The notes: generated by a model from the sequence alone, not told the origin. 64,000 bases of DNA from Thalia democratica (GCA_965202585.1 OZ241834.1:31062001-31126000); one strand, 5' to 3'; positions 1-64,000 are shown, counted from the first letter of the stretch. Made by a program: numbers and translations.

Positions 1-3000
1 TGACGATGACCGAGTTGTGCGTGAAGCTGACGATCTCGGGGGTTCCCGGCGCGTGCGGCTTCTTGTGCGCCAGAGTGGCGGCGATGGCCTTCGAGTTGAG
101 GGGCTTCGACTTGCCCCTCTGGTTCACCGCGGTCACCCTGAACAAGTACTCGTGGTTCTTGCGCAGCTTCCGCGCCGTCGCCACCAGCCCCTGGCAGTTT
201 TCGTCCAGAACGCTCCAGAAGACCCTGTTCACGTCGCAGTACTCCACGAGGTACCTCTCGATGTCCGAGCCGCCGTTGTCCAACGGGGCCGACCACTTGA
301 AAGTAATTTTCTCGTTGGTCACGTGACTGGCGACCACCGGGCCCTCGGGGGCGGCCGGCACGTCCAGCACCTTCAAGTCGAACTTGACTTCGGCGAAATC
401 CAAAGAGTTTTCCGCGCGAATCGTGTAGGTTCCGGTGTTCTTTCTGGTCAGCTCGGGCAGGACCAGCGTGTTCGTCTTCTTTGAAGTTTCGATGAACACA
501 AAAGTTCTGTCGTCCTTCAACGCGCTGCCGTTGAAGGACCACACGACTTCGGGCGGGGGGATTCCGTTGATCTCCGCAAACATCCTGAACGTCGACCCGC
601 CTTCCACGACCAGCGGCTTCGAAACGTCCCTGTTGAGTTTGATGGTCGGTCTCACCTGATCGTCGCGGCACAAGCAGATGGCGCTCGGCTTCGACGGCTC
701 GCTCATGGCTCCTGCCGTGTTCTTGGCGATGACGCGGAACTTGTAGGCGTCTTCGGGAAGCAAATGCCTCACGGTGAACTCGCACTCCGTCACGCCCGAG
801 TAGTCGTCCACCCGCACCCAGTGGTTCGAGTTGGCGCCGGTCATTTCCACGTGGTACAGCGACACCTTGCTGGCGTCCTTGCTCACCGGCGCGTCCCACA
901 CCACCGTCACCGTGCTCCTGGTGATGTCGGTGCCCCTGACGTTGGTCGGCGGCTGCACCTGTATGCAGGCCTTGTGGTAGCCGCTCGCCGGGCTCGGGTC
1001 GCTCAACCCGGCCAGGTTCTCGGCGTAAACCCTGAACTGGTACTCCAAACCGGGTATCAGGTCTCCCACCCTGGTGTGCCTGTTGGGCAGTATGACCTTG
1101 TTGGCTCGCTCCCACAGCTGCGAGTGCCTGTCCTTGTACTCGACGTGGTAGCCCAGTATTTCGCTGCCTCCGTCGTGGGCGCACTTGTCCCACTCCACGT
1201 ACATCGACACCGGCGTGATGTCGCTCACCTTCGGCTTGGGCGGCGTGTCCGGGTTCTCGAAGGTGTACTCTGCAGTCACCGCTCGCGTTTCCTCGAACTC
1301 GCCCAGCCCGAACTTGTTCTCGGCGGCCACCCTGAATATGTACTCCACTCCCTTCTTTAAGTGCAGCGCTTTCACGTTGCACCTGGTGCACGAGGGGTTG
1401 ACGGCGGTCCACCAATCGTTGCCTTCCAAGGCTCTCTTCTCTATGATGTAGCTGCTGATGTCGCAGCCTCCCAAGTAGACGGGCGGCGACCATCGCAGGC
1501 AAATGCTGTCCACCGTCTTGTCAAACATCTGGATGACTCTGACCTTGCCGGGCGGTCCGTTGACGTTTATGCTGAACGCAGCCTCCTTTTCGCCGGCCAC
1601 GTTCGCCATCTTCAGCTTGTACTTTCCGGCGTCTTCCGGGTCCACCGAGTCTATGCTCAAAGTCGTGGAGTCGGCCGACCGCTTCAAGCGGATCCTGGCG
1701 TCCATGGCTTCGATTTCCTTGCCGTTCTTGTACCAGGTGATTTCCGGCAGCGGCTTTCCGGTGAACGGTATGTGCAGGATGAGGTTGGATTTTTCCCGCG
1801 CGTTGATCACTCTGCCCGCCACGGCGGACTCCAAGTAGAAGTCCGGCTTGATCGTGTGGTCGAACACCGAAGTGGGTCCCAGATGGACCCACTCTCCGGC
1901 GCCCATTTCGTTGATGGCCGCAACGCGGAACACGTACTTTTCTTTAGTTTCCAAACCGCTCAGTTTGATTACGCGGTCCTGGGTCTCCGATTCGGTCCAC
2001 TGCTTCTCTTCAACGTCCAGCGCGTGCTGAACTGCATAATGAGAAATCGCCGAACCCCCGTCGCTGTCAGGTCTCGCCCAGGCGAGCTCGAGCCAGTCCA
2101 GGCCGAACTCCTGTATCCTCAGTTCGTTGACTTCCGCGGGAACTTCGATCGCCTTCGCGATGGCCGTCTCCGCGTACGAGCTCAGCCCGTACTCGTTTTC
2201 GGCGCAAATCCTGAACACGTAGCCGGTGCCCTTCACGAGTCCGGTCACCAGTGTCGATAGGCGTGTGCAGTCCACGACGCATGGGTACCACGCTTGCCTG
2301 AGGACCTCACGTCTATCGACACGGTAGTTGAACACGTGGGCGCCTCCGTCGTACTCCGGGGCTTGCCACGACAGGTACGCCTGAGTGGTGTTGATCTCCC
2401 TGACTATCGGGTTCTCCGGCCTTCCCGGAGTGTCGCGAACTTGCAAGGACACGAAAGTCTTGGTCTTGCCGCTCGAGTTTTCCAGCTCGAGCGTGTATTT
2501 TCCTGTGTCCTCTCTGCAGCATTTTGATAGTGTTAACGTAAGAAGCTCGCCTTCCCGCTCGATGTCGACGCGATCGTGCTTGCCGACGTCAACCTCGTCC
2601 CTGCTCCACTTGAAAGTCGGCTCGGGCGATCCGAACACCTTCACCTTGAACTGAACCGTCTTGCCGGCTCGGACGTAAACCGTCCTCTTCATGCTGGGGT
2701 CGAGCTCGAACTCGGGCGCCCGCAGCTTGTCTTCCGGCACCACGGCGCCTCCGACTTCCGCCGCCTGCCCGACTCCGCACGCGTTCATCGCCGAAACTCT
2801 CATGTAGTAGCACTCCTTGCTGGAGCACCCCTCCAACGTGTACGAGCAGCCGCTGATGTTCGACGTCACCGTCTTCCACTCGACTTCGTCGTCGAAGGTC
2901 CCCGCCTCCATCGACCTCGTCTCCAGCATGTACGAGCTGATCTCGCTGCCTCCGTCCGACATGGGTTTTCCCCACACCAGAGAAATTGAAGTTTTCGTTG

Positions 3001-4640
3001 TGGCCACCACTTGCGGGTTGTACACCTTGCCCGGCGGCACCACGGGGTCTTTGGCCATTATGACGTCGGAAGGCTCGCTGTGCTTGCCGAAACCGACGAC
3101 GTTCTTGGCGCTGACGCGGAAGAGGTACTGCGTGTTTTCGAACAGCCCTGTCACGCGGTACTTTGTGTCCTTGACGAGGTCTATCTTGTTGCACTTGAGC
3201 CACGTCGAGCTCCTCTTGTCCCTCTTCTCCACCAGGAACCCCTCGATCGGGCTCCCCCCGTCCGCTTCCGGCCTATTGAAGTTGACGACGCACGACTTGG
3301 CGGTGACGTTGGTCACTTCCAGCTCGGACGGTTTTCCCGGGACGACAAAGTTGTCTTTGGCGAGCACCTGGCCCGACAGCAAGCTCTCTCCCTCGCCGTA
3401 AATGTTCACTCCCTGTATCTTGAACTGGTACTCGTTGCCCCGCGTCAAGCGGTTCGCGGTGAACACCGGCTTCTGCACGTTCCTGCTCACCACGTTCCAC
3501 GTCGACTTGGAGGTTTCCCTCTTCGACACGATGTAGTAGAGTATCTTCGAGCCTCCGTCCACCTTGGGCGGCTGCCAGTTGAACTCGACGTAGCTCGCCG
3601 AAACGGCGGTGAAGCTGACGGGACCCGTGGGCGCGCCCGGAACTCCGATGACCACTATTTTGATGTCGACCGATTTCTCTCCGGCCAAGTTCGTGGCGGT
3701 CACGGTGTATTTTCCGGCGTCCAGAGTCTTGCAGCCCTTCACTTCGAGAGTGGTTTTTCCCGTCGAGTTAGTGACTTTGAACCTTCTTTCTTTCGGCAAG
3801 GGTTTACCGTTGTAAGTCCATTCCACTTCAGGTCTTGGCAAGCCGACGATTTCGGCTTCCAGCAAAAAGTCCTTGTGGTTTTCGACCTTGACGTCGTCCC
3901 ACAGATGGGTGGGAAGGACAACATCCGGCGGCTTGAAGTCGTTTTCGCACATGACGGGCCCGGTGCTCGGCGTCGGCACGCTGAAGTCGCCCGCCGCGTT
4001 CTGCGAGAACACCCTGAACTCGTACGTGGAGCCGCCGGTCAGATCGGTGACGTTGAACTCCAAGTTCGTCGCCGCTATCGCCGCCACCCGCGACCACTTG
4101 GCGTCGGGGTGCCTGAGCTTCTCGACGACGTACACCACCACGCCCTTCTTGTACTCTGGGTGGTTCCACTGCAGCAAGCAGGACGACCTTGAGACGTCGG
4201 CCACTTTCAGGCTCGTCGGCGCCTCTATGGGGTTGTGAGCTCTCTGCGGCTGCGACAGCTCGCTCCACTCGCTCAACCCCGCCTTGTTCTCCGCCGCCAC
4301 CCGGAACACGTACTGCAGCCCCTCCTGCAGGTTGCCCGCCCGGTACGCGCAGTGCTTGATGCTGACGCGGTTGCACCTCGTCCACATGATGCTGTTCTTG
4401 CTCTTCGACTCCAGGTGGTACCCGGTGATCTCCGAGTCCCCGTCCCACTCTGGCGCGTCCCACGCGACCGCCATGGAGGTGCTGAACACCTCGGACACCC
4501 TGCACGAGGTCGGGGCGTACGGGACTTCGTACTTCATTTTCAGCTCCACGGGTTTCGTCTGCACGAACTGCCCCTGCCCGAACCTGTTGACGGCCTGCAC
4601 GCGGAACACGTACGTCTCGTTGAGCGTCAGCTTGGAACAC
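1..4640 (-). CDS. TTN: Titin exon 55 of window (partial, >=4.6 kb): C-zone Fn3/Ig domains
   Basis: Acceptor tttacag at 4641-4642, phase 2 (AG+G=Arg). Reads RCSKLTLNETYVFRVQAVNRFG...PGTPEIVSFTHNSVIV and the frame is consistent at position 2. Absent from the ORF track because there is no stop before the edge. Confidence 0.93.
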
Positions 4641-7600
4641 CTGTAAAGTTTTGTGCGGGTTGGAACGAGTAACAAGTTGAAATATATTTGGTTTTGCAGC
4701 TTACTTAATTTGTTTTTTGCTTGTAACTTGAACAATTTATTATCATGCTATGTATTTAAAACTCTTTTCTTAAACATTTACAAAGTTGAAGGTTACAGTT
4801 TAGTTTGAAGTATGATTTTTTTAAAAGCATTCATCAACTAGTATGATAATTAGTGCTGTTTGTAATTTTTCTGGACCTTAGTTTTAAACCTTATCGATTA
4901 ACTAAATTATAAACTACTTCAATGAGCATTTATTTTTTTTTTATTATAAAAGTTTATATGTTTCAAGTTATACTTAACTTGAAAGATTGTGTTGTGTTTA
5001 CCTCTAATAATTTTAAAAAATTATATAATATCGTATGCTATGTTTATTCTTAAAATGTCATGTTCTTTTTATGTACTAAGTTTTTTTTTAATTGATATAT
5101 TCTATTTGTTTAATTTCAATCTCTATATATTTATAAGTTGAAAATTTATCTCTTATTATAGCATTTGCTTTTCGTTTCTTCCCTTCGTGTGTAACCTTCC
5201 AAGGGTTTGATGTCTGAGCCCAACGTTGTACAATCAGGTCCAATAATAACAATAAACTAGTAAACAAACTCTGATAACTTTTTTTTAAGAAATTTGTTAA
5301 CAATTTTTTTTTCATACCAATTTGTTTTTTAAGTAGCTTTAAGTTTTGTACACTATAATGTTACGTCATAATGTCAAAACTCTTTTCTTAAATATTTACA
5401 AATTACCGCTTACAGTGTTGTTTGAAGTATAGTTTGTTAAAAGTGCGTACAGTAAATAGATTGCTTATTTGCAATTTTACCAGACCTTAGTTTGAAAACC
5501 TTTTTTATATATTAATCTTATTTAACTAAATTTTCTATTTAAAAAATACCACAGATGTTCTTGTGCTAAAACTTTATTTCAACTAACGGCGTTTCACTGC
5601 TCTCAAATAAATTTAAGAACAGATCTACGGAGTCTATAAAATGTTAACACACATTAGAAAAAAAGCAGAAAAATTTTCTGCTTTTTTTCTAATGTGTGTT
5701 AACATTTTATAGACTCCGTAGATCTGTTCTTAAATTTATTTGAGAGCAGTGAAACGCCGTTAGCTGAAATAAAGTTTTAGCACAAGAACATCTGTGGTAT
5801 ACATTCCGATAAGCTTAGCTTATCAGGATCTCCAGGATTTAACGCCTTATAACGTTACATCTTATATTTAAAAAATAAATATTTAATTCTTGATGTAGCT
5901 TTTTAGAAACTTTTTTAGCAGGTTTTTGATGTATATAATAATTTTCCTTGTAGTTTATTCCTGGAGAGCTTTTTAGATTAAAATGTAGCTTTTATTATTA
6001 TTTTAGTTAGTAGTTAGTTTTGATATACTTTGTTAACTTAATTTACACCTTTGTTTATATTTATTTTCATTCCCAGAATTCAGTTAAAACAGAAAATATA
6101 TAATAAAGTAAAAAGGGATTTATGACGGTATTCTTCAAAATAAAGTACTTTTATTTCTAACAAGCAAGTTTTAAAGCTTACCACTTACATTTAAATAACA
6201 GGAGCTAAAAAATATTTCAACATAGTTTTCAAGTTCTACAATTTATCAACTCACCTGTAACTGGTTCCAACGACGGCGCTCGATATCTGGCGCCAGTCCA
6301 GTTCGTCCACCTTGCGGCTCTCCACAATGTAGTAACTTATGGAAGTGCCTCCCAGCACCAGCGGCTCCTTCCAGTTGAGCGAGATCGTCGCCTCGTCCTC
6401 TACCTTGCTCTTCAGCCACTGCACCGGTCCCGGTTTGTCCAGGACGACCAGCTTGAGCTCGGCGCGCGCCTTGCCCGCCTCGTTGGCCGCCGACACCTCG
6501 TACGCGCAGTTGTCGTCCGAGGTGACTTTCGAAAGGGCCAGGCAGCAGGTGCCGTCGCCGCACGTCAGCTTGGTCCTGTTCGTGTTGCCCAGCAAGTCTC
6601 CGTTCTTGTACCACTTTATCGTGGGCTTGGGTTTTCCCGAGTAAGGCAGCTTGATCTCGACGTTGCTTCCCACCTTGGCGTGCACGATGTTCTGTATGTA
6701 CTGGGAAGTGTCGAAGGTGGGGACGACCCTCGTGTCGCACAGCTTGATGGGTATCAGTATCTCGCACGGGAAGGACTTGCCTATCGCGTTCACCGCGAAC
6801 ACCCTGAAAGAGTACTCCTCGTTTTCCGTGAGCCCTTCCACCAGCGTGGTCAGCTCCTCGCACTCCTTGTAAGAATTCCAGTTGCGCTCCAGGTCCAGTC
6901 TGTACTCGACTAAATATTTCTGCACTGGCGACCCGCCGTCGTAGAGCGGTTTCGTCCAGCTCAACCTGCAGCTCGTGGGCAGGATGTCGAACGCCCTGAG
7001 GTTGTCCACGGTCGCCGGAACTCCGAGGGCTTTGAGCGGCTGGGCCGTTTCGGTCGGCTCGCCTATGCCCTGGTTGTTCTCGGCGCTCACCCTGAAATCG
7101 TACACCTCGCCTTGTATCAGGCTGACCTTGACCGAAGTCCTCATGCAGGCCGGGTTCTCCGAATGCCACGCCTTCATACCAACGATTCGCTTCTCCACGA
7201 CGTAGCTGTTCACTTCTGAACCGCCGTCGTTTTCGGGGGTTTCCCAGCTGAGCGTAGCGAAGTCGCTGCTATGACTTTTGACGCGGACGTTTCGGCACGC
7301 ACCCGGCGTGTCCAGGACTCGCACCCTGATGGTCGTCTGGGCGCTTCCGCTGCTGTTGGTCAGCTTCGCGGTGTACGTTCCGGTGTTGTCCCTGTTGCAC
7401 TTGTTCACGACCAAGCTGGACTCGGCGTCCGTGGTCGTGACTTTGGCGTTCTGCTCCTGAATGCGCTCGTCGTTCTTCTTCCACTCGACGTCGGGCACGG
7501 GCCTGCCCCTGAACTTGATGTTGAGGTTCACCTGCCGGCCCGCTTTCACCACCACGCTCTTCAGGATGTCGAACTCGTTGAGGATTTCGGGCAGCGATGG

Positions 7601-10600
7601 CTTGTCCACCGTCGTCACGTGCTCGTCCGTTTCCACGGGTTCTCCGCACCCCGCCTTGTTGCCCGCTGAGACGCGGAGCAGGTAGTCGGTTTCCGGTTTC
7701 AGTTTGTCTGCCGTGCACTTGAGCGCTGTGATGTCCTTTTTGACCAGGCGCCACTCGGCGGTGCTCTTCTCTTGCGCCTCCACCTTGTACGTGACGCTCT
7801 CGTCGCCACCGTCGTATATCGGAGGCTTCCACGAAAGCTGCACGTAGTTGCTGCTGCTGTCCACCACCTGCAGGTCCGAGATTTTACCCGGCGGGTATAT
7901 CTCTTCCACGCAGGTTATCAGGTCGCTTATTTCGGATGTAGGCCCGACTCCCGCTTCGTTCTTGGCGCTGACTCTAAACTGGTAGCTCTTGCCTTCGTAA
8001 AGATCATTGATTTTTCTGTGCAGGTTGGGCACAGGCAGTCTTGTGGCGTGCACCCACGTCTGCGACTTTTTGTCTTTTCTTTCAATGAAATAGCCGGTTA
8101 TCTCGTTGCCGCCGTCCGACTCGGGCCTTCCCCAAGACAGCAACAACGAAGTCTTGTTTATAGACGAGGCGTGGGGCTTTCCTGGCGCGCTCGGAACCGT
8201 AAAAGGGTTCTTGGCCTGCACCGGAGCCGACTCCAGCGGAACTCCCTCGCCGATCTTGTTGACCGCTTTGACGCGGAACACGTACTCTTTGTTCTTCTGA
8301 AGCCTCTTCACCTTGATGAAAGTTTCCTTCACCTCCACGGAGACGTTGGACCACATCGACCTGTTGGTCTCCCTCTTCTCGACGACGTAGTGCGAGATGG
8401 GTCTTCCTCCGTCGTTGTCGGGCGGGCGCCACGTCAACCTGCAGCCGACCTGGGTTACGTCGCTCACTTCCAGCGGCCCCACGGGTTTCCCCGGCGTGTC
8501 CAGGACCGTCACCTTGAACGGCACCGACCGCTCGCCGTTGTCGTTTTCCAGCATCAGCGTGTAGTCTCCGCTGTCCTCCCTGGTCGTCTTGACTATCTGC
8601 ACGGCGGCGTCCTGCCGCTTGAGAGTGATGAAGACCTTCGCCTTTTCCACCAGCTCCACATCGTTGTGCAGCCACTTGACTGTCGGAAAAGGCTTTCCTG
8701 ACACCTTGCCCCTCATGTTGATTACCTCGCCCGCTTTCACGGTGATGTTCTGGTCGGACTCGATCTCCACCTTGGGCAGGGTGACCTCGTTCTTGCACTT
8801 GATCTTGTACGTCGTCTCGCTCGGCAGCGAAACCGCCCCTGCCGCATTCTTCGCGATTACTCTAAACTCGTACTCGTTTCCTTCTAACAGACCGCGAGCG
8901 TCGTACTTGCAGTCGATGACGTTCTCGTGGTTCCACCTCTTCCACCTTCCACCATTTTCGCTCAGTTCCACCACGTACCCAGTGATCATAGCCCCTCCGT
9001 CGCTCTCAGGCACTTGCCACACCAATGAGACGTTTGACCGCGAAAAGTCGACGATCTCCAGGTTCTCCGGAGCGCCGATTATCCGGCGGGCAATCGTCTC
9101 ATCGGATTCGGTCGACGGCTGGCTGTCACCAGCTGGATTGACGGCGATTATTCTGAACTGGTAGGTGAGGCCCGGCTCCAAGCCGGTGGCGGTGAACTTG
9201 GTCTGGACCACGTCCAGCCTGTTGATCTGGTACCACGTTATGGAGTTGACGTCCTTGCACTCGACCTTGTAGAAGTCAACGGGAGCGTCTTCCCGCCTCG
9301 GCGGGGCGTCCCACTCGAAAGAGATGCTGTCGAAGGAAACGGCGGTTATTTTGGGCTTTCCCGGGCAATCGGGCTTGCCGAACGGGTACTTGACCGTAAT
9401 GTTTTTGACGTAAGAGTAATTTCCGACGCCGTAGCGATTTTCGGCAGCGACTCGCAGCATGTACTCGGCGTTGAGCTTCAGCCTCATCACCTTGATCCTC
9501 GGTTTTACCACCGAAGCCGACGAGTCTATCCACAGCTCCCCGTCCGTCTCTTTGTGCTGCACCAAGTAGTTGGTCACCTGGCTGCCTCCGTTGTTGGTCG
9601 GCGGCTTCCACACGACGCTGATCGAGTCCTCAGTGACTTCCGCCACCTCCAGGCCTTCCACCTCGGCCGGCTTGTCCAACACGACGACGTCGACGGCGCG
9701 GGTCTTTTTCCCCGCGCTGTTCGACGCCGTTATCGCGTACCTTCCCGCGTCCTGCGGCAGGCAGTTGCGGATGTGGACCGCCGAGGTGACCTGCGCGCCC
9801 TCGTAGAGAGTCCTGGCGCTGTTGTACTCAGTTTCGTCCTTCTGCCACGTAACCTCCGGCTTGGGTATGCCGCTGACGGTGGCGAAAATCTCGATGGGCT
9901 TTCCGGCCCTGATGTGCCTCTCCGTTTGTTCCAAATCGCCGAAGGTAATCTCTGGCTCCTGAACTATTTCCTTGGCCACCACGACCGTGCCAAGTTCCGT
10001 CACGTCGCTGAAGCCCTTTTCGTTTTCGGCCTTGACCCTGAACATGTACTGCTTGCCTTCCTCTAAATCTTTGATCACCGCCGCCGTCGCGTTCACCGAC
10101 ACGCAGTGGTGCCAGTCGTCGTCGTCCGGCGTCGATATTTCGACCGTGTACCCGGTTATGGGACTTCCCCCGTCGTAGGAGGATTTCGCCCACGCCAGCG
10201 ACACGCTCGAGCTGCTCTGATCTACGACTTCTAGCTTTCCCGGAGCCGACGGTGTTGTCGACACGACGACGGGCTCCTTGAGGCTGGCAAACTCGCCGAC
10301 TCCCATCGCGTTCTCCGCGGCAACCCTGAAGTAGTAGCACTCGCTCTCGGCCAGGTTCGCCACCTTGAACGTGTTCCTCGTCACGTCCATGGCGACGGTG
10401 GTCCAGGCGCGGCGAGACTCCTCCCTCTTCTGCACCACGTAGTTGGTTATGTAGTTGCCGCCGTCGTTTTCGGGGACGGCCCACTTGAGCGTGACGTGGG
10501 TTCTTCCCACGTCCGAAACCCTGAAATTGGAAACTTCTCCGGGCGTGTCCAGAACCTTGACGTTGAACACGAACTCCTTGGAGCCGTACCCGTTCTCCAC

Positions 10601-13600
10601 GGAGACGACGAACTTTCCGGCGTCTTCTCTCGTGACGTCATCTGCGAGCAGCGACGTGTAGAACTGGTTGTCGATGATGCCGTACCTCTCGTGCATGGCC
10701 TCTGACGTCATGTACGCCTTCGACCACGTCACCTTCGGCGTGGGCCTGCCCCTGTAGCCTATGTTGAGGCGGATCTGACCGCCGGCCTTGACTTGAATGT
10801 TTCTTCTGACCGTTTCGTCGATGACCAGTTCCGGAGCTTCGAAGCGCTCCACGCAGGAAACCGGCGACTTCAGAGTGACCCAAGGTCCGGTTCCGGCCTC
10901 GTTGACCGCCGCGACCTGGAACAGGTACTCCGTGTCGGGTTTCAAATCCTTCACCGTGTATATGGTGTCTTCGATCAGCGACGTCTTGTTCGCCTGGATC
11001 CACGGCAGCGTCATGATCTCCTGCTGCTTCTGCTCTTCCTGCTGCTCCTCCGAAACATCCTCTTCGTGGATCGTGGTCAGAGTCTTGTCCTGGGGATCCA
11101 GGCTGCAGAACTCCATCAGGTAGCCTACGATCTCGCTGCCGCCAATGAAATTCGGCGGGAACCACCTGATGGTGATGCTGGACTTGCTCGTGTCTCGCAC
11201 GTGAATTCCGTGCGGCCTGTCCGGCGTGAATATTGGCTCCTGCATCTGAGTGGCGCTTGTGCTGTTGCACCAATCTCCAACTCCCGCCAAGTTAACGGCG
11301 GCCACTCTGAAAACGTAGTCGTTTCCTTCCAAGAGCCCAGACACCTTCAACCTCGGCTCTGTTATTGAGTTGCGGTTGACGTACACCCAGTTGGGCTTGC
11401 GCTTTATCTTCTTCTCGACCATGTACCCCGTGACGGGGGATCCACCGTCGTTGGACGGTTTCTCCCACGCCAGCTGCACCGTGTCCTTGGATATCAAGTG
11501 CACCTGCAGATTGTTTGGTTTCTCGGGCGTTTCGAACGGGTATCCCGTTCTTATTTCCTCGGACACGAGGTGGTCGTCCCCGACCCCGTACTTGTTCTCG
11601 GCCCTGACGCGGAAGATGTAGTCGCTCTCGTTCTGCAGCTTCTTGATCGTGCACTGCGTCCTGGTGACGATGGCGTGCACGAGCGTCCACCTCAGGTGGT
11701 GCGATTCTCTCTTTTCGACTGAGTATGATGTCACAGCCGAGCCGCCGTCGCAAAGGGGCGGTTTCCAAGCCAAAGTGACTTGAGTGGCCGATTTATTTAA
11801 CACCTCGACCGGTCCTTCAGGCGGTCCGGGTTTATCCAAGACTTTGAGCTTGTACTCGAAAGTGCTGGTTCCGTACTGATTTTCAGCGGTTATTTTGTAA
11901 GTTCCTGTGTTCAACAGGCTCAGTGATTTGAGCTGCACGTTGGCGATTGAGTCGACGTAGTGAATGTTCACGTCGCGCTTGGCGGTGAGCTCTTCGCCGT
12001 TGAGCTGCCAACTGACGGTCGGCTCCGGCTTTCCGGCCACCTCGGCTCTGAGCTCGATGCTCTCGCCCGCCTTTCTAACGACTTCCTTCAGGAACATCGC
12101 GTCGACGTCGATCCTCGGCGGGGCGACGTTGTGCTTCGGCGTGACCGTGTAACCGACCTCCTCCGGCTCCGACACGGCCCCGAACGCGTTCTTGGACGAG
12201 ACCCGGATGCAGTAGGACTTTCCTTCCACCAGGTTGTCCACGTCGTACTCGCAGAACGGCACCGCTTCCACGTTGTGCCTCAGCCACCTGCCGTCGGGGA
12301 CTTCCCTGAGCTCGACGTTGTAGCCGATGATCCTGGCGCCTCCGTCGTGCTCGGGCGCCTTCCACTTGAGGGCGACGTCGCTCCTGCCCACGTCGGCGAC
12401 GACGACGTCGCGCGGAGCTCCCACCTCGTCGCGGGCCACGGCTCCGTGCGACGGCGTGCTGAAGTTGCCGGTTCCGGCCAGGTTTTCCGCCGCCACCCTG
12501 AACTCGTACTCGAGTCCCTTCTGCAGGTTCGTGATCCTGCTCCACAGGTTGTTGGGCGGCGCCTCTGCCACCTTCTCCCACGTCATCGAGTTCCTGTCCT
12601 TCATCTCGACGTGGTACGCGGTGATGGCGTTGCCGCCGTCCGAGTCCGGCTCCTCCCACTCGATCTTCATCCTGTTCTCGGCCGCCATGACGACGCGCAC
12701 GTTGACGGGGCAGTCCGGAACGCTGAACGGGTAGTTGGTCACCACGGAGTGCGTCTGCAACGCGTCGCTCCTCCCGTACCTGTTCTCGGCGTAGATCCTG
12801 AAGGTGTAGTGCAGGCCCCTGGTCAGCTTGCTCACCTTTATGGTGGGCCTGATCGCCGAAGCTAGCACGGGATGCCACAGCAAAGTGTTGCTGTCTTGCA
12901 CGTCCAGCGTGTAGTTGGTCACCACGGCGCCTCCGTCCATCAGCGGCGCGTTCCACTTCATTTGGACCGATTCAGCCGATATCTCGCTGAACATCACTGG
13001 TCCTGTGGGCGGCGACGGCCTTCCGAAGACTTTCACTTCGAAAGGCAAAGTTTTGCTGCCGACCTCGTTGGTCGCAGTAATCGAGTAATTTCCGGTGTCC
13101 TCAATGTGGGTGTCGTTCATGACGAACCTGACAAAGTCGCCCTTGATCACCTGCTTCACCTTGATGCCGAGGTCCAGTGTGACATCGTCTCGCTTCCACT
13201 CTATAGATGGGAAGGGCGTTCCGGTCACAATGAACTCTGCGTTCAATTTCTTCTTGCTGTGGCACTCGAACAAATGCTTGTTGACGAAATTTATCTCCGG
13301 CGCTGCGGTTTGCTTCGAAACCAGCACCAGGCCTTTCAGCTCCGCGGGCTCGCTGAGACCGACCTTGTTTATGGCCCGCAGCCTCAACGAATACTTCTTG
13401 TTTTCAATAAGATCGTTAACTGTGGTTTCCTTGTCGCTCGCAGCGATCTTGGCAGAATCGAACCACTGGTCCGAGTCTTCCAACTTTTGCTGAACGACGT
13501 AACCGATAATGTTCATTCCGCCGTCGAACAGCGGCCTTTCCCACTTCAACGAAACGCTGGTGTTCGTGATCTCCGTGCTGCTGAAGTTCTCGGGTTTTCC

Positions 13601-16600
13601 CGGCACCTCGGACACCAGTATGGGAGTGTTTATCTCCGCCGGGTCTCCTACCCCGTTCTCGCTCTCCGCAAGAACGCGGAAGTTGTACTCGTTTCCTTTC
13701 AGCAAGCGCAGGAACTTGTAAGAGTTTCTCATGCACGCCGTCTCCACGGTCTGCCAGATCCGCCTGCCCGCCTCTTTCTGCTCCAGGATGTAGTTGGTCA
13801 CCGCGCTGCCGCCGTCGGCTTTCGGCGCCTTCCAGCTGATCGTCACGCTCTCGGTGGTGACCTTGGTCACCTTGAGCTGGTCCGGCGGTCCGGGCGAGTC
13901 CAGCACTTTTACTTTGGTCACCAGGGAAGCCGACCCCGAGTCGTTCTCGATGGTCAGCGTGTACTCCCCGGCGTCGTCTCTGGTTGCGTGCTTTATGGTG
14001 AGCACCGTCACGTTGTCTATGTTCTCGATGTTCGCTCTCTCCTCCAGCCCCGGAGTCGTCCTGCTCCACTTTGGCGTCGGCACCGGCCTTCCCATCATCG
14101 GCACCGCGATCCTGATCGTGTTTCCGGAACGCACCGAAACGGTCTTGGTTCCCATGTGGTCCGGCCCGAAGTTGGGTATGAGGTGCCTGTTGGTCGGCAC
14201 GACGTCGTTGGGCAGTATCGTGGGCTGGGACCTCCCCGCCTCGTTGTGCGCGTACACCCGGAACCTGTACAGGTTGTCGTCCGACAGTCCGGTGGCGATG
14301 TAGATCGGCTTGCTCAGTTTCGTGGGTACCTCCGCCCACTCCGTGTAGTCTTCGTCCGAAGTTATGCACGTGTGGCTCTCCTCCAACGAATAATGAGTGA
14401 TGTGCGCGCCTCCGTTGTAAGTCGGCGGCAGCCACTCTACGGTTATGCTCGTCAGCGTGCAGTCGGTCACCTTGAACGACTCGGGCGGTCCCGGCTTGTA
14501 CACCATCTCCTTGATCTCCACCGGCTCCGTCTCCACGCTCGGCTCGCTCAACCCGGCTTTGTTCACGGCGAACACCCTGAACTGCTGCTTCGTGTTCTCT
14601 ATCATGCCGTGCGCCTTCAGCCTGCACTCCTGCGCCGGCGCCCTGTTCACTCTGAGCCACTTCTTGGCCTTCGAGTCGTGCCGGTCGACGTAGTAGCCGA
14701 TGATCTCGGATCCTCCGTCCGACTCTGGCGTGGTCCACGAAAGCACGCACCCTTCGCGGCTGACGCTCTGCACGACTGGCATGCGAGGCGCCGAAGGCAC
14801 GGTGAAGTCGTCCTTCAAGACGATCGGGCCGATTATCACCTCCTTGCCCAGTCCGAGCTTGTTCTCCGCTTGCAATCTGAAGGTGAACTCTCCGTTCTCC
14901 CGCAGGTTCTTCGTCGTGTGCACCAGCTTGACGATGTTCTTCGACACCGGCACCCACGACAGCCTGGCGGTTTCCCTCTTGTCCAAGCGGTAGCTGGTTA
15001 TGCGGTACCCGCCGTCCACGATCGGAGGCTTCCACACCAAAGTGACCTTGTCGCTGGAAACGTTGTGTATCTCCGGCTGCTGGCACGGTCCCGGCGTGTC
15101 GAAGACCTTGAGGTTTATCTGCAGCTGAGCGGTTCCGCTCGGGTTTGTGGCTTTGACCGTGTATGTTCCGGTTTCATCTCTGTTGATCCTGCGCAGAGTG
15201 AATATCGTGGTGTCCTCCGTGGTCCTGATTGAGATCTTGGAAGTCGCGTCCAGCACCTGACCGTCTTTTTCCCACTCGACAGCGGGTATGGGCTGCCCGG
15301 TGAAAGACGCTCTGAACTCCAAGTTGTCGTCGGCCTTTGCCGTCATCTTCTCGTTGTGCTCTCCGAGCCACTTGAGCTTGGGCGCTTCCTGGATCTCCTC
15401 CAGCTTCACCTTGCCGGTCGACTTGGAAGGCTCGCTGACGTTGCCGGCGGCGTTCACCGCCTTCACCCTGAACTCGTACTCCCAGTTGTGGATCAGGTCC
15501 AGAACTTCGTATTCGGTGTCGGTGATGTTGTTCAAGTTGCATCTCGTCCACTTGTTCATTTCCAGCTTTTCCACCAGGTAGCTGGTGATGAGGCTTCCGC
15601 CGTCGTTTTCCGGCATCCGCCACTTGAGGCAGACGCTCCTGGATTTTATCGAAGCCACTCTCAAATTAGAGGGCGGGTCTATCGGGTTTCTCGCGCAGAC
15701 CGTTCTCGAAACGGCGCTCGGCGGACTCAGCCCGGCCAGGTTTTCAGCGAAGACCCTGAACTCGTAGTGCAGGCCGTTTTCCACGGACGAGCACTTGAAC
15801 CTGGTGTCCAAAATCGGGAACTTGTTCGCCTTGATCCAGTTGACCGAGTTGACGTCCTTGCACTCGACGTGGTAGCCGGTGACGGTCGAGCCCCCGTCGT
15901 TCCTCGGCTTCTTCCACTTCAGAGTGACCGCATTGCCGGTGACCTTGTCGATTTCGACTTTTTCCGGCGCGTCGGGCGCGTTGAATGGGTGCTTGACCTT
16001 GACGGGGTCGCAGGTCAGCGGCTCGCTCGGCCCGTACTTGTTGACGGCCCTGACGCGGAACTGGTACTCCCTGCCCAGCGTCAACCTCGTCACCCGGTGG
16101 TAGGTTTTCATCTGGAAGCTGACTATCTGCTTCCACTCCATCGCTCCGGCGTCCAGCTGCTCAATGGTGTAGTGGTCCACCGGGGCGCCACCGTCGTCCT
16201 GCGGCGGCTGCCACTGGATCATGACCACCTCGTCGTTGATGTTCTCCGTCACTAGAGGTCCTACTGGTATGGAAGGCGGCGCGGTCACTATCAAGTTGAC
16301 CGTCTGGCACGCCTTGCCCACCGAGTTCTCGGCGATGATGTGGTACCTTCCCTTGTCCGACCTCTTCAGGTCGTTGATGTCCAGCGCGGCGAAGCTTCCT
16401 TCCACGCCTACGGTTATGCGCTTCGTGTTCACCACCTCCGCGCCTTCCTCGTCGGCCTTTTCGAAGCGGACCGACGGGAAAGGCTTCCCGGTGATGGGCA
16501 CTCTCAGTTTGAAGTTCGTCCCCGCCCTTTCAACAATGGTGTAGTCGATGAACGAGCTCATGTCGATGGTGGGCGAGTCCAGCACTTCCTTCGCGCACAC

Positions 16601-19600
16601 GCTGCCCGTCTCCCTGGCTTCGGACAGGCCGACGGCGTTCCTGGCCCTGACCCTGAACTTGTAGTTTTCTTCTGTTGTCAAGTGGTTGACCTGGAATGGG
16701 GATGTGACGTCGTTGCCGCAGACGGTCCACGACAGGTCGACGCCGGTGTCCTTGGCCATTTCGACGATGTAGTCGGTGACGACGCTGCCGCCGTCGTATG
16801 CCGGCAAGTTCCAGTCGAGGGTAACAGACTTGTTGGTCACCTTGGCGACCCTAAAGTCCTGGGGCGGAGAAGGGAGTTCGGAAACGCGGACGGCGTGGGT
16901 CTCCGCGCCGTCTCCATTTCCGTACTCGTTCACAGCGCTCACTCGGAAGGCGAACATTTCTCCCTCGCGGAGGTTCGTCACCTTGTACGAGCACTTGTTC
17001 GCGTTGGCGACGAGGTGGTAAACTTTCCTCGACGCCTCGCGCTTCTCCACCACGTAGCTCCTGATGTCGGAGCCGCCGTCGAACAGCGGCGGCTCCCAGT
17101 TGAGCGTCGCGTACCCCCTCCCGACCTTGGTCACCGTCAGGTTCTGCACCCGGCTCGGCGTGGCGAACACCTTGACGTTGAACGCCAGCGACACCTTGCC
17201 GCTCGAGTTCTCGGCTTCGAGCATGTAGACTCCCGCGTCCTCGCGCCTCGCCTCGTCGACGTAGAGCGAGGCGGAGTTCGCGTTGTTTTCAATCGCGGCG
17301 TGCTGGGAGATCTCCCCGATCCTCTTCGTCCAGGTGACTGTCGGCGTCGGCCTGCCTTTTATGGTGGCCTGAAGGTTGAACTTGTAACCTGCCTTGATGA
17401 GGAGCATCCTGTTAGCCGAAGACTCGATCTCCGGCGGGCTCAGCTGATCCGCCGGGTCCACCAGCTTGTACAGCGTCTCCGCGGTCGACACTCCGATCTC
17501 GTTGATGGCTTTCACGGTGGCCTTGTACCTGTAGGCGCTCGAAAGCCCGTGCACGATGGCCTTTCTCAGCTCGCTCTGAACCGAGACGGTGGCCGATTCG
17601 TCCAGCTCCCCGCTTTCCATCTGAGGGGTGAGCTCCACCAGGTAGGAGGTTATCTGAAGAAAAATTAAAATGATAAGAACAACAGTTTTACGATTAGAAG
17701 TTATTTAAAAGAAATTGTTGTATTACAAACAGAGTTCTAACTATAAAAACTTAATCTTTACAAGTCAAAACTTATAATAAAGTTGAATGTTTATACATAC
17801 AAAGTTTGAACAGTTACGAGTAATTTAGACAACAATAAACAGATTTTCAGCTGGAGTTTATTTATAAAGTTAGAATAGAAAATTGAAAACTTTTTTCAGC
17901 TTTACAACTTTCACAAAGTTCAAACACATACCTCACTGCCCCCATCGTGATTCGGCGCCGACCACTCGAAAGTGGACGAGTTGGCCGTCATGTCGGTTAG
18001 CTTCAAGTGCTCCGGTTTTCCGGGAGCAAAAAGCGGATCCTTGGCAGTGACCGGCTCGGACGCTTCGCTTGGCGCTCCGAAACCTTCTATGTTTTGCGCT
18101 TTGATCTGGTTGTTTTAATAATTTTATAAGTACGACTTTAAAAGTTGCCTAAATTATAAGTAAACATGGTTTTACCTTAATCTTAAAAGACTAACAAAAC
18201 CAATTTTTTATTACCTGTAACAAATGCAATTTAACTTAATTTTTTCAACTCTGAAAAATTTAACTTAATAGAAAAGTAAACTGTTCTAAAAATTACAAGT
18301 TTATTTCAGGGTACAAAACTCTTAGCTGTGACAACAAAAAAGCAATCGAAAACCAACTCTGAACTGGTACTCGTTTCCTTCGATCAGGTTCGTGATCCTG
18401 GCCTTGCACGCCGTCACCTGCGTCACCTGCACCCACTTCGAGGTGGACCTGGACTTTTTCTCGACGACGTAGTTGTCGGCCTCGCCACCTTCCGCGGGAC
18501 GCGTCCAGGTGAGCAAGAGCTCGTTCTTCTGAACGTTGCTGACTTCGGGCTTCTCCGGTTTTCCCGGCAGCCCGAACGGGTTCTTGGCCACGACGACTTG
18601 AGTCTGAGCCGCCTCGCTCAGCCCCTGCTTGTTTTCGGCTTTGACGCTGAAAAAAAACTTAATTTACTTTAAAGTAGTGTTAATTTTTCAACCTTCGTCG
18701 CTACATTTCAAGCATTGCAGTCAGTAAAAACAGTCATGTGCTTGTATTTATCAAAGTAAAAAGTTTTTAAATTTCGAATCAATTTTTAAGCATTAGAGGT
18801 AGAGTAAGCATTTATCAATCTGCAAGGTAGCCGGTGTAAAACAAATTTTTGTTTAAAATCTACATTTCTACTGCAAACTGCAAACCAACCGGAACTGGTA
18901 CTTCCTGTCTTTCACCAGCCGCTCCGCCGTGTAGCTGCACCCTTTGACGTTGGACGCCGCTATGGTCCACCCGCTCAGCATGTCGTCGCAGTTGATCTTC
19001 TCCACGACGTACTGCGTCACCCTGCTGCCTCCGTCGTTCTGCGGCGCCTCCCACTGCAGCTCGCACTGCTTGGCGTTTATTTTCGCCACTCGGAGGTTCT
19101 GCGGCGCGTCGGAGACGTCGATGACGTTCACCGACAGCTCGATCGACGACTTGCCGGCTTTGTTGATCGCCTCCACAAAGTAGCGACCTGTGAAAAAATG
19201 CGATAAACAACCGTTCATTAACTTACATAAGTAATTTTAATGAAGGAATTCAATAGAAAAAGATTTGCTTCAAAACTAAACGTTCAAAACAATATGTATA
19301 TGTTTATTTAAGCAATTCAATAGAACTCAATTCTCACCGGAGTCCTTTTTGGTCGGCTCCGTCATCTTGAACACGGAGTAGCTGCCGTCCTTCCTGATCT
19401 TGATTCTCGTGTCCAAGTCGCTCAGGTTCTCGTGCGAGTCTCCGAGGAACCAGTTGGTGATGGGCTCGGGCTTCCCCTGGACCAAGAGCTTCCACGTGAG
19501 CGTGTCGCGCCTGGTTATGGTCTGTATCGCGTTCTCCGGGGGAACCACCTCGATGTTGGGCTCCTGAGTCCTGTCGCCGCACTTGGCCGCCTCCGACGCT

Positions 19601-22600
19601 TCCGAAGGCTCCGAGAGCGAACCTTTGTACGAGTACGAGGATTTTAAGTTGCATTGAAAATAAAATAATTAATTTAAAAGTTTAAACTGCGATGTAAATG
19701 ATCAAATAAAATTTTTATACGACTGTTTTAATATAAAACTTTAAACAATTAAAAGAGTTTTTATTTAAAAAATAAATAAAAGTTCTAAGAATCAATGAGA
19801 ATTTACAAGTTTTAATTATTACTCACCGGAACAGCGCTCGGCTTAAAACAAGTTACAAAATTGAAATCAAAGCAACAAAAGCTTGCTAACCGGAGTAGCT
19901 CTTGGCGATCGCCCTGAACTCGTACTCGGCGCCTGACGAGAGGTGCTTGACGGTGCAGACGTTCTTGCTGGTGAAGTCGGCAGTGCTGCTCGCTCGCCAC
20001 TTCTCCTTGCCCGCCGCGCGCTGCTCCACCACGAACTTGGACGTCTTGTCCTCCTCCTCGGACCGGCACTCGATCGTGACGTAGTCGTAACCGTACTGTT
20101 CGGAGTAGTTTAAACTAATATTTGTTTTATGTTTGATGCTATTGTAAGTGAAATTATACTTAGCTGTGAATATGTAACAATAAATAATCGAGTAGTTATT
20201 CTCAAAGTATTGTTTGTAGTTTGTATAAATGATTAGTTAAGTTTTACACAAAAAAATTAACAATGCAGTTGAGATATGTTTGAAAATTATCATCCATTGC
20301 TTCGACTATAAAAGTATTGATTACAACTCAAAAGTTTAATAAATTACGAACGAAATCAACTTACGTCGATCACGATCGGTTTCAGCGGTTTGTCGAGTCT
20401 GTCGACGAACGTGACGAAATCGCTGTCTTCGCTCGCCTCCGACAAACCCACTTCGTTTTCGGCCAGAATCCTGAACTGGTACGTCAGTCCCCTGTCGAGT
20501 CCCACCACCAAGTGTTCCAACGATCTCACCGGGTGGCCTCTCTGTGTGCGAACAGGAAAGTAAAGTAAAACCGAATCGACTATATTTTTACCACATAAAA
20601 GGTATAAAAGAAATTAATACTAAAAAGTGTTGTAAAAGTTTCATTGCTTTTATTTTATTTAAAAAAAGTCATGAAATGCTCGATAGAACTATTTTTTTGC
20701 AAACTAGCCAAAGTCTGAAAGTTGTTCAAATAAAAAGTTTAATCACAATTTTTTTACCTGCCACATGATTGAGTTTTTATCCTTGTACTCGATTATGTAG
20801 GCGGTGATCGAGGTTCCTCCGTCTTCGGAAGACTTCCTCCACTTCACCGTGATTCCCTCGTCGGCCACCGACACGACCTGGGGTTTCCCCGGCGGCGACG
20901 GCACCCGGTGCGGGTTCTGCGGGGTGATGGTCTTGGTGGTGATGGCGGCGCTGGTGCCGAACCTGTTCTCGGCGCGGATCCTAAACACGTAGTCCTTGCC
21001 CTGCTCCAGCCCCTTCACCTTGATGGTGGGCACGGTGCGGGACGACGTCACTCTCTTCCAAGTTGAATCCTTTAAGTTTTTATTTTGATGTTTGATAATT
21101 ATCAAAAAAATACCAAAAAAAAACAAATCTGACTTGAGCAGAAACTTCTTGCTTAGTTTAAACTTTAAACTTGAGAAAACTTTATATTTTGGTCTACCAA
21201 CAAAATACAAGTGTTCATAAGATTCTTCAGTCAAAACATTTTAGCATACGAACAAGTTTTCGATCAGTCAAAAACATAAACCGACGATCAAGTTTTGAAA
21301 AGAACATTTACATTTTTACGTTGAAGCTAAAAAATAAATTCCAAAAACTAACGAGAGAGGAAACTTCTTGCTTTTCCACGACGTAGCTGATCAGCTCGGA
21401 CCCGAACAGCTGGTCCGGCTCCTGCCACTCCAGGAACACCGTGTCCGCCTTCACGAACTCCACCCTGATTGGTCCCTGCGGCGGGCCCGGCTTGTCCTGC
21501 ACCACCATGTGCACCGGCGCGTTCGCCTTCCCCATCTTGCTTTCCGCTTCCAGCTGGTAGACTCCCGCGTCTTCGAGCTGGCAGTCTGGTTGGTTTTGTT
21601 TGTTGATTAACTACAGCTGATGTTACTTTGAAACATAGACATTTTAATTACTTTTTTGTTCAAACAAAAACTCATTAATTATTATTCTAAAGTCTACTTT
21701 CAAATAGCGTATTTTACAATTAATAACTATTTGAAAATTATAAAAGTTGCACACCTTTAATTGACAGAGTAGCGTAGTCGTCTACTTTGTCAATCTTCAT
21801 TTTGTTGTTCGACTCGATGATGCGTCCGTTCAGATCCAGCCAGATGAACGTGGGTCGAGGCTGGCCTCTGACGCGCACCCTAGCGGTTAGTTCGTTTCCG
21901 CTCTTGGCTGTGAACACCAGCTGCTTTTGGTTTTCAAAGTCGATCGAAGGCGGCTCCGTCTAAAATTGTACAACATAAAAGTATATTTTTAATTCAACCT
22001 TATATTTATTTAATAACTTAAAATTTTGTCAAATAAAAAAAAAACAGTTACTAACATTGTCATAATATGCTTGAAGCACGAATTCATAAAATTAAAGAGC
22101 AAAGGTATTCAGTATCATAGAACAAATAATCGTAAATTAAAATTAAAAAAAAACAGATGCTCACATCATCTTTAAGGTTGACTCCTTGGTAAATTTCCGC
22201 GGGTTCTCCCGCACCCTTTTCGTTGAGAGCTCTCACACGGAACAGATGCGTTTTGCCTTCCTCGAGGTCGGTAACAACTGAAAAAAGTTCTTTTGTCTTC
22301 ACGGCCTCCCTCCACTCGGTGTCGCCAGCCTCGCACGTTTCAAGGACGTAGCCTGTAAAATAATGTTTTTATTTTATTTTTTTTTTCTAATTCGTTTATA
22401 GACCTGAGGTTTCGTAGTATAATGAAAAATCTCTTTAAACACTTTTAAATTAACTTACTAATTTGAATGAACACAAAAGTATTAAAAAATAAAATAAGTA
22501 TGTTAACTGTTAAGTTTAAACTTTAAATACTTGTAAACAGTATGTTATTTGTACAAATGTAAAACTTAAGAACTTACACAAAAAGAAGACGTATCTAAAC

Positions 22601-25600
22601 ACTTATATAACACTAACACAGCGTATACAAAGTTAACGCGAAAACATTCAACAAACCTTCGATGCTGCTTCCACCGTCGTTGGTGGGTCCGGTCCATTCA
22701 AGTCGGACGCTGGTTGCCGTCTGGTGCTTCACCTGGGGCCTTCCCGGGGCCCCGGGCACGTCGCTTATCTTGGAGCTTTCCTCAGTCGTTGCCGGCTCGC
22801 TCGAGCCGTACTCGTTCTCTGCGAAGACGCGGAACTTGTACCTGTGTCCTCGCTTCAGCTTGTTTACCTGATTATAGAAAAGAAGAGTTACAATTGGGTT
22901 ATGTGAAAGTAGTTTTACAACAACCATGATTTAAGCAAAATTTTTTCTAAGCTTTTTTCATCACTTGTGTTTCTTTTTTATAGTTTGTGAACAATAAAGT
23001 AAACAAAGTTTAAATATTAAATCAGTAAATTTCTAAATACACTTATGTACTTTGATCTGACCTACGTTAATTTTTGTTTTGTATAATATTTGAACAAAGT
23101 TAAAAATAGTTTCTTTAACAAAAGCTCGACAAGTTAACAGGAGAGTCAATAAACAAGATACTAACAGAATAAAGTTCAAATTTAAATTAAAGTGTAAGTT
23201 TAGCAAAAAAGTTTAAGCAACAAAACTAAACAACAAACAACTGACGGTCTGCCCGCATCTGATGCAGTTCTCGTTGAAAGTCTTCCACTTCCTGTCCTCC
23301 TCGTCCTTCACCTCCACCCGGTAGGTGATTCCCACGCTGCCGCCGTCGTGCGCCGGCTCCTGCCACTTGAGGGCGGCCGACTGGCTGGTGACGTCACGCA
23401 CGGCGAGGTCACGCGGGGGCGAGGGCGCGTCGAAGACGGACACGTTGCACTTGACCGTCTTCTCTCCCGCCTCGTTGGTCACGTGGAGGGAGTACTTGCC
23501 CGCGTCTTTACTGTGAGGTTTGAGTAGAGTGAGTAATTATAAATATGATCAGTTTTACTGTTTAATTACAACGTGAATGGACTTGTTTGGTTTCAATTGT
23601 TACTAGTTGCTTTTGTCTTTTATTAATATCTTAATTAATTTATGATTACTTGATCACTTGGTTACTATATAAGTGTGTAAAGTTTTATTATTTGTTAGCA
23701 TTGTACTCTACTGAAGAGAATTGCTCGAAATATGTTTAGTGTTTTTGAAATTGTGTGTCTTGTGTAACTTATTGTATATCTACTGGTCACTTATGTTCCA
23801 ATATCTATAAACATTAAGCTTTTCCGCACGCAATGCAAAGCTTAAAGTTTATTTTGTACACCTTCTGACGATTTATGTGTTAACTACAAAACTTCTCACG
23901 ACAAAGCAATTAAGTTCTGTCACTTACTAGATCTTTTTTTTTACTAAACGTACAAAAAATTGTTTGTATTTTTTGATAAGTTGTTTTTTTTGAAATTATA
24001 ATCAGTTTTACTAAAAAGCTTTTTTTTATGAAAAATATTAAGTTTTAGATAACACTAATAAATACGCCTCAACAAAATAAATCTTGTTAACACTGAACTC
24101 ACGCTTTAGCATTTGTGACAGTGAATTTAATTTTTCCATTTGCTTCATCAATTTCCACTTGAGAACTGTCGACTTCCTCTCCGTCTTTCTTGACGATCAC
24201 TTTCGGAGTCGGAGTTCCTTTGAAGCTTGCTTTTATGCTGAACGACTTATCAGCTTTTACCTATTTAAAAATATTAAGTTAGTTAATGAAGTATACAAAA
24301 AAGTTTTTTCAGCAGAATAGAGACGTGTTTTTTTAAAATTTAATTAACTAAAAAAACTTAAATATTTTGTAGGCGCTATGTAAACATATTTCAATAAAAC
24401 TTTAAGCATTTCAATTACCTTGATTGTTGGTTTTGTTTCCTCTAGTTCGGCTTCAGGCAGGTTGAGCTTCTTTCGCGGCACTAATGTGCCTGACAAGCTT
24501 TCAAACTTACCTTGGCCGACCTCGTTAACCGCAGCAAGTCTGTGAAAAGTAACAACTTGAATAAAGCATCAAAACGAGCAAAGACTTTTTGCAAACATTT
24601 TTAAAAGTATTTAATTTAAAAAATAAAGTAATACCTAGCTTTACCGCTGAACGGATTTCAAACTGTCATTTATATTCAAATAGAATAAAAGAAGCTTCAC
24701 AGAAAACTATAAAAATATTTTTAATACCTGACTGAATATTCTTCGTTTTCTGTCAACCCACTGACAGTGATCTGGTTGTTCTGCGGCGCGGCCACCTGCT
24801 TCTGGAACCAGCTGTCCTCCTCGCTCGACGTCAGCTTGTACTCCACCACGTACTTTGTGATCTTCTTGCCTCCGTCCATCATTGGCGGGTGGAAGCTCAG
24901 AGTTGCTGAGTTTTCAGTGGCATCCACGAGCTTCACGTCTTGAGGCTCGCCTTGAAAGAATTATAAAAATGAACAAAGTTTTCATTGAAAACAATTTATA
25001 CTATGTTTTTTTTTGATACAATACATGGAAATGGTTCTTGTCTTGATAGAAAAAACCATTTAATTACCTATATTAAGCAGGATTAATGTTATGTTAAAAC
25101 AAACAAAATAATAAAAAGACATCATAAAATAAACAAAACTGCTTACTCGGCTCGTAAGATTGTTGCTCGATTGTCACGGCTCCGGTCGAGGGCGAGGGCT
25201 CGCTGTTTCCGGCCACGTTCCTCGCGACGACCCTGAACTCCAGCTGGCTTCCCTCCCGCAACTTCGTGAACCGGTGCCTGCAGTCGAGGTGGGCGTCGAC
25301 GTCGGCCGCGTGCGTCCACCTACTTCCGTGACTGCGGAAACGAAGATTTTTATTTACTGTTGCGTTTTGATTGGTAGTATACACGTTATGTTATCATCTG
25401 CACTTAAACAACATGCATTGGTTTCAAGCCTCAACATCTAGTTGTTGTCTATTTGTCTCAAAACTATAAACAAAATTTGACATTTTTTTCTTAAAATTTT
25501 AACTTTTCCGATTTGTTTATAAATACAAACACTAAGTTATTTGTTTATGAAGTACAGTTAAACTGACATGTCTTTCTTTTCAAGGATGTAGCTGGTGATT

Positions 25601-28600
25601 GGCACGTCGGGTTCGGCGGGTTTGCACCACGTGACGACGCAAGTGTCGCTGGTAACCGCCCCGACGACGGGTGCCTGGGGCTTTCCCGGCGGCCCGTACG
25701 GCACCTTGGCCATGAACTTGTGAGATTCCCGAGCCTCGCCCACGCCGTACTGGTTGGCGGCGGAGACTCTCACGTAGTACTCTTTTCCGTTGGTCAGTTT
25801 CAGCTTTATTTTGCTGTCGCGAAGCTGAAAAGATTAGTGTCGTTTAGGAAAAGAACGCTTAATGCAGTTTATGACAAATTTAGTCAATTTATAATTCAAA
25901 TGTTTTGTATTAATTAAAAAATACTAACTTGATTTAACCAAAATAGTTTGTTACTAATGACTTACAATTCTATTGATAACAAAAACAAAATCTACAAAGT
26001 TTTTTTTGTTTAACTTACGTCCTGCGATACGCACAACCAGCTCGACTTGTTCGACTCCCGCATGTCCACGGTGTAGCTTATAACAGGGGAACCCCCGTCT
26101 TCGAGCGGCGGTTGCCATGTGACCGTGGCGTGCTTGGGAGTGACGTCACTCACCACGAGGTTCTCGGGCTTGTCCGGCGACCCCAACGCCTTCACGGCGA
26201 GCTCGTCCGTCTGGTCGTGGCCCAGGTTGTTGGTGGCCACGGCGCAGTATTTTCCAGAGTCCATTTTGGACACGCGGGAAATTTTCAGTGTTGCCAATCC
26301 AGATTCGTCGAGATCGAAGTTGGTTCGCACGTTGACGTCGATCTTCTCCCCGTTCTTGTGCCACACTACTTCAGGAGTGGGTTTACCTGTGCATGCGATA
26401 TTATGTTTATGTTTTGTGTGAGAAAGTTCTAAAGATAAACATCAACACAAATAGATTTTCGTGGCACTAGTTGAATATTTTGCTACAAACATGGGTAACT
26501 GTAAAACGCATTAATTATTTTTCTTAATTTTACTGCTTCCTTGAAATAAAACAGTGTTTGTCTAAAATTTTTCATTAAATATTGTAACAACTATACATAA
26601 AAATTGATCGAAAAAATTATTTATGTTTTGACGTGTACTTGATACATAAACATGAATTTGGCATCAATTTTCTCACCATGCACTTCAGCCTTGACGACGA
26701 GATCCGCGTCGGGCTTGAGAACGAGTTGGTCCTGCTTGACGTCTACGAGCTCGATTCGCGGCTTGCTGTGCTCGTTCCTGCAAATGGCCGGGTCGGATGG
26801 CTCCGAGTATGCGGAGTAACTTCCGACCGCGTTCTTTGCTCGAACCCTGCGTTTCGTTGAAGATTGTAAAGAATTTTGTTAAATTTTCATAAAGATACTT
26901 GATTTATAGATTTTATGAGCATGTAAAACAAATTTATGAAGTATATTTTTAAGCAACTTTAGCATAAAAAAGTTGCTTTTTTATCAACGAAATCACTCAA
27001 GTAAAATTTTCAATCAAAAGTCGTTCGAACCTGAACGTGTATTCATGGTTTTCCTCGAGGCCCCTAATCGTGAACTTGGGGGCGCTCAGACCACCATAAG
27101 TACACAGCGTCCAGTTTTCCTCCTTGCGAACCAGGTCCTTCCTCTCCACCTCGAACCCGGTGATCCTGCTCGTCCTGTCCTCGTCCACCGGCGGCTGCGT
27201 CCACGCGATAGTGATGTTGGTCGCTTCCACGTCGACCACTTGGGGTTTGGTGGGCGCGGGGACGGTTTCCTGGCAACGGACGGGCACCGGGGTCTGGCAC
27301 TGGTCGCCCCGTCCGGCGTCGTTCTCGGCGCACGCCCTGAACTCGTACTCGATGTTGGGCGTGAGGCCGGTCACCTTGTAGTGGCAGTTCTTGGTCAGGT
27401 GCTTGCAGTCGGTCCAGTTGACCTCTTTCTTCTGCTTGTAAGACACCATGTACCCCCTGATCTTGTTTCCTGCAAAAAAATTAAAAAAGAAATTAAATTT
27501 AAAGTTTACTATATCTTACGTACCAAAAATATATACTAATTATGAAAAAAAAAAATCCAACTTGTTAAAACTTTCAAGAAAATCATATGGATTAAGCTTG
27601 TTCATGATATTGACAGCAGTTGTTTGCTGCTTTCACATGTATTACTGTTTACCTCCGTCGAACGAAGGCTTCTGCCACTCAAGCTCGATAAAGTCCTTGC
27701 CGACGTCTTTCGCCGTCAGGTTCCTCGGGGCCTTCGGAGTTTCGAACTGGTAATCGGCCTTGATGTATTCCGACTCGACGTCTTCCGAAGCTCCGTAGCG
27801 GTTCTCCGCCTTGATGCGGAACATGTATTCCGTTCCTCGCACCAAGTTTCGAACCTGCAAACGAATTAGGCATGATTAGAAGGCTGTATTTTCAAGGCTG
27901 TTGAGATAAATTGTAGCGCAACAAACTAAAAAAACATCATATAAGTTGCGCAGATATTATTAAAACTTTTGAAAACAATCTAAAAGAGCTAGTGATAGCA
28001 TTGAGATAAACTTTTGTAAAAAGCATATAATTGTGGATAGCTGCTTGAAAATCTAGCTATGTATTTTTATATACAGTCAAATTCAAATAAAAATTAACGA
28101 TTTATTATCACCTTGAGCGAAGTGTTGAGCACGCTCGAGGTGACAGTTTCCCAACTGCCGGTTCCTCTGACGCGCTTCTCGATTATGTAGTTGCTCAACG
28201 GAGCTCCACCGTCGTTCAACGGGGCTCTCCAGCTGAGCACCAGAGTTTCGCTCGTCACGTCTTCGAACTCGATCGGCCCCTGGGGCGGACTCGGCTTGTC
28301 GAGAACTATGATCTGCGTTGAAAAGTTTTATCATAGTTAGCACAACTTCATTGATACAAAAAAGTATTCTTTCATTATATAAAAAGTTTTCGGATAAAAT
28401 AAAAACATCATTTTGCAATCTCTTTGATTAGATAACTTACATATAGATAATAAAAGGTTTAAGTTGTTCAAAAAAATGAAATAACAGGTACATATAAAAC
28501 CAACTTTCACGGCTTTGTTGACTTTTCCTCGTTCGTTCTGAACTTCAACGAAGTACTTTCCACTGTCTTGCAGCGCCACCTTCGAGATGGACAGCACCGT

Positions 28601-31600
28601 CTCGTCGTCCGTGGTGTCCAGCTTGAACCTGTCCTCGTTCTCCTTGGACACCGCCGCGGACCCGCTCTCCCTCGTCCAACGAACGGTTGGATGAGGATAT
28701 CCTGGTGTTTGAAACAATATTGAGTTTTCAAGTGAAAATACATAAAGTACAAATAAAGCATTTATGTTACTAATTAACGTGCGGCTATTGTAATTACAAA
28801 AAAAAAGCTTATTTAGTTTGTTTTTGTTGAAATTTGTTGAACTAGAAGTTTTGACAACATGCTTGATATCAAATAAAATAAAACTTTTATCTAAATTAAA
28901 AAAATTAAAGCTTACAAATAAAAAGTTTCATTACAAAAAATAATTTTAACTTGTAATTTTTTTATAGTAACCTTTAAGATGTTCCTAGTTTTTGTTTTAA
29001 TTGAAAAAATTCATATTAATATTATAAACTTTCAAAAGATAAGCTGCTTTCCTTTTATAAGAATAAGTTAAGTACAACAAAAATTTAAACTTGTATTTTA
29101 AACATCACATAAACTCACCTTTAAGATGTCCCCGAATGAGAAGGGGTGCCGCGGACTTGACGCTGAACTCTTCGCTTTTGAACACGACATCGGGTGCTTC
29201 TGTGTTGTCCTTGGTCACGTGCGACTTGATCGTCTCCTTGAAGTCGCCCTGACCCGCCTTGGTGTGCGCGCAAACCCTGAACTTGTACTCACAATCTTCT
29301 TTCAGACCTTTCACGTCGAACCTGTTGCAAAAATTTGAGATAAAAATGTATTGTTTGGTGTAAATGTTGGCGTTATATGCAAAAATAATAGTAATAAAAT
29401 TATGAAGTTGTTAAGTTAAACAAGAATTAAAGCATAATTTTCTAAATATATTTTCAATGCTTTTTATTCTAACATTTTTCAAAAGTATTTTGAAGGTAAA
29501 GTGCTTTATTTTAGCTTTAAACCGGTAAAAACTAAAAAATCTGAAATAGTTTTATATTTTTAATACAGTAAACAAAAAAAATTCAAAAATAAAATTATAT
29601 ATGTTTATAAATACAAATAATCTTTATTTTGCAACTGACGTGTTGTCGGTGCTGGATCCTTTCACGGACCAGGCGCTCTGCTTGCCCTTGGTCAGGCACT
29701 TGGCCTCGATCCGGTACTTGGTTATCTTGCTGCCGCCGTCGTTGGTGGGCGTCGACCACTTCAGCTTCGCCCCGTCCTTGCACATCTCGACCACTTGGAG
29801 GTCGGGAGGGGCGGAGGCGGTCTCGTGGGCGACGATGGCCTGGTTCGTGGTGATTCCCCTGCCGGCCCCCTTTTTGTTGAGGGCGCGCACCCTGAAGAGG
29901 TACTCTCTGCCGGGGATCATGTCTGTCACCGTCGTGTTGGTTCGGGATACCTGAGAGTTTTTTTTTTTTAATCAGGAAGTTTGGTTGACTATGATTAAAT
30001 AGTACGCGTACTTTTTATTAGTTTGTGTGTGAATTTTCAAACTTTTGTAGAATATAAATTAGTGGAGTTTTTATTTTAAATGAATAATTAAGCTTTTTCA
30101 ACTTTTTGTGTGCTGTGCTTGTACTAGTGTTACAAAATAGCTTTTGAAAGTTGTATACGACTGTTGCATAAACAAACCACAAAAAATAATTAGATTAAAA
30201 AACAATTATAACTGGTATATCCTTAAAAAGAGTTTTAAAAATATATTAATTATAATTGTTTATAATATAGAGCTTATACCTTTGCAACCGAGGTGGTCCA
30301 TACTTTCGTTCCGGACTCCTTCTTCTCGATTGTGTACCCGGTAACCTGGCAACCGCCGTCGTCGTCCGGCTCCTCCCACGTCAGGTCGGCCGTCGTCTTG
30401 GTAACCTCCCCGACTTCCAGGTCGCTGCAGGGTCCGGGGGTGTCCAGAACCGCAATGTCGAAGGTCACTTTCTTCTTACCCTGGGAATTTTGAACTTCCA
30501 GCTCGTAGGTTCCCGTGTCGGTGTAATCAGTGTCTTTTATTGTGAGCACACTGGAATTAAGTTTGATTATTTTTTGATGAATAAAAACAATGGTTGTTTG
30601 ATATTTTAAAAGTAGTATTAGCTTAAAATAATTAGTTTGTATTAAATAATAAACTAAAACTCTTTAAAAAACGATAGAATTCTAACAAGTACACAACAAA
30701 ATTGTCAATTTTATAGTCGAAACAGCAGTAAAAATACAATAATTTACCAGTGATTAAAAAATTGCTTTAAATTAATAACGTTTACTGCTAAATTTTTTAA
30801 ACGTGCTAAAAAAGGTTAACAAGTTATCTGTTAAAACTAGTGTTGTACCGGACTCACTATCCGGGTCCGGGTCCGGCCGGATATTGCCATTTTTGTCTGA
30901 TATCCGGATCCGGCCGGACTCTAATTTGAAAAAATAGTCCGGATCCGGTTCCGGCCGGATTCTAATTTGAAAAAAAAGTCCGGATCCGGTTCCGGCCGGA
31001 TTCTAATTTGAAAAAAAAGTCCGGATCCGGTTCCGGCCGGATCCTAACAGAGATCCGGCCGGACCCGGATCTAGTTAGTAAAAAAGAGCATACTGAAAAG
31101 TATTTTTTCAAAAACAAACCCTGTGTAAATTAATAAGAGTCACCTACCGTGATTGAATTAAACACCTACCGTGATTGGCTCATTTTGTATACGTGACTAA
31201 TTTACATTTGTTTACATTTAAACTATGAAATAAACATTTTAGAAATGCAACTCTTTACATATGTTGTAAAATTGAAAACTTTGGAATGAATACTTGCATT
31301 ATTTATTGTTTAACATTGAGCTCAAAGAATATTTAGAGTTAATATGGTTGAATGTACGAGTCAATGAGAATCATATGACGAAATGTTTAAAACAAAATAC
31401 TGATGCAACAAAACATCAGAACATGACAGGCAGTTTATATGTAAGCAGTTAGTTAGTTTGGTGGGCAGCTTGAAGCAACAAAATATCTTGAACTTTTTTG
31501 TAAATGCTTATTGTAAGTAGTGTTTTGTTTTAAAAGTGGATATTTCAACTAGTGTATAATTGTATAAATATTTAAGCCAGGTTTATAGTTTAATAGTTTA

Positions 31601-34600
31601 TTAAAAATTTTACAGTTTCTTCTTTACTAAAAGTTTTATTTAATTTTCAGTTTATTGTTTTAAGTCATTTGATATAGATTTAAATAGCTTCCAGTTTTTA
31701 AAGTGTTACCTAAGTAATTAATAGTTTTGTATATGCTAGTATTTCTTGTTGTGTTTTATATATAAGATTCATCACTCAAAACTGTCGTGTCTGATTATAG
31801 AAAGTAGTTTCAGTTAGGATTTAGTATTTGTTAGATATTAATTAAATAAGGTAGGATATAATTATGATGGGTAGTACTAATAAGTTAAGTGTACCACAAT
31901 CAGTCACAACTTTACTACCAAATTGTCAACCTTTGCTAGCTGTTCTACTGATTATTAGATTAAAGTAATTTTTTTCAGTTTTTAAAAACCTCATTCTGAC
32001 TCAGGCTTGTTTATACTCACTCTTGCTAGTTTTATTGACTTTAACGGTGGCAACCCTGCTAGTTTGAAAATTTTTGGGAATTTTAGAAAATCTTGGACTG
32101 CCTCAGGCTAGTTTAGTTTTTTACAAAAACTCAGGCTAGTTTTCTTTTAGATTTTGAATGAGTTTGAGCTGATTCAGTTTTCAATGTTTTGTAACTTTCT
32201 AGTGTATTTTGTTCAAGAACTTGATTTCAGATTTTTAATTGTAAATAACACCTAAATTTGTAAACCTTATGGCTAGCTGTTCTACTTATTATTAGATTAA
32301 AGTTCTTTTTTTTTTCATTTTATAAAAACCTCATTCTGACTCAGGCTAGTTTATACTAATGATGTAGCGGACTCACTATCCGGGTCCGGGTCCGGCCGGA
32401 TATTGCCATTTTTGTCTGATATCCGGATCCGGCCGGACTCTAATTTGAAAAAATAGTCCGGATCCGGTTCCGGCCGGATTCTAATTTGAAAAAAAAGTCC
32501 GGATCCGGTTCCGGCCGGATTCTAATTTGAAAAAAAAGTCCGGGTCCGGTTCCGGCCGGATTCTAACTTGAAAGAAAAGTCCGGATCCGGGTCCGGCCGG
32601 ACCCAAAATTGTGGGTCCGGTACATCACTAGTTAAAACTTAAACTTTTAGACAAACACTGTAAAAAAGTATAAAAATTAAAGCTCATTTAGTTTACTATT
32701 AATTACCTCTTGTTGTCGGTGTTTTTAATGGTCTAAAAATATTAATCAAGTTTGAAAGTTTTAACTTTTAGAAAAACACTTTAAGAAACTCCTTTAAAAA
32801 TTACAAGTCACTTAATACACTATTTGAACAAAATTTTAAGGAACTCACCTCTTGTTGTCAGTGTTTTTTATTGTCGCTCGTTCCGAAATTTCGCCGTTCA
32901 CCTTCTTCCACTTGGCGATCGGTACCGGCTTGCCCCGGATGCCCACCTCCAGCCGGATCGTCTCGCCGGCCTCGTACTTCTCCCGCGGCTTCGTCTCGAA
33001 CGTCACCGTCGGGGCGGAGTTGGGGCTCGACAGCTCTTGGGCGTCGCATAGCGGAGAAAGAATTTCCGAGGGAAGACTCGCCTCTGACGTGCCGTGCTCG
33101 TTATGAGCTAATACTCGGAATCTGTAAGTAAAAGTGTGTCAACAAAGCTGCAATAGTCACCTTTGAGTTAATTTAACCGATGCAGTTGAGTTTTTATTTA
33201 AAAATTACTTAAACTCAGTGTGATAACAAGTTGAAACGCTTTACTGCTAAGCTTTATGGTGTATTTTGCAAAACAAAAAAGCTTTAAAATGTTAGATATG
33301 TTAGTAAAAACGTTACTGTTGTATAAAGCTGTTAAAGATTTTATTTAGCAGATTTTAGTTGTAATACAATTTATCTCCAAGATTTTTTGATTATAAGTAA
33401 AAGGTGAAAATGCATTTTAAAAACTGTTATCTTATGATATAAAGCAAATTTAAACAAATAATATTTCAGATAACTTTTGCTTAATATTTAAAATAAAAAC
33501 TTTATAAACTAAAATTTTATGTTTAACTTTCATTTTAAAAGCTACTACAACATAAAAATAAATATTAGCCTCACAAAAATAGCTTACTGAATTATAAAAA
33601 CAATAAAAAGTTTAAACAAAAGTAAAAAAACAAAAGTTTTATTTTAGAAGAAAAAACTATACTGATAAAAACGTTAATACATATTCTAAAACAACTTTTC
33701 AAACAAAGACTAAAACAATTAATACTATCAACTCTAGTGTACTAACTTGTATGAGCTGTTAGGATTCAATCCTTCAGCCGTGAATGTGTTTTCTTTCAAT
33801 TTGCTCTTGATCAGCTTAAAATCGCTGTCTGAATTTTCACTCATTTCAACTGAGTAGCTCTCAGTTGCTGGTCCTCCTTCAGTCCATGTTATCGTGATCG
33901 TTTCTTTCGTCGTTCGAACGATCTTCGGACTTGAAGGGGCCTTTGGAACACCTAAATTGTTGGTTTAGTAATATATCTATATAAAAGCAAATTATTTTAT
34001 CTTTTAAATTTTTTGTGAGTAATCAAAAATCGAAAAAATATATGTAAATTAAAATGTTAACAAAAAATTCCAACGGCTTTAAAATTTTGTTTATTTTGTA
34101 TCATAACTTGTAGTGAAATCAAAACTTTCAGACTATATCAATTTAAGCTCTTAATTTTTTATAGTTTAGTTTTTATAGACATTTATAATGAAAAATTAAT
34201 TAGTTGTAAAATAATACTCTACTAGTATTTCAGATTTCTAAACATTAAAAACAAAAAATTTTTTTTTACACAAAGTCAGTGAAAAGTGCTTGAAAAAACA
34301 AAAAGTGAAAACAATATCTTAATAAATTAGTTTACTTAGCAAGCATGCTCTACATTAACTAAACCTTTTGATTATTTTTCAAAACAAAACACTAACGTAT
34401 TTTAGGAACGGCAGAAACTTGTGCGGACTCTGTCGCGCTGATTTTCGTTTCTGCTCTGACTTGTTCCGCTTTTACTGCGGAAGCTGTTTCTTTAGCTTCG
34501 CTTTTTGTTTCTGTCGTTTGTTTCTGTGGTATCGGTTTCAAGTTTACGTTTATGTCAACCGATGATGCATCACTGCCGCGTTTCTGATGCACATGCTTCA

Positions 34601-37600
34601 ATTTCGCATGCTCAATCACAGTCTCTGCTTTTTCCTTCTTAGCAGTCTTTTTCTTTTGCTTGCGTTTCAAAAGGGCCTCTTTCGCCTGTTGCAGAGCCTC
34701 GGCACCCGTCACTTCGGGGGCTGGCATCTTGGCCCTGGGCTTCTTTTTAATTTTGAGCTTGCCCGTTTTGCTCGTTTCTGAACTAGTCTCATCTTGCTTT
34801 ACGCTAAACCTACCCCCCGATGACTTTTGCAATTTTACCGAAGAGCTTTCAAACTTCGACGACGAAGTCTTCGAGCTCTTTATCTCTACCGACTTGGTCG
34901 ACCTGACCGAAGTCGAGCTTTCCTCCTGCACGCTGAACTTTGACGAACTCTTAGAAGTCTTAGTAATGCTAGAAACTTTAGTGCTGCTGCTGCTGGCTTC
35001 TGACTTGGTGAACTTGCTCTCGCCGAATGTCGAAGCCAGGAGCTTCTTGCGTTCATGCAAGCTGCTCATGTCTTCCTCGGTGTCGAAGTCGGAAGTGTTG
35101 TCGCCCACTTCCGATCCCGACCGCGCTGTAAAGTACTCTTCCTCCGCTGGTGATCTGCTTTTAGTGTTGCTTCTGCGTCTCTGCTGAAGCTCGCTGCGTT
35201 TAATGTCTGATCGCGCCTGGCTGCTTGTATTTGTCCTTGTTCGCTCTCGGCTATCTACAAGTGGTGACTCATCGTGCGCTTGTCGCGTTGCGTCATCGAC
35301 CGATGCGGCTTTGTTCTTTAGCGCCAGCGTGTCCGGCCTTTCGCTCGTTGAAATTTCGCTTTCACCTGAAACTGCTTTCGCCGAGCTAACTGAACTTTTC
35401 ACGGATTTCGACGCGGATTTTTTCACGGTTTTCACTGGTTTTTTCGACGACGCCTGCTCGGCTGCTTTCGCGGTTTTTCTGCTTCTGGACGCGCGGAACT
35501 CAACGCTCGCGACGCTTTCCTCGTCGTCATCTCTCGTGATGCTCATGACTCTGCTCCTGATCTCTTCCGGGTCTACGTCATCTAGCTTTCCCGCTTTCGC
35601 GTCTTTCAAAAGCTTTTCCGAGCTCACTGTCCTGTAAAAGTTCTTGAGCAGCTTCTTGGCCGACTTTGGTATGGCTTTCTGCTGCTCTGAAGTCGAAGTT
35701 TTAGTAAATTTTGCTGAGCTAGCCACTGAGCTCGACGACTGCTTGCTGACAACTTTCTTGCTCCTTTTCGATGCTGTTCCTGCTAAATGAACGCTGTTAC
35801 TAGCTTTTAGCTGCTGTTTGATCAACCGACTGCTCTCAGACGATCTCGTTTCCGATTTATTTTGCGCTTCCTGTTCCGCTGATAAACTGAGCTCCCCAAA
35901 ACTCGTCTTCTCAACTTCAATGCTGCGCCCTGAAACCTCAACATGCTGGCTTCTGCTCTCCTGCACCGAGCTGGAGTCTACCCCTCCCGTAGACTCCTGC
36001 TTGTACTGAAAGCGGGGCTGCTCCTGTATCTGTCCTCCCCTCTTGGACTTGTACGAAGCCGTGATCGTGCTGCTGCTGGACACCGAGTCTCCCTCAAACT
36101 CCTCGTGTCTCTGCTGCTGCTGCTGATCTGATCTCCTCTGAACCTGCCTGCTGCTGCGCGGATCCCTCAATCCTTGCAAGCTCGGCGCCTGGCTCGAGTA
36201 GCTCGATCTGCTCGGGCTCGTCGAGTACTCCCTCGACGCTGATCGTCTCCTGTACTCCGGCTGCCTCGCGTCGCTCCTCCCCCTCGACTGGCTGCCAGTC
36301 CATGCTGCTGGGGAAGGGGAGCGGGTGCGGTAGCCGCTGGGCACGATCATCGGCGACCTCTCCTGGCTCCTGCCCTGCCGGTACCCTCCCGACGGAGTCA
36401 CCGACCTTGACCTCGTGTACGAAGCACTCCTGCCGTACGTCAGCCTGGTGGCTGACACCGACCTGGGCCGGTACCTCGGCTGCTGGTACGTCCCGTAGCC
36501 GGTCGGCGTGCGCAGTCTCAACGACTGTCCGGTCGGGGTCGACGGTCTCGAGCCCGAAAAGTCGCGGTTTCTGCTCCTGAAGAGCCTCGACGGCGTCGGC
36601 GACCTGCTCGAGTACCTGAAGCTGTCCGGCACCAAAGTCCTGCCCGTTCTGCCTCTGGACGGGGAAAAAGTCGCCGCGCTGCCCCGGTACGGGCTGGAGT
36701 AGCGGCCGAGATCTAACAAATCGCTGCGCCTGCTCCTGCCAAAGTACCTGCTGTAATACGGAGTCACCCTTCTCGTCCTGTTCGGCGAAAAATCGTACGG
36801 CCGGTAAATGTACCTCGACAGCGACCTGCTCCTGCGCCTGCCGTAACTCGCCAGCCTGTCCCTCTGCTTCTGTTCCAACGACTGTTTCGCACGGCGGTTC
36901 CTTCGCGTGAACTCGCGCAGTTTTCGCGTGAACTCGTCGTCGGAACTCTGCATGGCCAGCCCGCGCGACCTGCTCCCGAACTCGGTCGGAGTTCTGGGGC
37001 GGTGCCTGCTCAGGCTCAGCGGCGAGGCCCTGCCCATTTGCATGGGAGAAACGCGGCCCTTCGTGGGCGCTTTGTGCTGACTCTTGTCCATTTTTTCAAT
37101 GGACTCTCAGCTGTGTTTTTTGCGGGTTGCAGCCAATAGGCTGTCCCTAGTTTTTAAAACTTATTTAAAAGTATATAAAAAGAAATAAAAATAAAAACAA
37201 AAATAACAAAAATCTAACTAAATAAGCTGCAAATTTAAAACCTTCTTCAAAAAAGCTGTAGCGCACTTGTTTGAGGAAACAGTGCACTACAAGCTTGCTC
37301 TGCTCAAATAATCAAAATTCGAAAAACTGCAAACGGAAAGTCGCGAGCTTTATACTCGACTCAAAGTTTAGCAGTTAGCTGCTGACAGCTCGCACTGGTC
37401 TGAAAATGAATGGCAAAGCAACGAATTTCAGCCGACAGAGAAAGAAGTAAGACCCCCCTGGGGACGATCTTAGCGCAGCTCGATGCAATCTCAGTTGCTT
37501 AATATACGACACACGTCATGCAGTGTGGTCACGTGTTTAACTTTTCAGCATCTGTTCGCGCGTCATGATAACCGAGTTTTGTAATTCCGCTTTAAATAAT

Positions 37601-40600
37601 CTGCATAAGGTAAAAGTGTTGCTCTTGTGTTTGAAAGTTGAGTGAATTGAAACAAAATGTACTTTTTGAATAGTTAAGTATTCCGAAAAAAAAGTAAAGG
37701 TGCTTATTTTAAGTACTGTTGTGAAAAAAACTATACTTATTTATTTCAAGTCAAACCTATTTTTATTGATAAAAATTACTTATTGATAACGTACTAAAAA
37801 ACTACATTTATAGAAAACTTTATGACTTATAGTGTATGAAAAAAAATATATGTAAAAATGTTTTTTTATTTCAATAGTAGAAAATATAAATATATTTAAT
37901 TTTTTAGAATAAAATAATTTGATTTTTTCAAAAACTTCTCAAGTGAACATGGCTATGCTTATTTCTACATCAAAAACTATAAAAACTTTAATTCAAAAAA
38001 AAGTAATTTTTTATGTAGAAATAAGCGTAGCCATGTAGTTTGCCGTTTTTTAATATTCAAATTTGTTTTATAAAAAAAAATACACTAGTACTTGAGTCGA
38101 AAAAGTTTTTTTTGTCTACATAGATATTTTTGTCCTAAAGTACGAACAGCTCTTAAGTTTTTTAACAACCGAAACAAACTACAATGTACAAATGGAGTTT
38201 ATTTTATGTTTAATTAGATTTTGGGTACACTATCTTAAAGCACGTAGTTTATTTCAACTGGAGTTTTTTTTTATACTGCCCAAATAACTCAAATAGTAAC
38301 ATATATTTTAAGATAATAAACTTAGAGAAATATTATTTGTATGCTCAATAATGCATTTAGTGTGCTTGCGAATGTATTAAACATCTTAATTAAATCGAGA
38401 TAAGTTGTGATTATGAATGTGTTTGACAAATGCAATTAAATTGACGCTGCATGTAAATTGTTATGTGATACTAATCATGTATTATCTAATCGAATGTTTA
38501 GTTTTGATTTAAACGCTACGCTAAAGTACTAACAATATTTGTTTAACAACTTTATGTATTTTTATTGGTATAACAGTTTTTATTGAAACAAAATATTCCA
38601 AAAAAGTTTTTATTTTAGTTTTTTGTCGATGTACGCTTAAGTTTGAAAATATTACACGATATAAATCATTTACTTTAAATTAAAAACAAGTTTTTCTTAA
38701 CTAAAGTTAAATTAGTGTATGTTTAAGAAGTTTGTTTAATTTATTTATAAAGTTTACAAGATATTTGAACTTCGTTTATATTATATAAAAAATACTTTAT
38801 GTAAGCTTTTTTGTATTACAAACAAGTCAAAAACAAATAATTAAGAAATTCTTTTTTAGGTAAAACTTTGAATAGAAATATACCTTTTTACATACAAAAA
38901 ATTTTAAGATACTCTATAAAAGTTTATTTTTATAATAAATGTTTTTTAATTATATAATTTTCTTTTAATACTGTTTTGCTTATATTTAGCAAGACATTTC
39001 GATTATATCTAATAAAATAATTAAAGATCATGATAATTACTTTGATATGATCAAAACTGGTTATTTAAATTTATTTGTGGTTATTTTGTTCGTTATAGTA
39101 AAACTTTTATGTGTGTTTGTATTTTACTTTTTTTTATAGTTTAAAACATAATAGACTAATAATATTCGACTTCTAAAATTCTAAACTAAAATATTTTTCA
39201 CGTACTAGTAAATTTAAAATATTTTAAGTATTTGTTTCAACATTTTGTTTCATTTTTCACATACATACTTGTAGATACATTCAAGCTAGTTCTGATTAAA
39301 AAACTTAAATAAAAATTATGTACAACTTAAACTATAGAAAAACTTTATACAGTTATTTTTACTTTAATAATTGAAATTGATTCAAGTTAAGTCCAATATA
39401 TTTTTCACAACTTTTTTTATTATTTTATCAAATAGTTTTAAACTTTTTTAAAGTTTACTAACGTTCACAGTAGTTCAACTGAAATATCCGTGTGTTTTAA
39501 CTTACTAGGTCTAAGTTATCTTTTAAAGAAAACACATAAACAGATGTTTAATTTTATTTATTAGATTAAACTTATAAATGAAACTTGTTTATGGATAACA
39601 CTAAAAGGTTTAAAAGTAAATATTTATTTCAAATTTTATTATAGGTCATTTAAAAAAAACAAATTATTTTGTGTAAACTTGTTTAATTTTACACTCATGT
39701 GCTGAATTGATAACTATTTTTCAATGTGAGAATCAAAGTTTATGATTTTGTTTAAAAAAACTTATGTCATTTACTTCTTGAAAAGCTTTTAAATACTGTA
39801 GAGTGTTTAAAAATATATGTCAATGTTTTGTTTATCTATATCCACAAACACTAAACACAAAATGAAATTAGAAAATATTTAAAAATAACTTAGGTTGTTG
39901 AAAATTTATAGTGACTTGTTGTTGTTGTATTTTTTTCTGTCGGAATGGGTGTTTAAGTTTTATTGCTGAAACTTTAGGAAAACTTTATGTCATCATAGCC
40001 ATATATGATATAAAGTCAAAATAGCACTTAGAAAGCATTAAGTTTAAATAAAAGTAAGTAAATATCAATAAACTAAAGTCAAAAAGCATTAAAGTCATTT
40101 TATTCAAAAGTTGATAGCTTTGTTTTATAGCTTTTTATTGGTTATCCGGTTTAAAAAATTATGTTTTTATTTAAAGTTGTACTATAAAAGTTCTAAAAGT
40201 AACGATATTTTTTATGTTTAGCTTCATTAACTAACAAATGTAAAAAAAAGGAAACCTTGTATAGATGTTGTTATTGAGTCAAAGTTTATTTTGTTTTTGT
40301 TATGTTTTAATAAAGACCAAATAAGTCTTAAAGTGGTACACTTATAAAATACATAAAGCTTATAAATTATTGCTTGTTACAGTAAGATAGTAAAATCTCA
40401 TTAGAAATTTAATTGAAGATAATAGATAAGCTGATTGTGTATACTTACTTATAGAATAATTTAAAGTAATTTCAAATATTTTGGTTAATGTGTGCGTGCA
40501 CTAATAGTTTTATGTAATTATTATTTAATGGAAAAGTGTTTGGTACCTATTATTACAGGTAATAAAAACAAACGTATATATTTATGAATTTACATTTACT

Positions 40601-43600
40601 AAAATACATTATGATACCATACCTAGATAGATAAGCTCGGAGTCATTTGTTTAAAAAAAAAAAATATTGTTACAATTAATTAATTAAACTTAAAGTAAAA
40701 TAGTTTAGAATATTTTCGCAAAAGGTGTTTTTATTAGCTTTTTTTACGAATGAAAGAACCACTAGAAGTCGCTAATTCAAAAGTTAAATTCAAACCAATG
40801 CAAAAAAAAGATAAAGTACTATTTATAGAAGAATGTAAGCAGGTTTGCTACAAAAAGTTATTGTAGTAGTTTTTAAATTATCCTCCCTATACAAAAAGTT
40901 TATCTTAAGACCAAACAAGAATAGTTCCAGATAGAAGTTTTGAAGCTTAAATGCTGCCTAACTGTATGCAACTTGAATCAACTTAAATTCAGATTAAAAG
41001 ATATAAACATCAAAGAGAAAAAAACATTGTCAAGAAAGAGAAAAAGTGTAGATCAAGGATAAATTCTTACACCAGATTCTTTTAACTTTACTAGAACAAA
41101 ATTTTGAACTAATATTTGCTTTGATTTCAGATTTTCATATTGTTCAACACCGAAAACTTTATGAAATATACAAGATATTGTAATGCAATTTAGAGAAAGT
41201 TTTATCAATATTATTGTGTATTTGTGATAAAATTACTTTAAAAAAAGAGTTTTTTGAATTGTGACGAATGACAACCAGATAGTTTAAGCAATATAATGAA
41301 CTTTTTTTTCTCATTTATTGTAAGTGAACTGGTAGTTATCTAATAATTAAAGCTTCATTTGGAGGTCTTATATCTATACCCGCTAATCATATAAAAAAAT
41401 ATCTAAACCTTCACCTTTCGACTGAAATACTATACTGAACTACAAAAGATTTTTAAAAAACTGACAACAAAAGTTACGTATAGTATGCAAAAAAAAAAGA
41501 AATCATAAGGAAAGTGCAAGATACAATGCAAGTGTTAAAAAGACATTTTAGCTTTAAACAGTAACAATGGCATTCTTTAAACTAAAAAAAAGTGAAATAG
41601 TGTGCAGAAAAATTATAAAGTTCTAATTTGTGCAGTTGTGCTTTCAATCGTGTCCACTTACGAGAAGCTTCCGAGGCGCTGAAGTCTTCTGACCCCTTTT
41701 CTTCTGCTTCTTCTGTTATTAAAATAATTTTTTAAAGTTTAATTGAGTTCTTTTTAACAACTTATGGATAAGAATCATTTTTAACAAATTTGTGGTTTGA
41801 TAAATTAGTTTATGAAATAGTTATTAGGAATAAATTTAAAATGAACTAACTCTTACTGCCATGGCTGTCAATAGGAAGTTGTTTTTGTTGCTGGTCTTCT
41901 ATCAAAACATCAGAAACAAGACACTGTTCAATATTCTCAGATTCTTTTTGAGACAAAGGTTCAAGTTTTATATCCGAAGATGTTTTCAAATCTTTATTAC
42001 TAGTGGGTTCATCAACTGCATTTTCTGCACTAGCATGACTTTTTTCATCATTTTGAGCCGGGATTGTACCCACAATTTTTTTAGAACTTTTCTTTCTTAG
42101 CACTTTTTTGTACCTTTTTTGTTTTGGCCTTTTCGCAGTATCTTCTGTTACTTCATTATTTTTTGATTTTTTTGAGTCATCAACTTTTTCAATTTCAGCT
42201 TTATCGGCAGGTGCTGTTTCTGAAACTATTTCGCCAGAACCAATAGGCTGCTTACTTTCAAAAGAGCCTTTATCACCCAAACCACAATTTTCTACCATGT
42301 CTAAATCAACTAGATCGCTATCAATTATATGTTCGCAATCTTTTATAAACACCGAGTTTGAAACGCTCCAATCGCTCAAACGGGTATCAGTTTGCGCCGC
42401 AACTCTGAACTGGTACTCGAAGCCGACCCGAAGGCCGCCGCATTTGACGCTCAACGAGTTCACTTTCTTGTTTATTCGGTACCACCTCGGTGAGTTGTTT
42501 TCTCTTTTTTCTATGAAGAAACACGTTTCATTGCTGTTTTCAATATGGTAAGCCCACTGTAGCTGTACGACGTTGTAGTTTGGTATTTGTTCAGCTAGAG
42601 TTATTTCTGGAATACTAGAAGTCGCGCTTCGTGTGGTTATTGCTTCAGAAGAAAGCGATGGACCAGAACCTACTTTGTTGCAGGCTTTCACTCTAAACAC
42701 GTACTCAGTACCCGGTTTCAAGTGTTCCACTTTGTAGAAAAGCTCTTTCACTCCGGACGTCACTGAAACTTTCAGCTTTCGTTTCCTGTCGACTTTTTCA
42801 ATGTCGTACCCTGAAATCGAACAGTTTCCTGAAAATTCCGGAGCTTCCCATCTCAGCTCGCAGCTTGTCTCTTTCACCTCTGAAACTTTTAAAACGCCAG
42901 AACATACAGACGGAGCAGTTAGAACCACAACTTTGACGTGCGCCTGGCAGCTACCTAACTCGTTTGTCGCACGGACGACGTAGACACCTTCGAGGTCCTG
43001 TTTAGCTTCGGAGAACCCAACAGAAACTTGGTTTCCCGTCCTAGTCTCCCTGAAATCACTTGGTTCGTTATTTTCCCGCGTCCAGTTTGTTATGGGGTAA
43101 GGGTGACCGGAAATGGTGGCCCTAAGATGGAACGGTTTCGACTCTTCGACTTCAATTTTTGGTGAGTCGATGACTATTTTTGGAATGGTTGGAAGTTTTG
43201 GTTGAATGAAGTTTTTGGACTGCCACAAAAATTCAGGCTCCGAGCCGGTTTCTCTGGTTATTTTGAATAAATAAAAGTGTTCTGGGTTTAAGTTTTCAAC
43301 GTTGTAAGTGTTGGACCGAGAACGGCCCGACTCGACCCAGTGTTCGTTGATGCGGTCCATATAAAAGAATACAAATTTGTCATTAGATTCGTCGGGGTTT
43401 TCAAACGTAATGTTCACCACACCGTCTCTGATGACTGCTAGTTTCGTGTCGGTGAACTCGTCATCTTCGTCTGAAGATGCTTGTATGTAGTCCACTGTTT
43501 CGCAACTTTCTCCCAACCCAATCTTGTTTGCAGCTGAAACTTTTAGCAAAAGCGGATATTTGTTAACCGGCACTGCGCAGTTAGTCAAAGCAGTTTGCTT

Positions 43601-46600
43601 CAAAATATTCCACTCGTTTTCTCCTTGAATTTTCGTCTCAACGAGGTACGACAAGACAGGCAGCCCACCGTTGAACGCTGGAGGGCTCCAAGAGAAAGTG
43701 CTCGTGTTGTTGTAAACAGGAGTGCAGCTCAAGTCAGAGCATTTTTCGGGGGCTGAGTACACGCTCACGTTCACGTGCTTTTCAGTCTTTCCGCAGCTGT
43801 TAGCCGCGATCAGCGAGTATTTTCCTGAATCGGAGACCCGGCAGTTGTCCTTCTTCAAAACGATGCAGTCATCAACGACTTCTCTCTCAAACTCGCTAAA
43901 GTCCAGCTCTTCATCACCAAACTTCCACGATATCTGCGGGTAAGGTTTCCCGCATATCTTCGACGTGATCGTCAAAACGTCGCCGACTTTGACAAAATCG
44001 TTCGTGCTTATTTGCACCACCGGCTTCTCAACGCTCTCATCGACCCTGACTTCCTCGCTCGCTTCACCCGCACCCATCTTGTTCACCGCGAAAACCCTGA
44101 AGTTGTACTTTTCGTCCTTGCTCAGATCCTTGACTTTGATCTTTCTCGCGGTGACCGGGTCCTCATTCACCGTCTTCCATTCTTCCTCGTCATCGCAAGT
44201 CGCTTTCTGCGCGTGGTATCCGCAAATCACGTCTCCCCCGTCCGAGTCCGGCTCGTCCCACTTCAGAGTGACCGAGGACGGGTTCCTGGTGGCCACGTAC
44301 AGATTTTTCGGCGGCCCCGGCGGCGAGCCACCCTGCTTCACTTCCACCAGCTTCGTCTCCTCCGACGGCTCGCTGCACCCGATCGCGTTGAAGCTCCTCA
44401 CCCTGAACTTGTACCTATCGCCCTTGCTCAGGTTGGCGACGCGGTAGTCGAAGCCGGGTATGGGTCGGGAGGTGACCGGGATCCAGTCTTCGTCCTTTTC
44501 GCTCCTGTACTCGATCGAGTAGCCGGTGATCCGCGACCCCCCGTTCACTTCTGGCTCCTCCCACTCGACGGTCACCGCGCTGTCGGTGACGCTTGATATC
44601 GTTGGTTTGTCGGGAGGGCAAGGCGAATCGAACATCAGTTTGACCGTGACGTCATCGGACTCCAGCCAATCGCCGCAACCCTCGCTATTTTCCGCCCTTA
44701 CCCTGAACCGGTACTTCCTGTCCGCCTCGAACCTGGACAGCTTGGCCTTGCAGCGCAACCCGTCTTTCGTGTTGACCGGCAGCATCCAGCGGTCTTGCGC
44801 CAGGTCCATGCGCTCGACGCAGTACCCCGTGATCTCGCTCCCGCCGTCGTCCTCGGGCGGGTTCCAGGTGACCAGCGCGCTGTGAGTGGTTATCTTGGAT
44901 ATTTTTAACGGCGCCACCGGTGGGCCAGGTCTGTCCATGACTTGCACTTTAATCGTGCACTCTGCGCTTCCCAGCTCGTTGACCGCTTTCACGTGGTACA
45001 TGCCCGAGTCGCTCCTCCCTGGGCTTTTGATGCTCATTGTGGTTTTGTCGCCGGTTGTTTTTGTTTTGTGCTTGCTGGGCTTGTTTGGCGCCGTCCACTC
45101 TATTAACGGTGTTGGGCTTCCATTGAACTTTGCTGAAAGTTTCAGAAACTTACCAATTTTTGCAAAGACTTCTTCTTTTTTAGTAAACAGCTGTGGAGGT
45201 TTGAAAACTCCGTCGTAAAATTCAGAGTCTTTATCCTCTTCTATATCTTCGTGGTCACTTTCAATTTCTTCAGTTTCAAATTCATCATCAGCTACAAAGT
45301 TTTCCACGCTTTCATTGTTATCATTCTTTATATTCTGTTCGACCTTTGAGCTACTTGATGCTTTAATTAAATCTGGATGTTGAGTTGATGCTCCTTTTCC
45401 AAACTTGTTCAGAGCTGCCACTCCAACGTAAATGCCATCATTGCCATCGAGCAAAAGCTCAAAACTTTGATTGTCAGTTTCACCTGCATCGTTGAACACA
45501 TCAGCGAAACGGCTTTTGACTGAAACAACGTAAGAAAGAGCTTCTACGTAACTTGCATCGTTTGGCGGATTCCAAGTTATTTTTGCTTTGTTTGCTTCTA
45601 CCTCAACTTGCAGGTTGCGACAAGCGCTTGGCAGCTTGCCTTTAACATTTACCTCCACGCTGTCCGTAACAGTGTCTAAATCATTAGTTGCAGCTGCTGA
45701 GTAAACTCCGCTGTTTTCAGTTGTGACGTCATAGATTGTTAGCTCAATAGCACAATCAGTTTCTTTTATTTCTACATTCTCACAGGGTTTTAGCTCAGCT
45801 TCGTTGCAGCGAAACTTCAACGTCGGCCGAGGTTGACCTCCCACCGAAGCTTTCACAACTAAACTGTCACCTTCGTATAAATCTTCGTTTTGCACTGACA
45901 GTTTCACGCTCGGTGCTTCCCCCGCAACGTTCACGTGCACCGGCGCGCTCGGCTCGCTCGCCCCCTCGAAGTTGCATGCCACCACCCTGAAGCTATAGCC
46001 CCTCCTAGTGTCCAAGTTGCTTATTTTCTTCTGGCACGTGACCACCGGCTCTTCTCCCACTTTCGCCCAATCGTCGCCGCTTTCAAGCCTTTTCTCGATA
46101 AAGTAGCACGTGATCGGGCTGCCGCCGTCGTTTAAAGGGGTTTCCCATGACAGAGACACCGAGCTGTTTTGTGACGTCATTTTTGCTCGCAAGTTCATTG
46201 GCGGGCTCGGAGCCGTGGTAGGGTTCAATAGGGTTAAAAAGTTGGTTGAATTTGAAAAATCGCTTTCCCCTGCCTCGTTAACAGCGGAAACTCGGAATGA
46301 GTACTCGTTTTCCGTGGACAAGTTGAACACTTTAAACTCATTTTCCTTGATTGGTTTCTCAGTTACACACTGCCATTGGTTATCACTGTTACTCAACTGA
46401 TATACTTTGTAACTAACGTAATCGTCATTTTGCAGATGGTTCCAACCTAGACATATAAACTCCGCGCTCACGTCTTTCACTGTAAGATCGTTCGGAGCTT
46501 CCGGTTTCTTCAAAATCCTTTCTATCAAAACGCTTTCAGATTCCAACGAATCGCTCGTGCCGTACTTGTTTTCAGCTAAAATGCGGAACGTGTACTTGCA

Positions 46601-49600
46601 GCCTTCCTCCAACCTGGAAACTTTGCACCTCGTCTTGCTGGCGTCCTTGATCGTGTACGCCAGCATCCACTTACCACTTTCTCCCTTGCGCTTCTGCACG
46701 TAATAACTGTGCACCGCGGAGCCTCCGTCATCACACGGAGCTTTCCACGACAACACCAGGCTGCTCTCGGTCATGTTGGAAACTTCCACCGGCCCTTCAG
46801 GCTTCGAAGGTCGGTCAAAAACTTCAACCAGCACCGAGTCTTCTGCCTGTCCGCAGTCGTTGGTGGCTGTCAGGGTGTACGAACCGCTGTCCTGTCTTGT
46901 CACGCTCTGAATCGTCAGGGTCGTCACGTCCTTGTAGTTTTTCACTGTGACGTTCGAACTGTTCTCTTTTTTAAAGCCCTCCCACTTGACTTTCGGTTTC
47001 GGAAAGCCGAACAGCTTCGCCGTGAGCCTTATCAAGCTTCCTGATTGCGCTGAAATGCCGCTTTTTGTTTTGGCGTTGAACTCAATGCGCGGAGGTACTT
47101 CCACTTCTTTTATGTTTGGGAGTTCTTTCGAAGGCTCCCTCGAAAGGACGCTTCTTTTTTTGTCGATCGGCGACGCTGAAGCGAGCGGTTTCAAACTTTC
47201 CGGGCTAAAACACACGGGTCTGAAGTCTTCTCCGTCGTCGAAGGAAGATCTAATTTTTACCTTTTTACTTTCGTTCGGCAAGCAAATAGTGCTTCTCAAA
47301 ATACTTTTGAGCTGCGCAATCACAACCGGCCTGCTTCTCCCGCACTCGTTTTCCGCTGTTATTTTGAAGGACGATTCTCTGACGTTCGGCTGCTTTTCAA
47401 AATTTACGTAGCAACCGCTCGTATTTTCCAACAGCCTCCAGCCCGGAGTGCCTTTCACTTTCTGCTCAACGACGTAGCTGAGAGGCAGGTTGCCCGAGCT
47501 TTCAGGAGCGCTCCAGGTCATCTTGTACTCGTTCTCGCCGCCCTCACTGCAAACCACGTCGTCCACTATGCCCGGTTTGTGCACGACCCTCACGTCGCAC
47601 TCGTCGCTCGCCTGGCCCGCCTTGTTGGTCACGATGAGCGAGTACTTGCCGTTGTCCCGCTGCTCGCACTGCTCCAGCGAGAAGCTGAACCTCTCCTTGG
47701 TGTGGTCCTGCTTCCACCTCTGCAAGCTGGTCATCGGCTCCTCGTTGAGGAAGAGGTAGAAGTCGGGTCTGGGCGTTCCGGTCACTTGCGCCTCTATCAC
47801 GATCTTCTCTCCCAGGTGCACTTGGCTCGGTGCCGACAGCTTCACGGTTGGAGCTTCCGCCAGCTGCTCGAGCATCACTTCCTTGCTCGGTTCGCTCTCT
47901 CCCGCGCTGTTCACCGCCTTCACGCGCAGCCTGCACCCATCAAGCTCTTCCAAGCTCAAGTCGAGCTCGGTTTCGGTGACTTTGTCGTCCAAGACGTTCC
48001 ACTTTTTGCTGCTTTCATTTTTGTACTGCACGACGTAGCCGGATATGCTGCAGTTGCCATCGTCAGTTGGCTCGGACCATTCAAGAGTGGCGGTGTTTTT
48101 ATCCTTTAGGATCAACGTGAGATCGGAAGGCGGACCGGGCGTCACGAAATTTCTCTTGATGCTCACTAACGAGGTGGGCTGAGACGGATCGCTCGTTCCT
48201 TTCCGGTTGACTGCGCGCACTCTAAACGAATACTCGTGGCTTCTTATCAGCCCCATCACCCTATACGTCGTCTCAACCACCGGCGTTATGGTCGACGTGT
48301 CCCAGTGGTCGTCTCCCTCCTCGATCTGCTCGATGACGTAACCAGTGACGTTGCTGTTCCCGTTGTGCTCGGGTTCGCTCCACTCCAATGAAGCCCAGCT
48401 GTCGCCAATCAGCGCGATGCTGAGGGATTGAGGCGCCGAAGGTACTTCAGTGTTGTCCCTCCGGAAGATCTTCTCCGACACGAGCCACTCAGATTCACCG
48501 TACTTGTTCTCGGCTCGCACTCTGAACTGGTGAACATTTTGTGGCGTGTTTATCTTTACCTCGCACGTCGTGTCCTTGCAATCTACCAAGCATTCTCTCC
48601 ACTCTAAATTATCTGAATCAAACTCTTCTACTTTGTATCTTAAAATCGGAGCGCCACCGTCCTCGTTGGGCTTGTGCCACGACAAGAAGGCGGACTCGCT
48701 GGTGAAGTTTTTGACGAGGAGCTGGCCGGAAGGCGCTGAGGGCAAGTCGAAAATTTTCAGAGAAATATCTTTCTTGCACTTTCCGTGGGAATTAGCTGCC
48801 ACAACGGTGTACTTACCTTCATCACTCCTGGCAGCGTTTTTTATCTCGTACGTCGTCAAACTGCCCTTGTTTTTAATGGTGATTCTCGTCTTGCTGTTCG
48901 GATCCTGGCCCGTCCAACTTACTTCCGGCTTCGGCGAGCCGCTGACGTGAGCTCGCAAACGAACTGTGGTTCCTGCTTTCGCCGTGAAGCATTCGTTGAC
49001 GATTTTCGAAGAAAGCTTGATGCTCGGCTTCTTGCCATTCGATAAATTGTCTTCGACAGACTCAGGGTCAGACTCGACAAAACTAGAAGTTCTGCTCAAT
49101 ACCGGATCTTGACCTGGAAGTTCGTTATCGGAAAAGCTCAGTTTTAGAGGATGAAAGTCGGGCAGCAGCGACATTTTTCTGATGATTCTCCTGTCGGGCA
49201 CGTAGCGGTCGTTTTCAACAAACTTGCCTAGGCCGAGGTCGTTTTCCGCTGCCACCCTGAACCTATACTGCTCGCCCCTTTCAAACGAAAATTCAAGGAA
49301 ATTTGATTGACATGTTCCAAACTGGGTCCAAACCTTCGACGACTTGGTGAGAACTTCGACGATGTAGTGGATTATGCTCATGCCTCCGTCGTCTTCCGGA
49401 CCCTTCCACTCGACTTTGCACGAGCTCATGCTCATATCGCTTGTTTTTACTTCCTTGCACTCGCCGGGCTTGCTTATCACGTTGACAAAGTTCTCGTCGC
49501 TACCCTCGCCCGCCTTGTTCCTGGCCACCAGCGAGTAAACGCCCGAATCCTTCCTCTCGCAAGACTCGAGTCTCAAAGAGACCCGGCTCCCGTCGGAGGA

Positions 49601-52600
49601 AGTTTCTTCCGACCATCTGTTCCACCATTCCAACTCCTCGTTGTTCTTGTACCACGTCAGCTCGGGGTAGGGACTTCCCTCGACCGTAGCGCTGACGACC
49701 AGCTGGTCGCCCGTGACGACCGACGGCTTGCAGCGCATGGTGACGGCGGGCGGGCGGACGGTGTCCATGGCAACGACGACCTGGCTGTAATCGCCCTTGC
49801 CAGCGTTGCTGCACGCCCGCACCCTCAGCTCGTACTTTTTGTCGTCGTAAACGTCGTTCATTTTTATTCTTTCGTCGGCGAAGGCCTTCGTGTTGACGGC
49901 TTCCCATTTTTCCTCGCCTTGCTCTCTTCTCTCGACAAAGTACCCGATGACCGGATACTCCGAGTTTGATTCCGGAGACTCCCAATTAAGAACGATGAGA
50001 AAAGGGTCCCTCGTGACCACTCGGAGGTTGGTCGGAGCCCGAGGAATTGCGACGTTTCTGCTTATTGTGACGTAATCTGTTGGTTGCGAAGGCTCGCTTT
50101 CTCCGACCTTGTTTAAAGACTTCAACCGGAAACAATATTGATCTCCGTTTACGAGACCAATCACTTTGTGCTGAGTGTCGACAATTTTGTCTAGGTACAC
50201 GGGAACCCAGGTTTCGTTTGACCCGGTCTGCGATTTTTCCACAATGTACCCAGTGACTTCAGAACTAAAAAAATCCGTCGGCTGCTCCCACATTAGGTGA
50301 ACGCCGTTGTCGAAAACAGCCTTCACCTGAATATTGCACGGAGCATCGGGCACCGTCGACAAAGTCACAGGGACTAAACTACTCGTCAACCAGTCGCTTT
50401 CTCCGTGGCTGTTGACGGCTTTGACCCTGAACTTGTAAGTTTGATTCAGAACCAGACCGGACAACAAACACTCAGATTTCAATCCGTCCACAGTTTCTTT
50501 TTGCGCGCTCCAACATTCGTCAACGGCCAGTCGCGATTCCACTTTGTACTTTGCAATCGCCAGGCCGCCGTCGTCCTTCGTTGGCGTCCACGTGAGCAGC
50601 GCGCTGTCCTTCCGCACGTTGATCAGGCTTACCGGCGGCTGCGGCTTTCCCGGTTTGTCCACAACGTTGACGCTGGCAATCGCGATCGCCTTACCCGCTT
50701 GGTTCTTGGCGGTGATCATGTAAATGTCCGTGTCGCTCCTTTGAGCGTTCGTCACCACGAAATCGGCCACGCCTCCGTTCAGGATTATCCTCAGCCTGTC
50801 CTTGTTGGCGTCGGTGCTTTGCGCGGTGAACTTTATCTCCGGTTCGGGGAACCCCTCCACCACGGCGCTGAACTTTATTTCCTGCCCGACGTAACCGTCG
50901 ATTCCCGCCTCCACGTACTCGAGGAAGCGTATGGTCGGCTTCTCACCGACGAAATCGTCTTCTTCATCATCTTCTTCTTGTGATTCTTCTTTTCGTAGGT
51001 TTGTTTCTTCTGCTTGTTGTTCCGTTTCTTCTTCTTCTTTAATGCTTTCTAGAACGTTTTCAGACAAAGCTTTTTCCAGGTCTTTTGAAACTGGAGCTTT
51101 GTCGTTAGTTTCGTCTGAAGCAGGCGACAATTTGCCAACATCGTTACTTTCCTCTGTTTCAATCTCTTCATCTACCATCTCTGGGATATCTTCAAAGAAG
51201 ACTGTAGGTATGTTGTTTTCTGACTCCATTTCAACTTCTTCTTCAATGTCTGACAACTTTTCTGATGATTCGCTCGAACTTTCCGTTTCGGACGGCACTT
51301 TCTGAGGTTCTTCGTCAATATTTTCAACTGTTGTTGGATCTTCTAAAGTGTCTACATGTATGCATGCAGGCTCACTGGATCCTGAACTGTTGATGCTGTA
51401 CAGTGACACGTTGTACTTTGTGTCAGGACTGAGGTTTTCTACTTCAAAAGAGTTTTCTTCGATGATGAACTCTTTTGGCTTGTCTTCATCGTCCGGCTTT
51501 AAGTTCTCCCTGAAAATTTATAGTTTGTTTTACTGGCAAAAAGAATACAAAAGCCTGAGTATAGAAAACAACTTTGCATTAAATAACTGTTTTGATGGTA
51601 CTTACAAGAAAAAATTTATGAACTTTTTCTTTACTTACAAAATAACTTTGTAGTGGGTGACTTCCTCTTCAGAACTTGGCTCGTTCCATTTCACATGGAT
51701 CATTTCAGTTGTCACGGATTTCAAATGCAAGTTTTCCGGCTTGCTAGGTTTTTCTATTAAAATAAATATAATTTTTTAAAAGTAAATGCATAAAAGTATT
51801 TAAGGCTATCTTTTGATTTTTTGAATTTATAACCAATTAAAACTTTAAAAGGTTAAGCTTACATTAAGTTGATATACAAAACTAAATTTTTAATAAAGTT
51901 ATCCCCATAAAGTTTTTACCATCTTATAGCATTTAAAACGTAAGCATCTCAAAAAAATTAAGTTAAGTGTTCCCTTTTAAAAATGAAAAGTTACGTATAT
52001 ACTTTTAGTCATTGAGATATGTAAATGGACTTAATTAAGTTTCTGAAACTTTTATCACATAAAAAATTCAGAAATCGAATACACTAACTTGGTTTCAGGT
52101 AATTAATTTCTGTTTCGTCTGAAGGCCTTCCGATTCCAACCTCGTTTTCAGCACTAACGCGAAACTTGTAACCGACCTTGTGGTTGAGCCGGTTTGTCTG
52201 TTTGAAAGTATCAAACATCAAATAGTTTTTTAATTTTTCAATAAAAATTTTGAGCTTTGTTTGAAATCGACAATTACTTTTTTAAAAGTTGTTTAAAAAT
52301 AAAAAACTTTGATTCAAAAACTTTCACCTGCTAAGTTACTCGATTTTAACACATAAAGAAAGAAACAAGTCAAGGCAACCTTTAAAAAATAAGTTTCTGA
52401 TCTGATTAAAAGGTTAAGTAAGCAACAAAAAGTAAAAGCTTTAAAGGTGGTTAAATAAAGCAGCTTTTACCGTGAAACTCAAAACGTCAGGCGGTTTCTC
52501 CCCGACGCGCTTCCACAGCATCGTGACGTCATCGTGCTGCTCTATGAGGTACGCCACCACGCCGCAGCTCTGTGACGTCATCGCTTCCGGCTCGTCCCAC

Positions 52601-55600
52601 GTCATCGACATGCGGCTGTCGTCGTCGGTTGCCTGGTAACGGAGGTTTAGTGGGGGGTTGGGCGCCTTCACGACGGACCTGACGGGCACCGCCTCGCTCA
52701 TGACATAATCAGAAGATCCTGATTGGTTGAACGCGCTCAAGCGGAACTCGTAGGTCCTACCTTCCTTCAGCGACTTGGCCGTGTAGCGCAAAATTTTGAT
52801 GTTCTGTTGATTGATCAATTTAAATTTATATTTGAACTATTAAAAAACAAGTTTATTTGTAAAAAAAATTGTTTTTATTTGTTAAAAATGTTCTTTTTTA
52901 TAATAACAATTTTATAATCTTTAAAGATAAAACAAAAATTTCAAAACAATGTGTTTTAAATGGAAACTCGCCTTGCTGCATGTCTTCCACGACTTCTTCC
53001 CGTGTTCCCGCTTCTCAACCACGTATCCTTCCACCAGCGCGTTCTCACCACTGGAGGGAGTTTCCCCCCACATCAGCGTCACCGACGACTTGGTCGTCTT
53101 GACGACGATGAAGTTGACGGGGGGCGACGGTGACTGGATAAGCGGCTTGCACGTGACTGTTTCGCTGACGTCACTGGCAGGGGAATCCCCCGCCTCGTTT
53201 GTTGCAACTATTCTGTATGTTAATAAATTATGAAGATTAGTGTCATGTTGTAGATATAGAACTAAAACTTATTTCAAGTTTATTTTTACTAAGAAACGCG
53301 TTTCGTTGCATTTTAAGAAATTAAATGGAGTTTTATAAGGCTTCTAATAATGTTTGATTGTTTTAAAAATAATTTAAGGTTAACACACTTAATTTTAAAT
53401 AGTTTTTTGTAATAAAAAATTGCTCACCTGAACTGGTACTGCCTTTTGACGGGAATGAGACTGTCGACGACTTGCTCGCACCCGCAAACGTCCGACTTGC
53501 ACGTTGAAAACTTCTTCTTCCAATCAGAACTAGTTGCTGACTTGTGCCGCATCTCTACCTTGTACTTCACCTGCTGGTCAGCTGACTGCTTCCAAGTTAG
53601 ACGCACAGACGTGTTTGCAATCTGTTTATTGGTTGTTTTTGTTTATACAAAAGCTTAAGCGTTTAAACATTTGTAAAGCTTAAGCTCATTTTTTATAAAA
53701 GTAGATGTTTTTTTCTACAGTTTTAGAAACTTCTTAGTTATTTGTGTCATTTTTTTCGAATTTAAATGTATTGCTTGATTGTTAGAACACTGACATTAGT
53801 AATTTTAGGTGTGTCCGGTTTTTCCGGAATTTCGACGGGGTCCTTGGTTGTGTATCCGTCGCTTGGATCACTCGGCTCGCTTGTTCCAGTTTCGTTCTCG
53901 CTGGAAACTCTGCACAAAAATACAATTAACATAACGAAACAAAATATTAAAAACTTTCAAACTATTTTTTGTTAAATCTGAGGTTTACCTCTACCTCCTG
54001 AAGCTGTAACAAAAAAAAGCATAATAATTACTGTAAAAGTTATTATTATGTTGTTGAACTTTAGTCCATTGAAAGACAGATATTTTTTCAAATCACCTGA
54101 AACAGTAACTTTTGCCTTCTTGGAGATCGGTCGCCACGTACATGAGCTGATGCGGGCCGACTTGAGCCAGGCCCTTCCAACTCTTCCTCTTCTCCTTCAC
54201 TTCCACTTTGTAGCAGATTATGGGGAGGCCCCCGGTGTCCAGCGGCTTGTTCCACTTCACCCTGATCTCGCGCTTGCTCATGACGTCACAGCGGGGCTTG
54301 GACGGCGGCATGGGCCGGCTGAACGGGTTCTCGACGATGATTGGTTCGCTGGACGCCCACGGGCCTGAACCCAACTCGTTGTTTGCTTGAACCTGAGAGT
54401 TTTTTTTTTAAGTAATTATGTTTTTGTTTATTATCGAAATAGCTGAACTGTAGCTATGTTATTTTTTATAGTAGAGGCTGAAAAGCATAAGGTAAATGAA
54501 AAATAAATTTTAGAAATTGGTATAAAAACTTTCTAAAGCTATCAAAAAAAATTAAAAAAGATGATAACTTTAAAAGCAAAGTAAAATAAATAAACTCTTT
54601 CGTAAGCTACTTTAAAAAAAATCGATATTATTTTTAATAACTTTCATAGAAACAAAACGCCAACCTGTATCTGGTACGTTTCTCCTTCCGAGAGGCCGGT
54701 CACCTTGTACCACAGCTGGTCGGCCGATATGGACTCGAAGCTGGTCGTCTCCCACTCGACCCGGCCCTGGTTGCCCCTGCCGACCAACGCCGTCTCCTTC
54801 TTCACTCTGACGTCGTAGCTGCGGAGGGGAAGTCCCCCCGTGTCCGGCTGCGACCACGAAACGACGCACGACGAGTCGCTGACGTCACTGACATCTGTGT
54901 GCGACGTAATAATGACAAACCGATTAGCACTTAAGTTAATTGAAAGTTGTTTTTTCAGTAAACTACTTTAAGAATACACAAAGTTTCTCAAATGTTAATG
55001 TTTCAACTAGATTTATTGATATAGCAATTAATATTTAAACAGATTCAGTAAATATTTTGAAAAATTTTAGGCAAAACTTAAACTTTTTAACTAAACACTT
55101 AAATAAAAAGACTGATTTGAATAAAAATTAATAATTTTATGACTAGTACTATGGTTTAATCAGAATCAAGATTAACTTGAAATTAAAAAAACATGTACAT
55201 AAATAACTTTTCGTTATTATAACATACAATCAAATATAATAGGCTTACAACTAAACAGAATTAAAGTTTTCTTTAATAACAAAACTGTCTATCTATTATT
55301 TAACATTGAGATCAAAGTTAAAATTAATTAATTACTTATATTGTCCGGTCTGGCCGGTTTGTCGAATACGTTGACGAAGCAATTAGCCGTGGCCACACCG
55401 AATTCGTTTTCAGCTTTTATTTGGTAATTGCCAAACCTACTTCTTCTAATCTGTTTAATCAAAATAGAGCTTTAAGTTTTATTCAAGTCCAGTGTAGACG
55501 TTTTGGATATTGAGTTATCAACGTTTCAAATGTCTGATTAATTTTAATGTAAAATGGAAAATATACTATTTTTAACATACTTTCAAGTAAATTTTTGTAA

Positions 55601-58600
55601 CTGTAAACAATCTTACTTCTATATTTCAAAATAAAATTAGCCGAACAATTTTCTAGTTCAAAACAACAAAGATTAAACACGTTAGATTGTAGTCTACAGA
55701 GACAAAGTAAACGCATCAAAGTAAAAAAATATACAGGTTATAGCGAGCAATTATCAGAAATATAAGCATTATTAAACTAACAGAGCTTTGACAAAAGATC
55801 AAATCTTTAGATAAAGTGCATTGAGTTAAACTTGTGACTTTTATGTGACAACCAGCCAACTTACGTGCTTGATGTGCAAATCGAAACTTCTTTCTTCCAA
55901 ATCTTCAACAAAGTCGTACTTCAAAGATGTATCCCGCAGTTCGACCGAGTTCAACGACCACGTGACTTCGGGAAGCGGGTCGCCTGTGACGCAAGTTTCT
56001 ATTATGACGTCATCACCGCTGTTCGCCTCAATTCCTCCTTCTTGCAAGTTTCCCCCGCGAAATGTTATTCGTGGTCCGTCTGACCAAACAAGTATAAAGA
56101 TGATATTTACAAACTTTTCTAGTAAGTTAAAACTAAAAAGGCTGTAATTAAATTTTGAAACAAGTTTATTAATGAACAAATTTCAGAAGTAATAAACTAT
56201 TGATTGTTTTAAATAAAAGTTTTTTTTATAAAACTACCTTTGTTGTTTCTCGTCACAATGAGGTCGCTGCTTCGACTCGGTTGACTGAGTCCCACCGAGT
56301 TGAGCGCCCTCACGCGGAACTTGTACTGTTTGTTGGTGAGGAGATCCTCTGCGGTGTAGCTGGTCGCTTGGTGGGGTAAGACGTTGCACGGAGCGTATTT
56401 GGCCTCCGAGTGTTCGTCGATGCTTTTGCACAGCATCTGCTCGATCATGTATCCTGCGAAAAAACGTTGCTTCAGAGCCAGTATAAGACAATGCATGGAT
56501 TATAATTAATAGCAAAGTGGAATCATGATCTTTCATTTCATTTGTACGATAGCAGTTTAAACTTTTTAAGGCTTGTTATCTTATAATATTTTACAGTTTC
56601 CAACTTTAAAACTTTACAAAATGTTAACAATCTTATGTTTTTTTTGTACTAACTTACTACTGTGAAAACATTAACCTGTTACTTTAAGCGTAGTTTTTTT
56701 AAGTAATGTCATAGTTAAACTCGTTTAAAAAAAAGAGTCATGTTGCTTTTAATGCTAAACAATGAAACCTTTTACGTGCAAACCTGTGATTGGAGCACCG
56801 CCGTCCGAACCAGGCGTCAACCACGACAACTGAACCGAAACGTCGGTCACGTTGCTATGCGACAGTGACGTGGGTGGAGAGGGCACGGTGGCTCGTTTCC
56901 TGGCAACCACCGAGTGATCGAGCTCCACGGGAACACCGGCTCCTGATTGGTTGAAGCAAGTGACGCGGAACCGGTAAGTTTCTCCTTCCTGCATGCTGGT
57001 CACGTGACAGAAATTTTTGTTGGATTTTACGCGATCCACCTTTGAAGTTGTGTTGATCAAAAAAACTAAGCAGCATAAAATAAGAGAGGCTGATAAAATT
57101 TAAGTACTTACATAAATAAAAGCTTTTTATAATAATAAGATAAACGCATGAGGTTGTTTTTTTTTTTGCACACAGTATATGAACAACGAACTTTTCAAAC
57201 AGTAAGCTTTTTAAACTAAGTATTGTTGGAGTTGTTTTTAGATTCAGTTTTCTAAACATTAAAAAAAAAATCTATTTTTAGAATAAATGTAGAAAGTATT
57301 AAGTTGTGTTAAATTTTAACTTCAGAATTAAAACAAAAATTTTATAAAATGCATATTTATTGATAGAAAAATTGTCTAACAATTATTTAATATTAATATT
57401 TGTGCATTAAAGCTTTTTAAAACCCTTTTAATAAGTTTTTCATGTGACTTTTTTTAACTTGATTTGGAATTAGAAACAATGATAATTTAAGCTAAACAAC
57501 AACAACTAATTAACTCACTTTTAAATCACAAATTAATTAAATTGTGTAAATATTAAAATGTACATTAAACAAAAAATAATTCTTAAACTTTAAAATAAAA
57601 ACGAAATGACAAAGTATACTTTTGTTATAATTCAAGGTAAAATTATTTATTTGAATAAAAAAAGAAATTGTTTAAAAAAAAAAATGAATACAACTAGTTT
57701 TTAGTTTTAGTACCTGCGTTAAAAAATCCTAAATACTAGAAGGTTTATTTTATATATAACTAACTGCCTAAAGTAATTATTGAGCTTTCAATATTATATA
57801 TCTTTGAAAATCTGCTCAAAATCTTTGATGATTTCAAACAAAAAACCTCTAACTAAAAGTGTGTAAAAAAAGATATTTCTATGACCAGGAACACATTTTC
57901 GTTTGCTTTAATTGCAATTTTCCGAACGTAAATGGTCTAATAAACATATGCGGTCAACAGCAGCAGCAATAAAAACGAAAGAGACAAAAAAAGTAAAAAA
58001 AAGTTTTACCTCGATCCAGCCGTCGCCCGCTTGGAACTCCACCGAGTATCCGTCTATGACGTCACAGTCGTCGATCAAAGGCCGCTTCCACGCGAGCTTG
58101 CAGCTGGTGGCGGTGACGTCATCCGCCGTTACGTCACTGACGACGCTTGAGGGCGCGCCTGAGAGCGAAAATAGGTCAAGTTCAAAAATTTTGTTGTGAC
58201 TTTGATAGTTTGTTTTATATTAGTAGCACATATATTTCAAGTTGTTTTGACTTTTATTGTGCAAGTTGTTCATTTTACATGTTTTTTTTACGTACAAAAA
58301 CCTTTAAGAAAAAGTTTTGCTGAATGTTTTATGAAAACAAAAAGCAAAGTAAAATACATTGAAACAATAATGCTCTACCAGTATAGAAAAAATATAAATA
58401 CAAAAAAAGATCTCTAATCAAGATAGTATAAACACTTTGTGTAAAAAAACTAACACAAAATGCTGACGTCGAAAGAGCAGGAGCTCTGTCCGATTTGGTT
58501 TTTCGCCACCAGCCGGTAGGTTCCTTCGTGTTCGCTTTTCTTGCAGCCCTCCACCACCAGCGTGACGAGGTCGTCTGTGACGTAACAGTTGACGTTTTTG

Positions 58601-61600
58601 CTCGTGACGACCTTCTTCTGATCGAGCGACCAATCGGCGGTGAAGCGGGGGACGGCGAAAACGCTCGCCTGAAGAGTGATGACGTCACCTTCGATGAACG
58701 AATATTTTCCGTCTTGTTTGTTTATCCGCGGCGAGCCTGTTTCGTAGTATGGTTACATTATTATATTCTTTAAGTTTTTTTAGATCAATTTTAATTTTTT
58801 TTTCCTTCATAACAGTTTTAGATTTTAGCTGTATAGTTTTAATAAAAACACGTGTTTATGGAAAGTAAAAAAGAGTTTTGACTTTTTTATTTATTTTTAA
58901 CTTGGTTATTGACGGTTACTATTTTTGAACAAAAATGTTGGTTATCAATACAAGTTGTATTACTCAATACAACTTAAATTATTTAATGTTTTGAAATTTA
59001 GAATGTTATGGTTAAAGTAAATGTTTTTAAAAAAAACAAATCATTATTTTTTAATTTACACATAAACGTGTTCTGTTTATAGAAATTAAGTCAAATAGTT
59101 AGATATAGATCAAACTAACCACATTATTTTCTTAGAGCTTAAGTAACTTAGTTTAATTGTGCTAATCTGTTTGTTAACCTCTTAAGCAGTAACAACAACA
59201 TCGCTACCACATACATCTATGTTATTTATTTTAAAGCTAATGTTTAATGTCCTTAGTTTCATATCTAGTTTTTAAGCGCTGTTTTAATAGATTTTTGTAC
59301 AAACATTATCTTTTAATTTTATTTGTAACACTAGTTGTTTTATTTATATAAATCAGATTTGAAAAATACCTTAATGTTAATTCTACGTACTATCACAGTC
59401 ATATTAATTCCAGCAAAGCTGTTTACAAGTGTGTTAAACTTACACTTGGTGGTTATTTGATTGCTGGGTTCGGAAGGTTCACTATCACCGCTCGTGTTGT
59501 TCGTAATTACCCGGTAAATGTATTTACTCCCTTCCTCTGTGTTTTTGTCAGTGTACTTTCCGATGAAAACGTCTCTCATCTGGTTTAAGTTTTCTTGGCA
59601 CAGCTGAAGGAAAAGTTTGATTACTAAAATTAAATAAAATTAATTCAAGCTAATATTCTTCTTTCAAAATCATTTTGTTTAAAGCCTATCAATGTAGTTT
59701 TTTTTTTAAAGACTTTGTTGCTTTACACATAAAAAGGTGGTTAACAAAATGTTTTATCCGCTATAGTTGTTAGTATAAGTTAGCATAAAGAATTTAAAAA
59801 GTTATTTACTAACAAAAATTACTGATTCATAAAAAACTACGAAAAGCTAAAACGTTATTTAGATAAAACATATTTATTCTTTAAGCATTGAAAAGTCGTA
59901 ATGTAGATTTTTAAAGTAAAAACAAAAATTAAAAGATACCTTGATGCGGTCCAGTCTGATCCACTCATCATCTTCGTCTTTTCTCCTCTCTATGTTGAAA
60001 TAACTGATCTCTTCGTCTTCGTGCAACCACTTGACTTGCACAAACGAACTGACCGGATCGTTTTCGCAGGCCACGTCGAACGGTGTTGAAGGTTTACCTG
60101 GATATTCGTAATGTTAAACTTTACTGGATAAATTATGAGTTTAGAGTAGTTATAGTTTGTCAAAAGTCTTTGAAGGTTTTAAAAAGTTTTGAAAATAATG
60201 CCAAGTTGTATACTCGTTATTAGAACAAATGAATAAAGACTCTCAGTTTGTTTTTTGGGTAAACATACAAATTTAAATCAGTTAACAAAAAAGGTAGGCG
60301 CAGTTATGTTTCAAAAATGTAAGTGTTAACAAAAGAAACTAATATATCTCACTTATTGGATCGGAAACTTTTATCAACGGGATAGTTGCTTCTGCTCCGA
60401 GACCTTCGGAGTTTTCTGCTTGTACTTTGAACTCGTATGATACTGAGTTTTTTATGCGGGGAGACCTGATTACGTAGCTTGTTGTTTTCGCATCTACGTG
60501 GTTTACCTTTTTCCATCTAAAAATTCAAAGTGAATAAATCTTTTTGTCAATTTTATGTATTTTAAGATCCTTCAAAACTTATGCAAAAACGTTTAGATTA
60601 ATTATGGATACTTTTTGATATAAATATTAACTTTTGACAAAAGTTGACAGATTTAGTATTTTGGTTGGCATTATCTCATAATGCATACAAATAAGTTTAA
60701 CTTATAACTTTGTAAAACATGCAATCATTTCTAAATTCAACTTAACTTGCTTAAAAAAAAACAAATAACTTACTTTTTGTCTCCCTGTTTTCTAAACTCG
60801 AGCAAGTACCCTTTGATTGGTGAACCCCCATCGAAATTTGGTCTGGTCCAGCTGAAAGCTACCTTGTCTTTTTTGACTTCAACCACTTTGAAGTTTTGCG
60901 GTAGTAATGGTGTCTCTGAAATAAACAGTTAATACAAAAAAGGAAAGTAATTTGAATATTTCGAACAAACCGATATTTGTCTTTGTGGTGATAAAGTCGC
61001 TGGTTTGAGCCCAAGGGGACTTCCCTACTTCGTTGAAACTCGCCACCCGAAACATAAATTTCTGGCCTTCAACCAAATGCTCGATCTGGTTTATTTATTA
61101 TTTAAGGAAGTTGCACTATAAATTTTTTTTTAATTTAATTATGAGTTGTGTATGTCAGTCTACAAATTTTTTCAAAGTGAAAATTAGTTATTTAGCAAAA
61201 AAGTAGTGGTTTATGATGTTATATAAAATAATGTGTTTCTAGACTTATGTTTTTGATTTTTCATATCATTTTTATAAGCTATAAAGACAATAGTAGTGAC
61301 TCACAATAGATTATTTTTAATAAATACATGCAAAAGTATCAAAAAATTATTCATTTCATATCCATGGATCAACTTAAAAAAGGTTTTTCAAAAAGATTAA
61401 AAACCACTGAATTAGGCAACAATTAAAGACAATTAAATTTAATAAAGCTAACAATTAAAGTTTTTCTTTTCAAAGCTGCCAACAATACGCTCGGTTTAAA
61501 TTAATCAATATTCACAAGGATTATCTTTCAAGTACAAACAAACCACAATTACTAAACACCCACGTAAATGTATGATGAAATACTGCAACTTTAAAAAATT

Positions 61601-64000
61601 AAAAAAAACAAATTTTTACTAACCTTACAACAGCAATCTGTGGTGCTTCTCTTTACAACTTTCCACAGTGAGCTAACGTTGTTCTTCTTCTCCACAGAGT
61701 AGCCCGTCACCCGGACTCCCCCGTCTTTCAACGGTTTCGACCACTCGAGGGTGGCAGAGTTCTTTGTTACGTCACAGACCAACAAGTTTGTTGGCGCGGA
61801 AGGAATGTCTGTTGGTTGTGATGAAACTTTTGAAGAATAAAAACTAAAACTTTAGAAAAGTAAATAAAATCGAAGTAGGATGTGTTTATTTAGAAATAGG
61901 ATTAGTATCAAATCTTAGGTCTAATCATTTATTTACAATGAAAATACAATTCAATTTTACTATTTGAACACTTTTTTTAAAACTTTAAACTACAAAAAGT
62001 TTCAGTTATAAAAAAATAGAGTACGTTTGCTGTTTGGTAACATTAAAAAGCTATATAAACTATAAATAAAGTTGTACTGTTCAAGTGTTTATCTTTATTA
62101 TCATCTAACTTAAAAATGCTTAAAGAAAAACTTCTGCTGACTGGTAAATAAGCACTTATATTTAGAAATATATTCATATAAACAGAGTTTAGAACAGCTA
62201 AAATTTTGTTTCAACTAAAAGAATAAAAAAGGTATATAAAACTTATGAAAAACGTAACTGTAAAGCTATTTTGAATGCAACAACTATCAGCAGTTTTTAA
62301 ACTATAAAAGTTGTAATAAAACAACGCTAATAATAAAAATCTATTAAATCAAATCAAGGTAACAAACTTGCCTGTATATTTATTTGTTGTATTACCAGTA
62401 TATAACGGTTATTTATAATTTTAAGTTGTGTAGATTTTTTTAACTTTAGACATGTTGCATAAAAGTTAAAAATAAAGTACTCGTTGTTAAGAGTTTTATC
62501 AAAAAAAATATCAAATTGTAGCTTAAAAAATTGTCATGTGAAGAAATAAATAGTGTTTTTTTTTTTTAATATAAGTTTAGTACATAGTTAAAGCGATTTT
62601 GTTAGACGCATAAAATGTTATTGAGCAAAAATAGTTCAGAGAGAACGTTGAGAAATGTTTAAGTTCTAAATTATATGTTTTGATAAAAATCTTTGTCGTA
62701 GCTAACTAAAAATAACGAATTTAGCTATGTTCTAAATTTAAACTACAAAGGTACTGAGAAAAAAAAGTTTGACTCAGACAAAAAGGCGCTTAGGAGTGTC
62801 TACAAACAAAGCATTCATCAAAATCACATAACAGCTAACCTAAAACAGACGCCATAATTTCTATTTTGTCTTCTCCATAACTGTTTGTTGCGGTAACATC
62901 ATATTTCCCTCCGTCATCGACTGCAACCGACTTCAAATTGAGCTTCACCGTCGAGTTCTCCCTGACAAATTCAACGTTGTCGCTGCCGACGACGCTGGTA
63001 ATGAATTTGTCGTCTCCAGCGCTCTGTGAATATGACAGGAAGGCTGTGATAATTGGTGACATTTGAGCTAACACCCGAGCGCGACCACTTGCTCGGCTTT
63101 CAGCGTTTGATTAATTGACTTGAAAGCCAAATTTGAACGCTGAACCTTTTGATTAACATTTAGCGCGCGCTTAGCTTCAGCTCGAGTTTTATTTGTGCAG
63201 CAGTTTTACTTATGCTCGAGTTGTATAACACCATCACTTCTTATGTAAATTATAGTACAGATTTATTTTTAAAGTTTTTGAATAACTTATAAAAATTAAA
63301 AGTCTAAACTAAAATAAAGAAAATTAAAAACATTCAAAACAACAAACTGTCTTTTTCCAACTGAACACGGGATCGGGAAACCCCAAATAAGCAACCACGA
63401 TCGAGTAGGGCTTGGAAGTCTTCATGACGACCTGGTCACTATCGTCAACCAATGTCAGAAGTTCCATCTTGGGCGGGCACGGAAAGCCGACCACGCATGT
63501 GGACTGGCAGGTCCTGTTCAACCGGGCCGTGTACCTACCCAGGTCGCCAGCACCAGCCTTGTTCACCACCAAGCTGTGCGTTTTTCCCTGTTGGCATGTA
63601 AAAATGATAAAATGAGAGGTACAAGTCGAAAGCAATCAAAAAATCAAAAAATGAAAATATTAAAAAGTGTGTTTTGCATTTAAATCAACTAAAAAGCGTA
63701 AATGTACAAACGGCTATGAAATTAACGTTATATATATAAAATAAAAACACAACGTTTTTTTTTTTTGGTTTTACCTAACTAATTGTTGTCCATTTGTACC
63801 TCACATTACACAAGTAGGTAAATCGATTACTTAAACATCTATTAATAGTGTTAAATTGAAAAGTATTAAATTTAACAGTATTAAAACATTCAATTAAGCC
63901 AGCAAACCTCAGCCGAGCACATGAGCTGGTGTTTCTCGCTGTTGCTTATTTCCTTGTCATTCAAAAGCCACTGGATTTTGTCGAGCTGGCTGATTTCGCA
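1..64000 (-). CDS. TTN: Titin/connectin gene, spliced, partial at both ends (distal I-band Ig, I/A junction, D-zone-like and C-zone super-repeats)
   Basis: 55 GT(GC)-AG exons chain with matching phases into one Ig/Fn3 reading frame. The Ig-Fn2-Ig-Fn3-Ig-Fn3 11-domain super-repeat is diagnostic of chordate titin rather than twitchin/projectin. Confidence 0.93.
4758..5502. repeat. Diverged intronic direct repeat (~130 bp; 4758-4892 and 5376-5502)
   Basis: Shared collinear blocks aaaactcttttcttaaa, ttacag..gtttgaagtat and gaccttagttt..aaacctt. Confidence 0.65.
5546..5800. repeat. 255-bp near-perfect palindrome (127-bp arms, 1-nt centre, 1 mismatch); foldback/MITE-like
   Basis: 5546-5672 is the reverse complement of 5674-5800 except 5582/5764. 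The termini read TA-CCACAGATG...CATCTGTGG-TA. Confidence 0.9.
6255..17653 (-). CDS. TTN: Titin giant exon (11,399 nt): about 3.5 C-zone 11-domain super-repeats
   Basis: ORF 6251..17638 (3795 aa). Acceptor tcttcag|ATAACC (phase 0), donor TACAG|gtgagt (phase 2). The ORF-track stop lies inside the donor. Confidence 0.96.
17932..18105 (-). CDS. TTN: Titin exon: Fn3 end / Fn3 start
   Basis: ccag|ATC..GAG|gtatgt, phase 0>0; IKAQNIEGFG...HDGGSE. Confidence 0.88.
18358..18646 (-). CDS. TTN: Titin exon: Fn3
   Basis: tcag|C..AGA|gttggt, phase 2>0; VKAENKQG...GNEYQFR. Confidence 0.88.
18890..19187 (-). CDS. TTN: Titin exon: Ig end / Fn3
   Basis: acag|GT..CG|gttggt, phase 1>2; GRYFVEAINKAG...DRKYQF. 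Confidence 0.88.
19338..19622 (-). CDS. TTN: Titin exon: Fn3 end / Ig
   Basis: aaag|GT..G|gtgaga, phase 1>1; SLSEPSEAS...EPNIEVV...TKKDS. Confidence 0.87.
19827..19841 (-). CDS. Candidate optional 15-nt microexon (AERCS)
   Basis: ttttaag|CCGAGCGCTGTTCCG|gtgagt, phase 1>1. It would need a 49-nt upstream intron. Confidence 0.4.
19891..20095 (-). CDS. TTN: Titin exon: Fn3
   Basis: acag|TAC..G|gttagc, phase 0>1; YGYDYVTIEC...EYEFRAIAKSYS. Confidence 0.86.
20365..20541 (-). CDS. TTN: Titin exon: Fn3 end / Fn3 start
   Basis: acag|AGA..GAC|gtaagt, phase 0>0; GLDRGLTYQFRILAENEVG. Confidence 0.87.
20758..21069 (-). CDS. TTN: Titin exon: Fn3 end / Fn3 start
   Basis: aaag|GAT..CAG|gtaaaa, phase 0>0; DSTWKRV...KNSIMWQ. 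Confidence 0.88.
21365..21585 (-). CDS. TTN: Titin exon: Ig end / Fn3 start
   Basis: ccag|AC..GAA|gtttcc, phase 1>0; CQLEDAGVY...KPGPPQGPIRV. Confidence 0.85.
21755..21959 (-). CDS. TTN: Titin exon: Ig
   Basis: ttag|ACG..G|gtgtgc, phase 0>1; TEPPSIDF...VRGQPRPTFIW. Confidence 0.86.
22165..22352 (-). CDS. TTN: Titin exon: Fn3 end
   Basis: acag|GC..GAT|gtgagc, phase 1>0; YVLETCE...LFRVRALNEKG. Confidence 0.86.
22657..22867 (-). CDS. TTN: Titin exon: Fn3 end / Fn3 start
   Basis: tcag|GTA..G|gtttgt, phase 0>1; VNKLKRGHRYKFRVFAENEYG. Confidence 0.88.
23246..23510 (-). CDS. TTN: Titin exon: Ig end / Fn3 start
   Basis: acag|T..ACC|gtcagt, phase 2>0; KDAGKY...APSPPRDLAV. Confidence 0.88.
24103..24260 (-). 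CDS. TTN: Titin exon: Ig
   Basis: atag|GTA..GC|gtgagt, phase 0>2; VKADKSFSIKASFKGTPTPKV. Confidence 0.85.
24419..24539 (-). CDS. TTN: Titin exon: Fn3 end / Ig start (contains an internal consensus donor at 24510)
   Basis: acag|A..AAG|gtaatt, phase 2>0; LAAVNEVGQGKFESLSG...ETKPTIK. Confidence 0.8.
24728..24950 (-). CDS. TTN: Titin exon: Fn3
   Basis: caag|GC..AG|gtatta, phase 1>2; EPQDVKLVDATENS. Confidence 0.86.
25147..25331 (-). CDS. TTN: Titin exon: Fn3 end
   Basis: gcag|T..A|gtaagc, phase 2>1; LREGSQLEFRVVARNVAG. Confidence 0.87.
25568..25824 (-). CDS. TTN: Titin exon: Fn3 end / Fn3 start
   Basis: tcag|CTT..AT|gtcagt, phase 0>2; YYVRVSAANQYG...PPGKPQAP. Confidence 0.86.
26019..26386 (-). 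CDS. TTN: Titin exon: Ig / Fn3 start
   Basis: acag|GT..GAC|gtaagt, phase 1>0; KPTPEVVWHKNG...SPDKPENL. Confidence 0.89.
26677..26846 (-). CDS. TTN: Titin exon: Fn3 end / Ig start
   Basis: gcag|G..G|gtgaga, phase 2>1; VRAKNAVG...KPRIELVD. Confidence 0.86.
27031..27469 (-). CDS. TTN: Titin exon: Fn3 end / Fn3
   Basis: gcag|GA..AG|gttcga, phase 1>2; NKIRGYMV...NHEYTF. Confidence 0.88.
27653..27854 (-). CDS. TTN: Titin exon: Fn3 end / Fn3 start
   Basis: gcag|GTT..G|gtaaac, phase 0>1; VRNLVRGTEYMFRIKAENRYG. Confidence 0.89.
28112..28312 (-). CDS. TTN: Titin exon: Fn3 start
   Basis: gcag|ATC..AAG|gtgata, phase 0>0; IIVLDKPSPPQGPIEF. Confidence 0.88.
28505..28701 (-). CDS. TTN: Titin exon: Ig
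   Basis: ccag|GA..AAA|gttggt, phase 1>0; YPHPTVRW...DSGKYFVEVQN. Confidence 0.86.
29119..29321 (-). CDS. TTN: Titin exon: Fn3 end / Ig start
   Basis: acag|G..G|gtgagt, phase 2>1; FDVKGLKEDCEYKFRV...APDVVF. Confidence 0.88.
29640..29950 (-). CDS. TTN: Titin exon: Fn3 end / Fn3 start
   Basis: tcag|GTA..AC|gtcagt, phase 0>2; MIPGREYLFRVRALNKKG. Confidence 0.88.
30280..30550 (-). CDS. TTN: Titin exon: Ig end / Fn3 start
   Basis: ccag|T..AAG|gtataa, phase 2>0; VLTIKDTDYTDTGTY...TPGPCSDLEV. Confidence 0.88.
30838..31073. repeat. MITE unit 1 with ~41-bp CCGGATCCGG-rich tandem subrepeats (right terminus truncated)
   Basis: Near-identical to 32357-32630 over about 200 bp. Three tandem copies of (t)tctaatttgaaaaaa..gtccggatccggttccggccgga. 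Confidence 0.85.
32357..32630. repeat. MITE unit 2 (complete, 274 bp) with tandem CCGG-rich subrepeats
   Basis: Left end TAATGATGTAGCGGAC, right end GTCCGGTACATCACTA; three to four ~41-bp subrepeats. Confidence 0.85.
32707..32732 (-). CDS. Candidate 26-nt microexon duplicating the 3' end of the upstream exon (TIKNTDNK)
   Basis: ttttag|ACCATTAAAAACACCGACAACAAGAG|gtaatt. It differs from 32849-32874 at three sites, all synonymous. Confidence 0.4.
32849..33121 (-). CDS. TTN: Titin exon: Fn3 end / first C-zone Ig
   Basis: acag|A..AG|gtgagt, phase 2>2; FRVLAHNEHG...APTVTFETK...GKPVPIAKW. Confidence 0.88.
33747..33951 (-). CDS. TTN: Titin exon: last D-zone-type Fn3; shared phase-1 acceptor for long and short isoforms
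   Basis: tttag|GT..AA|gttagt, phase 1>2; VPKAPSSPKIVRTTKETITITW...GLNPNSSY. Confidence 0.85.
34397..37091 (-). CDS. Alternative first coding exon: 898-aa Arg/Ser-rich, then Ser/Lys-rich low-complexity N-terminus of a short titin isoform
   Basis: ORF 34392..37091 starts at ATG with an in-frame TGA at 37107-37109 upstream. It ends at ATAC|gttagt (phase 1), in frame with exon 33747-33951. No Ig/Fn3 signature. Confidence 0.75.
37242..37560 (-). promoter_or_regulatory. Putative internal muscle promoter and short non-coding first exon
   Basis: Minus-strand TATAAA at 37349-37354. E-boxes CAGTTG 37492, CACGTG 37530, CATCTG 37549 and a CRE-like TGACGTG at 37512-37518. GC-richer island in an AT-rich intron; possible donor AAG|gtttta at 37241 and acceptor ctag at 37147. 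Confidence 0.5.
37947..38036. repeat. Short inverted repeat (24-bp arms, 1 mismatch, 42-nt spacer)
   Basis: acatggctatgcttatttctacat / atgtagaaataagcgtagccatgt. Confidence 0.75.
41662..41712 (-). CDS. TTN: 51-nt symmetric microexon (EAEEKGSEDFSASEAS) linking the D-zone exon to the C-zone
   Basis: ttaataacag|AAGAAG...TTCTC|gtaagt, phase 1>1, purine-rich, no stop. Confidence 0.7.
41857..51509 (-). CDS. TTN: Titin giant exon (9,653 nt): modified D-zone super-repeats with low-complexity linkers
   Basis: ORF 41846..51409 (3187 aa) extends to acceptor ttttcag|G at 51510 (phase 2). Donor GGCA|gtaaga at 41856 (phase 1) lies 8 nt before the TAG. Confidence 0.92.
51639..51753 (-). CDS. TTN: Titin exon: Fn3 start (6th of the Fn3x6 run)
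   Basis: atag|AA..TT|gtaagt, phase 1>2; KPSKPENLHLKSVTTEMIHVKW. Confidence 0.86.
52089..52197 (-). CDS. TTN: Titin exon: Fn3 end
   Basis: acag|ACA..A|gttagt, phase 0>1; LNHKVGYKFRVSAENEVG. Confidence 0.86.
52471..52803 (-). CDS. TTN: Titin exon: Fn3 end / Fn3 start
   Basis: acag|AAC..ACG|gtaaaa, phase 0>0; LKEGRTYEFRLSAFNQSG. Confidence 0.88.
52972..53212 (-). CDS. TTN: Titin exon: Fn3 end / Fn3 start, GC donor
   Basis: acag|A..AAG|gcgagt, phase 2>0; IVATNEAG...SWKTCSK. Confidence 0.82.
53428..53621 (-). CDS. TTN: Titin exon: Fn3
   Basis: acag|ATT..AG|gtgagc, phase 0>2; IANTSVRLTW...RQYQF. Confidence 0.86.
53795..53909 (-). CDS. TTN: Titin exon: Fn3 end / Fn3 start
   Basis: gcag|A..AAT|gtcagt, phase 2>0; VSSENETGTSEPS...IPEKPDTP. 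Confidence 0.85.
54097..54392 (-). CDS. TTN: Titin exon: Fn3 end / Fn3
   Basis: tcag|GTT..AG|gtgatt, phase 0>2; VQANNELG...LQEGKSYCF. Confidence 0.88.
54665..54894 (-). CDS. TTN: Titin exon: Fn3
   Basis: acag|AT..CAG|gttggc, phase 1>0; VSDVSDSSCVVSW...GLSEGETYQIQ. Confidence 0.86.
55336..55450 (-). CDS. TTN: Titin exon: Ig end / Fn3 start
   Basis: acag|ATT..A|gtaatt, phase 0>1; GNYQIKAENEFG...VFDKPARP. Confidence 0.85.
55865..56079 (-). CDS. TTN: Titin exon: Ig
   Basis: tcag|AC..CAC|gtaagt, phase 1>0; GPRITF...VTGDPLPEVTW. Confidence 0.87.
56238..56453 (-). CDS. TTN: Titin exon: Fn3 end
   Basis: gcag|GA..G|gtagtt, phase 1>1; LLTNKQYKFRVRALNSVG. Confidence 0.87.
56784..57039 (-). CDS. TTN: Titin exon: Fn3 end / Fn3 start
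   Basis: aaag|GTG..G|gtttgc, phase 0>1; MQEGETYRFRV...SDGGAPIT. Confidence 0.86.
58010..58158 (-). CDS. TTN: Titin exon: Fn3 start
   Basis: tcag|GC..GAG|gtaaaa, phase 1>0; APSSVV...TATSCKLAW. Confidence 0.85.
58455..58736 (-). CDS. TTN: Titin exon: Ig
   Basis: acag|GC..T|gttagt, phase 1>1; SPRINKQ...EGTYRLVAKNQIG. Confidence 0.87.
59444..59603 (-). CDS. TTN: Titin exon: Fn3 end
   Basis: tcag|CTG..T|gtaagt, phase 0>1; EGSKYIYRVITNNTSGDSEPS. Confidence 0.85.
59940..60097 (-). CDS. TTN: Titin exon: Fn3 start
   Basis: ccag|GT..AAG|gtatct, phase 1>0; KPSTPFDV...VKWLHE. Confidence 0.84.
60353..60516 (-). CDS. TTN: Titin exon: Fn3 end
   Basis: ttag|A..A|gtgaga, phase 2>1; WKKVN...YEFKVQAENSEG. 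Confidence 0.85.
60774..60915 (-). CDS. TTN: Titin exon: Fn3 start
   Basis: tcag|AG..AA|gtaagt, phase 1>2; TPLLPQNFKV...FDGGSPIKGY. Confidence 0.86.
60971..61085 (-). CDS. TTN: Titin exon: Fn3 end (followed by a 55-nt intron)
   Basis: ccag|ATC..G|gtttgt, phase 0>1; LVEGQKFMFRVASFNEVG. Confidence 0.86.
61624..61808 (-). CDS. TTN: Titin exon: first Fn3 of the I/A junction
   Basis: acag|AC..AAG|gttagt, phase 1>0; IPSAPTNL...KDGGVRVTGY. Confidence 0.87.
62840..63023 (-). CDS. TTN: Titin exon: Ig end
   Basis: acag|AGC..G|gttagc, phase 0>1; DDGGKYDVTATNSYG. Confidence 0.85.
63348..63587 (-). CDS. TTN: Titin exon: I-band-type Ig end / Ig start
   Basis: acag|GGA..ACA|gtttgt, phase 0>0; GKTHSLVV...DLGRYTA...GFPDPVFSW. 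Confidence 0.85.
63908..64000 (-). CDS. TTN: Titin exon (partial): I-band-type Ig
   Basis: CEISQLDKIQWLLNDKEI...SAE|gtttgc, phase 0 end; runs off the window. Confidence 0.8.

Follow-up and report, generated by a model that had tools for sequence, protein, structure and literature searches.

The window analysed here, a 64,000-nt stretch of the Thalia democratica genome (GCA_965202585.1 OZ241834.1:31062001-31126000), carries titin features on its minus strand. They include the end of an upstream titin unit, a long exon that codes for what we call the RS head, and the first exon of an A-band unit. The coordinates are collected in the table. RNA evidence was used at the level of contigs, which lose rare variants. 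It comes from one RNA-like run of the organism itself (X6), which is the whole own-organism RNA sample, from contigs of a marine metatranscriptome of a divergent strain (X1) and from X2 contigs; the X1 and X2 contigs and the unigene protein P0003 may stem from overlapping data sets. Splice sites were scored with our own matrices, trained on about 50 introns of the titin gene. These do not discriminate between true and other sites: 33951 and 41712, although RNA proves them as acceptors, get scores no higher than those of 37146 and 37105. Within 33000-42500 there is no Rfam family, and tandem repeats amount to two short AT-rich arrays.

Table. Features of the titin locus, in the order of transcription (positions counted from the first letter of the window)
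Feature	Position	Strand	Evidence or remark
Giant exon (9.6 kb) of the upstream titin unit, 3' end	41851..42451	-	ORF; X6 joints
Intron, 138 nt, GTTAGT...ACAG	41713..41850	-	seen spliced in X6 and X1
Composite terminal exon of the upstream unit	40750..41712	-	X6 and X1 contigs, motifs
AT-rich spacer, GC ~0.2	37601..40749	.	RNA laying, ORF and Rfam scans
GC-richer, promoter-like island (putative promoter/outron)	37147..37600	-	GC 0.33-0.49 vs ~0.2 around
55-nt 5' leader of the RS exon	37092..37146	-	sequence; Organism B insertion; X3 DNA contig
RS-head coding exon	34397..37091	-	ORF, pN/pS, RNA coverage, relative's unigene fragments
Intron, 445 nt, GTTAGT...TTTAG	33952..34396	-	spliced out in RNA
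Initial Fn3 exon of the A-band unit (entered in phase 1, left in phase 2)	33747..33951	-	acceptor used by the RS exon

The upstream unit carries Ig domains of the I-band type as well as the first of the A-band repeats. After its last Fn3 domain the end of the giant exon encodes a low-complexity K/E/S-rich tail, for which a search with the last 200 residues returned no protein homologs. An earlier note on this DNA, made from the sequence alone, had placed a phase-1 donor at 41856. The phase was correct but not the position: the last base of the exon is 41851, RNA uses the GT at 41850, and X6 shows the joint 41712/41851 at a depth of 44-48 in two alleles. The note had then continued the chain through a 51-nt microexon into the Fn3 exon at 33951. 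The segment in question (41712-41662) has the AG and GTAAGT flanks and the 1>1 phase described, and it is entered by splicing from the giant exon. The part that did not stand is the use of the donor at 41662. Both X6 and X1 contigs run through this GTAAGT (41661-41656), and the full-length exon chain with its 7.7-kb intron is therefore hypothetical.

Read-through adds a 26-codon tail (RKWTRLKAQLHKLELYNFSAHYFTFF), a TAG stop (41584-41582) and about 0.9 kb of 3' UTR with candidate poly(A) signals (TATAAA, 40827-40822; AATAAA, 40735-40730). X6 contigs (41561-41712 and 40904-41433) cover this exon at a depth of 20-100 as far as approximately 40.75-40.9 kb and almost not at all past there, and X1 supplies contigs at 41629-41692 (joined to 41857-41950) and 41507-41644. 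The locus has, in its middle, a stop and a 3' UTR exon where upstream transcripts end, with a predicted poly(A) site.

X6 coverage is then absent for 3.6 kb after about 40.8 kb. The spacer (37601-40749) contains no ORF of at least 80 aa and no Rfam family, and RNA on it is limited to scraps whose loose ends continue into unrelated sequence. The island that follows carries the motifs CACGTG (37535-37530), TGACGT (37518-37513) and TATAAA (37354-37349), closes with a T-rich tract and an AG (37148-37147), and gives only a self-match in a genome search. A Ciona-type spliced leader (ATTCTATTTGAATAAG followed by GT) is present in 358 genomic copies (none for the reversed control); at one example locus a U-rich stretch follows the donor. 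Spliced-leader trans-splicing at 37147 is possible.

The 2,695-nt coding exon described in the note was recovered with its own ATG (37091) and the in-frame TGA upstream (37109-37107). It comprises 898 codons plus one base (phase 1) as far as the last exon base, 34397, where it meets the donor C/GTTAGT. The ATG sits in a good start context (AAAATGG). Since pN/pS against the X1 strain is approximately 0.14 (25 synonymous versus 12 non-synonymous differences) and the ORF is found once in the genome, it is a real coding exon with a frame under purifying selection. RNA covers 34395-35605 in X1/X2 and 35951-36328 in X6, and coverage is zero in the X1, X2 and X6 contigs over 36351-37550, which spans the ATG and the candidate start region. 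A transposon or repeat origin was considered for both the ORF and the island and was rejected, each being single copy.

The encoded head is disordered and, with a pI of 10.6 and a net charge of +88, basic; serine makes up 19% of it, arginine 11% and lysine 9%. Its residues 1-330 are rich in R/S/P/Y and the remainder is rich in S/K/E. Pfam gives no family at E<=1, neither an RRM nor another known domain beside the RS-rich region, and the protein atlas gave no look-alike or other usable hit; the companion domain of SR proteins and RS-domain splicing factors is absent from the head. An exhaustive search of 1.84 billion representatives returned only three short fragments, all from close relatives and none covering residues 1-106. 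Unigene fragments from a relative span residues 107-290, and residues 1-255, used as query against a word index, gave a single match (P0001).

Splicing at the AG of 37148-37147 would start the exon at 37146, 55 nt 5' of the ATG. Joined to a phase-1 donor such as that of the microexon, this exon is out of frame and meets a stop by 37019, the frameshift that the note had foreseen. In a relative, Organism B, two nucleotides (TT) are inserted in the A-run immediately 5' of the ATG; that such an insertion is tolerated argues that the sequence just upstream is untranslated. The 427 nt from 37518 to the start codon contain no ATG (10 of 2000 shuffles were likewise free of it). Together, the upstream in-frame stop, the tolerated insertion and the ATG-free stretch support the proposal, already made in the note, that the RS exon acts as an alternative first coding exon rather than a cassette. 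An X3 DNA contig (36454-37148) stops at the 37147 acceptor, the point of haplotype divergence. The 20-mer at the start codon has five chance matches with unrelated flanks among JGI metagenome contigs.

At its other end the RS exon is joined to titin. An X1 contig of 1207 nt connects 34395-35429 to 33800-33949 in frame, an X2 contig has the same junction, and P0003 reads ...SAVPKIR/VPKAPSSPKIV... across the join. The predicted fit between the donor at 34396 and the acceptor at 33951 is thereby observed, and the donor is also conserved in a relative's genomic contig (L004). The same junction contig led us to reject an independent nested RS gene that does not splice to 33951. An apparent poly(A) within the Fn3 exon, at 33800, was rejected as a real 3' end and read as oligo-dT internal priming, because the genomic sequence is A-rich (AAATTGAAAGAAAACA), no signal lies nearby and the message would be non-stop. 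On the 3' side of the Fn3 exon are more than 110 kb of titin with 11-domain super-repeats, in agreement with its assignment to the A-band. The fraction of sequence words present in X6 is 0.78 for the downstream giant exon versus 0.39 for the RS stretch, and therefore some downstream transcripts may start elsewhere or derive from a bridging isoform.

From the RNA available, we consider it somewhat more probable than not that the titin locus gives rise to two separate messages, one for an N-terminal titin and one for an A-band titin with the RS head. The upstream message passes from the giant exon (donor 41850) into the composite exon at 41712, is read through to the 26-residue tail and the stop, and would end at about 40.8 kb. 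The downstream message would begin in the TATA-containing, ATG-free island (37147-37600), either from a promoter or by addition of a spliced leader at 37147; its coding part would start at ATG 37091, and the RS exon is spliced in phase 1 (34397>33951) onto Fn3 and A-band titin. Instead of being covalently linked to the I-band half, the thick-filament half would have in the head a free N-terminus that is charged and can probably be phosphorylated.

The junction 41662>33951 was found neither in the contigs and loose ends of X6, X1 and X2 nor in the protein catalogues. A search with the Fn3 exon for a fragment joining it to the microexon returned only P0003, which has the RS join, and one genomic fragment. 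We infer that an isoform bridging the two units is either not made or a minor product. As the note had anticipated, the available RNA also shows no junction from 41662 to the RS exon at 37146, and no in-frame entry into that exon from upstream titin exons, for example through the acceptor at about 37106. As to a split into two genes, the terminator of the first unit and the start codon of the second are supported, the promoter of the second is a candidate, and no spanning mRNA occurs in the one run or in the metatranscriptomes.

The donor at 41661, although not used in this RNA, matches GTAAGT perfectly and has the sole phase that fits 33951. By a rough estimate rather than a computation, the chance of this is about 1%; it suggests either use in some tissue now or a recent split. 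A bolder reading, which we put forward tentatively, is that of a chordate titin seen after or during gene fission, in which no single molecule would reach from Z-disc to M-line and the N-titin would carry a short variable tail. Its counterpart, again as a possibility that we rate below an even chance, would be a separately started C-titin with a lineage-specific, basic and serine-rich head of 898 residues. Such a head could dock non-covalently, perhaps under control of phosphorylation, on the N-half or on the thick-filament tip. The intact phase-matched donor and acceptor would then be the scar of an ancestral single gene, or a switch restoring it in some muscles.

The same donor is one of the points in favour of a titin mRNA of full length, in which the 51-nt microexon connects the giant exon to the Fn3 exon at 33951, as a major product, coexisting with an internally initiated RS isoform that uses the same acceptor. 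We regard this as unlikely. The hypothetical chain translates without a stop in compatible phases, with ...GAAGCTTCTC upstream of the Fn3 exon at the join; downstream titin exons are better covered than the RS exon in X6; and chordate connectins are described as single genes for I- and A-band (PMC12198301). However, the donor is read through in contigs from X6 as well as X1, a link from 41662 to 33951 is seen neither within contigs nor at their loose ends, and the X1 contig over 34397>33951 has no branch. The competition for one acceptor that the note proposed is thus not what the RNA shows. In addition, microexon and tail are free to vary between alleles (four non-synonymous versus two synonymous differences by hand count, with 2-nt indels in the tail).

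It is improbable that the RS transcripts derive from the distant titin promoter or from upstream read-through, the acceptor at 37147 then receiving a far non-coding exon or an operon-like spliced leader. This acceptor does resemble a true one in its T-rich tract and jump in composition, spliced-leader genes are abundant in the genome, and no start site is seen in the RNA, which leaves 36351-37550 uncovered. Yet the 3.6-kb spacer is also without RNA coverage in X6, and a single-copy, ATG-free island with a TATA motif lies directly upstream. Intercistronic gaps in tunicate operons are very short, which again speaks against this origin. Slightly less probable still is an internal cassette of full-length titin entered through the weak acceptor at 37107/37106 or an intra-ORF one (exon start 37069). 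An exon beginning at 37105 would continue the frame of a phase-1 donor (C+AG = Gln, then SIEKM...), and this acceptor scores no worse than RNA-proven 33951 on our non-discriminating matrix. Against it, the Organism B insertion between acceptor and ATG would break the frame, a TGA lies directly at the 37105 acceptor, RNA runs through the upstream donor and no such junction was seen.

The two-message reading has partial parallels in known systems. Novex-3 titin is a truncated N-terminal isoform made from an alternative terminal exon, and here too an N-terminal message ends in mid-locus, on an exon that supplies a short tail together with the stop and 3' UTR. In contrast to Novex-3, this exon is a composite one, formed when an internal exon is not spliced at its donor, and it follows A-band-type repeats instead of lying in the I-band. 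In the available RNA the upstream unit apparently ends in this way mainly or always. For the downstream part the closest comparison is Cronos, the internal-promoter C-terminal isoform of vertebrate TTN known from zebrafish, mouse and human (PMC4720518). Both are C-terminal titins without the Z-disc and I-band part, and in both a first coding exon found in no other isoform brings its own ATG and is joined, with the frame kept, to constitutive titin exons further downstream. Cronos, however, accompanies abundant full-length mRNA, whereas no full-length junction is found here. It has a very short N-terminus and a start in the distal I-band, as against an 898-residue head joined inside the A-band part. 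Where Cronos has an internal promoter, the start here is a predicted one, with indirect support from a GC-richer, single-copy island, a TATAAA and a 427-nt ATG-free leader. A Cronos-like product together with a Novex-3-like one, or an outright gene split, fits better than Cronos alone.

Protostome titin-like genes are split (sallimus/I-connectin and projectin; Ce-titin and twitchin), and it is an open question whether fusion produced the one gene of chordates or division the pair of protostomes (PMC12198301). As in protostomes, the elastic N-terminal portion would be a separate polypeptide from the thick-filament portion. The protostome genes are separate and long diverged, whereas the two units here are adjacent and collinear on one strand, 3.6 kb apart; a phase-compatible donor and acceptor persist, and the break falls within A-band repeats of a chordate-type titin. 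Tunicate genes with spliced-leader trans-splicing are known from Ciona (PMC1488885). The Thalia genome has the Ciona-type 16-nt leader and donor, and the acceptor lies 55 nt 5' of the ATG with no upstream AUG, but, unlike in the trans-spliced Ciona genes, a leader-to-exon junction was not observed for the RS exon, whose 5' end has no RNA coverage.

Chordate titin is regarded as one unbroken molecule that acts as spring and ruler between Z-disc and M-line. If the two-message reading is true, this tunicate would be a natural experiment on the need for covalent titin continuity, on how giant titin genes split or fuse, and on the role of a Cronos-like product as the main form. The locus also carries a warning for annotation: in giant repeat genes, phase-compatible exon chains can pass for one gene where the RNA says two.

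The 64-kb window of Thalia democratica is filled entirely, on the minus strand, by a single titin-like gene region, in which three giant exons stand among numerous small exons for Ig and Fn3 domains. The gene goes on beyond the window: upstream it has sparse Ig domains, and downstream a regular Ig/Fn3 super-repeat of the C-zone type, 11 domains long, extends over 80 kb or more; the head encoded by the RS exon (the coding exon with its own ATG) therefore fronts A-band titin. The best-supported reading is that the locus consists of two adjacent transcription units, a split titin.

Features of the locus around the boundary of the two putative units (window positions)
Feature	Position	Strand	Detail
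51-nt segment	41712-41662	minus	flanked by AG and GTAAGT
Poly(A)-type signals at coverage end	TATAAA 40827-40822; AATAAA 40735-40730	minus	motif scan
Island motifs	TATAAA 37354-37349; CACGTG; TGACGT	minus	motif scan
Acceptor, exon start 37146	55 nt before ATG	minus	out of frame with phase-1 donor
In-frame TGA upstream of ATG	37109-37107	minus	sequence
Alternative exon start	37105	minus	in frame with phase-1 donor
RS ORF	ATG 37091 to last exon base 34397	minus	2,695 nt, phase 1, donor C/GTTAGT
Fn3 exon	33951-33747	minus	sequence

The RS exon is genuine: it is coding, and RNA shows it spliced to the Fn3 exon. The ORF, TGA, acceptor and Fn3-exon coordinates and phases proposed in the earlier note were re-derived unchanged from the sequence. 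The predicted joining of its donor to the 33951 acceptor is seen in a 1,207-nt contig of the marine metatranscriptome set X1, which aligns to 34395-35429 and then straight to 33949-33800, and in a second contig with the same alignment from X2 (same sample). The join is also spanned (...SAQVSAVPKIR/VPKAPSSPKIVRTTKETITI...) by P0003, a unigene protein in a catalogue of marine metatranscriptomes; P0003 and the X1 contig stop at one and the same residue, so the two may not be independent. Comparison of the X1 strain with the window over 34398-35429 gives 25 synonymous and 12 non-synonymous changes (pN/pS about 0.14). The genome has just one copy of this ORF, the donor is retained in a relative's genomic contig, and residues 107-290 of the head are matched by fragments from a more distant relative. 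The head (898 residues, few of them hydrophobic; pI 10.6, net charge +88) is R/S/P/Y-rich over residues 1-330 and S/K/E-rich in the remainder. A Pfam search of it gave no family match, and no look-alikes beyond close relatives were found among 1.84 billion representatives.

The contigs from X1 and X2 both terminate within the Fn3 exon, at 33800 (minus strand), in 19 A (T on the plus strand), where the genome reads AAATTGAAAGAAAACA and lacks a poly(A) signal in the vicinity. Internal priming by oligo-dT is the most likely cause and would also explain why coverage of the RS exon in this sample is 3'-biased and spans 1.8 kb.

The proposal that this is a first coding exon is supported by the in-frame TGA and by three further observations. 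In X5, a DNA run from a closely related organism, a 2-nt insertion in the A-run directly 5' of the ATG would wreck any frame entered via 37105, so that the stretch preceding the ATG is non-coding. Second, ATG is absent from the minus strand between 37518 and the start codon, the longest such gap (427 nt) in the 4.5-kb interval and one matched in only 10 of 2000 dinucleotide shuffles. Third, the gap coincides with a GC-richer island (0.33-0.49 versus about 0.2 around it), single copy in the genome. Judged from sequence, these features are consistent with a 5' leader beginning in the island, a candidate promoter only. Either a short non-coding exon or the spliced leader could be joined at the 37147 acceptor; RNA coverage of 36351-37550 was nil in the runs aligned.

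Evidence for the end of the upstream unit comes from X6, a run from the same organism (47 Mb of contigs) treated as RNA from its behaviour. Here the intron 41713-41850 is spliced out (joint 41712/41851 in two alleles, depth 44-48), which places the giant-exon donor at 41850 and not, as previously claimed, at 41856. Nor, in RNA, is the 51-nt segment the microexon it had been taken for: X6 contigs (41561-41712 and 40904-41433) pass through its 41662 donor at a depth of 20-100 to about 40.8 kb and then end, and a divergent strain in X1 likewise reads through (41629-41692 joined to 41857-41950, plus 41507-41644). Read-through appends RKWTRLKAQLHKLELYNFSAHYFTFF, followed by a stop at 41584-41582. 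X6 coverage of 36351-40750 is essentially nil. General intron retention is ruled out as the cause because the adjacent intron is cleanly spliced and the next 3.6 kb are silent. Our reading of the alignment tables gives four non-synonymous and two synonymous differences between alleles within the 51-nt segment, and the tail after it carries 2-nt indels; both are therefore weakly constrained.

Divergence between alleles within single runs (X6 and X3, a DNA run) is very high in non-coding DNA at 37119-37379 and in the upstream-unit tail, 41209-41712 (about 5-8% plus indels), whereas RS exon contigs are near-identical.

The earlier note had the RS exon compete with a full-length chain for one acceptor. 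The hypothetical chain (giant exon, 51 nt, Fn3) does form an open frame in the sequence. However, no contig aligned to the locus joins 41662 to 33951, 37105 or 37146, the X1 contig spans 34397>33951 without a branch, and protein-catalogue searches with the giant-exon end and the Fn3 exon returned no microexon>Fn3 join. Competition is thus unsupported, with the proviso that contig-level data lose rare variants and such absence is not proof; the coordinates, apart from the giant-exon donor, hold, and an RS-headed C-terminal titin is supported. Of the sampled words, X6 contains a fraction of 0.78 for the downstream giant exon versus 0.39 for the RS stretch, and it has none of the 5' 750 nt of the RS ORF. 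Relative to downstream exons, the RS exon may thus be too thinly represented. This could point to entry elsewhere or to an isoform that bridges the two units, or to patchy assembly at depth 3-4. The 41661 donor, unused in the RNA aligned, matches GTAAGT perfectly, and its phase is the only one fitting 33951; it may be used in tissues outside the sample or be a recent relic.

In a split titin, the upstream unit would terminate mid-locus in a manner similar to Novex-3, a truncated N-terminal titin, and the downstream unit would re-initiate like Cronos, the internally initiated C-terminal titin (PMC4720518). As titin in two units, the locus would resemble protostome split titin-like genes (PMC12198301).

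The 802-Mb genome contains 358 copies of the Ciona-type 16-nt spliced leader ATTCTATTTGAATAAG followed by GT (for example, L005:1501-1518), versus none for the reversed control. Among them are copies on contig C26 at regular intervals of about 15 kb, and a cluster near 80.16-80.42 Mb on C4. Together with the presence of close relatives' transcripts and DNA in metatranscriptomes and metagenomes from the sea, these copies identify a planktonic tunicate using spliced-leader trans-splicing.

Across the window, GC contrast is extreme (exons 0.5-0.64 versus introns about 0.2). In an approximate intron set of this gene, most acceptors are CAG with scant pyrimidine tract, and GTTAGT is frequent among donors. 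The downstream super-repeats (contig C10, about 30.98-31.06 Mb; loci L009-L011, L015-L017 and L021-L022) are near-identical copies, in which DAGKYELTASNLSG, YEFRVSARNKSG and YQVRVIAENEVG each occur at least six times, spaced about 5.2-5.6 kb apart, a pattern suggesting that whole super-repeats were recently duplicated in tandem or evolve in concert. The intron flanked by the exon that ends at 32848 and the one that starts at 30550 includes two clusters (32624-32354 and 31129-30775) of a unit of approximately 120 nt, possibly a dispersed or tandem repeat element, with an open frame in all copies reading ...PAGTGSGLFFQIRIRPEPDPDFFFKLESGRNRIRT...

Follow-up and report, generated by a model that had tools for sequence, protein, structure and literature searches.

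The I-band PEVK and N2B unique sequences of titin (connectin) are disordered spring segments, phosphorylated in known cases; such segments lie in the I-band, are composed chiefly of P, E, V and K, and contain repeats. The A-band part is regarded as a rigid, domain-by-domain template of the thick filament. In vertebrates, the D-zone consists of six Ig-(FnIII)2-Ig-(FnIII)3 super-repeats, A1-A42 (PMC10665226, PMC7427331). All six units are intact in human titin (PMC10665226), in agreement with what an initial annotation of the locus studied here had stated for vertebrates. Within a D-zone unit, the Fn3 pair has sub-types A and C, in that order, and the triple has A, B and C (PMC10665226). Each A-band domain accounts for about 4 nm, a D-zone unit spans two myosin crown levels, and the A/I junction of vertebrate titin has 14 domains (PMC7427331).

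We analyzed a window of 64,000 nucleotides from the tunicate Thalia democratica (GCA_965202585.1 OZ241834.1:31062001-31126000), which contains a lineage-specific variant of this well-known D-zone design in a fast-evolving group. In the D-zone of this animal, position 3 of the super-repeat has probably decayed, as a derived state, to a translated disordered spacer of about 50-70 residues in the three tip-ward units and to a divergent Fn3 in the unit on the C-zone side. The whole region lies in one giant exon of about 9.25 kb on the minus strand (approximately 42256-51509). A single open frame at 41846-51409 encodes 3187 aa (3223 aa from stop to stop), and the acceptor is ttttcag/G at 51510/51509. 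HMM mapping of the exon gave an acidic spacer, Ig-Fn-Fn-Fn, and then four Ig-Fn-X-Ig-Fn-Fn-Fn units:

42256..51509, minus strand: giant titin exon in which the entire region lies (acceptor, candidate donor, open frame, Pfam fn3 and I-set matches)
50930..51337, minus strand: acidic spacer that follows a six-Fn3 run (aa 25-160, net charge -40)
49790..50899, minus strand: leading Ig-Fn-Fn-Fn, its Fn3s typed A, B and C in order (HMM map)
47891..49723, minus strand: unit 1, Ig, Fn3 (type A), L1, Ig, three Fn3 (HMM map, Fn3 typing)
45953..47824, minus strand: unit 2, Ig, Fn3 (type A, long branch), L2, Ig, three Fn3 (HMM map, Fn3 typing, AlphaFold)
44063..45883, minus strand: unit 3, Ig, Fn3 (type A, longest branch among the recognised domains), L3, Ig, three Fn3 (HMM map, Fn3 typing, AlphaFold)
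42371..43996, minus strand: unit 4 within the giant exon, Ig, Fn3, divergent Fn3, Ig, Fn3, Fn3 (HMM map, AlphaFold)

The four units begin at the Ig domains at aa 563, 1196, 1843 and 2472, with periods of 633, 647 and 629 aa (1899, 1941 and 1887 nt). The order read by the initial annotation, an acidic spacer and Ig-Fn-Fn-Fn followed by four units of about 1.9-2.0 kb, was thus recovered by the HMM map, with periods of 1.89-1.94 kb. No domain was found in the 136-aa acidic spacer by Pfam or by a search with our own HMMs, and its coding stretch was stop-free in 5e-5 of shuffles. The leading Ig-Fn-Fn-Fn resembles the latter half of a D-zone unit. Across the linkers, independent public runs from two studies gave the same sequence, with no indels.

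The exon is flanked by two further arrays of Ig and Fn3 domains:

51371..63422, minus strand: upstream small exons, Ig-Fn3-Ig-Fn2-Ig-Fn6, 14 domains (six-frame HMM matches joined by profile coordinates)
6251..32973, minus strand: beginning of the C-zone, with intact 11-domain Ig-Fn2-Ig-Fn3-Ig-Fn3 super-repeats, in small exons first and then in a giant exon (HMM map)

The upstream array, ending in the six-Fn3 run, would correspond to the vertebrate 14-domain A/I-junction pattern. The position of the giant exon between this pattern and the 11-domain repeats that start at 32973 identifies it as the D-zone of tunicate titin, in the register that the initial annotation had proposed. That register was upheld by the A/I-like order upstream, the C-zone downstream, the type-A Fn3s and colinearity with a pufferfish titin. 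The Fn3 ahead of each linker was of type A, the kind found first after an Ig, and the triples were ordered A-B-C; the type-C member of the pair was absent in units 1-3. Exon residues 456-3012 aligned colinearly with residues 24-2769 of a Takifugu D-zone fragment (829 bits) with the architecture F-(IFFIFFF)x4 and a folded Fn3 at the third position. The Thalia region resembles the vertebrate D-zone in its place, in its seven-position unit, in the order of those Fn3 sub-types that could be typed and in its colinearity with the pufferfish fragment. It differs in having four units and a leading Ig-Fn-Fn-Fn instead of six units, in the acidic spacer that parts the region from the six-Fn3 run, and in domains that evolve faster than those of Thalia's own C-zone. 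It also departs from tandem units of seven folded domains, since units 1-3 each have six plus a disordered third position, and the third domain of unit 4 is barely recognisable.

According to the initial annotation, a disordered linker replaced the third domain in all four units. Three of these linkers were located where claimed, with core limits set at an AlphaFold pLDDT below 50; the fourth proved to be a divergent Fn3. The three cores, of 48-67 aa (about 50-70 residues), are the following:

49040..49186, minus strand: L1, disordered core (aa 742-790, net charge -5, RKMS motif, pLDDT 30-40)
47108..47308, minus strand: L2, disordered core (aa 1368-1434, net charge +5, KKRS motif, pLDDT 30-34)
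45209..45352, minus strand: L3, disordered acidic core (aa 2020-2067, net charge -17, pLDDT 28-35)

The domains flanking them had pLDDT values of 85-95. In the AlphaFold models, a single 4-residue helix was the only secondary structure in L1, and none was predicted in L2 and L3. No Fn3 remnant was detected in L1-L3 by Pfam, by our own Fn3 profiles or by profile comparison, even at permissive thresholds. The position-3 slots of units 1-3 measure 74-92 aa, against 125 aa in the C-zone, where the spacing from Fn2 to Ig4 is constant across the four super-repeats encoded by giant exon 6251-17638. These slots are therefore too short for an Fn3, which needs about 90-100 residues, so that L1-L3 have neither the profile similarity nor the room for this fold. 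L1-L3 are thus predicted to be intrinsically disordered segments at position 3 of the super-repeat, that is, in place of the second Fn3 of the Ig-Fn-Fn half. They are single-copy in the 802-Mb genome and, as the initial annotation had noted, unrelated to one another (local-alignment z <= 2 against shuffles).

The fourth segment, taken as a disordered linker at 43200-43490, was rejected as such and resolved into two parts:

43220..43444, minus strand: very divergent Fn3 at position 3 of unit 4 (Pfam, own profile, hhalign, AlphaFold)
43451..43477, minus strand: nine-residue acidic insertion before this Fn3, the sole part of the supposed fourth linker with pLDDT below 50

It matched Pfam fn3 (PF00041) with an E value of 0.014 and 16.1 bits, under the gathering cut-off of 25, and our own Fn3 profile with an E value of 2.8e-5. 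By hhalign, the segment aligned over 65 columns (P 0.0017), and its core F/W-x-x-P, Y, W, L and Y-x-F positions fell in register. AlphaFold predicted seven strands, as in the seven-strand Fn3 sandwich, with pLDDT 64-86; its alignment held homologues with an Fn3 at these positions, which could favour such a fold, and the same bias yielded no fold for L1-L3. The position-3 slot of unit 4 is 118 aa long against the constant 125 aa of the C-zone. The segment grouped with non-first Fn3s and could not be typed further (type A 7.5 bits, type B 13.1 bits, type C 8.2 bits). By profile and by model, it keeps the Fn3 fold as a badly worn copy, and folding as a divergent Fn3 was the very outcome that the initial annotation had named as counting against a linker.

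The linkers might instead be cryptic introns or exitrons, removed from some or all mRNAs to leave six-domain Ig-Fn-Ig-Fn-Fn-Fn units. L3 has an intron-like composition (GC 0.34, GC3 0.26), in-frame GT..AG pairs are present in every linker, and retention in mature mRNA is something we infer, the runs used carrying no RNA label. However, all four stretches stay in frame and were stop-free in only 3.6%, 0.85%, 0.44% and 0.13% of shuffles, the 0.44% being that of L3 despite its low GC3; the product is about 2e-9 if the tests are independent. GC3 was 0.49-0.54 for L1, L2 and the fourth segment (0.54 for L1) versus a GC of 0.21-0.32 in introns. No convincing internal splice sites were found in the linkers, the best candidates matching the donor consensus at 4-5 of 6 positions and having weak pyrimidine tracts. 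Among the linker polymorphisms listed, a small and partial sample drawn from the 40 variable places listed out of 361, 8 of 13 were synonymous, compared with 21-29% expected (P 0.002-0.014), and there were no indels. L2 was spanned whole and gap-free by contigs from three runs, and no run contained a joint; in one small run of high depth (contigs totalling 47 Mb, depth 40-140), possibly RNA-derived, the contigs were unbroken through L2. The open frame, intermediate GC3, poor splice sites and mostly synonymous polymorphism thus make cryptic introns very improbable, and we infer that L1-L3 are translated parts of the mRNA.

We then compared the region with other chordate titins. The top-scoring protein in a representative search was XP_066264227.1, a titin-like protein from the amphioxus Branchiostoma lanceolatum. 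It likewise starts with Ig-Fn-Fn-Fn and continues with seven-domain and then 11-domain units, but its five seven-domain units are all folded, with no gaps of more than 45 aa. Because amphioxus and pufferfish titins have a folded Fn3 at the third position, its replacement in the tunicate is read as a derived, lineage-specific state. Sequence searches found no tunicate ortholog of this titin. A Ciona savignyi protein labelled 'Titin' (H2YFD0) was rejected as an orthologue, since it is of the (Ig-Fn-Fn)n type and has no 7/11-domain super-repeats. Twitchin/projectin-type proteins with this architecture share the Ig and Fn3 module families and thick-filament association with the Thalia protein, but they have a three-domain repeat and lack both the super-repeats and periodic linkers.

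The same super-repeat position is affected in all cases, and units 1-3 clustered apart from amphioxus and vertebrate units (support 99/92), as would follow from a single loss of the third domain in one ancestral unit and subsequent duplication of that unit. This history is possible but doubtful. The tunicate units are on the longest branches, where long-branch attraction is likely; the three linkers lack mutual similarity; and unit 4 still has an Fn3 at the third position. Moreover, at least one D-zone unit pairs amphioxus with pufferfish (97/97), so that several units predate the chordate split.

With respect to regulation, the basic motifs quoted by the initial annotation are present in L1 and L2, and L3 is acidic as stated, but the sites called PKA-type are only loose matches. 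The exon contains seven [RK][RK]x[ST] motifs, two in L1 and one in L2, and not a single RRx[ST], the PKA/PKG consensus, along its entire length. The linkers could have been selected as flexible, kinase-tunable joints that alter the build of the thick-filament tip or the anchoring of titin: they were retained rather than deleted, recur at one super-repeat position and stay open with mostly synonymous listed polymorphism, and L1 and L2 hold three of the seven loose motifs in 4.6% of the sequence. Nevertheless, such adaptive hinges are improbable. The exon lacks strict sites, the motif enrichment is explained by a basic, Ser-rich composition, and the decaying Fn3 of unit 4 reads as ongoing loss, not design. 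L3 is purely acidic, and the absence of a common motif or sequence among the three linkers is unexpected for a shared regulatory module. L1-L3 resemble PEVK and N2B springs in being non-domain, charged and predicted-disordered segments between titin Ig and Fn3 modules. Unlike these springs, they lie in the thick-filament-bound part, are short (48-67 aa), have no repeats and recur periodically at one super-repeat position. They were rejected as PEVK/N2B-type segments because of their A-band location, a P+E+V+K content of 0.29-0.38 and the lack of mutual similarity.

In the explanation that we favour, decay of position 3, constraint on one super-repeat position would have been relaxed in the tunicate D-zone, the part of titin that lies along the thick filament's distal third, and the domain would have decayed into a spacer rather than being deleted. 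By geometry, a flexible chain of the linker length could span the ~4 nm slot of one domain, which would let the remaining six domains hold register on the myosin lattice at two crown levels per unit. Slot length drops from the 125 aa of the C-zone to 118 aa in unit 4 and 74-92 aa in units 1-3, which may speculatively be read as decay growing tip-ward. As a further speculation, the acidic spacer may occupy the place of an expected whole Ig-Fn-Fn. The Thalia D-zone could then serve as a natural experiment on how strict the template is at the filament tip: normal thick filaments would mean that the tip can do without the second Fn3 of the Ig-Fn-Fn half, and a tip that differs would indicate the role of this domain. 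It would also present domain-to-disorder decay at different stages inside one protein. It is unlikely, in our view, that the position-3 spacers are conserved across tunicates and functional, either as regulated joints or because the template tolerates one flexible tether per seven domains. Under that conserved-spacer reading, there might also be a tip-ward gradient of domain loss, connected with an altered structure of the tip or with the division of titin between two polypeptides.

Finally, we examined the end of the exon and the seventh domain of unit 4:

41849..42358, minus strand: sequence without a domain that follows domain six of unit 4 (34 aa to the candidate donor and a 135-codon read-through tail to the stop)
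33747..33951, minus strand: exon for the first two thirds of an Fn3 (Fn3 profile positions 3-65; acceptor tttag/GT, phase 1)

A candidate phase-1 donor, A/GTAAGC, places the exon end at 42256, and the phase of the acceptor at 33951 is the same. It is plausible from these sequences that the exon at 33747-33951 carries the seventh domain of unit 4. Past the candidate donor, the frame stays open until the stop at 41846. None of 20000 shuffles of this 135-codon read-through tail was free of stops, and an ATTAAA lies about 100 nt beyond its stop.

The window encodes the A-band part of the titin (connectin) gene on its minus strand. A single open frame runs through the large exon from 51409 to a stop at 41846 (-), corresponding to 3187 aa (3223 aa from stop to stop), and Pfam found many fn3 and I-set domains in it. 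The 5' boundary of the exon, an acceptor ttttcag|G at 51510/51509 (-), falls within an Fn3. Every domain was placed with Fn3 and Ig profiles made from the exon's own sequence, which gave the following map.

Start of the exon (-): end of an Fn3
aa 25-160, nt 50930-51337 (-): acidic non-domain spacer, net charge -40
After the acidic spacer (-): leading Ig-Fn-Fn-Fn
Starts at aa 563, 1196, 1843 and 2472 (-): four Ig-Fn-X-Ig-Fn-Fn-Fn units
49040-49186 (-): L1, the X segment of unit 1
47108-47308 (-): L2, the X segment of unit 2
45209-45352 (-): L3, the X segment of unit 3
43220-43444 (-): fourth segment, the X of unit 4

The unit periods were 1899, 1941, and 1887 nt, and unit 4 had just two Fn3s behind its second Ig inside the exon. 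The map bore out the initial annotation both in the order of the domains, Ig-Fn-Fn-Fn and then four units with a period of ~1.9-2.0 kb, and in the positions of all four X segments.

The zone to which these units belong was examined through their surroundings and their Fn3 types. Upstream, six-frame profile matches joined by profile coordinates gave small exons at 51371-63422 (-) with the order Ig-Fn3-Ig-Fn2-Ig-Fn6, 14 domains with six Fn3 last. This pattern matches that of the vertebrate A/I junction, as deduced in full from statements in PMC7427331, and the junction seems to have been kept domain for domain in Thalia democratica. Downstream, from 32973 (-), regular Ig-Fn2-Ig-Fn3-Ig-Fn3 units of the C-zone follow, on small exons and then on a giant exon (6251-17638). 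Residues 456-3012 of the D-zone exon were colinear with residues 24-2769 of a Takifugu titin fragment (829 bits), which reads Fn-(Ig-Fn2-Ig-Fn3)x4 and then C-zone-like repeats. The top match in a library of 1.8 billion proteins, the amphioxus titin-like protein XP_066264227.1, has Ig-Fn3, five intact seven-domain units, and then 11-domain units. In a tree of all Fn3s of the exon and of the C-zone exon, the "first after Ig" class stood apart from the others, and the Fn3 preceding each X belonged to it. These classes agree with the typing of human titin Fn3s, A-C in a pair and A-B-C in a triple (PMC10665226). Therefore, the register holds, and what the tunicate units lack is the second of the two Fn3s in the Ig-Fn-Fn half. 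The D-zone register proposed at the outset was thus upheld by the flanking patterns, the Takifugu colinearity, and the Fn3 classes. Position and colinearity are those of a D-zone, and so is the typing for the Fn3s preceding X and those of the triples; three of the four units lack seven folded domains, and the copies do not number six. In the second C-zone unit of the giant exon, the last Fn3 (10883-11200, -) was matched by two hits that overlap (aa 2147-2209 and aa 2200-2252 in that open reading frame), which suggests an internal insertion or a local duplication.

We then examined the X segments with AlphaFold, using one long construct of aa 650-1530 and a second of aa 1929-2830. Their alignments, of 42 rows each, combined the tunicate's own units with amphioxus, vertebrate, and twitchin segments that have a true Fn3 at X. 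The flanking Ig and Fn3 domains reached pLDDT values of 85-95; L1 (aa 742-790), L2 (aa 1368-1434), and L3 (aa 2020-2067) stayed at 28-40, almost without secondary structure. No Fn3 remnant was found in L1-L3 by Pfam (E up to 10), by hhalign, or by our own profiles, both general and type-specific, run without filters. From the end of the preceding Fn3 to the start of the next Ig, the slot measured 79, 92, and 74 aa in units 1, 2, and 3, versus 125 aa in each of the four C-zone units on the giant exon, and is therefore too small for a complete Fn3. L1-L3 are thus predicted to be disordered linkers, as first described. That they are mutually unrelated was also confirmed, since their similarity to one another did not exceed that of shuffles. 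An origin from repeats, transposons, or other genes was rejected because each linker matched itself alone in the 802-Mb genome (six frames, E up to 10). Nor are they PEVK-like, with a P+E+V+K fraction of just 0.29-0.38.

The fourth segment behaved differently. Its slot measured 118 aa. Pfam fn3 gave 16.1 bits (E 0.014), under the cut-off of 25; our own type-specific Fn3 profile matched it over positions 8-75 of 92 (E 2.8e-5), and hhalign gave an in-register alignment of 65 columns (P 0.0017) that kept the core residues F/W-x-x-P, Y, W, L, and Y-x-F. AlphaFold predicted seven strands with pLDDT values of 64-86; values below 50 were limited to a 9-residue acidic stretch (aa 2645-2653) preceding the strands. 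The true Fn3s in the alignment could push the model toward an Fn3, and L1-L3, which remained unfolded under the same kind of alignment, served as the internal control. Profile, hhalign, and structure prediction together with this control identify the segment as a predicted, very divergent Fn3, so the claim of four linkers fails at the fourth, under the refuting condition named with that claim, a linker predicted to fold as a divergent Fn3. Its scores were too low to separate type B from type C.

The linkers could also be cryptic introns or assembly errors. By chance, the four segments, in order, would be free of in-frame stops in 3.6%, 0.85%, 0.44%, and 0.13% of composition-preserving shuffles, and their other two frames held 3-14 stops each. 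L1, L2, and the fourth segment had a GC3 of 0.49-0.54, which lies between domain GC3 (0.66) and intron GC (0.21-0.32); L3 was lower, at 0.26, and so were the acidic spacer and 3' tail. None of the in-frame GT..AG pairs in the segments combined a good donor with a pyrimidine tract. Among the 40 best-supported variable places listed, 8 of 13 in linkers were synonymous versus 21-29% expected (P 0.002-0.014), as were 15 of 27 in domains. Frame, GC3, splice sites, and polymorphism are, at the level of sequence, consistent with the linkers being translated. Four runs, not on record as RNA, covered the stretch as contigs of even depth in which neither joints nor indels were seen. One run had 47 Mb of contigs with a depth of 40-140 on the exon, and its contigs passed straight through L2; an RNA origin would suit so small and deep a run, whose library type is not on record. 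An assembly artefact was ruled out by runs from two studies with two organism labels. Over the 6 kb of 43300-49299, the four runs together showed 361 variable places and haplotype contigs 2-7% apart, with zero indels despite this high polymorphism, disordered linkers included.

Comparison with relatives gives the direction of the change. At every X-equivalent position, a folded Fn3 is present in both the amphioxus protein and the pufferfish fragment, and all six units of the human D-zone are described as intact (PMC10665226), which makes the tunicate state a derived one. Within the window, the replacement was present in D-zone units and absent from all C-zone units. In a tree of units, one amphioxus unit paired with one pufferfish unit (97/97), a pairing that suggests that several units are older than the chordate split. 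Two histories are compatible with this tree, a loss in one unit before its amplification and independent decay of the units: units 1-3 cluster (99/92), as a single loss would have it, but they do so on the longest branches, unit 4, whose branch is longer still, retains a residual Fn3, and the linkers are unrelated. Parallel, progressive decay fits these last two features somewhat better. The Fn3s preceding L3 (45389-45607, -) and L2 (47330-47551, -) scored 36.7 and 45.4 bits versus ~65-80 for their neighbours, with branch lengths of 2.3 and 1.7, respectively; both were folded confidently by AlphaFold. Erosion thus reaches beyond the third position. Together with these divergent Fn3s, the slot gradient from the C-zone through unit 4 to units 1-3 and the 136-aa acidic spacer, which may occupy the place of an Ig-Fn-Fn half ahead of the leading Ig-Fn-Fn-Fn, suggest that erosion may rise toward the filament tip.

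No close tunicate orthologue was found with aa 555-1530 against a representative library, where matches had ~30% identity and no HMMER match crossed a linker; BLASTP gave long gapped alignments over the linkers at ~25-27% identity. Word-indexed searches found no close relatives of a 241-aa Fn-L1-Ig piece, of a 438-aa piece around L2, or of the entire exon with its region 556-1530. Ciona savignyi "Titin" (UniProt H2YFD0, P0157) was rejected as an orthologue since it is twitchin/projectin-like, with (Ig-Fn-Fn)x10 and then a kinase-proximal pattern; its database name is misleading. A literature phrase search on titin/connectin of ascidian, Ciona, and tunicate had no matches, and no account of periodic disordered D-zone replacements was found in the literature covered, which did not extend to the Ciona connectin paper (Hanashima et al. 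2012, Methods 56:18, cited in PMC12198301). An earlier description of such a feature, for example in that paper, may exist.

A disordered chain of 48-67 residues would easily span one 4-nm slot, as estimated from polymer dimensions, so the other six domains of a unit could hold their places on the myosin lattice. In vertebrate titin, each domain takes up ~4 nm of filament, and two levels of myosin crowns match one D-zone unit (PMC7427331). One position may have decayed, tolerated, into a spacer, with weak purifying selection maintaining an open frame and an approximate length. Such tolerated decay is the most likely reading, and a purpose-built hinge is less likely. The exon has seven [RK][RK]x[ST] motifs, of which two lie in L1, one in L2, and none in L3, and no RRx[ST]; the "PKA-type sites" reported in the linkers hold in this loose form for L1 and L2. 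The observation of periodic linkers was partly confirmed, and its interpretation partly supported, for the D-zone register but not for the proposed hinges.

The last Fn3 of unit 4 had been proposed to lie in a separate exon, and a candidate donor, A|GTAAGC, would end the D-zone exon at 42256 (-) in phase 1. The exon at 33747-33951 (-) encodes the first two thirds of an Fn3, and its acceptor shares phase 1, which makes a displaced seventh domain plausible; it would follow 34 more non-domain residues. Past the donor, 135 further open codons (41849-42255, -) continue to the stop at 41846, AT-rich with a GC3 of 0.21 and stop-free in 0 of 20000 shuffles. They encode a mixed acidic and basic tail, with ATTAAA ~100 nt past the stop, and from these features the tail seems to be a genuine alternative end of the coding sequence. 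If the front half of titin does end here as its own message, the region would be the C-terminal anchor of that half instead of belonging to a continuous ruler, and relaxed constraint would be easier to explain. The large intron also holds an 899-aa ATG-initiated open reading frame (34392-37091, -) for which Pfam gave no match up to E 10. A 52-nt mini-exon candidate at 41661-41712 (-) has a canonical acceptor (aacag|) and donor (|gtaagt) and encodes an acidic peptide. Its end phase does not directly match the acceptor at 33951, so the stretch from 41661 to 33951 probably contains more small exons or alternative paths.
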